DNA from: Okeania sp.
GTDB lineage: Bacteria > Cyanobacteriota > Cyanobacteriia > Cyanobacteriales > Microcoleaceae
NCBI RefSeq assembly: GCF_035285525.1
Contig: NZ_JAYKGW010000173.1
Location: forward strand, 1 to 32,000
Direction: 5' to 3'
Length of the DNA: 32,000 bases
Part shown: piece after piece, positions 1 to 32,000 of the stretch
How the letters are laid out: each line of letters starts with the position of its first letter
Position numbering within the stretch: position 1 is the first letter of the stretch
The notes under the pieces: model-generated
Databases searched by the model: none
Told to the model about the DNA's origin: nothing
The model's input: the letters and a program-made list of their open reading frames with translations, nothing else
Position numbers and translations under genes: made by a program

Positions 1-896
1 AAAATATTGGTTATCGTGTTTATTACCAGTTACTTAATTCTGCTGATTTTGGATTGCCTCAAAATAGAGAAAGAGTTTTTATTGTCGGAATTAGGAAAGA
101 TTTAGATATAGATAATTTCTCTTTTCCTGAACCATTGAATTTACAAGTTAAAGTTTTTGAATTTATTGACGATATCCAGGATAATTTTAATATTCAAAAG
201 AGAAAATTATCACCAGATATTTTGTTTAATGGTAGTGTTCCAGTATCTAGAAATAGATTTCATAAAAAAGATGAATTGAATGATTTTTTTGTTTTTTGTG
301 ACACCAGAAATGGTCATACAACAATTCATTCTTGGGATTTAATCGAGACAACTAAAAGAGAAAAGTTTATTTGTGAAACTATTCTGAAAAATAGACGGAA
401 AAAAAAGTACGGAACTAAAGATGGTAATCCTTTATCTTTAGCAGATTTATCTGAATTAATAGATAATTTGCAAATGCAAGAATTGAATAATTTAGTAGAG
501 AAAAAAATTATTAGTTATGTTGCCGAACAGGGTTATGAATTTGTCAATTCTAAAAATTCATCAGGTATTAATGGCATCTATCGAATATTTTTACCTCATT
601 CAGAAATTGTGCCGATCTTAACTGCTACAAGTACAAAAGATTGTATAGCTACAGTTTCTATTAATGCAGAAACTCCAGAAGAGTATAAATCTTTATTTAT
701 TCAAGAAATTTATCGTCAGAAAAAATATCGTTATATAACTGCAAAAGACTGTGCTAAATTACAAGGTTTTCCTAGTTGGTTTAAACCCCATAGAAAAGAA
801 AATATTGCTAAAAAACAATTTGGGAATGCAGTATCTATTCCAGTGGTTTATTATTTGGCTAAATCTTTAGTTAAGTTGTTAGGTTTTATTAATTAG
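1..896 (+). CDS. DNA (cytosine-5)-methyltransferase, C-terminal portion (5' end outside window)
   Basis: The frame is open from base 3 and reads NIGYRVYYQLLNSADFGLPQNRERVFIVG (C5-MTase motif VIII, QxRxR). A long variable, target-recognition-like stretch follows. KKQFGNAVSIPV (motif X, GNAV) lies near the C-terminus. Stop TAG at 894-896. Confidence 0.9.
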   Translation, partial: NIGYRVYYQLLNSADFGLPQNRERVFIVGIRKDLDIDNFSFPEPLNLQVKVFEFIDDIQDNFNIQKRKLSPDILFNGSVPVSRNRFHKKDELNDFFVFCDTRNGHTTIHSWDLIETTKREKFICETILKNRRKKKYGTKDGNPLSLADLSELIDNLQMQELNNLVEKKIISYVAEQGYEFVNSKNSSGINGIYRIFLPHSEIVPILTATSTKDCIATVSINAETPEEYKSLFIQEIYRQKKYRYITAKDCAKLQGFPSWFKPHRKENIAKKQFGNAVSIPVVYYLAKSLVKLLGFIN

Positions 897-897
897 A

Positions 898-1250
898 GTT
901 TGCGTATGAACATCTAAAAGTATTAAAATTAATAATGGTTTTAGCAACTTTAGGTAGGGAAAAAGTACCAGCCTTTAGGTTAAACAAAAAGGTTAAAAAA
1001 TCTAGCACAAAAGGCTAACATTTGAGGTGAAAAATTAAGAGACAATTCTTCTGTACGGACATTGCATCCAACCTCCCTAGTCCTCAATAACTCAATACGG
1101 TTCAGCTAAGACAAAAACTCATAAGATATGGAACCATTAAATAGACTTTTCAGACTACAAAACTGTACAAAAAATCCTTAACTCAACCGTATTGCTCCAT
1201 AACTCCTATTCCTCCTGACTTCCCCTCCTGGGAGGGGTTAGGGGTGGGTT
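898..1250 (+). repeat. MITE-like dispersed repeat, copy A (carries a nested ~100 bp insertion)
   Basis: Aligns by eye with the reverse complement of 3325-3618. Shared blocks are GTTTGCGTATG..GGTTTTAGCAACT..AAAAAGTAYCAGCYTTTAGGT..AATTCTTCTGTACGGACRTTGCAT..AACTCCTATTCCTCCTGACTTCCC..CTCCTGGGAG..TAGGGGTGGGTTT. An extra segment at 1093-1194, bounded by CAATACGGTT/AACCGTATTG, is absent from copy B. Confidence 0.8.
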
Positions 1251-1289
1251 TACTTCTTACTCCCTACTTCCTACTCCCTACTCCCTACC
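1251..1289. repeat. STRR-type heptamer array (CTACTCC-like)
   Basis: tacttcttactccctacttcctactccctactccctacc read directly. It abuts the stop of the 129-aa ORF. Confidence 0.85.
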
Positions 1290-1298
1290 TTAACAAAA

Positions 1299-1688
1299 TT
1301 AACCCAAAGTCTCAGGGCAATATCCCAAACCCTTGACAAATTGACTTCTAAATGCTTCTATTTCTTCTTGATCCGGCTGTCCATGAGAAACCACTGCTAC
1401 CTGATAACGTCTCATCACACTCAACGGTGATTGTCCAGTTTCCAAACCCCATAGTGCCATTCTCACACGAATATCAGGATCATAAGGTATCCCTAATTCA
1501 TTCATAAAAGCCCGAAAATCTCCATGTTGTTCAGGATTCAAATAGTGACTCATTCTAATTTTTACCACCCAACCATCAATTTGATGAATTACTGTCATAA
1601 ACTGAAGCGGTAGTTTATGGGCAATATTTAAGTATTCAACTACTCTCAGACACAGGGTAGTATTTGCTAAAAAGTAAAGGTATTCCAT
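1299..1688 (-). CDS. hypothetical protein (129 aa)
   Basis: ATG-initiated ORF whose composition is less AT-rich than the flanking DNA and not repeat-derived. I recognise no motif. It is divergent from queA. Confidence 0.55.
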   Translation of the reverse strand: MEYLYFLANTTLCLRVVEYLNIAHKLPLQFMTVIHQIDGWVVKIRMSHYLNPEQHGDFRAFMNELGIPYDPDIRVRMALWGLETGQSPLSVMRRYQVAVVSHGQPDQEEIEAFRSQFVKGLGYCPETLG

Positions 1689-2015
1689 ATCAAACTATTA
1701 CCGCTGACAACTGTCCCTTTTCCTCAGGTTTAACCTCTTAGAAAAAATGTACTTAAAACGAGTAATTGTCTCTATTTCTTACAGAAATGGGAAACTATGA
1801 TAGAAAGCGGGGCGGATATTACCGCTTCCCTATAAACACATTAGGTATGCGTTCTCCAATTTCTAGGAGTGGAAAACAGCTATAGAATCTATAGTCTTTT
1901 AATCTATATCAGGTATATTTGCCTGAAATATGTCTATACTTATATATTCACTCTTATGTATTGCACACCGCTAGGGGAAAAGTACCCTAATTTTTCTGGG
2001 GGACTTTACCCAGTT

Positions 2016-2060
2016 GGGAAGTGTGGGAACCGTGGGAAGTGTAGGAAGTGTGGGAAGAGG
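2016..2060. repeat. STRR-type heptamer array (GTGGGAA-like)
   Basis: gggaagtgtgggaaccgtgggaagtgtaggaagtgtgggaag, in the queA upstream region. Confidence 0.8.
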
Positions 2061-2221
2061 GAGATAGTAGAAACAACAATTGTTCCTTGATTTTTTAACC
2101 CTTAGTTTAATTTGCTGAAAATCCTAACTTTGAGGGAATAAACAAAAAATATTTACTCTGTTAAAACCCAACTACTTTACCTCACGAAGAATGGGAACTA
2201 CTGTAATAACTGATAACTGAA

Positions 2222-3325
2222 ATGACCGATATAGATTGGTCCATCGAGGCTTATAATTATGAACTTCCTCCAGAGCTAATTGCCCAAAATCCAGTTATAC
2301 CAAGAGATATATCTCGCTTAATGGTGGTAGAATCATTAACACACCGTCATTGTATTTTTAGAGATGTAGTAGATTTACTCCTACCAGGAGATTTACTAAT
2401 TTTGAATAATACTCGTGTGATTCCTGCGAGACTCTATGGTAAAAAGATAAGTGGCGCTCAAGTAGAAATCTTGTTATTAAAACCAATCAGTAATGATACT
2501 TGGTTAGCCTTAGTCAAACCTGGTAAACGTTTTATTACTGGTGCAAAAATTGAGTTTGAGCCTAACTCATCCTCAACTTGTGATTATAAATTGCAAGCGA
2601 CAGTATTAGCAAATGACCGAGAAACTGGTGGACGTATTTTACAATTTGATTTGCCCCAAGAAGTTTCTTTGCTAGATTTGTTGCCCAAATTTGGTCATGT
2701 ACCTTTTCCTCCTTATGTTACAGATTCACAGGCTCTTAGTGAACAATATCAAACTGTGTATAGTAGAGTTGCAGGAGCGATCGCTGCTCCTACTGCTGGT
2801 TTACATTTTACGGATGAGTTACTTGAAAAATTAGAAAAAAAGAATATTGAGCAAGCTTTTATAACTTTACACGTTGGTATTGGCACATTTCGTCCAGTTG
2901 AGGTTGAGGATATTACTACCCACAATATACATTCCGAATGGATTGAGGTTTCATCTACGACTGTGGAGAAAATTAATCAAACCAAGGCTAAAGGTGGGAG
3001 AATTATTGCTGTAGGAACGACGGTAGTTAGAGCTATTGAAGGAGCTTCTCTAGCTAATGAGAATCATGGTAATGATAAATCTTTAATTAAACCATTTTGT
3101 GGTGATACTAATATATTTATTTATCCTGGTTATAAATGGCGGGTAGTAGAAGGTTTAATTACTAATTTTCATTTGCCACGGTCTAGTTTATTAATGCTTG
3201 TTAGTGCTATGATTGGCAGAAAACGTCTTTTAAATTTATATGAGGAAGCAATTTCTCAAAAGTACCGATTTTATTCTTTTGGTGATGCTATGTTAATTAT
3301 GCCATCTGCTAGAGTTAGTAATTAG
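2222..3325 (+). CDS. queA: S-adenosylmethionine:tRNA ribosyltransferase-isomerase
   Basis: The 367-aa length fits. The N-terminus YNYELPPELIAQNPVIPRDISRLMV, plus LILNNTRVIPARLYG, AAPTAGLHFT and AVGTTVVRAIE, are typical QueA signatures. Confidence 0.95.
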   Translation: MTDIDWSIEAYNYELPPELIAQNPVIPRDISRLMVVESLTHRHCIFRDVVDLLLPGDLLILNNTRVIPARLYGKKISGAQVEILLLKPISNDTWLALVKPGKRFITGAKIEFEPNSSSTCDYKLQATVLANDRETGGRILQFDLPQEVSLLDLLPKFGHVPFPPYVTDSQALSEQYQTVYSRVAGAIAAPTAGLHFTDELLEKLEKKNIEQAFITLHVGIGTFRPVEVEDITTHNIHSEWIEVSSTTVEKINQTKAKGGRIIAVGTTVVRAIEGASLANENHGNDKSLIKPFCGDTNIFIYPGYKWRVVEGLITNFHLPRSSLLMLVSAMIGRKRLLNLYEEAISQKYRFYSFGDAMLIMPSARVSN

Positions 3326-3618
3326 GGTTTGCTGAAAAAAGAAAAGTTTGATACCCAACCCCTAATCCCACCCAAACCCACCCCTAGCCACTCCCAGGAG
3401 GGGAACGGGAAGTCAGGAGGAATAGGAGTTCTAGAGTCCTAGGGACGCCCTTATGCAACGTCCGTACAGAAGAATTGTATGTTACTTTTTCTCCCCTACT
3501 GAGCCTTTTTTCCTGAATTTTTTCACCTTTTTGACCTAAAAGCTGATACTTTTTTCTAACAAACAAGTTGCTAAAACCTTTATCTATAAACTCTTTCATA
3601 TTTCCATACGCAAACCCC
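3325..3618 (-). repeat. MITE-like dispersed repeat, copy B (inverted relative to copy A)
   Basis: Starts at the queA stop codon. The termini GGGTTTGC (3325) and GCAAACCCC (3610-3618) are inverted repeats. The interior is collinear with the reverse complement of copy A. Confidence 0.8.
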
Positions 3619-3699
3619 TCCTACCTAGGAGAGGAAGATAGGGAAAGTAAGAGAAATAATTTTTCTACTGATAGTTATCCTAAATCCCTCATTTTGAGC

Positions 3700-3790
3700 A
3701 GCTCCATCAACCAAAAAACTGGCACTTTTTCACGACCTAAAATTGCTAAAACCTTTATCTGTAAATTCTTTAATATTTAATCAGCAGAGC
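3700..3790 (-). repeat. Partial copy of the same dispersed repeat family
   Basis: ctggcactttttcacgacctaaaattgctaaaacctttatctgtaaattctttaatatt matches the GGTTTTAGCAA..AAAAAGT.CCAG block of copies A and B in reverse orientation. Confidence 0.6.
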
Positions 3791-3805
3791 AATAATTAGA
3801 TAATA

Positions 3806-3829
3806 GTAAGCATTCAATTGAATGCTTAC
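3806..3829 (-). terminator. Perfect 24-nt palindrome downstream of rpmF (possible terminator)
   Basis: GTAAGCATTCAATTGAATGCTTAC lies 17 nt after the rpmF stop. The U-tract on the minus strand is only moderate. The same GTAAGCATTCA stem sequence recurs at 30013. Confidence 0.45.
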
Positions 3830-3845
3830 AAAATTGATTAAATGA

Positions 3846-4022
3846 TTAATCTTCTTCCTCTTCCTGCTCATTACTTGGATAGACAAAACTGTGGGAACGT
3901 TGAGTTAACACAGATTTACCTAAAGATAATGCCTTCTTGGCAGCTAGTCTAGCTTGACCTTTCCAGTTGGCCTTCCGCATATTTTTCTTGGATTTTGAGG
4001 TTCTCTTCTTTGGTACAGCCAT
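3846..4022 (-). CDS. rpmF: 50S ribosomal protein L32
   Basis: Hand translation of the minus strand gives [58 protein letters not shown] (58 aa). The [20 protein letters not shown]-terminus is the L32 signature. Not in the ORF track because it is under 60 aa. Confidence 0.9.
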
Positions 4023-4081
4023 AATATTTATTCTATATCTCTAAATACAGGTAATTTTATAGACAAATTATCATCTTACAT

Positions 4082-4207
4082 TAATTTCGGTAACAATGGA
4101 ATATCTAAACTAATATTAATTAATTTAAGGACTTTTTGTACTACTCCCTATTCCCTACTCCCTAATTTCGGTAACAATGGAATATCTAAACTAATATTAA
4201 TTAATTT
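4082..4207. repeat. Two 45-bp direct repeats separated by an STRR block
   Basis: taatttcggtaacaatggaatatctaaactaatattaattaattt occurs at 4082-4126 and again at 4163-4207. actactccctattccctactccc lies between them. Confidence 0.9.
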
Positions 4208-4211
4208 CAAA

Positions 4212-4295
4212 CCCTACTCCCTACTCCCTACTCCGTAAATTCCTAAATTCCTACTCCCTACTCCGTAAATTCCTAAATTCCTAAATTCCTAAATT
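4212..4295. repeat. Composite STRR array (CTACTCC heptamers interleaved with TAAATTCC octamers)
   Basis: ccctactccctactccctactccgtaaattcctaaattcctactccctactccgtaaattcctaaattcctaaattcctaaatt. It ends 2 nt before the TM2 gene stop. Confidence 0.9.
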
Positions 4296-4297
4296 AA

Positions 4298-4777
4298 TTA
4301 AAGTTCATGGAAATCATAAATAACTATCCCTGTCTCTGGATGGTTATCGACACTGACATAACCAGTTCGGAGCATTTCTTTCATTGCCTCTTCTACTTCT
4401 GCAAAAGTAGCTCCAGTTGCCATAACTCCTTGAGTAACAGATAATTTTCCCCCTTTAAATGAAGCTGCTTTGAGTAAAGCAACCATTAATTGTTGACGGT
4501 TTTGTGGAGCAGAGGTCTTCATAGTGATCGCCCCATTTGAGTTATGTAGGGGTACTCCTTGAGATGAAATACCTAATTTTGCTTTGACTTTATCATTATG
4601 TTCTTCTACCATACTAGGAATCAAGAACAGATCGATAAGTTGGCCTACTCCAAATAAACCATAAGTAAAGAGCCAAACTAGACCTGTCAAAATTTTACCA
4701 TTATATAAACGATGGCATCCGTTCAAACCTAGTATGCCAACCCCCCATAATAAGTAACTGTACTTTATACTATTCAT
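4298..4777 (-). CDS. TM2 domain-containing membrane protein
   Basis: The N-terminal YLLWGVGILGLNGCHRLYNGKILTGLVWLFTYGLFGVGQLIDLFLIP is the two-helix TM2 pattern (G..G.HRFY.G). A soluble C-terminal domain follows. Confidence 0.8.
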   Translation of the reverse strand: MNSIKYSYLLWGVGILGLNGCHRLYNGKILTGLVWLFTYGLFGVGQLIDLFLIPSMVEEHNDKVKAKLGISSQGVPLHNSNGAITMKTSAPQNRQQLMVALLKAASFKGGKLSVTQGVMATGATFAEVEEAMKEMLRTGYVSVDNHPETGIVIYDFHEL

Positions 4778-4858
4778 TTAGTCCCAAAAATTACTTATAT
4801 TAATTAAATTAATTAATAATTATACTATATATATTAAATGGCCTAGCTATTTCCCTTC

Positions 4859-5141
4859 GTTAGATATTGGGATGTGTACCAGGAAAGTCAGTTGTTTTTC
4901 TGCTTCTCTACTCCTCTACTCCCTACTCCCTAAAGCAGAGGAAAAATCTATAATTTTAAAGATTAATCTAGTAATTTTTTGGAGACTTTGTGTTACTTAA
5001 AACAGCCTTGAAGTTATATATGTCAATGCTTTGAGATTTCCATAGGCAAACCCTAGTTAGATATTGGGATGTGTACCAGGAAAGTCAGTTGTTTTTCTAC
5101 TCCTCTACTCCTCTACTCCCTACTCCCTACTCCCTAAAGCA
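4859..5141. repeat. Two ~80-bp direct repeats upstream of acsF, each ending in a CTACTCC heptamer array
   Basis: gttagatattgggatgtgtaccaggaaagtcagttgtttttct..ctactcc(n)..ctaaagca occurs at 4859-4936 and 5056-5141. The heptamer copy number differs between the two. Confidence 0.9.
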
Positions 5142-5333
5142 ATCAATACTTTGTAATTCTTAATGAAAAGTATATACTTTCAGCCCTCAGATCTTGCTAC
5201 ACTGTATAGCGTGGAAAAAATCATCTATGTCTCGATCATTCTTGAGATTTTACTATATATAGATCGAATTAAAAGTATTTAATGTTCCACACCATTAATC
5301 ATAGAGTCACACATTAAAAAAACAAAATAAATT

Positions 5334-6410
5334 ATGGTAGATACTCTAAAAAAACCGGCTTTTGAGGAAATGAGACCAGGAGTTAAAGTTCCTTCTAAAG
5401 AAACAATATTAACTCCTCGATTCTACACTACAGATTTTGATGAGATGGCAAAAATGGATATCTCAGTTAATGAAGATGAATTACTTGCCATTTTAGAAGA
5501 ATTTCGAGTTGATTATAATCGTCATCATTTTGTCAGGGATGAGAAATTTGATCAATCTTGGGAGCATATTGATGGGGATACTCGTCGTTTATTTGTTGAA
5601 TTTTTAGAACGTTCTTGTACTGCTGAATTTTCTGGTTTTTTACTTTATAAAGAATTAGGTCGTCGCCTCAAAGATAAAAGCCCTGTTTTGGCTGAATGTT
5701 TTACTTTAATGTCAAGAGATGAAGCTCGTCATGCAGGTTTTTTGAACAAGGCAATGTCTGACTTTAATTTGTCTTTGGATTTAGGTTTTCTGACTAAAAG
5801 TCGTAAGTATACTTTCTTTAAACCAAAGTTTATTTTCTACGCTACTTATTTATCAGAAAAAATTGGTTATTGGCGTTATATTACTATTTATCGTCATTTA
5901 GAAGCTCACCCAGAAGATAGAATTTATCCTATTTTCCATTTCTTTGAAAGTTGGTGTCAAGATGAAAATCGTCATGGAGATTTTTTTGATGCTATTATGA
6001 GAGCTAAACCAGATATTTTGAATGATTGGCAAGCAAAATTATGGTGTAGATTTTTCTTGCTTTCTGTGTTTGCTACTATGTATTTGAATGATGTTCAACG
6101 GGCTGATTTTTATGCTGCTATTGGTTTGAATGCTCGTGATTATGATAAGTATGTAATTGAGAAAACTAATGAAACTTCAGGACGGGTTTTTCCGATGATT
6201 TTGGATGTGGAAAGTCCTGAGTTTTATGAAAGATTAGAAGTTTGTGTGAAGAATAATGAGAAGTTGACAGCGATCGCTAATTCTAATCAACCAGGTTTTG
6301 TGAAGTTTTTCCAGAAGTTACCTTTGTATGTTTCTAATGGTTGGCAATTTTTGAAGTTGTATTTAATGAAGCCAATAGAAACTGCTTCTATGGAAGGTTC
6401 TGTTCTTTAA
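5334..6410 (+). CDS. acsF: Magnesium-protoporphyrin IX monomethyl ester (oxidative) cyclase
   Basis: 358 aa. [12 protein letters not shown] at the N-terminus and the di-iron motifs [10 protein letters not shown] and [11 protein letters not shown] are typical AcsF/ChlE signatures. Confidence 0.95.
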
Positions 6411-6486
6411 GGAAGTAGTTAATAATTAATTTTTAGATTTTAATAGCTTTGTTTTATAGCAAGGCTATTTATTTTAAAAATAAATA

Positions 6487-6621
6487 GTAGGGGCGGGTTT
6501 TAACTAGAATTTTGAGATTTATTTCAGATGTAGATAAACCCGCCCTAATGCAGAAATGTAGGGGCGGGTTTTAACTAGAATTTTATGTTATTTCAGATGT
6601 AGATAAACCCGCCCTAATGCA
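6487..6621. repeat. Two tandem ~65-bp units, each an internal hairpin (GGGGCGGGTTT..AAACCCGCCC)
   Basis: gtaggggcgggttttaactagaatttt..atttcagatgtagataaacccgccctaatgca occurs at 6487-6552 and 6558-6621, about 75 nt downstream of acsF. Confidence 0.9.
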
Positions 6622-6820
6622 CAAAATTAGTTGTGTTAGTCTAAAATATTTCTTACATAAAGTTGGGGAATAGGCAATAAGAAATAGTCGAGATAAAATT
6701 GTTAATTTAATGTCTAAAATTAATTTAATTAAAACTTTTCCCAATTGATTTTACTATGAATTTTTAGAGATATTTACTATTAGAAAAATCAAGAAAAAAT
6801 TTTTATATCATTCAGATAAT

Positions 6821-7964
6821 CTATGATTGAATTATAAAATCTCTAGCCCCAGGTAGGGGAACATCTGTAAAAGTAGCAAACTTTCCACCATTACCAAAAC
6901 CATTAGCTCTACCATTAGGATTGTAATATAAATCTCCACTGGAAAAATCGTAAACAATTTCTGCACTGCTTCTAGCAACTTCATCCTTACTATCAACAAC
7001 TGCAAATTCTCTGATAACATTAAAACCTCTACCACTACGACTATTTAAACTGGTAAAAGTGGTTTTGTCCAGAACAATTTTGTCCTGGTTTAATACAAAA
7101 TCTGTGATAGTATCTACTCCTACATCATTGCGACGAAAACGCATATCTGTTTCATAAATAAGTTTATCTTTTCCTTTACCACCAACGAAAGTATCATTAC
7201 CACCTCCACCATTAATATCATCCCTCCCACTTTCACCTATTAATAAATCTCTTCCAGCACCACCAATTAAAGTATCATGATCTGAACCGCCATTAATTTC
7301 ATCATTACCTCTTCCACCATTGAGAGTATCTTTAACTCCTCCGCCTACAATAACTTCATTTTTTTAGTTCCTGAAAGTTTATCATTTCCAAAACTACCTG
7401 GAAGTAAATTTTCTGAATTTTCTACTAGCGCTTCTACACGAATATTGTCAAAAAAAACATCTCCAGTTACTCCACCTGAACTTATAAAATCTTCAAACTT
7501 CAAGTGAATTTATTCACCAATTGTGAATATAATTTAAATAGATTCCCATTTTCCAGTATCCTGTAAATCAGTAAAATCTTCAGCTCGGTTAATAGTATTT
7601 TGACTTGTTCCAGCAACCCATACATCTGCATTATTTAATTCATTTCCATATCCTACAAATCCACCAAAATCTGTTGCTACGCTTCCTGGTAATCCCAAAC
7701 TAAGATAATCAAAAGATAAACGATATATCCCAAAATTACTATTACTAAACAGAACCGTGAAGGAGTCTTTTGTATAAATATCTCCTCCGTTTCCAAAACC
7801 ACTAAATGAAATAACTTGGTCATTTTGTAGTGAAGTGGGTCATTAGTAATAAATCCTGTAAAAGAACCTCCAGATTTTCCAGTCCAACGAGATAAGTTTG
7901 ACTCAAAATTTTCAAAAAAGATTGTTTCAAAAGTAAAATTTTTAGCCATCAAGTTTTTCTTCAA
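6821..7964 (-). pseudogene. Decayed RTX-type calcium-binding repeat protein gene
   Basis: Hand translation gives MAKNFTFETIFFENFESNLSRWTGKSGGSFTGFITNDP in one frame. A frameshift near 7840 leads to PTSLQNDQVISFSGFGNGGDIY..FFDNIRVEA in a second frame, which has in-frame stops at 7534-7536 and 7510-7512. A second frameshift occurs in a T7 run at 7359-7365. The third frame reads GGGVKDTLNGGRGNDEINGGSDHDTLIGGAGRDLLIGESGRDDINGGGGNDTFVGGKGKD (GGxGxD nonapeptides) and continues into the listed 6821-7144 ORF. Confidence 0.8.
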
Positions 7965-8207
7965 TTAACTAGATTATATATAGTGTGATATTAATTAACT
8001 TTATATCATTTTGCTTGCAAAAAAAAGTTATTATTGCTTAATTATAATTATTATCCTAAGAGTGATTTTACAGAGGATTTCACTTTGGTGAAGTACACCA
8101 CCCACGCGAGCAAGATGTAAGGTTTCCGAAAAATTACATCACACTGAAAATATTTAATTATTAAATCTGTACTTCATATACTTGTAATAGGAATAATTTT
8201 AATTATC

Positions 8208-8996
8208 TTAAAAATTAAATTCTGCTAATACTGGAAAATGGTCAGAGGGAATTATGCCATCATATTTTTTATCAATTACTTCGGCGTTTTGTAACTTGAA
8301 TCGACTATCATAATAAATAGTATCTATTGGCAAAAAAGCTTTGTCCGTAAAATGGTTATAAGTCATCTGATGATTTAATTTTAAATTAGATAAAACATCT
8401 AATAAACTCAATCCATTTTGCCAAGGATGCAAAAAAGTATTTCTGGTGATCGAACCTGGTTTATCGTTAAAATCTCCAGTAACAAAAATCAAATAATTTT
8501 GAGGATTTAATTTTTCTGTTTGGAGGCGATCGCAAATTAATTTAGCACCTAATTCCCGTGACTTTTTACTATCATAATCCAAGTGAGTATTAACTACAAC
8601 TATTTGCCGATTTTTTCCCACAATATCAAATCTTGCCCAAGTAGCGATTCTGGGTAAGTAATTTCCCCAAGTAGGAGTTATGCTTCCTGGTACATCTGGT
8701 GTCTCACTTAGCCAAAAATCTCCATGATCGAGACAATTTAATTTATCTTTCTGAAAAAATATGGCGCAGTGTTCATCCTTACCTTTACCACTTCTATCAG
8801 TTCCCAAACAATAATAATTAGATAATAATTGTTGTAAATCTGATAGTTGATTTAGTTTAACTTCCTGAGTACCAATTATATCTGGTTCATGTTCATAAAT
8901 GAGGTTAACTACAGCATTTTTTCTTACTTCCCAAGAGAAATTTCCGAGGTCAGGTTTATCATATCTAATATTAAAAGTAATAATTTTAATTACCAT
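8208..8996 (-). CDS. Endonuclease/exonuclease/phosphatase (EEP) family protein
   Basis: IITFNIRY, IIGTQEV, VVNTHLDY, VTGDFN and the C-terminal SDHFPV follow the standard EEP motif order. Confidence 0.85.
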   Translation of the reverse strand: MVIKIITFNIRYDKPDLGNFSWEVRKNAVVNLIYEHEPDIIGTQEVKLNQLSDLQQLLSNYYCLGTDRSGKGKDEHCAIFFQKDKLNCLDHGDFWLSETPDVPGSITPTWGNYLPRIATWARFDIVGKNRQIVVVNTHLDYDSKKSRELGAKLICDRLQTEKLNPQNYLIFVTGDFNDKPGSITRNTFLHPWQNGLSLLDVLSNLKLNHQMTYNHFTDKAFLPIDTIYYDSRFKLQNAEVIDKKYDGIIPSDHFPVLAEFNF

Positions 8997-9126
8997 TTGA
9001 TTCTGGAATAGGGAGTGATAATTTAATAAATATTCAGTTGATTTGGGAATTATTTAATTGTTATAATCTGTGGGAAATTGATATTAATATACTCTTGTAA
9101 TCCTAAATAATTTTTGATAGAAAAAT

Positions 9127-9184
9127 GTAGGGGTTTGGTCTCCAAACCAGGGGCATAAATGGGATTGGGAAACCAAACCCCTAC
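9127..9184. repeat. Palindromic element (GTAGGGGTTTGGT..ACCAAACCCCTAC)
   Basis: The 13-nt arms are perfectly complementary. The left arm contains its own small hairpin, GGTTTGGtctCCAAACC. It accounts for the spurious ORF at 9050-9247. Confidence 0.8.
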
Positions 9185-10127
9185 GCTCAGATTTGACAAC
9201 TTATTTAAGATTATTATACTAATTGTAAATACTTTAGATAACCTCAAATAAAAACTTAATTAAAAACATTAATTAACTAAGAAAGCCTCGCAGTTTTAAT
9301 CGACAAAACTGTGAGGCGGGTCTATCTATACAGAATCTAGTTATTCTATGACAAAATAATTATAGGGAAGGTTCCCTCATTTGTCAAAACTATGATATTA
9401 TAAGTATTTCTTGTGGAATGCTGGGGAAACAGCCATCAGCTATCTGCTATTGTTTTTATTGTGCAATCTAAAGCTTTATTCATGTTAGCATCTAGCCGTA
9501 ATATATATAGCTAGTCTATGTACAGAGGAACTGGGAAATTCAGAAATTAGTTATTAACTAAACTGTTACATCGTAGAAAAAATTAATCTCCAAGGAGAAT
9601 CAAAACTAATAGACATCTCCCAAAATCAAAATTAAAATCAATTATTATCCATAAATTATCAATTCTTCTTCCCAGTTAAGTGTTCTTAGTTCAAGTATTC
9701 CCTCTTGATCTGGAGATGTCTAATAAATAAAATTGATTATTATTTAACCTGAAAATTTGCTGAATTTTTCCCAAAGCTGAATGGGAGGATATTCCACACC
9801 GAAAAGCTGACAGCTAATAACTGAATTCTTACTTATTAATTGAACCAGAATTAAATCTGTCTATAAACAAAAGTATTGCTATATTTAATCAATGAATAAT
9901 CAATAACTAACAATGGATAATTAAAAAGTATAAAGTGTATATTTATGGTAATTTAGGAATAAAATTAGGTAATTAATTTTGCCTAGGTACTTAATTAATT
10001 TATTAATGAATTATTCATAACTAATTGATTATCAATTATCCATTATCCATTATTAATTAGGGCTGGCTGATTAAATCTAAAAGTATTCACAGATAAATAT
10101 TTCAGTCTTTTTAGGGTCTGGTCTGGT

Positions 10128-10348
10128 TTATCGGGAACCGTAAAAGTGCAAATTTTTAGGCGGATCAGGTTGAAAAACTTAGTATTTTACATTAACTAGA
10201 AAAGAAAAATTAAGCAACTATTTTTTCAAGTACTTCTTCTATAACTCACCGCTTATGCTTATTCTGTAAGGAAGTTGCAGTAAGGACGTCCTTATGCAAC
10301 GTTCCTAGACACTCCCTACCAAGTGAAAAAGACTTCTTCAGCAAACCC
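10128..10348 (-). repeat. Dispersed repeat family copy (diverged)
   Basis: Contains TTTATCGGGAACCGTAAAAGT (also at about 22100), GGACGTCCTTATGCAACGT (compare 3445-3465) and the terminal TTCAGCAAACCC. It ends about 10 nt before the stop of the ABC-ATPase gene. Confidence 0.6.
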
Positions 10349-10358
10349 TAATTATTAA

Positions 10359-12206
10359 TTATTTAACTGTTAAAGTACGCAAACGATTTATCGCTGCTGC
10401 TAACTCAAAACGTCGGAAAAAAGCTAAATCTCCTTGTGGAAAAGGAACTAAAACATCCAAACTTTTAGATTCAATATCTGCCATCACAGCATCAATAATT
10501 TCTAATAAAGTCCGATTGCCATCCATATATTGTTTCTTAGCATAAACCATAGCAGCACCAATAGCTCTTACTTGGTCTTTACTCACCAACTGTTCCACTG
10601 CGGAAAGGTCAACATCTTCACTGCCAAACACCACCTCATCAACATCCCGCACTTTCAAACGTACATCTCGTCGTCCCCGACTGTGGTCTAGACTTGCAGG
10701 TTGTGGTATTCGGCCTCGAATGTCCCCAAATTTTTCCCCACCTTCAGCAGTACGACCAGTAGTGTATTGCTCGGCGATCTCCTTAGCTTTTTCTGTAACT
10801 TCTTGCGCTACAAAGTTTTCCATGGCAATGACTTTATCTGCCACTTCAAAATAATCACCACTACCACCCATAACTAAAATAGTTGAGACTTGATGCTCCG
10901 CATATAAATGTCGTACCTTATCAATAAAAGGAGTAATAGGTTCCTGTTCTTTAGCAATAAGTTCTTGCATTCGGCGATCGCGAATCATAAAGTTAGTAGC
11001 TGCCGTATCCTCATCCACTAACAACACAGGAGATGTTGTTTTGGTTGTTGTACCTTCTTCAGAATTACCTTCTTCAGAATTACTTTTTCTTAAACCTGCT
11101 TCTAAAGCTTCCACAATATTTGCAGCTTGAGAGGTACTACCACTAGCATTGTCTGTAGTAAATTCCTCAGTCGAACGACCCTGAGGCAACTGATTAATAA
11201 AAGGAGAAATATCTACACCAGCGACACTACGACCATCCTCAGCTCTAATTTTAATAGCCCCCGGATCTGTGACTACAAATTCCCTTCCATCACCAGGTAC
11301 ATGATTATAAACCCCCAGTTCAATAGCTTTCAGGAGAGTTGACTTACCATGATAACCACCACCAACAATTAAAGTCACCCCTTGAGGGATTCCCATACCA
11401 GAAATCTTACCTTGATTCGGACATTTCAATTCTACCTCCAAAGAAGGGGGAGACTTAAATGGTACGACTTCCTCAGATGATAAAGGGCGATGGTCAACCC
11501 CACTGCGACGAGGTAAAATTGCTCCATTTGCCACAAAAGCCACTAAATTTTTTTCTGGCAACTGTTTCCGTAACCAATCTGCATCCTCTACAGTTTCTAC
11601 ATGACGGCGACAAGCTTCAGCATCTAATTGTTCATATTTGAGACTGCGGTGAACAATATAAGGTATATCATCACAAAGCATTTCTGCTGCTTGCCTTCCT
11701 AAAATCCGACGACCACCAGCAGGTAATCCTACTACTAATCTGACTTCCACACCTTTTTGATTTGTCACCTTGATTGGTTTTGCTCTTTGTAAAGCTGGGT
11801 TTGTGCCTGGTTCTGGTTTTGTAGCTGGAGGAGCTAACTTAATCAGGTATGCTGATGTCCTTTCTAGAACTTCCTGTCCCATTTTTGTAATTGCTATCAT
11901 CCCACTTTTACCTGTCCCACGTCTGCCACTAACTTCGTAGGCCAGTCTGTCAAATTTACGGGTCAGGAAATCTCGTAGGGCCATTTCCCGAATGGGATTT
12001 TCATAAAGTTCTTGAGGAAAGCCAGTGACCGTATAAGGCACCTGTACCCGAAGCTTACTAGGGGCGGCAAAGGGGTCTCCCTGAACATAGTCAATAATTA
12101 GGGTAAAGTCAGGAAATTCGTAACTACCTTGAATATCTCTATAGGCTTTGTAGTTACCGTTATCTAAGTCTAAGAGTTTCTTCCTGAGAGTTTGTTGATT
12201 AGTCAT
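10359..12206 (-). CDS. ABC-ATPase domain-containing protein (predicted ATPase of the ABC class)
   Basis: 615 aa. The N-terminal YKAYRDIQGSYEFPDFTLIIDYVQGDPFAAPS is characteristic of this family. It also has a Walker A-like IVGGGYHGKSTLL and a Walker B-like VLLVDEDTAATNF. An NSEEGNSEEG insert is encoded by a 2x15-bp tandem duplication at 11052-11081. Confidence 0.85.
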   Translation of the reverse strand: MTNQQTLRKKLLDLDNGNYKAYRDIQGSYEFPDFTLIIDYVQGDPFAAPSKLRVQVPYTVTGFPQELYENPIREMALRDFLTRKFDRLAYEVSGRRGTGKSGMIAITKMGQEVLERTSAYLIKLAPPATKPEPGTNPALQRAKPIKVTNQKGVEVRLVVGLPAGGRRILGRQAAEMLCDDIPYIVHRSLKYEQLDAEACRRHVETVEDADWLRKQLPEKNLVAFVANGAILPRRSGVDHRPLSSEEVVPFKSPPSLEVELKCPNQGKISGMGIPQGVTLIVGGGYHGKSTLLKAIELGVYNHVPGDGREFVVTDPGAIKIRAEDGRSVAGVDISPFINQLPQGRSTEEFTTDNASGSTSQAANIVEALEAGLRKSNSEEGNSEEGTTTKTTSPVLLVDEDTAATNFMIRDRRMQELIAKEQEPITPFIDKVRHLYAEHQVSTILVMGGSGDYFEVADKVIAMENFVAQEVTEKAKEIAEQYTTGRTAEGGEKFGDIRGRIPQPASLDHSRGRRDVRLKVRDVDEVVFGSEDVDLSAVEQLVSKDQVRAIGAAMVYAKKQYMDGNRTLLEIIDAVMADIESKSLDVLVPFPQGDLAFFRRFELAAAINRLRTLTVK

Positions 12207-12498
12207 TTTTCAGGTGCCAGATGTCATTTTAGTTATCATTTATCAGTTATCAGTACCTTTAGCTAAAGCCAATAGATTTGATATTTGACAATTTTTTTAG
12301 TCAGTGCTTGTGGCAATAGAGGATATTTTCAAGATGAATGAATATATCTCTATTAGTAAACAAAAAGCTTACACCAAAATCTGTAATTATAGTCTAATGA
12401 CTGCTATTGTTTTCCAGATTATATAAGTTAATGTAAATCTTGAATTATACCTTAGCAATAATTTAATGTCAAGTAAACAAATATCAGAAAATTAAGTT

Positions 12499-12566
12499 GG
12501 AGATGGGGGGATGTGGAGATGGGGAGATGGGGAGATGGGGGGGATGGGGAGATGGGGGGATTGGGT
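12499..12566. repeat. Octamer tandem array (GGGGAGAT-like)
   Basis: ggagatggggggatgtggagatggggagatggggagatgggggggatggggagatgggggga, immediately downstream of the pentapeptide gene stop. The same unit occurs at 22128 and, inverted, at 16377. Confidence 0.9.
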
Positions 12567-12574
12567 AAGTCCTG

Positions 12575-13513
12575 TTAATAAAAAGAATTTGCGCAGTCGC
12601 GATCGCTAACCACCCCATTAGGTAGAATTGTATTGCACAATTCCATTGTTTCCCAGGAAATATTTTCCTGTTCAATTCCGGCAAAACTTGTGCCTCTTAA
12701 GTCTGTTCCTTGGAAATTAACACTTCTAATAGTAGTAGTCTCTCTGGGAAAAGATCTGACTGAAACTGTTTTGAGGGTACATTCATTAGCAGCAAAACAA
12801 GCTCTTTCCAGAAAAGCATTTTCTAGGTTAGTTTGTTCTAGAATAGCTCCTCCAAGATAGGTATCAGATAGGTTTGCTTGTTTTAAATTTGTCAATTTTA
12901 GATTAGTTCCTTGTAAGTTAGCTCCCTGTAAATTTGCTTTCTGAAGGTCAGCACCTTGTAAATTAGCTCCCTGCAAATTAACCCCTGTAAGTATTGCTGC
13001 CTTCAAATTACTGTTAGTGAAGTCAGTATTTGCTAGGTTTGCTCCTTCTAAATTTGCATAAGCTAAATTTGCATTCTGAAAATTGCCATAACTTATTTGG
13101 GCAGCTTCAAATTTAGCACCTTGAAGATTTGCCGACTCAAATTTAGCACCTCTCAGATTTGCTCCTTGTAAATTCGCTAACATTAAATCAGCATTTTCCA
13201 TGCTAGCATTTATGAGATTAGCCGTCCTGAAATCAGCATACATAAGTTTAGATTTTTGCCACTGAGTATTAGAACAGTTTGCTCCTTCAAAGTTAGTTCC
13301 TTTGCCATGAACTTTTTGTAGGTTTGCTCCCTCTAACTGAGAAAAATTTAAGTTGAGTCCTTGTATACTTACTCCTTCCAATTTACATCCTAAACACTCA
13401 TTACTCTCTAACAAATATTGGAAAGTAACTGGTTGAGGAGAATTTATGGCAGCGATCGCGCTGCCTAAACTGAGGAGTCCTGCTAGAGCTAATAGTAATA
13501 ATAAGTGTTTCAT
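12575..13513 (-). CDS. Secreted pentapeptide-repeat protein
   Basis: I place the start at ATG 13513, which gives MKHLLLLLALAGLLSLGSAIAA, a signal-peptide-like N-terminus. Long runs of A(N/D)LxG pentapeptides follow (ANLQGANLRGAKFESANLQGAKF...). The listed 422-aa ORF extends upstream only by reading through a heptamer array. Confidence 0.85.
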   Translation of the reverse strand: MKHLLLLLALAGLLSLGSAIAAINSPQPVTFQYLLESNECLGCKLEGVSIQGLNLNFSQLEGANLQKVHGKGTNFEGANCSNTQWQKSKLMYADFRTANLINASMENADLMLANLQGANLRGAKFESANLQGAKFEAAQISYGNFQNANLAYANLEGANLANTDFTNSNLKAAILTGVNLQGANLQGADLQKANLQGANLQGTNLKLTNLKQANLSDTYLGGAILEQTNLENAFLERACFAANECTLKTVSVRSFPRETTTIRSVNFQGTDLRGTSFAGIEQENISWETMELCNTILPNGVVSDRDCANSFY

Positions 13514-13640
13514 TGAACTAATCCTATTTTTACAGCGTTTTCGGTTGGCGATGATATCATGTACAGTAGCATCAGAGCATGTATAAAATTTTTGACTATT
13601 AAGACTTACCCAAAAAACAAAATTATACACCATCTCTCCC

Positions 13641-13733
13641 GTTCCCTGTTCTGTTCCGTGTTCCGTGTTCCGTGTTCCGTGTTCCGTGTTTCGTGTTCCC
13701 TGTTCTGTTTCGTGTTTCGTGTTCCCTGTTCCC
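13641..13733. repeat. Heptamer tandem array (GTTCCGT-like)
   Basis: gttccctgttctgttccgtgttccgtgttccgtgttccgtgttccgtgtttcgtgttccctgttctgtttcgtgtttcgtgttccctgttccc, between pgsC-like and the pentapeptide gene. Confidence 0.9.
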
Positions 13734-13740
13734 TTATTAA

Positions 13741-14748
13741 TTAAATAAATACCTGAAGTTGTTTGATATAAGTGGCTAAAATATTCAGAGTTATCGCCAC
13801 TAGGGCAACGAGACTTATATATTTTAAACCGCCTTTTTTCCAATATAACAAGGAATCATTTACCAGTGTAATCATAGCAATAACCACTAATAAATTTAAG
13901 CCTCGGAAGGGAACCAATGTCGGATTATATTGTAGTAACAATAACTCAACGCCCCAAACATAAACCACACTCATAAATAATACCAAACCATAACGATTAA
14001 GTCCGATAGTGAGACTATAGCGACAAATCAGCCAACTTAAACTTCCAACTAAAAGACATCCTAGCAAAAAAGTAACAGCACTTAGAGGTTCCATTAACAA
14101 AGCAGCAGCAGCAGGAAGAACAATATAACCCCCAGAGCGTACTGATGACCTCTGGTAAATCAAGTAACTTAAAACCAAGACTAAACCAAATTGCAGTAGG
14201 GGATAACTGAACTCAATATCTAATGTTTCTGCATAAGCAGGATGTACTATATTAAAATCTATATCTAACCAATACCAACCTAACCAATAAATTGTTGCTA
14301 CTATTCCCCCGGTAAATAGTGTAGTGATGCCAACACCTTGAACCACTCTCAACTGTTTTTGTTTCGTCCAACTGAAGGCAATGATAGCAGGAATTAAACT
14401 TCCTGTCATACCTTCCTCAGAGAATTGCACCCAACCCAAGTTGTCGTATAAGATGGCAAGGGGATAGACTAAGCAGAGAGACATGATAGCCAGAATATAC
14501 ATTGGTGTCCGAGGTTGTAACGATTTCAAATGGCTAAAATATCGTTGATAGAGAGAAAATAAGATAAAAGCCAAACCTATTAAGCTAATACCCCATATAG
14601 GGGATAATATAATTGTTACTACTAACAATCCTGGAACAATAACCCCTCCAGGAACTATGCCTTCATTATCTTTATAATAAATGGCTGCAAAAGCACCGAT
14701 GAGCAATGCTAAACGGGTAATTTCTGAGGTGTTGAGGAATTCAAACAT
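13741..14748 (-). CDS. PgsC/CapC-like polytopic membrane protein, apparently internally duplicated
   Basis: 335 aa and very hydrophobic. The N-terminal half has NEGIVPGGVIVPGLL, which resembles Bacillus CapC/PgsC EKTGIVPAGLVVPGYL. The second half repeats the theme (SGGYIVLPAAAALL). It overlaps the pgsB-like stop by 40 nt. Confidence 0.65.
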   Translation of the reverse strand: MFEFLNTSEITRLALLIGAFAAIYYKDNEGIVPGGVIVPGLLVVTIILSPIWGISLIGLAFILFSLYQRYFSHLKSLQPRTPMYILAIMSLCLVYPLAILYDNLGWVQFSEEGMTGSLIPAIIAFSWTKQKQLRVVQGVGITTLFTGGIVATIYWLGWYWLDIDFNIVHPAYAETLDIEFSYPLLQFGLVLVLSYLIYQRSSVRSGGYIVLPAAAALLMEPLSAVTFLLGCLLVGSLSWLICRYSLTIGLNRYGLVLFMSVVYVWGVELLLLQYNPTLVPFRGLNLLVVIAMITLVNDSLLYWKKGGLKYISLVALVAITLNILATYIKQLQVFI

Positions 14749-16016
14749 ACTTTCTGTTTTGCTTTTTTGTGTTTTGCTTTTTTGTGTTTTGCTTTTTTGT
14801 CTGTTTCTAAAATCGGACTTTGAACTAAAGTTTGGAATAAAGTCAAAAGTTTTTGTGCTTGAGGAGTATGGATGTTAACAGCTCCTACTAATAGAATATT
14901 TTTCTTCTCTATTGTTTGGGTAATTTGGGTGAGTAAACTGGTGGCAGGGGAATCTTTATAAACAGTTGAATCACCTAATAACAATAGACGTTCTGGGGTA
15001 GCAGTGAAAAACTTTTCTACTTCTGCTTCGCAACTTCCTATAGTCACAACTCGGTCAAAGTTCATGCTTTGGCTGAGTCGAGCAAATAAGTTGACTCGTG
15101 GTAGTCTATCAGAACGGTTGTTCAGTAAGACAACTTTGGCGTGTTGAGGATATTGGGCAAAAATTCGCTGGCAGAGTAATTGAAAACTTTCTCTATCGTT
15201 GACAGCAAATAAATTAGCCCAAATAATGTTAGAGTCTTTCCAGTTAATAGGTTCCAATTTCAATGCACTTTCATCGTTAAGAGTTTGCCACATAGCTCGC
15301 AACGCTCGTTTTCTAGGAACTTTTAATAGGTTGGCAACTTCCAGAGCGATCGCCACATTTTCTTCTATGGCAACTGCACTAAACCCTTTTAAATCTGTAG
15401 TTTTGATTTGACTAGAGTCTACAGCAATAAGTTTAGTTCCCCTCTTTTCTGCCTCAGTCTGGAGAATTTTGAGTAATTCCGGGTTGGACTCAGATGTAAT
15501 TAGCTTACCATTTCTGGGAATAGTGGCTGCTAGGGAATAGGCTATTTCTTCCAGAGTTTCTCCTAGATAGTCTGGATGATCGTAGCGAACATTGGTAATA
15601 ATTCCCAGATCAGAGCGCATGACTTTTTGTTCCAACCATTCTGCATAGACTGGGTTAATAGCCATACATTCCATAACCACAGCTTCTGCTCCTTGGCGAA
15701 AAAAACTCCGCATTACATCTACTTGCTCGTTAACGTTAGGATAACCTTTCCGCTCCCAAACAGATTCTTTACCGTTAGGATGAATAATATGGGCGGTACT
15801 ACCAGTAATTTTGCCAAAGGTTTTATAACCTGCTGCTTGCACAACTGCTGCTACATAACGGGTTACGGTTGATTTACCCCGAATCCCATTCACATGAACT
15901 CGATACAAAATTTGGTCTCGTTTTTGACGAAATTGCTGATAGCGAATTAGCAAGTATAGAAAATAGATACCTAAGCTAGCAAAGGTAACAAAGAAAGGTA
16001 TAGCCTCCTTAAACAT
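14709..16016 (-). CDS. pgsB: Poly-gamma-glutamate synthase PgsB/CapB-like (Mur-ligase family)
   Basis: It has an N-terminal TM helix. VHVNGIRGKSTVTRYVAAVVQAAGYKTFGKITGS and VMECMAINPVY match Bacillus PgsB (VNINGIRGKSTVTRL..GYKT.GKTTG, ECMAVNP). I prefer ATG 16016, which has GGAGGGAGG 10-20 nt upstream, over the TTG at 16028 used by the ORF track. Confidence 0.85.
   Translation of the reverse strand: MFKEAIPFFVTFASLGIYFLYLLIRYQQFRQKRDQILYRVHVNGIRGKSTVTRYVAAVVQAAGYKTFGKITGSTAHIIHPNGKESVWERKGYPNVNEQVDVMRSFFRQGAEAVVMECMAINPVYAEWLEQKVMRSDLGIITNVRYDHPDYLGETLEEIAYSLAATIPRNGKLITSESNPELLKILQTEAEKRGTKLIAVDSSQIKTTDLKGFSAVAIEENVAIALEVANLLKVPRKRALRAMWQTLNDESALKLEPINWKDSNIIWANLFAVNDRESFQLLCQRIFAQYPQHAKVVLLNNRSDRLPRVNLFARLSQSMNFDRVVTIGSCEAEVEKFFTATPERLLLLGDSTVYKDSPATSLLTQITQTIEKKNILLVGAVNIHTPQAQKLLTLFQTLVQSPILETDKKAKHKKAKHKKAKQKVCLNSSTPQKLPV
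14756..14800. repeat. 3 x 15-bp tandem repeat inside the 3' end of pgsB-like
   Basis: gttttgcttttttgt repeats three times exactly. On the minus strand it encodes KKAKHKKAKHKKAKQ. It sits 8 nt upstream of the pgsC-like ATG. Confidence 0.95.
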
Positions 16017-16279
16017 CTGAAATTTCAACCTCCCTCCTAATTTATGTATAAAGTTGGCTTCGCCCGGTTATTTTGGCTTATTAAATTCGACACACTGGTT
16101 TTTCCAATCTCCAGGACTTACGCAGCCACCTATAGTGTTTAAAACCCCATACGCAATAGTTTATATAGAAACCTTATGGTATCTTTACAAAGCTGTGTTT
16201 TTTTGCCTAAGTCAGGAGTCAACTCACCCCTAACCCCGACCGTGGAGGGGAAATAAGGAAAAAGCTAGAAAAATAGTCT

Positions 16280-16618
16280 TATAGTTATTCTGAATAAGAA
16301 TGAAACATTTTTTGAGCTGAAACCTTTTAACAGTAATAAATTATTGTCTCAGTCTAAACCAGAATGACTATATATTCACCATCTCCCCATCTCCCCATCT
16401 CACCATCTCACTATCTCACCATCTCTTTACCTATTTACCTATTTAATGCCAAACACTCTTAGGTCAGAACTAGCCACAGATCCTGATGTATTGTTACCAA
16501 AATAACGTTTACTTAGATCAACTTTTATAGTTATTCTGAATAAGAATGAAACATTTTTTGAGCTGAAACCCTTTGACAGCAATAAATTATTGTCTCAGTC
16601 TAAAACAGAATGACTATA
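16280..16618. repeat. Two 93-bp MITE-like direct repeats flanking an octamer array
   Basis: tatagttattctgaataagaatgaaacattttttgagctgaaacc.ttt.acag.aataaattattgtctcagtctaaa.cagaatgactata occurs at 16280-16372 and 16526-16618. Each unit has terminal inverted repeats TATAGTTATTCTG/CAGAATGACTATA. The CCATCTC(C/A) octamer array lies at 16377-16425. Confidence 0.9.
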
Positions 16619-16639
16619 GTCATTCCAGTACGGTTCCCT

Positions 16640-16735
16640 AAAAATCATGCATTGTAGGATTTTGGGCATTTCGAGGGGTAGAAAACAAAAGGAAGATTCT
16701 TCTGTACGGACGTTGCATCCAATGTCCCTACTCTT
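16640..16735 (+). repeat. Partial copy of the dispersed repeat family
   Basis: gattcttctgtacggacgttgcatccaatgtccctac matches copy A at 1045-1085. Confidence 0.7.
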
Positions 16736-16759
16736 CTATGATTCCCATTCCCATAATGA

Positions 16760-16840
16760 TTCTGACTTCTGGCTTCTGGCTTCTGGATTCTGGCTCCTGG
16801 CTCCTGGCTTCTGGCTCCTGGATTCTGGCTCCTGGCTTCT
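16760..16840. repeat. Heptamer tandem array (TTCTGGC/TCCTGGC)
   Basis: ttctgacttctggcttctggcttctggattctggctcctggctcctggcttctggctcctggattctggctcctggcttct. It runs up to the capA-like stop codon (16839-16841). Confidence 0.9.
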
Positions 16841-19202
16841 AGAACTTAGGCTGAAGAGCCATGAAAGTAAGATGGAGTTTAACTGTACCAGGCTCCCCTG
16901 ATAATCTTAAAAAGTCATGGCCGTGAGGAATCTGAAACTGAATCAGATTTTTCAACTCTAGAGGTTTTTCCCAACTGACACAAGCCAGGTCATCAAACAT
17001 GGCTATTCCTTTCCCTTTTTGGGGAGGATAGTGACGCAGCCAGAGCATTAAAGCACGGGGGTTATCTTTTTTAGGATTGACCACCTGTTCCAATTTCCGA
17101 TCTTTGGGCACAGATAAGTCTACCACGATGGGTTCCCAATCAAAAGTATGACCAGGGTGAGTAAAAATAATCTCATCTCCAAAAGCTTGTTCTCCTTCAC
17201 TGGCACGATAGCGGACTTTTAGTTGGATACTGCCTGCATTTTCCCCCTTTACATATCCAACTAGGGTCAAATCTTTCTTTGGGCGATCGCTTGCATCTCC
17301 AAATACCCGGATTCTTTCCCGAAACTGAGTTACGGCTATCTGATGATTTTTGGCCGAGCGCTCTAGACAAATTCCTGTGGTGCCTCTATGTGCCCCCTGA
17401 TGACAGGCAAAGGATGTCTTACCTTTCTGAGAGACTCCCCAACGATTAATATCTTGTACTTCTGAGTCTATGTCCCAATCTTCTACTTCGCCAAATATCA
17501 TTAAGTCTCTGCCCAAACTGATTTGGTAGATTTCATCTGTACTTGCTTGGACTTGGTATAGAGATGCTTCACTGGGGGCGATTGCTCGTAAATCTACTAA
17601 TGCCCATCCATTTTCATTTATCATAACAGGAACATCAAAACTGTATTTTTTGATACTAATATTAGATTTGTCTACTCCTGTGAGAGAAACCGAACCCCGA
17701 TTTAAATAAGGATAAACAAGGACTCCATCACGAGAAAATTCTCCTATTCTGCGGATAAAGCGATTTGCTAGGTCTCCTCCAATAATTTGGGGGCGATAAT
17801 CTTCTAAATAAATGGGTATTACTTGGAGTTTGGTCACTTCTTCTGACTGAACATCTACCAGAGCTACTAATTCCAGGAAGGTCTCCAAGCGGTCAGAGTC
17901 AAAAACTAAGTTGCCAAGGCTATAAAATAAGGGAACGCCATGACGAAACCCTAAACCTTGAGGCAGATGGGGATGATGTCCCACAATTAACCCTGCTCCA
18001 GCATTAGCAACTTTGTCCATCAAGTTTTCGACATAAGATGTGGGGGCAAAAGTATATTCAGTACCTGCGTGTAACTGGACAATAGGAAATCGCCCTTGGT
18101 TTTTTTCCTGGGCAATTAAGTTTTCTACCGTAGCTATATCCCGGAGGTCTGCTGCACCTCCCTGATTTTCAGTAGCTACAAACTGTAGAGGTTCTGGATA
18201 GCGATCGCCGGCAATGGAAGAAAAAGAAAATAGAGAATATTCTGTGTTTCCTAAGTTAAGGCGATAAGGTTCTTGAGCTGTAGTTGGAGTAAGTCCGGCA
18301 CCGCTGTAAGCTAGACCAATATGTTGTAAATTTTCGATAGTGGTAGTTAACCCAGATGCTAAATAATCCCAAAGGTGGTTATTTCCCAAGGCGACATAGT
18401 TAACCCCTAACTTGTAGAGTTGTTCGACTGATTCGGGGAGGGTGAAAAAACTGTATGGTTTAGCCCAATGGGGTGTTTTGGGGTGATCTAGAACTGGGGT
18501 TTCCAAATTTACGCTACGAAAGTCGCTGAAGTTATTCTGAAATAAAGGTTGTAAACCTTCTAGCACTTTAGCACTGCCATTTTGAGGATGGGAAGCTTGA
18601 ATTAGAGCATCAGGATTATTTGGAGGAATTTTATTCCGGGGAGTTTTCTCTTCTGGATCGAGAAACCGCCTACCCATTGCCACATCTCCTCCAAATAGAA
18701 ATCTAGTTTTTGATTCTGTCCGTTTTACCAAAGGAAGAGGTGGAACTTCCACTTGAGAGATTGTTAGAGGTAATGATAAAACTAGAGGAACAATTTCCCG
18801 ATCAAACTTAGGAGTATCAATTTTTAAAAGTTGGTTATGACGAGGTGCAGAGGGAAAGAAATACTCTCCCAAAATATTAGTAACTGTTTCTGTCTCTCCC
18901 AGACGAACCGGAATATTACTCAGGGGAGTATCTCCAGTTGCGACTATTCTGCCTTTTACTTGAATGGGAGTGTTCTGATACTGACGCACTAGCTCCATTT
19001 CTTCAGCTACCAAGGGGTTGAGAAATTCTTGGAGAGACCAAGCTTGGGCTGGTGCGGGATAAAGATATAGGGTTAGGAAAAAGAATATTGCTAGACAAAT
19101 AATTTTTTTTCCTAATACAACGCTTCCGGTTGTTAAGAGGTACATCCATCGTGGGCAAGATGCTCGCACTACAAGATTTTGATTGTTTACCCTGTATATC
19201 AT
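16839..19202 (-). CDS. capA: CapA/PgsA-family metallophosphoesterase-fold protein with long N- and C-terminal extensions
   Basis: 787 aa. The CapA core spans about residues 168-470: FLFGGDVAMGRRF, VNLETPV, VALGNNHLWDY, IVQLHAGTEY, LIVGHHPHLPQG, YSLGNLVFD. The N-terminus is signal/TM-like (an alternative start is ATG 19145, MYLLTTGSVVLGKKIICLAIFFFLTLYLYPAPAQA). About 320 aa of C-terminal sequence has no motif I recognise. Confidence 0.85.
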   Translation of the reverse strand: MIYRVNNQNLVVRASCPRWMYLLTTGSVVLGKKIICLAIFFFLTLYLYPAPAQAWSLQEFLNPLVAEEMELVRQYQNTPIQVKGRIVATGDTPLSNIPVRLGETETVTNILGEYFFPSAPRHNQLLKIDTPKFDREIVPLVLSLPLTISQVEVPPLPLVKRTESKTRFLFGGDVAMGRRFLDPEEKTPRNKIPPNNPDALIQASHPQNGSAKVLEGLQPLFQNNFSDFRSVNLETPVLDHPKTPHWAKPYSFFTLPESVEQLYKLGVNYVALGNNHLWDYLASGLTTTIENLQHIGLAYSGAGLTPTTAQEPYRLNLGNTEYSLFSFSSIAGDRYPEPLQFVATENQGGAADLRDIATVENLIAQEKNQGRFPIVQLHAGTEYTFAPTSYVENLMDKVANAGAGLIVGHHPHLPQGLGFRHGVPLFYSLGNLVFDSDRLETFLELVALVDVQSEEVTKLQVIPIYLEDYRPQIIGGDLANRFIRRIGEFSRDGVLVYPYLNRGSVSLTGVDKSNISIKKYSFDVPVMINENGWALVDLRAIAPSEASLYQVQASTDEIYQISLGRDLMIFGEVEDWDIDSEVQDINRWGVSQKGKTSFACHQGAHRGTTGICLERSAKNHQIAVTQFRERIRVFGDASDRPKKDLTLVGYVKGENAGSIQLKVRYRASEGEQAFGDEIIFTHPGHTFDWEPIVVDLSVPKDRKLEQVVNPKKDNPRALMLWLRHYPPQKGKGIAMFDDLACVSWEKPLELKNLIQFQIPHGHDFLRLSGEPGTVKLHLTFMALQPKF

Positions 19203-19306
19203 TTGCTTGAAATATCCTGTATTTCTACAATATTGGCTGATACTATGTTAAACCAAAGCATCGAGCTTTGATAAGTGATATCAAATCCGCTGGCTTTGGT
19301 AATATA

Positions 19307-19380
19307 AGAAACCGGGTTTGTTGGAGGTCGATGTTAGTATTTTAGGGCGTTTGAGACAAACCCGGTTTCTCTGCTTTTTT
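19307..19380 (+). terminator. Long hairpin plus T-run (terminator-like) inside a nested palindromic element
   Basis: AGAAACCGGGTTTGT (19307-19321) pairs with ACAAACCCGGTTTCT (19356-19370), followed by ctgctttttt. Outer inverted repeats GATATCAAATCC/GGATTTGATAT lie at about 19277 and 19395. Confidence 0.4.
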
Positions 19381-19409
19381 GTACCAATACTACAGGATTT
19401 GATATGATG

Positions 19410-19589
19410 CTATATGAATGACATTAAATGAATACGATCTTGTTTAAATAAATCCCACCAAATCTCTTGTGAATGAATAGATGCTTTGTGATCTTGGATT
19501 ATTCTGGTTTCTATAGGCATTTTTCCTATTAGTTCAAACCAGCTTTTTTCAGCTTCTATGGTTATATCTGTTGCTTGAGTTTTATACAT
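19410..19589 (-). CDS. Possible small ORF (59 aa), hypothetical
   Basis: Hand translation gives MYKTQATDITIEAEKSWFELIGKMPIETRIIQDHKASIHSQEIWWDLFKQDRIHLMSFI*. It is just below the ORF-track cutoff, has no recognisable motif, and lies downstream of the VWA-gene terminator. Confidence 0.2.
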   Translation of the reverse strand: MYKTQATDITIEAEKSWFELIGKMPIETRIIQDHKASIHSQEIWWDLFKQDRIHLMSFI

Positions 19590-19602
19590 TTTTGCTAATT
19601 TT

Positions 19603-19645
19603 GAAAAAAGCGATCACTCCCCTATAAAAGAGGAAGCGATCGCTC
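19603..19645 (-). terminator. Rho-independent terminator of the VWA-domain gene
   Basis: The minus strand reads AGCGATCGCTTCC-tcttttatagg-GGAGTGATCGCT followed by TTTTTTC, about 100 nt after the stop at 19745. The stem contains a HIP1 site. Confidence 0.6.
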
Positions 19646-19744
19646 TTCTGCATTAGACCATAACTTGTTAGTGCTTTTAGATTAAGAACACTTGCAAGTT
19701 AACTCATCAGAATTTACTGGTTCCGTAGCTGAAAGTTCTCTTAC

Positions 19745-21856
19745 CTAAGATGCAGAACATTGTTTCATAACTTTCAAAGACATTCCCCCTAAGTTATTAC
19801 TAGGTTTAGAGTCTTCTATATAGAACTCCATTTCTGTTGTGTCATCAAGACTGAAGAAAACTGGTTCGGGAGCATTTTGGAAAGCTTGACTAGAGCTTTC
19901 ATAACGACAAGCACCGTATTTGGGATGATCGCAATTACCGTTAACTACTTTGTTGTAGGGAGAACGGAAATAATAACGAGTTTCCCAACCCAAGTCACAA
20001 TCATTGCCCTTAGCATTGCATCCACGTTCTATACCGCTACCGCTCCAGGCATCATAGTTACCACCCTCATTGGCAGCAATAACTGTTACTTCGTATTCAC
20101 CAGCAGAGAAACTTTGGAGAACAGGGTTATCTTTATTGTTAACCTGAGCATCAATATTGATAATTTCTGTAGTTTCAGCACAGCCTTCCTCATTACCAAA
20201 GAGAACTGTAGCCTCTGCTCCCTGAGCAAGTTTCACAGTAGCGCTTCCGTCAGTGGAAGTAGTAGGAACATATCCCTCTGGAATAACTTCCCGAACTGTG
20301 TATGTACCAGCAACTAAATTTTCAAAGCGATATTTACCATCAGCATCGGTAACACTTACTGGTTCTTTGGTGTCGAGTTTGCCGTTATTGTTCAAATCCA
20401 GATAAATAGAAACTTTTTCTATGACTGGTTCTAGTTGAGCATTTTTTCTAGCTTCTTCTGGGGATTGCAGATTTTTAAACACGGCTAGCAGTTCATCGAG
20501 ATTGGTAAATATGACTGCATTGGGGTCAATAATTTTTAAGTCAGATAAGGAAGAACCTGTTCCTACGCCAAAAGAAGAAAGGTTACTGCCGCGCTGGCGT
20601 AGTTCTTGTACTTCGTCGTCAAAACTTCCCCCATGAGTAGATTTACCATCAGAAAGGAAAATTACGTTACCTTCTCCATTAGCAGTGCCTAACTCTGACA
20701 TTGTTTTCAGAACTTCCTGGAGAGCTGCTTCAAAGTTAGTGTTGACTCCAACATCACCATAGAGTTTATAGCGTTTTTGGAAGGTTCCTAAAACTTCTTC
20801 TACATCTGGCGTACCGCTACTATCAGCATCACTAGCAGGATTAGTTGCTAGTTGTGTTCCATTGGTAACGGGGTTGCCATCAGCAGTAGCACCACCGTCA
20901 GCAAAATAGATTAGACTAATCCGTGCATTTTTGCCAAAGCCTTTATCAATCAATTGTTGATTCAGGGCTTGAAATCCTGCTATTTCTGCATCTAAGATAG
21001 TATCTGCTTTACCATCCTTGTTAATATCACCGACTTTAGTCTCACCAACAAACTTTTTGTTGACGGTACTACCGGAAATATCTATTACAAAAAAGACATC
21101 AGGGTTATCTCCCTTAATCAGGGTTGCGTTGCGTTTACCATCTCCGTTAGTATCGAGCCATTTGATACCTGCGATGACACCTGTTGGTACTGGTTTAGGT
21201 ACTGGTTTAGGTACTGGTTTAGGTTCTGGAGGCTTAACACTACCCGGCAAACCTCGCACACTAATTAGATCGAAGCCTGGAGAACAACCACCTTGATCTA
21301 CACCAACAACTTTAACGTATTTAACTGGTTTTTTATATTTAATAGAAGCCAAATCTAATTGAACGATACCCATTTCGTTCACTCTACCCAGATAGGTGAA
21401 CTCAGAACCATCCGCACTCACATAAATATCTGCATTTTCATTAGCAGAACTCCGGCGGTCAAAACTTTGAATGAAAATGTCGTTACCAGGACTATCAACT
21501 ATCACTTCATCCTCGAAACTGACAATTACATAGGAGTCTTTTGGCAAAGAGAGCCATGTCACCAGAGGATTATTACCTACGACTGGTTCTGCTGGTGGAT
21601 GACCAAGAAAGACATCAGGTCTAACAGATGCCATGCAGTACCACCCAGTTTTAGGTAGACCATAATTTCTCGGTGGACCGCCGTAAGGACCAGGAATCGC
21701 CCCCTTGCCGCCATCATAAAATTCCACTAATTTGTCAGCCCAACCATTGCCAGTAGCAGCAATTACTGGATTTGGATTAATACTAAAGCAGGTTAATGAT
21801 AGAACCACTAGCATTAGCCAACCTAAAATTCGTTTCATTTGAGATTTTTCCTCCAT
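19745..21856 (-). CDS. Secreted VWA-domain protein with SdrD-B/Cna-B-like domains
   Basis: It has a signal peptide (MKRILGWLMLVVLSLTCFSINPNPVIAA) and a PKPVPKPVPKPVP linker encoded by a 3x12-bp repeat at 21186-21221. GIKWLDTNGDGKRN and YLDLNNNGKLDTKEPVSVTDADGKYRFENLVAGTYTVREV are SdrD B-type repeats. VFFVIDISGST is a VWA MIDAS DxSxS motif. The C-terminal domain is Cys-rich. Confidence 0.85.
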   Translation of the reverse strand: MEEKSQMKRILGWLMLVVLSLTCFSINPNPVIAATGNGWADKLVEFYDGGKGAIPGPYGGPPRNYGLPKTGWYCMASVRPDVFLGHPPAEPVVGNNPLVTWLSLPKDSYVIVSFEDEVIVDSPGNDIFIQSFDRRSSANENADIYVSADGSEFTYLGRVNEMGIVQLDLASIKYKKPVKYVKVVGVDQGGCSPGFDLISVRGLPGSVKPPEPKPVPKPVPKPVPTGVIAGIKWLDTNGDGKRNATLIKGDNPDVFFVIDISGSTVNKKFVGETKVGDINKDGKADTILDAEIAGFQALNQQLIDKGFGKNARISLIYFADGGATADGNPVTNGTQLATNPASDADSSGTPDVEEVLGTFQKRYKLYGDVGVNTNFEAALQEVLKTMSELGTANGEGNVIFLSDGKSTHGGSFDDEVQELRQRGSNLSSFGVGTGSSLSDLKIIDPNAVIFTNLDELLAVFKNLQSPEEARKNAQLEPVIEKVSIYLDLNNNGKLDTKEPVSVTDADGKYRFENLVAGTYTVREVIPEGYVPTTSTDGSATVKLAQGAEATVLFGNEEGCAETTEIINIDAQVNNKDNPVLQSFSAGEYEVTVIAANEGGNYDAWSGSGIERGCNAKGNDCDLGWETRYYFRSPYNKVVNGNCDHPKYGACRYESSSQAFQNAPEPVFFSLDDTTEMEFYIEDSKPSNNLGGMSLKVMKQCSAS

Positions 21857-22127
21857 CTACAGGTATTAATGGTCAAGTTAACCTCTGTCTAGAGGGTAAA
21901 ATTATTTTGAGTGAATGATATAAATTTAATATTTTCTTTATAAGTTTAGAAATTACCCATAAAAACCTTATCAGAACTTAGGCACTTACCCTAGATGTAG
22001 TGCTTAAAACTCTTGTGCAATAGTTTTTTGAATCTATATTATAGATATAGTAAGTCCTGTTTATCATCAAAAGGGCGGGTTTAGGTAGGGTATGCTGATT
22101 TATCGGGAACCGTAAAAGTCTTTATAA

Positions 22128-22219
22128 GGAGATGGGGAGATGGGGAGATGGGGAGATGGGGAGATGGGGAGATGGGGAGATGGGGAGATGGGGAGATGGG
22201 GAGATGGGGAGATGGGGAG
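22128..22219. repeat. Octamer tandem array (GGGGAGAT, about 11 units)
   Basis: ggagatgg repeats almost perfectly. It generates the spurious MGRWGDGE-repeat ORF at 22132-22362. Confidence 0.95.
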
Positions 22220-22352
22220 TAATTTTTTTCCCAACGTATGCGCCCAAAATGCGCTCCTTTTTAAACCTTTTTGAGCTAAAAGCTGACGTTTTTTCCCGAC
22301 TTAAAATTCCTAAAAGCTTTGTATGTCGATGCTTTCATATTTTTTCAGCAAG
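22220..22352 (-). repeat. Dispersed repeat family copy
   Basis: The reverse complement GGGCTTGCTGAAAAAATATGAAAGC..AAGCTTTTAGGAA..GGGAAAAAACGTCAGCTTTTAGCTCAAAAAGGT is collinear with the 5' part of copies A and B. Confidence 0.75.
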
Positions 22353-22438
22353 CCCTAGGTAAATCTGAGATGGAACCGGAATTGGTCGCTCTACAATATA
22401 AAAACCCTAATGATTAATAATTAATAATTAATAATTAA

Positions 22439-23563
22439 TTATTTAATACCTAAATTTTGAGCATTCTGCCAACTTTTATAAGTTTCTGTATCACTAAGAA
22501 TATTTACATTAAATAAATCTATTCCTTCTTCCTCTAATAAAGCCAATATTGCTAAATTTAATTGATCATAAGCTCTCGAATAATTTTTTAAATCATTAGT
22601 AAATCCAATTACTCTAATGATACGAGCATTTCTTTCGCATCCCTCAAATCTAACTGAACAAGAATCATATAAAATATCAATTGATTTTGGTATTTCTCGA
22701 ATTTTATCCCTGATATGAGCTACTTTTGTAGATGAAATACCATCAATTTTAATATACGACATAAAAGCTGCTGTCTTATTTTCAATTGGCTGTTGAGAGA
22801 AACTTTTGATGCTACCATCAATCATTTTAGAGTTAGGAATTTTTTGGGTGACTCCCTCATCGGGTATATAAATTGTTGTACTTCTAATGCCTATATGTTG
22901 TACAGTACACTTCAGACCACTTGGCAGTAAAAGCCAGTGATTTACTCGATACAAAGTGTCAGTATAAATTACAATTGTCGCTAACCAATCAACAATAACA
23001 TCCTTAAATAATAAGCCTAGTGAAAGACCAGCACCTCCGATTAAACCAAATATTGCAGTAGCAGAAGCTCCTAGTAATACTTCTCCTGCTTTTATAGTAA
23101 AAATTACGATGGCAGTTAACCTCAATAATTTAGGAATATAGGGGCTAATAATATCATCCAATTCCGTGTCTGTTTGAGCTGATAAAAGTCTCAAAAATTC
23201 TCCTAAAATTGGAGATGTACGGTAGATAATTAGTGTGATATTACCTACTATTGCTAGGCTAATAATTCCTGTGATTTCTTGATTGAATTTGGGGGAAATA
23301 TAATCTGTCAGGATTAATTGTATAACCCGAAATCCCAATAAATAGATAAACCATCCGATAGGTTGTTTAATGGCTGCAATTAATTGGTCATCAAGGGTGG
23401 TTTTTGTATTACGAGTTAAAGCTTCAATTCGCTTAATTACAATTGTGCTTAATAATTTTTTGAAGACTAATGTTGCCATTAAAACCAGGACTATAACAAA
23501 TATTTTTCTTAATGGTATATCCTGTATTGTCAGAATTGTAATGCTTTGTAAAATTTGTTCCAT
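22439..23563 (-). CDS. Mechanosensitive ion channel (MscS) family protein
   Basis: 374 aa. It has several N-terminal TM helices, a pore-helix/beta-domain junction GGAGLSLGLLFKDVIVDWLATIVIYTDTLYRVNHWLLLP...GTVQHIGIRSTTI, and a C-terminal alpha/beta domain. Confidence 0.85.
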   Translation of the reverse strand: MEQILQSITILTIQDIPLRKIFVIVLVLMATLVFKKLLSTIVIKRIEALTRNTKTTLDDQLIAAIKQPIGWFIYLLGFRVIQLILTDYISPKFNQEITGIISLAIVGNITLIIYRTSPILGEFLRLLSAQTDTELDDIISPYIPKLLRLTAIVIFTIKAGEVLLGASATAIFGLIGGAGLSLGLLFKDVIVDWLATIVIYTDTLYRVNHWLLLPSGLKCTVQHIGIRSTTIYIPDEGVTQKIPNSKMIDGSIKSFSQQPIENKTAAFMSYIKIDGISSTKVAHIRDKIREIPKSIDILYDSCSVRFEGCERNARIIRVIGFTNDLKNYSRAYDQLNLAILALLEEEGIDLFNVNILSDTETYKSWQNAQNLGIK

Positions 23564-23747
23564 AATTAGCTGATAAGTTATTCAAACTTTAAAATTTACG
23601 TTAGATTAAAGCAGGAGGTATAGGATATAAAGGATAATGGAATAGTTTTTAGAGATAGAAATACTTTTGTTTACTGTTTTGTACGAATGTTGTATACAAC
23701 GCCTCTATCTACTTCTTAGTTATCTTCTTCAATACATACCTAAATTT

Positions 23748-23843
23748 TGCCTATTCTGTCAATTTTTATCAGTTTCTGTCTGGTATATCCTGTATTGTGA
23801 GATTTGTCATGCTTTGTAAAATTGTTTCCATCATTTGCTGATA
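23748..23843 (-). pseudogene. Internally deleted remnant of an mscS paralogue (first ~17 and last ~14 codons fused)
   Basis: 23748-23780 matches the 3' end of the intact gene (22448-22490: acctaaattttg..attctg.caa.ttttat.agtttctgt). 23781-23843 matches its 5' end (23513-23576: tggtatatcctgtattgt.aga.ttgt.atgctttgtaaaatt.gtttccat.att.gctgataa). Confidence 0.65.
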
Positions 23844-24428
23844 ATAATAAAGCCAAATACTGTTTCTGACTTTACAGAACTACCTGCTTCCTGTCATGGC
23901 TAGTTTTGAATGTTTCTACTCATAGCATATCTGAGATGGACCCTGATTACTTCATTCTTGATTATAAATTTGTTCGATATTTTATCAAACAAATAAGCAA
24001 ATTTTTATATTAACTTTAAGTTTTGACAAATTAAATAATATTAAAAACTTATATATGTAAACATTTCCTGCGGAATGTTTCGCAAACAGCTATTAGCAGT
24101 CAGCTTTTCCTGCGGAATGCACTCACAAACAGTAATAAAAATGAATAAATCAAATATTTACTGACACTTATAGTAAATTTTAAGCAAATAATTAAAGCCT
24201 AATAATTAAGTAGCTCTAGTTGTCAACTAAAGGTAATAAAACCCATAGCTGTTAGCTGACTGCTGACAAATTATTACTTGAAGCTGCTAACTATGACATA
24301 ATTGAAAGTTATGCAAAAAATTGAACATTTATATTTCAATTGTTAGTGCTAAAGAAAATTTTATCTGTAGATAGTGTATGATTCTGATATAATCAAAATT
24401 TGTCCCTATATATAGAGTGCATTATTAA

Positions 24429-27400
24429 ATGAATCCCAGTCCCGAACCACAAATTAATTATTTCCGAGAATGGACTAATAGCTGTGTTGATGACCAATTA
24501 ATTAAGCTCAATGTTGTCCCTTTAGAAGGACAAGAACCTTATGAATTTTTATTTTATTCTGATGCTATTCCGCGACGCAATGATGGTCGAGTAACGAGCG
24601 AAATATTAAGGCGATATGAACATATTGAGGAAGGTGGATGGTGGTGTTCTGGAATTGATTTATTGTCCGGAGAGGAGGACCTTTGGGGTTGTTTTAAGCC
24701 TAGTCAACCACGTCATAGTTACGACGAAAAAAAGTTAATTAAATACGAACATCCTCCGAAGACTCCTACGAGTTTATTTGCTCTGAAAATTCCTCTACAT
24801 TTATGGCAGAAAATAGCTGGTCGTTATCAATTAGAAATTCTTCGGGAAGATATCGATCATAATCAACCAGATTTGGGTTTTTGGCAGTGGTTTATGAAGC
24901 ATCCTGAGATTCCTTTATGTATTACTGAAGGAGCGAAAAAAGCGGGTGCTTTACTAACAGCATCTTATGTGGCTATTGCTTTACCAGGAGTATTTGGGGG
25001 ATATCGAGTTTTGAGAGATGAATATGGGAATCGTATTGGCAAAGCAAATTTAATTCCTCAGTTAGAAAAGTTGATTAATAATCATCGAGAAGTTTATATT
25101 GTATTTGACCAAGATACTAAACCGAAAACTATTAAAAATGTTAATGCTGCGATTAGAAAAACTGGATATTTACTGGCTAGAAAAGGATGTAATGTTAAAG
25201 TAGTTTCCTGGAATCCAGAGTTAGGAAAGGGAGTTGATGATTTAATCGCTAATCAGGGAAAAAATGTTTTTGATGAAGTTTATGAAAAGGCTTTACTTTT
25301 AGAACTTTGGAAAGCTAAATCATTTATTCGTCTCACATATCCTGTAAATTTGAGGGTTAATAGTCGTTATCTTTCAGAAGAGAATATTTTTAGTTCTTTA
25401 GGCAATAAGAATTTACAGAAGTTAGATAATCTGGATTTAGCTTATAGTACAAATTTTCCAGCCAAACTTGTAGGGATAAAATCTGCTAAAGGAACTGGAA
25501 AAACTAAATTATTAGAAAAAATAGTTGCGGAAGCTGTAGCTAGGAATAAAAAAGTTTTAGTTATCGGTCATCGGGTACAGTTAGTACAAGAATTATGTCA
25601 ACGTTTTGGATTGAAATATATTACAGAAGCCAATTCAGAATCTCCAGATAATTTATTAGGTTTAGGTTTATGTATTGACTCTTTACATCCTAATTCCCAA
25701 GCAAATTTTAATCCAGAAACTTGGTCAGATGGAGTAGTAATTATTGATGAAATTGAACAGGTAATTTGGCATGGTTTAAATTCTAATACTTGTCGGCAAA
25801 ATAGAGTAGAAATTCTCAGATGTTTTAAAACATTAATGCAAAATGTTTTAGGAGGAGTTGGTCAAGTATTTATAGCTGATTCTGACTTAAGCGATATTTC
25901 CATAGATTATTTAGCAGCTTTAGCAGGAATAAAAGTAGAACCTTTTATTATTCAAAATGATTGGTTGCCTGGAGAAAAAGAAGCTTGGCAAATTTTTAAT
26001 TATCCAGAAACAACTCCCAAAAAATTAATAGCAGATTTACACAAACATATTTCTGAAGGTGGCAAACCAATGGTTTGTTTATCGGCGCAAAAATTAACAA
26101 GTAAATGGGGAACTCGTGCTTTGGAAGCTTATCTGAAAAAACAGTTTCCCCAGTTCAAAATATTGAGAATAGATTCGGAATCTTTAGCTGAACCAAATCA
26201 TCCTGCTTATGGTTGTATTAAATCATTAAATCAAGTCTTACCAACATACGATATTGTGTTAGCTTCTCCCTCAATTGAAACTGGAGTTAGTGTCGATATT
26301 CAAGGGCATTTTACTTCAGTTTGGGCAATTGCTCAGGGGGTGCAGGGAGCAACTTCTGTTTGTCAATCTTTGGGGAGAGTTCGTGAGAATATTCCGAGAT
26401 ATTTATGGGTAGCAAATTCTGGTTTTAATAAGGTCGGTAATGGTTCGACTTCTATCACTTCTTTGCTCAATTCTGAAGAACGTTTGACTCAACTAAATAT
26501 TAGATTATTACAACAATCTGATTTTGATAGTTTGGACGATTTAGAAGTAAATTTTCAACCAGAATCTTTTTTGTGTTGGGCAAAAATGGCGGTACGTTTT
26601 AATGCGGGAATGAATAAATATCGAGAATCTGTTTTAGAATTTTTACAAAAAGAAGGGCATCAGATTAAAGAAATTTCTACAGAAGTTTTATCCGATAATT
26701 CAGAAGCAGAAAAATCATCGGAAACTCCGATAGAAGTTAATAATTTCCAGGAAGTTATAGACACCGTAATTAAACAAAATTATCAGAGAGAATGTGAGGC
26801 GATCGCTACGGCGAAAAATATTAGTTTATCTGAGTATGAGAAACTCAAAAAAAGATTATCAAAACCAATTCAAAAACAACGGGAACAACGGAAATTTCAA
26901 TTAATGTTACGTTATAATATTCCTATAACTACTGAATTAGTTGAAAAAGATGATGAAGGTTGGTACGAACAGTTAGAATTACATTATTTTCTGACAGTAG
27001 GACGACCATATTTAGGAGCGCGAGATAAGGAAGTTGCCAAAAAATTGTTGGATTTAGGTAAAGGTAATATTTTTATTCCTGATTTTAATGATTGTTTATT
27101 AGGGGCAATTATTGGGGTAATGGAATTATTAAAAATCCCCTCGTTATTGAAGGATAAAAACCGGGAGTTGAAAAATATAGATCCAGATTTACAGTTGTTA
27201 GGAAAAACAGCTTTGGCAAATAGAAATGAAATTAAAACTATATTAGGAATAGGGTTAGCTGCTAGTTCGAGTCCGATTATAATTGTGCGACGTTTTTTAG
27301 AGAAAATTGGTTATAGTTTAGAATTTTTACGAACAGAAACTCATCAGAAAAAACGATTGAGAATTTATCGGATTGTTAATGCTGATGATGGTAGATTTGA

Positions 27401-27455
27401 AATATTTCAGCAATGGTTAAGTGGGGGGAAATTAGAGTCCAGTAGGGTGTGTTAG
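24429..27455 (+). CDS. CyRepA-type replication protein (N-terminal Toprim-like/DUF3854 domain + P-loop helicase-like domain)
   Basis: 1008 aa. The N-terminus has EWTNSCVDDQLIKLNV..GGWWCSGIDL..FKPSQPR..LIKYEHPPK. Toprim-like motifs are ITEGAKKAGALL and IVFDQDTKPKT..GKGVDDLI. Walker A is SAKGTGKTK (about 25480-25508) and Walker B is VVIIDEIEQ (about 25735-25760). This architecture matches cyanobacterial plasmid Rep proteins annotated as the CyRepA1 family. Confidence 0.8.
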   Translation: MNPSPEPQINYFREWTNSCVDDQLIKLNVVPLEGQEPYEFLFYSDAIPRRNDGRVTSEILRRYEHIEEGGWWCSGIDLLSGEEDLWGCFKPSQPRHSYDEKKLIKYEHPPKTPTSLFALKIPLHLWQKIAGRYQLEILREDIDHNQPDLGFWQWFMKHPEIPLCITEGAKKAGALLTASYVAIALPGVFGGYRVLRDEYGNRIGKANLIPQLEKLINNHREVYIVFDQDTKPKTIKNVNAAIRKTGYLLARKGCNVKVVSWNPELGKGVDDLIANQGKNVFDEVYEKALLLELWKAKSFIRLTYPVNLRVNSRYLSEENIFSSLGNKNLQKLDNLDLAYSTNFPAKLVGIKSAKGTGKTKLLEKIVAEAVARNKKVLVIGHRVQLVQELCQRFGLKYITEANSESPDNLLGLGLCIDSLHPNSQANFNPETWSDGVVIIDEIEQVIWHGLNSNTCRQNRVEILRCFKTLMQNVLGGVGQVFIADSDLSDISIDYLAALAGIKVEPFIIQNDWLPGEKEAWQIFNYPETTPKKLIADLHKHISEGGKPMVCLSAQKLTSKWGTRALEAYLKKQFPQFKILRIDSESLAEPNHPAYGCIKSLNQVLPTYDIVLASPSIETGVSVDIQGHFTSVWAIAQGVQGATSVCQSLGRVRENIPRYLWVANSGFNKVGNGSTSITSLLNSEERLTQLNIRLLQQSDFDSLDDLEVNFQPESFLCWAKMAVRFNAGMNKYRESVLEFLQKEGHQIKEISTEVLSDNSEAEKSSETPIEVNNFQEVIDTVIKQNYQRECEAIATAKNISLSEYEKLKKRLSKPIQKQREQRKFQLMLRYNIPITTELVEKDDEGWYEQLELHYFLTVGRPYLGARDKEVAKKLLDLGKGNIFIPDFNDCLLGAIIGVMELLKIPSLLKDKNRELKNIDPDLQLLGKTALANRNEIKTILGIGLAASSSPIIIVRRFLEKIGYSLEFLRTETHQKKRLRIYRIVNADDGRFEIFQQWLSGGKLESSRVC

Positions 27456-27584
27456 GCGCTAGCCGTAACGCACCGCTATTAAATTAATTGAAAAGTCATA
27501 TAAGGAATTAATAATCGAGTAATCTGTAGGGTAGTTTAAGCATTCCTAAAAGATGGTGCGTTACGCTCCGCTAACACACCCTAC
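27442..27584. repeat. Large imperfect inverted repeat (cyanobacterial GTAGGGTG..CGTAACGCACC palindromic element)
   Basis: The left arm GTAGGGTGTGTTAGGCGCTAGCCGTAACGCACC (27442-27474) contains the last 4 codons and the stop of the Rep gene. The right arm GGTGCGTTACGCTCCGCTAACACACCCTAC lies at 27555-27584. The outer 14 nt and inner 11 nt are perfectly complementary. Confidence 0.85.
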
Positions 27585-27718
27585 TAGCTATAACTTTTGG
27601 AATTGATTCGCTTTAATTTTATATTTTTCATGGCTGACTCAGGGTATGCTATCCTTATTTTATAACTAGATGAAAGTTAAGAGCAAATTCTAAATATATA
27701 TTAGCAGAGGTAAAATCA

Positions 27719-28912
27719 ATGACAACTAATATAGACATTATAAAAAATACAAGAATAGACATCATAAAAGATACAAGAGCTAATTGTTATTCTGCAATGG
27801 TTCAATTGAATGTAGCAGAATATTTAAAAATGGTAGAAAAAGTATTTAAAAAGAAAGGAGGTTTAGAAGGACAAAGAGACACTTTAAAAACAAGAACAGC
27901 TATTAGGACTCGCCAGAGAATGATTGATGATTTGAAAAAAGGAGCTATACTACCGCCAATAGTTCTAGGAGTTATTACTTCAGAAGAAGAGTTATCTACT
28001 ATTGATAGATTAGATAGAAATGAATTACTAAATGTCATCAATAATCCTGAAAATAGCATATCTATCATTGATGGAATGCAAAGAACAACTGCTTTATATG
28101 AAGCTAAACAAGATACTAATATTAGCGATAATAAAGTTCGGGTAGAATTTTGGATAGCATCTCAAGTAAATAGCTTAATCTATCGAATGTTAGTATTAAA
28201 TACAGGGCAAATTCCTTGGAACTTGAAAAGACAAATTGAAACTGTTTTTCAAGCAAATTTGAAGGAACTAAAAGCAAAATTTCCAGATATAGATATTATC
28301 AAAGTTGATGACCAAGGAAAACGTAGAAATCCTCGTCAATATCATGCTAATAAAGTTATTGAGCTATTTCTAGTATTCGGTGCTAGAAAGGAAAAAGTTG
28401 ACCTACAAGAGACATTAGCTGAAGAGTTTACTAAACAAGACTTTATAGAGTCAGTAGCTAATCCTGATTTTACAAATATATTCTATGAAGTAATGGGATA
28501 TCTAGCTGACTTCGATCTAGCTATATCTGCGTATAAAAATACAAATGAAGAGGGAGATTTTAAAGAAGGTAAAGACTTATTTAGTAGTCATTCAGCTTGT
28601 ATTGGTTTTGTAACTTCTATTGCTATATATGTAAAAGGTAGACCTGGTAATGATTATGATTTAGAAAAACAAAATACAAGATGGAATAAAATAAAAAATA
28701 ATGCTCATCAACTTTTAGAAAAACTAAAAAAAATGGAACCTATTGAAATAGCTGATTTTTTAGATTTTTCAACTCTTAATGAACTGATTAGCAGAAAAAT
28801 AGGTAAACCTCATAATTTTGAAAGAGAGTTTTTTTTAAAGGCTTTTAAATTATTGATAGAGGATAATTTTAGTGTTGAAACAATGACAGAATGTTGGAGA
28901 GCTTACGACTAA
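27719..28912 (+). CDS. DndB/DGQHR-like ParB-fold protein (DUF262-related), orphan
   Basis: 397 aa. It has CYSAMVQLNVAEYLKMV, then LEGQRDTLKTRTAIRTRQRMIDDL, PPIVLGV, and SIIDGMQRTTALYEA (D118-G-M-Q-R). This order and spacing resemble the DGQHR/DGQQR signature region of DndB and DUF262 proteins. The assignment is by motif only. Confidence 0.6.
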   Translation: MTTNIDIIKNTRIDIIKDTRANCYSAMVQLNVAEYLKMVEKVFKKKGGLEGQRDTLKTRTAIRTRQRMIDDLKKGAILPPIVLGVITSEEELSTIDRLDRNELLNVINNPENSISIIDGMQRTTALYEAKQDTNISDNKVRVEFWIASQVNSLIYRMLVLNTGQIPWNLKRQIETVFQANLKELKAKFPDIDIIKVDDQGKRRNPRQYHANKVIELFLVFGARKEKVDLQETLAEEFTKQDFIESVANPDFTNIFYEVMGYLADFDLAISAYKNTNEEGDFKEGKDLFSSHSACIGFVTSIAIYVKGRPGNDYDLEKQNTRWNKIKNNAHQLLEKLKKMEPIEIADFLDFSTLNELISRKIGKPHNFEREFFLKAFKLLIEDNFSVETMTECWRAYD

Positions 28913-28919
28913 TACCAAT

Positions 28920-30008
28920 ATGTCTAGAAATATGATCGAAGCCAATAAATATATATTCAATCAATTAGCTAATTTTGTTGAAGAAAGCAAAATTGATGAT
29001 ACTTTTGATAGACAAAAAAAACGCTATATCGAAACTAATGATGAAGACAAGGAGTGGTTAAAAAAATTAAAAATAACCAACAAAAAATATCCAATTTTAC
29101 CAAATTTTCAAACAGCATCTTTTCAATATGGAGGTAATGATTATTTTGTAGCTATTGGTGTAAAGGAGAATTTAGAAATCAATCAAGAAGAATTTATTCA
29201 ACCTCTAGAATTGAATCCAGGTATATTTACGGCTTTATTATTTGAACTGAAAATATCGGTCGATCAAAAAGCTAATCCTCTTGAAATTACAAATGATTTT
29301 TTTAATGAAGGTGGATATAATTTCCATCAAGTAAAAGATTTTTTTGAACCAATCTTTGTTTATAAAATTCCTAAAAATTCTCCTTTTTTAAGTTTAGATA
29401 ACATAAATATTGCCAGAATTTCTGGTTTCTATGCTGTTAAAAGCAGCCAAGTAATATCATTAAAATTTTTACCAAATACTCTAAATGAATTTGAAAAGCT
29501 ATTCATTGAAGGTTCAAATAATATCCCCTATGAAAGTTTACTATTTAGCTTAGTTTCTGTTTCCTGGAAATATTCATTTCTTGATATTTACAGATGTATT
29601 GAAAGATTATTTCCTATATCAGCATTAGAAGACTTACACAAAAAATTGAAGATTGAATACTCTCTCCTAAACTTTGCTGATGATATTGAGTCTTCTATTG
29701 GTTGGAGACCAAAAGAAAATGAAGCATTGAATAAACTGATTAATAATAATAGTTCTCTTGAAATAGCACGTCAGATACTTCGCGAAGTCAAAGATAATAT
29801 TGAAGGTACAGAAAAGGGAAAACTTGGAGATTTTGTCTATGGCATTCGTAATTCAATAGTGCATTTTAGACCTGCCACAAAGCAAAATAAATTAGATGAT
29901 AATAATTGGGATATGTTAATCTATTCATCTTTGCTAATTATTGAATATTGGTATGAAAAATATGAACCACAATTTACAGATAGTAATTTTAATGATAATG
30001 AGACTTAA
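28920..30008 (+). CDS. Protein with C-terminal HEPN-like domain (Rx4H motif)
   Basis: 362 aa. It starts 7 nt after the upstream stop. FVYGIRNSIVHFRP (R310-N-S-I-V-H315, nt 29847-29864) fits the HEPN R-x4-6-H catalytic motif in its R-N-x-x-x-H form. The preceding predicted helices are SWKYSFLDIYRCIERLF and ENEALNKLINN. The N-terminal ~200 aa are unassigned. Confidence 0.55.
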   Translation: MSRNMIEANKYIFNQLANFVEESKIDDTFDRQKKRYIETNDEDKEWLKKLKITNKKYPILPNFQTASFQYGGNDYFVAIGVKENLEINQEEFIQPLELNPGIFTALLFELKISVDQKANPLEITNDFFNEGGYNFHQVKDFFEPIFVYKIPKNSPFLSLDNINIARISGFYAVKSSQVISLKFLPNTLNEFEKLFIEGSNNIPYESLLFSLVSVSWKYSFLDIYRCIERLFPISALEDLHKKLKIEYSLLNFADDIESSIGWRPKENEALNKLINNNSSLEIARQILREVKDNIEGTEKGKLGDFVYGIRNSIVHFRPATKQNKLDDNNWDMLIYSSLLIIEYWYEKYEPQFTDSNFNDNET

Positions 30009-30012
30009 TTTT

Positions 30013-30057
30013 GTAAGCATTCAGCTATTAAATGAACCTGAATGCTTACTTGATTTT
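30013..30057 (+). terminator. Rho-independent terminator of the DndB-like/HEPN bicistron
   Basis: GTAAGCATTCAG (30013-30024) pairs with CTGAATGCTTAC (30038-30049), followed by ttgatttt. It starts 5 nt after the stop codon. Confidence 0.65.
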
Positions 30058-30105
30058 AATACTAAAAAGCACCAAAAATTACCTTTTCCATAACACCTTA
30101 AAACC

Positions 30106-30698
30106 ATGCAAATTCAACAAAAAAAAACTACACTTCCATCGAATATCTAAACCTTAAAACTAACTCACAAGAACGACACGAATACATTAATGGTGAAATT
30201 ATTCATATAACTTCTGGAACTCCAAATCATAATCAAATTGCCCTTAACTTCAGCGCATCTTTAAATTTTTCCCTTAAACGTCAACCCTATCGAGTTTTTG
30301 TTTTAGACCAACGACTTTGGATTCTGAAAAAACGCATTTATACTTATCCTGATGTTATGGTAACTCCAGGAAATTTACAACTACAACAAGGAAGAAAAGA
30401 CACCATTACCAACCCTATAATAATTGCTGAAGTTTTGTCAAATTCAACTAGAAATTATGACAAAGATGAAAAATTTTCAGCTTATCGAACTATTCCTACA
30501 TTTCAAGAATATCTACTCATAGACCAATACACAATTCCAGTCGAACAATATCACAAAACTGCTCAAAAAAAGTGGATTTTTTCAGAATATAACGAACTCG
30601 AAGAAACTATCTCTCTCAACTCAATTGATTTTCAAATAACCTTGGCAGATATTTACGATCAAGTTGAATTTGAAATAATAGAAAACAGCGATAATTAG
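30106..30698 (+). pseudogene. Uma2-family (DUF820) endonuclease gene with a 1-nt frameshift in an A9 run
   Basis: ATG 30106 gives MQIQQKK, then a stop at 30148. The other frame, from the A-run (30119-30127), reads KKNYTSIEYLNLKTNSQERHEYINGEIIHITSGTPNHNQIALNFSASLNFSLKRQPYRVFVLDQRLWILKKRIYTYPDVMVTPG and continues into the listed 30357-30698 ORF (..RKDTITNPIIIAEVLSNSTRNYDKDEKFSAYRTIPTFQEYLLIDQ). These are typical Uma2 motifs. Confidence 0.75.
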
Positions 30699-30873
30699 AA
30701 ATATTGAAGTTTACATAGCAATTCTAAATTATTCGTGAAAAAAATTGTAGATATTTGGTCTTTAAATTTCACGAAATGTCTATTTGATATGTGATTTAAT
30801 TTTAGCATAAATATTGATAATTAGAGATATTTTTAATTATTAATTATTCATTATAAATTACCAATTATTCCTA

Positions 30874-31485
30874 CTATCCTTTTCTAACTTGTTCTGGTAC
30901 CCCCACTGGAGATAAACCAGCGATCGCTTTTAAATTTTGAGACCTAATTAACTCAGTAAAATTAAAATTATTACGCCCTTCTATTTTAACTATATTTTCA
31001 ATTCCTTGTAATAAATGATTAGCTGCTGCTGGTGCTTCATAACCTCTTCTAGTTGCGATTCTAATTGCCATTTCATCTGCTGCTAATTCTGTTTTTGTAC
31101 TATGATTATTCTGCCACATTCTGGTCAAAGCAATTACACTTAAACCGCTACCCACTAAAATTCCAACTACATCATTTTCAGCTAATTGGGAAATTATCCC
31201 TATTAACCCAACTGCTAAAATACCTTGATTTATATTTGGTTTAAACCATTGAATTTCAGATAACCAACTCACAGTTCTTAATAAGATTAAATCTCGTTGT
31301 GCTTTGGGTAAATTCATCCATAAATCAAAATTGAGATAGATAACACGATTATTTTTCCATGGTACAGGAAAAGTTGTTTTAATAATTGTCGGTTGTTCTG
31401 GTTTTCCAACTATTTTGATTGTCATGCGCCCAGAAGCAGGCATAATATCAAATAAACGGCTAGTTTCAGAAAGTTCAGGATTCAT
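30874..31485 (-). CDS. Conserved cyanobacterial membrane protein (DUF3318-like)
   Basis: 203 aa. MPASGRMTIKIVGKPEQ..INFDLW..QRDLILLRTVSWL followed by hydrophobic helices matches my recollection of the DUF3318 family. The family name is from memory only. Confidence 0.7.
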   Translation of the reverse strand: MNPELSETSRLFDIMPASGRMTIKIVGKPEQPTIIKTTFPVPWKNNRVIYLNFDLWMNLPKAQRDLILLRTVSWLSEIQWFKPNINQGILAVGLIGIISQLAENDVVGILVGSGLSVIALTRMWQNNHSTKTELAADEMAIRIATRRGYEAPAAANHLLQGIENIVKIEGRNNFNFTELIRSQNLKAIAGLSPVGVPEQVRKG

Positions 31486-31724
31486 ATTTTTAACTGCCTC
31501 AATTTATTATAAGTAGTCGTGAAAAATCAATTTTATAATTGAAAGAGGGAAAAGGGAACAGGGAAAAGGGAGTCAACAAAATATGTAATTAATTTTGCAT
31601 AAGCACTTAGTAATAATATAGAACTAATTTAGGGTTTATGGAAAAATAGATTTGGTGATCAAGCAATAAAGAAGAAAAATAAATCTATTTCAGTAACTTG
31701 ATAAACTCTATAGATAGCTACTTT

Positions 31725-32000
31725 TTAATAACCAAAAATTTTGAATATATCTGCTCCTTCTTTTTGAATAAAGTTAATTTCTTCCTGTTGCAAAACCTGA
31801 CGATAACGCCCCACACTAGCGGCAGATATTCCTTTGCCATAAAGTTCTGAATACCAAGGTTTTTCTGCATCACTTAACTGACTATAATTAATTTTAATTC
31901 GCTGCCATTTATCATCTTTTATAGAGCTACTTAAATTTAAACCAGTAAAATCTTGAAGTTGTCGAATTGCTTTTTCAGGATTAAGTACCAAATGTTCATA
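31725..32000 (-). CDS. Sulfotransferase-family protein, C-terminal part (5' end outside window)
   Basis: The frame stays open to the window edge (..YEHLVLNPEKAIRQLQDFTGLNL..). The YE.L...PE......L..F.GL pattern is typical of sulfotransferase C-termini. The M in the ORF track is a TTG inside the longer frame. Confidence 0.5.
   Translation of the reverse strand, partial: YEHLVLNPEKAIRQLQDFTGLNLSSSIKDDKWQRIKINYSQLSDAEKPWYSELYGKGISAASVGRYRQVLQQEEINFIQKEGADIFKIFGY

What the first reader, a model, noticed from the sequence alone, without database searches (positions are those of the whole stretch)
12575..19202. Cyanobacterial poly-gamma-glutamate-like cluster with non-canonical architecture (extended CapA, PgsB, duplicated PgsC, pentapeptide-repeat protein)
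Seen: the minus strand encodes four products in order. First is a 787-aa CapA-family protein. Second is a PgsB/CapB-like Mur-ligase-family protein with VNGIRGKSTVTR and ECMAINP. Third is a 335-aa membrane protein whose two halves both resemble the ~150-aa Bacillus PgsC (GIVPGGVIVPGLL and GGYIVLPAAAALL). Fourth is a signal-peptide-bearing pentapeptide-repeat protein. Established: Bacillus makes poly-gamma-glutamate with pgsB-C-A-E, encoding proteins of roughly 390, 150, 380 and 55 aa. Four features differ here. The order is A-B-C. CapA carries a ~165-aa N-terminal and a ~320-aa C-terminal extension. PgsC looks tandemly duplicated and fused. No pgsE or depolymerase is evident. Inference: the product may be a poly-gamma-glutamate-like or other amide-linked extracellular polymer with a modified export or anchoring component. 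The CapA extension and the pentapeptide protein are unexplained.
Basis: partly seen in the sequence, partly recalled or inferred. Interest (0 to 1): 0.65.

Follow-up and report, generated by a model that had tools for sequence, protein, structure and literature searches.

The report
Cyanobacterial polyglutamate-synthase-like cluster, fused PgsC
A marine filamentous cyanobacterium carries a conserved four-gene block that looks like the Bacillus poly-gamma-glutamate synthase, but with a doubled membrane subunit, a long multi-domain CapA and a secreted pentapeptide-repeat partner; the core recurs across cyanobacteria and I found no paper on it.

Summary
The minus strand of 12575-19202 encodes four products. 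They are a 787-aa CapA-family protein, a PgsB that passes NCBI's equivalog cut-off, a 335-aa membrane protein, and a signal-peptide pentapeptide-repeat protein. Each half of the membrane protein alone passes the Pfam CapC threshold. The pentapeptide protein probably starts at 13513.

The unusual features are family traits rather than oddities of this window. pgsB followed by fused pgsC lies in 33 of 33 related loci from many cyanobacterial orders and one Sericytochromatia genome. A separate ~320-aa fused PgsC family occurs in probable Saccharimonadales. The long CapA has an N-terminal beta-sandwich, an MslH-like metallophosphatase core and a C-terminal CBM-like jelly roll. That architecture is widespread and stands alone in two non-cyanobacterial genomes examined.

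The window-specific feature is the block capA-pgsB-pgsC2-pentapeptide. It is shared only with Okeania, Moorena and one Microcoleaceae genome. Most other loci carry a HlyD-type gene instead, with a PilZ domain shown in one.

Best reading: an inner-membrane, ATP-dependent synthase makes a poly-gamma-glutamate-like polyamide for the periplasm or cell surface (confidence about 0.6). The product is not shown. This is a new variant of a known kind, of moderate interest.

The parts
16839..19202 (-). Long CapA-family protein (787 aa). It has a signal peptide or TM anchor, an N-terminal beta-sandwich, a metallophosphatase-fold core and a C-terminal beta-rich region ending in a jelly roll.
   Evidence: ORF. 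PGA_cap E 3e-46. AF2 model pLDDT 91.9, pTM 0.90. The best PDB fold match is the lasso-peptide epimerase MslH, E 5e-21.
18747..18965 (-). CapA aa 80-152: CarboxypepD_reg-like beta-sandwich.
   Evidence: Weak Pfam hit in the window protein (E 0.0085). PF13620 is precomputed in most homologues. The A4 profile matches the SusC N-terminal domain 9hfj at E 4.5e-7. Strands in the model.
17898..18698 (-). CapA aa 169-435: PGA_cap / calcineurin-like core. Invariant residues are D173, N274-N275-H276, D279, H378 and H409-H410-H412.
   Evidence: The MslH segments NNHAMD and GHGPH align with the profile segments NNHvyD and gHHpH. Their assignment to the MslH His88/Asp91 and His295 catalytic residues (PMC10406935) is inferred from the motifs.
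16848..17414 (-). CapA aa ~597-785: C-terminal beta jelly roll resembling carbohydrate-binding modules.
   Evidence: Foldseek hits to CBM16 (2zey/2zex, E ~5e-6, TM 0.62 on the target) plus CBM4-2 and CBM22 entries. The region assignment is inferred: these ~145-aa all-beta modules fit the strand-only region 597-785 of the model, but the output gives no query coordinates. W588, W689, D737 and W744 are conserved in the alignment.
16029..16838 (.). 810-bp capA-pgsB spacer. It holds 7- and 8-nt tandem arrays and two 94-nt repeat copies (16279-16372 and 16525-16618, 96% identical).
14709..16028 (-). PgsB (439 aa from the TTG; probably 435 aa from the ATG at 16016). It has an N-terminal hydrophobic anchor, the P-loop GIRGKS and a lysine-rich C-terminal tail encoded by a 15-nt tandem repeat. 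Its 3' end overlaps pgsC by 40 nt.
   Evidence: TIGR04012 323.9 bits against a cut-off of 222.7. Mur_ligase_M. Tandem repeat at 14751-14800. The tail is conserved in the four window-type loci.
14266..14748 (-). Fused PgsC, N-terminal copy (aa 1-161).
   Evidence: PF14102 45.3 bits, profile positions 1-117 of 119. Canonical ~140-155-aa PgsC proteins match this half of the family profile.
13741..14265 (-). Fused PgsC, C-terminal copy (aa 162-335, plus the stop codon).
   Evidence: PF14102 29.4 bits, profile positions 3-105 of 119. The helix pattern repeats in the AF2 model, pLDDT 83.
13641..13732 (.). Heptamer tandem array (GTTCCGT, 13.7 copies) in the pgsC-pentapeptide spacer.
12575..13513 (-). 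Secreted pentapeptide-repeat protein (312 aa, with a signal peptide and a Cys-containing C-terminal region).
   Evidence: Pfam Pentapeptide E 3e-46. Start position and signal-peptide sequence. Orthologues of 69-71% identity lie directly after pgsC2 in Okeania, Moorena and Microcoleaceae MO_207.

Best explanation
The block capA-pgsB-pgsC2-pentapeptide encodes a poly-gamma-glutamate-synthase-like machine adapted to a cell with two membranes.

- PgsB is held at the inner membrane by its N-terminal helix. It is the ATP-dependent amide ligase.
- The fused PgsC is a single chain of about eight transmembrane helices that stands in for two PgsC subunits. It forms the membrane part of the synthase and probably the exit path for the chain.
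- The long CapA is exported or anchored in the periplasm. There its MslH-like metal centre acts on the growing or released chain, through elongation support, epimerisation or release. Its CBM-like end tethers it to a wall or sheath glycan.
- The secreted pentapeptide-repeat beta-helix is a periplasmic accessory of unknown role.

The product is most likely a gamma-linked polyglutamate, or a close polyamide relative, delivered to the periplasm or cell surface. There it would hold water and cations.

Shown: gene content, domain identities, duplication, conservation and synteny. Inferred: the product, the topology, the role of CapA and the role of the pentapeptide protein.
For: PgsB and PgsC:
- PgsB passes the NCBIfam equivalog cut-off over 367 of 380 profile positions.
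- Both PgsC halves pass the Pfam cut-off.
- pgsB and pgsC2 overlap by 40 nt here and in Okeania.
- The two genes are adjacent in 33 of 33 related loci where the contig allows.

CapA:
- A long CapA sits beside pgsBC2 in three different arrangements: upstream, downstream of a HlyD gene, or divergent. This holds across Okeania/Moorena, Microcoleus vaginatus and picocyanobacteria, although these CapAs are only 24-26% identical to the window's. That argues for a functional link rather than inherited adjacency.
- The metal and catalytic motifs of CapA are invariant in 48 homologues.

The four-gene block:
- It is conserved in four genomes. Proteins encoded beside the window's block (VWA703, ABC-class ATPase) and upstream of the Okeania block (racemase, SDF, SBP) gave no tblastn hit in the other window-type loci.
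- In Moorena the tblastn matches to CapA and PgsB are only about 30 nt apart.

Sister loci:
- They carry HlyD-family genes; the one scanned also has a PilZ domain.
- They also carry a weakly NlpC/P60-like secreted protein. Both fit export and trimming of a gamma-glutamyl polymer.
- Saccharimonadales-type fused-PgsC clusters carry pgsB, CHAP, capA and NlpC/P60.
Against: - No product chemistry was obtained, and I found no experimental paper on any cyanobacterial pgsBC.
- The fused PgsC scores 28.4 bits against the PgsC equivalog model, whose cut-off is 96.45.
- No pgsE, CapD/GGT or PgdS was found in the window.
- An 810-bp repeat-filled spacer separates capA from pgsB.
- The window's CapA subfamily lay away from pgsBC in the two non-cyanobacterial genomes checked.
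- The pentapeptide gene is linked to the cluster only within one fairly close clade.
- No outer-membrane or HlyD-type export gene is present in the window.
Confidence: 0.6

Rival explanations
1. Only pgsB-pgsC2 form the machine. capA and the pentapeptide gene are neighbours by common descent in one clade and act independently. CapA would be a stand-alone periplasmic metallo-enzyme, as in Myxococcota.
For: - The long CapAs most similar to the window's (about 40% identity) lay away from pgsBC in the two genomes checked, Pyxidicoccus and one other.
- An 810-bp spacer with MITE-like repeats separates capA from pgsB.
- The pentapeptide gene is linked in only 4 related loci.
- Twelve loci carry pgsBC2 with no CapA nearby.
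- By its title, PMC6029982 reports PGA production without pgsA.
Against: - Long CapAs of a different subfamily also sit next to pgsBC2 in Microcoleus vaginatus and picocyanobacteria, in other orientations. This is recurrent, independent linkage.
- Proteins encoded beside the block gave no hit in the other three window-type loci, while the block itself is kept.
- The capA-pgsB gap is about 30 nt in Moorena.
Confidence: 0.2
2. The system does not release free polyglutamate. It builds gamma-glutamyl chains on, or together with, a glycan, giving a wall- or sheath-bound glycopolymer comparable to the haloarchaeal glutaminylglycan.
For: - CapA has a CBM-like jelly roll.
- CapB is reported as ubiquitous in Halobacteria, with a suggested role in glutaminylglycan biosynthesis (PMC11915815).
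- No depolymerase or release enzyme is in the window.
Against: - No glycosyltransferase lies in or next to the block.
- CBM-like folds bind many ligands.
- The same CapA architecture exists without pgsBC nearby.
Confidence: 0.12
3. PgsB/PgsC2 polymerise a different substrate, such as another acidic amino acid or a mixed polyamide, so the product is not polyglutamate.
For: - The fused PgsC is far from the PgsC equivalog model (28.4 bits against 96.45).
- The cyanobacterial family is distinct: only 127 representative clusters reached E 1e-3 with its profile.
Against: - PgsB clears the equivalog threshold by 100 bits.
- A glutamate racemase-family gene, an SDF-family carrier and a solute-binding protein lie beside the Okeania cluster. 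This is not conserved in the other window-type loci.
Confidence: 0.08

Closest known systems
Bacillus subtilis / B. anthracis PgsBCA(E) = CapBCA(E) poly-gamma-glutamate synthase
   Same: - A PgsB amide ligase of the same equivalog family.
- CapC-family membrane component.
- CapA-family (PGA_cap) protein.
- pgsB immediately followed by pgsC.
   Different: - PgsC is a tandem fusion (335 aa against about 150).
- CapA is 787 aa, with an extra N-terminal beta-sandwich and a C-terminal CBM-like jelly roll.
- The gene order is A-B-C.
- No pgsE/capE, capD or pgdS was found.
- The host is a diderm.
- A secreted pentapeptide-repeat gene is attached.
Cyanobacterial pgsB-pgsC2 loci with a HlyD-family partner (Xenococcaceae, Chroococcidiopsidaceae, Halothece/Dactylococcopsis, Scytonematopsis, Thermoleptolyngbya, Microcoleus vaginatus, freshwater picocyanobacteria; loci L002-L035)
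   Same: An orthologous PgsB (52-58% identity) and fused PgsC (37-51% identity), adjacent and in the same order.
   Different: - Those loci carry a HlyD-family gene of about 380-600 aa. In L002 it has a PilZ domain, an Alg44-like layout by my own recollection.
- They also carry either a ~330-aa protein with a lipoprotein-like N-terminus and no known family, or a long CapA of another subfamily.
- The window type lacks both and has the pentapeptide gene instead.
Fused ~320-aa PgsC of probable Saccharimonadales (loci L038, L039)
   Same: A tandem double CapC in one chain next to pgsB and capA. The cyanobacterial profile aligns along nearly the whole length of the representative of this family's cluster (P0172, profile positions 9-300).
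   Different: - The order is C2-B-CHAP-A.
- CapA is short (432 aa).
- NlpC/P60 and CHAP genes are present.
- The family matches the cyanobacterial profile only weakly (about 110-115 bits against about 500).
MslH lasso-peptide C-terminal Trp epimerase (PDB 8gq9/8itg)
   Same: The closest solved structure to the CapA core. The GNNHxxD and GHxPH motifs are shared.
   Different: - NF038314 scores 45.5 bits against a cut-off of 700.
- MslH is a soluble 440-aa enzyme acting on a ribosomal peptide.
- The window protein is exported and carries two extra beta domains.

Membership tests
PgsBCA(E)/CapBCA(E) poly-gamma-glutamate synthase | PgsB/CapB ATP-dependent amide ligase (TIGR04012 equivalog) | tested here: met
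   323.9 bits against a cut-off of 222.7, aa 19-390 on profile positions 7-373 of 380. The P-loop GIRGKS is present.
PgsBCA(E)/CapBCA(E) poly-gamma-glutamate synthase | PgsC/CapC small membrane subunit (~150 aa; PF14102 / TIGR04011) | tested here: inconclusive
   The Pfam domain is met twice (45.3 and 29.4 bits against a cut-off of 27). The NCBIfam equivalog is not met (28.4 against 96.45). The protein is a 335-aa fusion, not a ~150-aa subunit.
PgsBCA(E)/CapBCA(E) poly-gamma-glutamate synthase | PgsA/CapA (PGA_cap, PF09587) encoded with B and C | tested here: met
   158.3 bits against a cut-off of 27. The gene is adjacent in the window, Okeania and Moorena. The architecture is extended.
PgsBCA(E)/CapBCA(E) poly-gamma-glutamate synthase | Small PgsE/CapE peptide downstream (accessory) | tested here: not met
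   No plausible small membrane ORF on the coding strand in the two spacers examined. There is also no conserved small ORF family among the loci; the clustering used ORFs of at least 90 aa, so this point is weak.
PgsBCA(E)/CapBCA(E) poly-gamma-glutamate synthase | Gene order B-C-A(-E) | tested here: not met
   The order is A-B-C-pentapeptide.
PgsBCA(E)/CapBCA(E) poly-gamma-glutamate synthase | Product is gamma-linked polyglutamate | not testable with these tools
   This needs polymer isolation and chemistry.
Folylpolyglutamate synthase / Mur ligases / cyanophycin synthetase (alternatives for the ligase) | Score above the family cut-off | tested here: not met
   folC 52 bits against 162.65. murC 29.6 against 335. 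murE 21.5 against 257. No CphA model was listed.
PilZ-HlyD (Alg44-like) c-di-GMP-gated polymer export | PilZ plus membrane-fusion protein encoded in the cluster | tested here: not met
   tblastn with the L002 PilZ-HlyD protein found nothing in the window or in the three window-type loci, but found 25 other loci. PilZ and HlyD_3 are confirmed for the L002 protein only.
Pentapeptide-repeat proteins (PF00805) | Tandem A(D/N)LXX repeats above the Pfam cut-off | tested here: met
   155 bits against 20.2, in 7 stretches. The nearest NCBIfam model is penta_Alr5209, 123.5 bits against a cut-off of 125.
MslH-type peptide epimerase | NF038314 equivalog score; conserved His/Asp dyads | tested here: inconclusive
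   The equivalog is not met (45.5 bits against 700). The fold match is strong (E 5e-21) and the GNNHxxD and GHxPH motifs align. Activity is unknown.

The most novel reading that the evidence does not exclude
Cyanobacteria as a phylum, including Sericytochromatia, would possess an unrecognised secretion pathway for a polyglutamate-type polyamide, built on PgsB plus a single-chain pseudo-dimeric PgsC. In most lineages an Alg44-like PilZ-membrane-fusion protein would gate export by c-di-GMP. In the Okeania/Moorena/window clade that adaptor has been replaced by a long CBM-bearing CapA and a periplasmic pentapeptide beta-helix, which would then be a structural part of a polymer export or anchoring apparatus. 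That would be the first assigned role of this kind for a pentapeptide-repeat protein.
Probability: 0.3. Interest if true: 0.75.

Novelty: new variant of a known kind. Interest (0 to 1): 0.5.

Why it matters
- **Distribution of the pathway.** Poly-gamma-glutamate is treated in the papers retrieved as mainly a Bacillus product. One recent survey found CapB only in Gammaproteobacteria, Bacilli, Synergistota, Halobacteria, a few Methanosarcinales and Korarchaeota, and did not list cyanobacteria (PMC11915815). A conserved pgsB-pgsC pair across marine mat, hypersaline, desert-crust and freshwater picoplankton cyanobacteria would add a non-polysaccharide, nitrogen-rich polyanion to cyanobacterial envelopes and exopolymers. 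That bears on desiccation and salt tolerance, metal binding, aggregation and nitrogen budgets.
- **Architecture of the synthase.** The single-chain double PgsC suggests that the working unit of the unsolved PgsBC synthase contains two PgsC copies. It also offers a simpler target for structure determination.
- **Regulation.** The PilZ-HlyD partner seen in a sister locus gives a testable link between c-di-GMP and polyamide export.

Tried and rejected
- BLASTP of the two PgsC halves against each other was not significant (E 23). The duplication rests on profile evidence instead and on the repeated helix pattern.
- Foldseek of the PgsC2 model against the PDB gave no meaningful match (best E 0.3, TM about 0.2). 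Sequence searches found no solved PgsB or PgsC. The subunit stoichiometry of the canonical complex could therefore not be checked. PMC7490850 has no dimer or stoichiometry data.
- I suspected from its motifs that the ~330-aa partner of sister loci (alignment A2) was a PghP- or FGase-like zinc hydrolase. Neither the PDB profile search nor Pfam supports this, so I dropped the idea as untested.
- The 252-aa picocyanobacterial partner (alignment A3) gave only weak NlpC/P60 or cysteine-protease hints.
- A glutamate racemase-family gene, an SDF-family carrier and a solute-binding protein lie next to the Okeania cluster. They gave no hit in the other window-type loci, so I did not use them as evidence for the window.
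- The VWA/SdrD-like 703-aa protein upstream and the ABC-class ATPase downstream gave no hit in any relative and were excluded from the system.
- Rfam found no RNA element in or around the cluster.
- The promoter and terminator scans were at or below shuffle expectation and uninformative.
- Look-ups of P0001 and P0059 found no contig.
- Eight literature searches found no paper on cyanobacterial pgsBC or on fused PgsC. Six addressed that question directly. The other two addressed PgsBCA structure and MslH.

Full report
**1. Observation**

The minus strand between 12575 and 19202 carries four ORFs exactly as described. They are 787 aa (16839-19202), 439 aa (14709-16028), 335 aa (13741-14748) and 422 aa (12575-13843).

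Profile searches identify them as follows.
- The 787-aa protein has a PGA_cap domain at aa 169-435 (E 3e-46).
- The 439-aa protein scores 323.9 bits against TIGR04012 poly_gGlu_PgsB, whose curated cut-off is 222.7. Its next best families are folC at 52 bits (cut-off 162.65) and Mur ligases at 30 bits or less.
- The 335-aa protein matches Caps_synth_CapC in two stretches.
- The 422-aa ORF has pentapeptide repeats (E 3e-46).

Three start codons need a note.
- The pentapeptide gene most likely starts at the ATG at 13513. This gives 312 aa beginning MKHLLLLLALAGLLSLGSAIA, a typical signal peptide. It matches the 309-aa Okeania orthologue. The longer ORF would overlap pgsC and run through a heptamer repeat array.
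- PgsB probably starts at the ATG at 16016, behind GGAGGGAGG.
- The first 27 residues of CapA are modelled with low confidence and may not be translated.

**2. The duplicated PgsC**

Scanned separately, aa 1-161 score 45.3 bits and aa 162-335 score 29.4 bits against PF14102 (gathering cut-off 27). The halves cover profile positions 1-117 and 3-105 of 119.

Direct BLASTP of the halves is not significant. hhalign of the two half-alignments from 24 family members aligns them in register over 91 columns at E 0.013.

The AlphaFold2 model has mean pLDDT 83.3 and pTM 0.82. It shows the same succession of helices twice: 8-29, 38-48, 50-70, 81-104, 119-129 and 132-160, then 184-201, 210-219, 221-244, 252-274, 285-301 and 307-334.

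I take the tandem duplication as established at the domain level. An even number of membrane spans per half would put both halves in the same orientation. That topology is inferred, not tested.

No solved structure resembles the model. No PgsB or PgsC structure was found by sequence in the PDB copy.

**3. How widespread the arrangement is**

The fused protein has 34 close clusters, all about 330 aa, in the 5.8-billion-protein collection. The named ones come from Okeania, Moorena, Microcoleaceae and Xenococcaceae.

A scan of one genome per GTDB species found 32 loci. They come from:
- Microcoleaceae, Okeania and Moorena producens 3L;
- Xenococcaceae and Chroococcidiopsidaceae;
- Dactylococcopsis, Halothece, Scytonematopsis, Thermoleptolyngbya, Microcoleus vaginatus, Geitlerinema and Leptolyngbyaceae;
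- freshwater Synechococcus, Cyanobium and Vulcanococcus;
- one Sericytochromatia genome.

Three MAGs carry non-cyanobacterial names (Tatlockia, Chitinophaga pinensis, Asaia bogorensis). Their gene content is the same as that of cyanobacterial loci, so I treat those names as doubtful.

Using tblastn and ORF clustering, the partner genes are:
- pgsB directly upstream of the fused pgsC in 33 of 33 loci where the contig allows;
- a HlyD-family gene in 25 loci;
- a long CapA in 15 loci;
- a ~330-aa protein with no Pfam family in 12 loci;
- a ~250-aa secreted protein in 10 picocyanobacterial loci;
- the pentapeptide gene in only 4 loci (window, L004, L005, L006).

The HlyD-family protein of L002 has a PilZ domain (29.8 bits against a cut-off of 22.5) plus HlyD_3. 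The ~570-600-aa homologues in several other loci align from about residue 7-16, so they probably share the PilZ domain. This was not scanned.

Those four pentapeptide loci all lack a HlyD partner. Of the five other loci without a HlyD hit, three are short or truncated contigs. Two (L025, L032) have 10 kb of sequence downstream of pgsC2.

An exhaustive HMM search of 1.84 billion cluster representatives found only 127 with E at or below 1e-3. These include:
- many other full-length proteins of about 320-350 aa;
- a few longer ones;
- canonical proteins of about 140-155 aa, which match only the N-half of the profile.

One 320-aa family lies in contigs of 1.1-1.3 Mb. Its only informative source name is Candidatus Saccharimonadales. 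Its gene order is pgsC2-pgsB-CHAP-capA, with an NlpC/P60 gene nearby.

Fusion of PgsC is therefore recurrent and not specific to cyanobacteria.

**4. The long CapA**

The model is confident (pLDDT 91.9, pTM 0.90). Its layout is:
- a hydrophobic helix at aa 28-47, followed by AQA;
- a beta-sandwich at aa 80-152;
- an alpha/beta core at aa 165-435;
- a beta-rich region at aa 443-566;
- a jelly roll at aa 597-785.

Fold and profile matches support this reading.
- Foldseek puts MslH, a Ca-dependent peptide epimerase with a calcineurin-like fold, first (E 5e-21).
- Foldseek also returns CBM16, CBM4-2 and CBM22 modules (E about 5e-6, TM 0.62 on the target). I assign these to the C-terminal jelly roll by size and fold; the output gives no query coordinates.
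- The family profile aligns the MslH segments NNHAMD and GHGPH with the window's N274-N275-H276...D279 and H409-H410-H412. The N-terminal domain aligns with the SusC N-terminal CarboxypepD_reg-like domain.
- These core residues are invariant in 48 homologues.
- PMC10406935 assigns catalysis in MslH to the His88/Asp91 and His295/Asp11 dyads. That the window protein keeps equivalents is inferred from the motif alignment.

The whole architecture occurs at about 40% identity and 90% coverage in Nitrosomonas, Ramlibacter, Methylococcaceae, Pyxidicoccus and Pseudoalteromonas. It also occurs, more distantly, in a haloarchaeon. In Pyxidicoccus and in one other genome it had no pgsB or pgsC within 8 kb.

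The window's CapA is closer to these proteins (536-568 bits) than to the long CapAs next to pgsBC2 in Microcoleus vaginatus or picocyanobacteria (24-26% identity, 150-188 bits). Two different long-CapA subfamilies have thus ended up beside pgsBC2, in different orientations. I read this as recurrent functional recruitment. It also means that the extension is not a special adaptation of this cluster.

**5. The pentapeptide gene and the limits of the unit**

Orthologues of 69-71% identity follow pgsC2 in Okeania SIO2C9, Moorena producens 3L and Microcoleaceae MO_207.

The window's neighbours are a VWA/SdrD-like 703-aa protein and an ABC-class ATPase. Okeania's upstream neighbours are a racemase-family gene, an SDF carrier and a solute-binding protein. 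None of these gave a tblastn hit in the other window-type loci. The four-gene block therefore appears to travel as a unit.

These genomes are related (76-81% PgsC identity), so the linkage of the pentapeptide gene is suggestive, not proven. Its mature form is mildly acidic (pI about 5). Its role is unknown.

The PgsB of these four loci, and only these, ends in a lysine-rich tail. In the window the tail is encoded by a 15-nt repeat.

**6. Mechanism**

Shown:
- an equivalog-grade PgsB overlapping by 40 nt with a double CapC membrane protein;
- an exported CapA-family protein with intact metal and catalytic motifs and a CBM-like module;
- a secreted beta-helix repeat protein;
- phylum-wide conservation of the B-C2 core.

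Inferred:
- PgsB ligates glutamate through the gamma-carboxyl at the inner face of the membrane, and the PgsC pseudo-dimer completes the synthase and conducts the chain outward;
- CapA then acts on the chain in the periplasm, and the product stays in the periplasm or reaches the surface by a route not encoded here.

In sister clades the HlyD-type partner, with PilZ shown for L002, points to export across the outer membrane through a TolC-like duct. By analogy with Alg44 (from my own knowledge), that export could be controlled by c-di-GMP.

Many carriers live in hypersaline, marine-mat or desert-crust habitats. This fits a water- and cation-holding polyanion, but it is an inference.

**7. Comparison and novelty**

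The system works like PgsBCA and meets the ligase and CapA criteria. It fails or only partly meets four others:
- a separate ~150-aa PgsC matching the equivalog model;
- the B-C-A gene order;
- the presence of PgsE;
- an associated degrading or anchoring enzyme.

The CapsuleFinder study reported PGA-type loci in most phyla but did not describe these features (PMC5542703). A 2025 survey of Mur-domain proteins lists the taxa with CapB and does not include cyanobacteria (PMC11915815). Six literature searches aimed at this question found nothing on cyanobacterial pgsBC or fused PgsC.

Some of these proteins already carry the database names 'PgsC/CapC' or 'CapA family protein'. I therefore rate the finding a new variant of a known kind. 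It is real, conserved and untested by experiment. Two of its 'odd' features, the long CapA and the fused PgsC, turn out to be common outside this window.

**8. Verdict**

- Confidence in a polyglutamate-type synthase is 0.6.
- Interest is 0.5.

Noticed in passing
L002:5544-7292 and homologues in 25 loci (for example L007:12105-13838, L017:11039-12754): A HlyD-family protein is encoded next to pgsB-pgsC2 in most cyanobacterial loci. In L002 it has an N-terminal PilZ domain (29.8 bits against a cut-off of 22.5) and HlyD_3. That is an Alg44-like layout suggesting c-di-GMP-controlled export. It is absent from the window-type loci.
   Followed up: partly
L002:4510-5508 and 11 other loci (alignment A2): A conserved ~330-aa protein sits between pgsC2 and the HlyD-family gene. 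It has a signal or lipoprotein-like N-terminus and the invariant motifs PHI..D, GAHR.ANG, HGF and H.E. It has no Pfam family and no PDB sequence match.
   Followed up: partly
L020:10978-11736 and 9 other picocyanobacterial loci (alignment A3): A ~250-aa secreted protein with invariant Cys and His lies between pgsC2 and the HlyD-like gene. It gives only weak NlpC/P60 or cysteine-protease-fold hits (E 0.002-0.016). It is a possible gamma-glutamyl hydrolase.
   Followed up: partly
L038:8001-14020, L039:1441-7433: A separate ~320-aa fused PgsC family lies in contigs of 1.1-1.3 Mb, probably Saccharimonadales. The cluster is pgsC2-pgsB-CHAP-capA(432 aa), with an NlpC/P60 gene nearby and mobile-element genes (resolvase, T5orf172) in the flanks.
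   Followed up: partly
window 16279-16372 and 16525-16618: Two 94-nt copies, 96% identical, of an AT-rich element lie in the capA-pgsB spacer. I read the ends as imperfectly inverted (TATAGTtATTCTG ... CAGAATGACTATA), which looks like a miniature transposable element. The repeat finder reported no inverted repeats of at least 20 nt. There are no further copies in the window.
   Followed up: partly
window 12499-12565, 13641-13732, 16376-16445, 16760-16840: Short tandem arrays of 7-8-nt units fill the intergenic gaps of the cluster. One makes the mechanical ORF of the pentapeptide gene look 110 codons too long.
   Followed up: yes
window 14751-14800 (PgsB C-terminus): A 15-nt tandem repeat (3.3 copies) encodes a KKAKH-type lysine-rich tail on PgsB. 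Similar tails of varying length occur in Okeania, Moorena and Microcoleaceae MO_207, but not in the other cyanobacterial PgsBs examined.
   Followed up: partly
L001:889-4907 (Okeania SIO2C9): An Asp/Glu racemase-family gene, an SDF-family carrier gene and a solute-binding protein with a PG_binding_1 domain lie just upstream of capA in Okeania. This suggests glutamate supply. None of the three gave a tblastn hit in the window, Moorena or Microcoleaceae MO_207.
   Followed up: partly
window 6945-7042: ARAGORN calls a 98-nt tRNA-Ala(TGC) on the minus strand inside a 107-aa ORF. Rfam reports no tRNA at gathering threshold anywhere in the window, so the call is doubtful.
   Followed up: no
window 24429-30008: A DUF3854/ResIII 1008-aa protein is followed by a weak GmrSD_N-like protein (25.8 bits, below the 33.2 cut-off) and an unassigned 362-aa ORF, in a low-GC stretch. 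This looks like a mobile or defence island unrelated to the cluster.
   Followed up: no
window 19745-21856: A 703-aa secreted protein with VWA and SdrD_B/SpaA-type domains and a PKPV repeat linker lies directly upstream of capA on the same strand. It gave no tblastn hit in any related locus.
   Followed up: partly

Follow-up and report, generated by a model that had tools for sequence, protein, structure and literature searches.

A probable Dazbog-type gene pair in Okeania with a HEPN-like, possibly RNA-cutting second protein

Dazbog is a two-gene anti-phage system named by Millman 2022, and the verified Dazbog proteins used for comparison come from the supplement to that work. Expressed from its native promoter, the Bacillus system defends against phages, and it acts by abortive infection, which is triggered by the SPR cytosine methylase, the escaper phages being unmethylated. 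Loss of the DUF262 gene (dzbA) abolishes defence, and a ΔdzbB construct was reported by Millman et al. as untransformable, ‘possibly due to toxicity’. Their table gives DzbA the label ‘DndB’ and lists cyanobacteria (Nostocales 6, Synechococcales 1), Rhodobacterales and Flavobacteriales among the hosts. Reviews of 2025–2026 call the mechanism unclear, a 2024 survey of 18 HEPN-containing systems does not include Dazbog, and a HEPN RNase role for DzbB is not stated in the Dazbog literature searched.

PD-T4-2 (Vassallo et al. 2022) is described in the literature as a multi-gene system with HEPN and a DUF262 without DUF1524. In the type IV restriction enzymes GmrSD, BrxU and SspE, an N-terminal DUF262 domain, a modification-reading NTPase, is fused to a DUF1524 His-Me nuclease. 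Menshen (NsnABC) contains a DUF262 protein without DUF1524 that, like DzbA, is ‘DndB’ in the Millman table, but Menshen comprises three genes, an ATPase and a variable effector among them. ApeA, a single-gene system, is an abortive-infection tRNA anticodon nuclease activated by a ligand that binds at a distance from the catalytic centre. DndB, of the Dnd phosphorothioation system, carries DGQHR and shares a broad ParB/DUF262-like superfamily with the first protein described below.

The gene pair studied here lies in a 32,000-nucleotide stretch of Okeania sp. DNA (contig NZ_JAYKGW010000173.1, positions 1 to 32,000; hereafter the window), and both proteins are annotated by NCBI as hypothetical. 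The features of the locus are as follows.

27645–27718, forward strand: upstream leader of the cassette, with probable promoter and ribosome-binding site (homology with relatives)
27719–28912, forward strand: dzbA-like gene, 397 aa (PADLOC DzbA, verified DzbA, Pfam GmrSD_N, model)
27731–27778, forward strand: 24-nt tandem duplication at the 5′ end of dzbA, IDIIKNTR/IDIIKDTR (Tandem Repeats Finder)
28070–28084, forward strand: DGMQR motif, D118–R122, predicted nucleotide-binding motif of the DUF262 ‘DGQQR’ type (conservation)
28920–30008, forward strand: dzbB-like gene, 362 aa (PADLOC DzbB, family matches, model)
29589–29603, forward strand: Y224-R-C-I-E228, with the candidate HEPN helix-2 acidic residue (conservation, model)
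29847–29864, forward strand: R310-N-S-I-V-H315, R-x4-H, predicted RNase catalytic residues (conservation, model)
30013–30057, forward strand: probable intrinsic terminator, a hairpin followed by UUGAUUUU (folding energy versus shuffles)

Both genes are genuine and together make up a self-contained operon. They are co-directional, with a 7-nt spacer (28913–28919) between them and 263 bp of non-coding DNA (27456–27718) upstream of the first; these coordinates bear out a sequence-only reading of the window, which had described two ORFs of this size and spacing with an upstream region of about 260 bp of their own. DNA homology begins at 27645 with Okeania and other cyanobacterial relatives (loci L003–L005) and at 27678 with a Trichodesmium relative (L002), and alignment of five upstream regions reveals two conserved blocks, AAATATATA (27691–27699) and GAGGT (27707–27711). 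The leader, as defined by homology, probably holds the promoter and ribosome-binding site; a promoter consensus scan scored it no better than shuffled sequence. The hairpin and T-run that had been noticed after the second gene were confirmed as a perfect 12-bp stem (30013–30024/30038–30049) with a 13-nt loop, followed by UUGAUUUU and having an energy of −16.6 kcal/mol (z = −5.8; 0/200 shuffles equally stable). This element probably serves the bicistron as its intrinsic terminator. Part of it is conserved in L001 and none of it in L002, and a simple terminator scan overlooked it because of its long loop.

The domain calls of the sequence-only reading are largely right. The first protein (ORF1) appears to be a DUF262/ParB-type protein without a DUF1524 nuclease. 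It has an N-terminal DUF262/ParB-type NTPase-like domain (residues ~20–225) and a helical C-terminal domain, in a model with a pLDDT of 81. Among the HMM profiles of the PADLOC library it matches DzbA (PDLC03835) at E 1.7e-57, with residues 14–394 aligned to profile positions 6–383 of 393, and it aligns end to end with the verified DzbA of Bacillus mycoides GOE9 (28% identity over 396 columns, blastp E 4e-23), which the ORF1 family HMM also matches over its full length with 92.9 bits. The match to Pfam GmrSD_N (PF03235, DUF262) has an E-value of 1.4e-5 and 25.8 bits, against a gathering score of 33.2, and PF03235 is present in the precomputed database annotation of an identical protein (P0121). 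Comparison of the ORF1 model with the PDB in Foldseek gave no significant match, the top entries being BrxU and SspE, of the GmrSD/BrxU/SspE group, at E 0.07–1, and a PDB sequence-profile search with the ORF1 family alignment found nothing. The motifs EGQR, DGMQR and LNTGQ, together with the GmrSD_N match and these non-significant fold matches, support the ParB-fold/DUF262 call of the sequence-only reading, whose coordinates for D118–R122 are also correct. DGMQR lies at a strand-to-helix junction in the model and is invariant among 24 homologues; the B. cereus plasmid DzbA has DGMQR and both verified Bacillus DzbA have DGLQR. No Pfam domain, DUF1524 included, was matched past residue 222, and the C-terminal half has no invariant histidine among the 24 homologues.

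The second protein (ORF2) consists of an N-terminal alpha/beta domain (~1–180) and a C-terminal all-helical HEPN-like domain (~185–352), with a model pLDDT of 91.3 and pTM of 0.88. It matches PADLOC DzbB (PDLC03836) at E 2.9e-8 and 31.5 bits (residues 135–315, profile positions 114–305 of 341), and the same profile is matched by 34/40 ORF2 relatives and by 113/139 in a larger set. Against the ORF2 family HMM, the verified GOE9 DzbB scores 21.6 bits over residues 223–327, in the C-terminal domain only. Comparison of single sequences by blastp reached only E 0.01–0.02 against Bacillus DzbB, jackhmmer from B. cereus DzbB gave no match in the ORF2 family, and hhalign of the ORF2 family with the single B. 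cereus DzbB aligned the motif alone, with a probability of 30%. Searching a set of 5.8 billion proteins with a profile from the ORF2 alignment brought almost no gain over a single-sequence search. The N-terminal domain has no detectable similarity to Bacillus DzbB and, because homology can be demonstrated for the C-terminal domain alone, may differ in function.

Set beside the verified Dazbog systems of B. mycoides GOE9 and B. cereus FORC_013, the Okeania pair likewise consists of neighbouring genes in one orientation with dzbA first, of 397/362 aa compared to 394/357 aa. They have in common full-length DzbA homology with D-G-x-Q-R and LNTGQ, and a homologous DzbB C-terminal domain with Y-x3-E and R-N-x3-H, and they differ in the 28% identity of DzbA, in the dissimilar N-terminal half of DzbB and in the host, as the order Oscillatoriales is not in the 2022 Dazbog list. 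The B. cereus plasmid pair, matched with 399 and 163 bits, has DGMQR and RNTIVH too. A neighbourhood census of the kind that the sequence-only reading had proposed showed that the two families co-occur: 36/39 related loci, which come from four phyla and span Cyanobacteria, Bacteroidota, Desulfobacterales and Alphaproteobacteria, have a dzbA-like gene immediately 5′ of the dzbB-like one and in its orientation, and the three exceptions are truncated copies. DzbA and DzbB identities co-vary across loci (Spearman 0.87), and no recurrent third gene was found among 150 flanking ORFs. Housekeeping genes make up most of the flanks of 28 loci, with methyltransferases only sporadic, and enrichment in defence islands cannot be claimed; a search of 2.9 million viral contigs yielded just one related locus.

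We conclude that the pair is very probably a divergent cyanobacterial Dazbog, dzbA plus dzbB, in a mobile cassette with its own leader and terminator. Its earlier description as an undescribed, orphan module does not hold in view of the PADLOC DzbA and DzbB matches, the comparison with verified proteins and the cyanobacteria in the original table, and the claim of novelty is downgraded because the pair matches a catalogued system. The further claim of a self-contained, horizontally moving two-gene defence or abortive-infection module is supported. Both ‘hypothetical’ proteins can be annotated as Dazbog-type defence proteins of a bloom-forming marine cyanobacterial lineage (Okeania/Trichodesmium).

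No PADLOC-DB model besides DzbA and DzbB matched either protein at E ≤ 1. PD-T4-2, which has the same sensor-plus-RNase logic, is a separate sequence family whose profiles were unmatched at this threshold, and membership in it was rejected. GmrSD, BrxU and SspE have the N-terminal modification-reading domain in common with ORF1, but the Okeania pair has no DUF1524 His-Me nuclease and a separate partner that is predicted to cut RNA, not DNA. With ApeA, ORF2 has in common a layout of an N-terminal non-catalytic part and a C-terminal HEPN domain; HEPN_Apea is the nearest Pfam HEPN family, and a 55%-identical ORF2 homologue is labelled ‘ApeA N-terminal domain-containing protein’ in UniRef. However, ApeA acts alone as a large oligomer, whereas the ORF2-type protein is always paired with DzbA, and membership was rejected on a sub-threshold HEPN_Apea score and the lack of an ApeA_NTD1 or PADLOC ApeA match. 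Nothing comparable to the additional Menshen genes flanks the Okeania pair.

In 139 diverse DzbB relatives, a set that includes the plasmid-borne B. cereus DzbB and has a mean column identity of 17%, the sole invariant columns are Y224, E228, Y307, R310 and H315, and N311 is at least 90% conserved. The R310-x4-H315 motif of the sequence-only reading is confirmed as RNSIVH (codons 29847–29849 for R310 and 29862–29864 for H315); the verified DzbB proteins read RNLYVH and also have Y-x3-E. It is conservation, and not mere presence, that places both DGMQR and R-x4-H beyond chance. The HEPN motif is defined as R-x4–6-H with a polar residue (N/D/H) after R (PMC3710099), and RNSIVH agrees with it. 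In the ORF2 model, R310 and N311 are at the end of helix 302–314 and H315 is in the loop before helix 327–352, which fits the active-site description in the same source, and Y224 and E228 are in helix 216–228, with E228 at its end. The weak family matches are solely to HEPN-type models, namely HEPN_Apea (10/139, best E-value 3.5e-4), pEK499_p136, MAE_28990 and Cas13a, and for ORF2 itself HEPN_Apea scores 17.8 bits, below the curated cut-off of 24.4. Foldseek of the whole model against the PDB and BFVD gave no match at E ≤ 0.001; HEPN proteins are in the list at non-significant values (HepS at E ~3–4, a viral RNase LS-like protein at E 0.27), and whole-chain queries are probably ill-suited to a helical domain that is small and carries a large insert. 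A PDB sequence-profile search with the ORF2 family alignment found nothing. Of the earlier HEPN claim, the R-N-x3-H motif and its placement stand, and the structure searches gave no confirmation of the fold. Judged by its invariant motifs, which point to a predicted HEPN-like RNase site, and by the model, the C-terminal domain looks like a HEPN-type RNA-cutting enzyme.

ParB/DUF262–HEPN associations were described in 2013. Because these links are that old, and Dazbog was catalogued in 2022, the pairing will not surprise a specialist, and the sole new point is the HEPN-like look of the second Dazbog protein. Its invariant Y/E pair and Y-x2-R-x4-H offer a testable, mutable handle on an uncharacterised system.

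Likely, Dazbog couples the sensing of modified DNA by DzbA to a DzbB RNase, giving abortive infection. In Bacillus Dazbog, modification of DNA by a phage cytosine methylase leads to growth arrest or abortive infection, and the same may hold in Okeania. The NTPase domain of DzbA, with EGQR, DGMQR and LNTGQ, would read the modification state, judging from the homologous domain that does so in SspE, GmrSD and BrxU. These enzymes carry the DUF1524 nuclease in cis and DzbA does not; DzbB would supply catalysis in trans, as its invariant residues and model suggest. Its HEPN signature (E228, R310, N311 and H315) could cut RNA, probably tRNA or mRNA, so that translation would stop. The 7-nt coupling may keep DzbA and DzbB stoichiometric, and the two proteins would probably hold each other in check as a complex until triggered. 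We give at least an even chance to the HEPN-like site of DzbB being the effector, and an even one to the fuller statement that DzbB is an active HEPN ribonuclease and the Dazbog effector, controlled in trans by DzbA as the DUF262 NTPase. On that fuller reading, Dazbog would be a split, RNA-targeting counterpart of the GmrSD/SspE-type modification sensors. Taken as a whole, Dazbog identity with this mechanism is the best explanation of the locus, and we hold it with reasonable confidence. The cyanobacterial and proteobacterial clade, whose DzbB N-terminal domain has no sequence relation to that of Bacillus, could sense a different cue, and the trigger in Okeania may differ because cyanobacterial DNA is heavily methylated.

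The untransformable ΔdzbB construct suggests that DzbA alone is harmful, which fits poorly with DzbB as the sole toxic effector and conflicts with the polarity proposed by the sequence-only reading, in which ORF2 is toxic and ORF1 rescues. A HEPN-like site in DzbB makes this more puzzling: with DzbB as the RNase, why did its deletion reportedly seem toxic? The roles within Dazbog could be reversed, with the DUF262 protein DzbA as the toxic effector (e.g. by NTP/dNTP hydrolysis or DNA clamping) and DzbB as a restraining regulator, antitoxin or sensor, whose conserved R-x4-H would serve ligand or RNA sensing and not killing. Millman et al. grouped ΔdzbB with the deletions of known antitoxins ΔpsyrA, ΔshosA and ΔrmrA, and DUF262 is entered in the table of one review as an NTPase that hydrolyses dNTPs. 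DzbB also evolves faster than DzbA (mean identity 48% versus 56%, down to 24% versus 38%). Fast evolution is common in sensors facing phage factors. However, DzbA has no recognisable nuclease or toxin domain, the transformation failure is one negative observation without follow-up in the literature examined, and a purely regulatory DzbB is hard to explain because its only invariant residues are exactly a catalytic-type HEPN set. We consider reversed roles unlikely.

Much less probable is a toxin–antitoxin-like addiction module that stabilises its carrier element or plasmid, with phage defence incidental or absent in Okeania. The pair adjoins a DUF3854/helicase replication-type gene, full-length homologous pairs are on 15–19 kb plasmids of Roseobacter, Sulfitobacter and Xylophilus and on a conjugative Pantoea plasmid, and the reported ΔdzbB toxicity would be consistent with addiction. 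Closely related cassettes, however, have differing chromosomal surroundings, mostly of housekeeping genes, from which the replication gene is missing, and Bacillus Dazbog responds to a phage methylase and defends its host; addiction and defence are, moreover, not mutually exclusive.

The view of the sequence-only reading, a new two-gene system resembling Dazbog only through common DUF262 and HEPN domains, is more doubtful still. The DzbB profile match, at 31.5 bits and about half the length, the dissimilar N-terminal domain and the ‘hypothetical’ annotation would allow it, but the strong full-length DzbA homology, the gene order, sizes and both motif sets common to verified Dazbog, the Nostocales, Rhodobacterales and Flavobacteriales in the original table and the lack of a match at E ≤ 1 in PADLOC-DB to any other two-gene DUF262 system, PD-T4-2 included, suggest that both proteins fall within the Dazbog clade. 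A DndB-type phosphorothioation regulator or a GmrSD/SspE-type modification-dependent restriction enzyme, hinted at by weak TIGR03187 DGQHR (E 5.7e-4) and GmrSD_N matches, a homologue named ‘DGQHR domain protein’ in UniRef and the BrxU and SspE fold matches, is effectively refuted because the partner genes (no dnd, ssp or dpt genes in the window, as the sequence-only reading had said of the flanks, and none recurrent in related loci) and the nuclease domain, with any invariant C-terminal-half histidine, are missing, and strict DndB/DGQHR membership, which that reading had favoured, fails at 19.7 bits against a TIGR03187 cut-off of 58.85, the motif being DGMQR and not DGQHR.

At 28.3%, the G+C of the pair is lower than anywhere else in the window (34.8% for the window and 31–42% for housekeeping genes), in agreement with its claimed AT-richness. 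It also contains no HIP1 site, as had been stated, but the use of this absence as a mark of foreign origin is rejected because just 0.88 sites are expected in the pair (P(0) = 0.42), which makes it uninformative. The 24-nt duplication in dzbA (period 24, 2 copies, 91% match) is not in the homologues, which are 8–9 aa shorter and align from residue 20. The upstream neighbour encodes a 1008-aa protein with DUF3854 and a P-loop helicase, compatible with the CyRepA-type replication protein proposed earlier. Downstream is a Uma2 gene, as described, although not a badly decayed one: compared to Okeania and Trichodesmium relatives it has a single 1-nt deletion near codon 6, and the remaining frame is open.

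Two co-directional genes in the window, whose products NCBI labels 'hypothetical protein' on this 53.8-kb Okeania sp. contig, belong to a known anti-phage family. Their coordinates, sizes and 7-nt spacing are exactly as the sequence-only reading gave them, and 263 bp of non-coding DNA lie 5' of the first:

27719-28912, (+): ORF1, the dzbA-like gene, 397 aa
28070-28084, (+): DGMQR motif, D118-R122 of ORF1
28920-30008, (+): ORF2, the dzbB-like gene, 362 aa
29847-29864, (+): RNSIVH motif, R310-H315 of ORF2
30013-30024/30038-30049: perfect 12-bp hairpin with a 13-nt loop, then UUGAUUUU, directly 3' of the ORF2 stop codon

The hairpin (-16.6 kcal/mol, z = -5.8 against shuffles) was not called by a simple terminator scan, which missed it because the loop is long. 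The pair, at 28.3% G+C, falls below both the window (34.8%) and the housekeeping genes (31-42%); it and a methylase fragment at the start of the window are the most AT-rich coding DNA there. There are 12 HIP1 sites in the window and none in the pair, an absence that is uninformative because only 0.88 would be expected there (P(0) = 0.42). A 24-nt tandem duplication at the 5' end of dzbA (27731-27778) adds eight residues (IDIIKNTR/IDIIKDTR) that are missing from homologues, and this segment is modelled with low confidence.

In PADLOC-DB, ORF1 hits the DzbA profile along its full length (E 1.7e-57; residues 14-394 aligned to 6-383 of 393) and ORF2 hits DzbB (E 2.9e-8; residues 135-315 aligned to 114-305 of 341), and no other model matches either ORF at E <= 1. 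DzbA and DzbB together make up Dazbog, which Millman et al. discovered in 2022. We then used the experimentally verified DzbA and DzbB sequences from the supplement of the Millman et al. 2022 preprint as references. ORF1 aligns end-to-end with DzbA of Bacillus mycoides GOE9 (28% identity over 396 columns, E 4e-23; 92.9 bits with the family HMM), while the ORF2 family HMM scores 18-22 bits against DzbB of GOE9 and B. cereus FORC_013, limited to their C-terminal domains. A B. cereus plasmid pair scores 399 bits (DzbA) and 163 bits (DzbB) and carries the motifs DGMQR and RN-T-IVH, as in the Okeania pair. The Dazbog family table of the same preprint, in which DzbA is annotated 'DndB' and DzbB 'hypothetical', already has eight cyanobacterial rows, including Anabaena cylindrica PCC 7122, Cyanobium gracile PCC 6307 and Dolichospermum circinale ACBU02, and also lists Rhodobacterales and Flavobacteriales; relatives of the Okeania pair were found in the same groups. 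Dazbog is thus the closest family, with gene organisation and both proteins in common and the N-terminal domain of DzbB as the caveat, and the Okeania pair is, judged by sequence, an additional member of it. Since the pair matches verified Dazbog and cyanobacteria stand in the 2022 table, the proposal that it is undescribed does not hold.

For ORF1, the match to Pfam GmrSD_N (DUF262) has an E-value of 1.4e-5, under the gathering score, and the top Foldseek matches of its model (pLDDT 81) are the solved DUF262 enzymes BrxU and SspE, at non-significant E-values of 0.07-1. Across 24 homologues, Q52-R53, D118-G-M-Q-R122 and L160-N-T-G-Q164 are invariant, and DGMQR lies at a strand-to-helix junction in the model. 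ORF1 is not a DndB/DGQHR protein in the strict sense, scoring far under the TIGR03187 cut-off, nor a GmrSD-type restriction enzyme, as Pfam finds no DUF1524 domain; the C-terminal half has no histidine invariant among the 24 homologues. SspE, GmrSD and BrxU combine the DUF262 domain with a nuclease in cis, which DzbA lacks.

The ORF2 model (pLDDT 91.3, pTM 0.88) has an alpha/beta domain at the N terminus and an all-helical one at the C terminus. Only five columns, Y224, E228, Y307, R310 and H315, are invariant among 139 diverse relatives including one Bacillus DzbB. In the model, a helix (216-228) ending at E228 is followed by helical inserts, a helix (302-314) ending at R310-N311, a loop holding H315 and a further helix (327-352), a predicted arrangement that fits the published description of HEPN domains. 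Profile searches of the ORF2 family gave no HEPN match above the curated threshold; sub-threshold matches are to HEPN_Apea (10 of the 139 relatives), pEK499_p136, MAE_28990 and Cas13a, with a few scattered, similarly weak matches to non-HEPN models, and Foldseek returned no significant structural neighbour for the model. On the conserved residues and the predicted fold, we consider a HEPN assignment of the C-terminal domain likely, though not proven. Strict membership was found neither for ApeA (ORF2) nor for PD-T4-2.

The logic of DUF262 plus HEPN is already known from PD-T4-2, and ParB-HEPN associations were noted in 2013. Dazbog is absent from a 2024 survey of 18 HEPN systems, and two papers that mention both terms do not link them; in the literature searched, this property of DzbB appears not to have been stated, though it may be mentioned elsewhere, for example in DefenseFinder's documentation. 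The gain is modest: a proposed HEPN active site in an uncharacterised system, and a divergent cyanobacterial clade.

Just before the R-x4-H helix, four DzbB homologues from Nostocaceae, Dolichospermum and Desulfonema (P0071, P0075, P0078 and P0087) have insertions of 30-50 residues, a variable region that may contact a phage factor or ligand. Two of the four are encoded at related loci:

L024:5001-6224: DzbB homologue with the insertion
L018:2496-3731: DzbB homologue with the insertion

Bacillus Dazbog protects under its native promoter with abortive-infection behaviour, and gives no protection once the DUF262 gene is lost. It is toxic on co-expression with the DNA cytosine methylase of phage SPR, and phages that escape it have lost CCGG methylation; in reviews from 2025-2026 its mechanism is still described as unclear. 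As the best-supported model for the Okeania locus, we propose that the DUF262/ParB-type NTPase domain of DzbA would read the modification state of DNA, as in SspE, GmrSD and BrxU, and, because DzbA lacks their cis nuclease, would control DzbB in trans, whose HEPN-like site would cut RNA and so arrest growth. In published work, transformation with a ΔdzbB construct failed, 'possibly due to toxicity', and the construct was grouped with antitoxin deletions. This observation argues against a simple sensor-plus-toxin scheme, and suggests either that DzbA and DzbB hold each other in check within a complex or that DzbA itself is the harmful component. The latter is the main rival, and we regard it as rather unlikely. 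The same observation conflicts with the polarity of the sequence-only reading (ORF2 toxic, ORF1 rescuing) and with the test proposed for it; the domains and defence role in that reading are retained, its novelty and polarity are not.

ORF2 has ~138 relatives among 90%-identity clusters and 836 among 50%-identity representatives (E <= 1e-3). On contigs sampled at one genome per species, 36 of 39 loci have a dzbA-like gene directly 5' in the same orientation, the other three being truncated or fragmentary copies. The pair occurs in Cyanobacteria, Flavobacterium, Chryseobacterium, Muribaculaceae, Desulfobacterales, Devosia, Microvirga and Marinovum, and on plasmids of Roseobacter, Sulfitobacter, Xylophilus and Pantoea; a search of 2.9 million viral contigs gave one relative. 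DzbA and DzbB identities co-vary (Spearman 0.87), with DzbB diverging faster. DNA homology to the closest relatives runs from 27645 to ~29993, covers both genes plus a 75-nt leader in which AAATATATA and GAGGT are conserved, and in two relatives continues through the downstream Uma2 gene; the other flanking DNA is unrelated. Most of the 150 flanking ORFs at 28 loci are housekeeping genes, and families among them recur only between close relatives. The DUF3854/helicase gene that lies upstream in Okeania is not kept beside related cassettes. The pair is therefore a self-contained bicistron that moves horizontally.

Other features of the window are as follows:

54-896: C-5 cytosine DNA methylase gene, 3' portion only, truncated by the window start (Pfam PF00145, E 3.5e-22)
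6945-7042: tRNA-Ala(UGC) call by ARAGORN, 98 nt, the usual 73-76 nt being far shorter
13741-19202, minus strand: poly-gamma-glutamate capsule synthesis-like cluster (CapC, a Mur-ligase-type PgsB-like protein, PGA_cap)
24429-27455: gene encoding 1008 aa, with DUF3854 (E 3e-53) and a weakly matching P-loop helicase region
27436-27590: extended hairpin of ~150 nt (-57 kcal/mol, z = -6.9)
30107-30698: Uma2-family gene with one 1-nt deletion (CAACAA-AAAAAAA against CAACAACAAAAAAA in Okeania SIO3I5 and Trichodesmium)

The extended hairpin has perfect 15-nt arms (27441-27455 and 27571-27585), begins in the final codons of the DUF3854/helicase gene and stops ~130 nt short of dzbA. The DNA shared with related cassettes does not include this hairpin, so it may terminate or insulate the upstream gene, or represent a small repeat element. 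The 1008-aa product is a primase/helicase-type replication protein of a type typical of cyanobacterial plasmids, and its otherwise chromosome-like surroundings (queA, rubrerythrin and capsule genes) suggest an integrated element. The capsule-like cluster adjoins a pentapeptide-repeat protein and an ABC_ATPase/MRB1590-type protein. The Uma2 deletion shifts the frame after ~codon 6 and leaves the other 191 codons open, and could reflect a very recent pseudogene, a homopolymer sequencing error or a slippery run. The methylase fragment, which at 27.5% G+C is as AT-rich as the Dazbog pair, is of note because a phage C5 methylase triggers Bacillus Dazbog. On the Roseobacter plasmid pTB3, a cytosine methyltransferase is found two genes away from the Dazbog pair, and the pair on the B. 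cereus plasmid has an NgoPII-family restriction gene as its neighbour.
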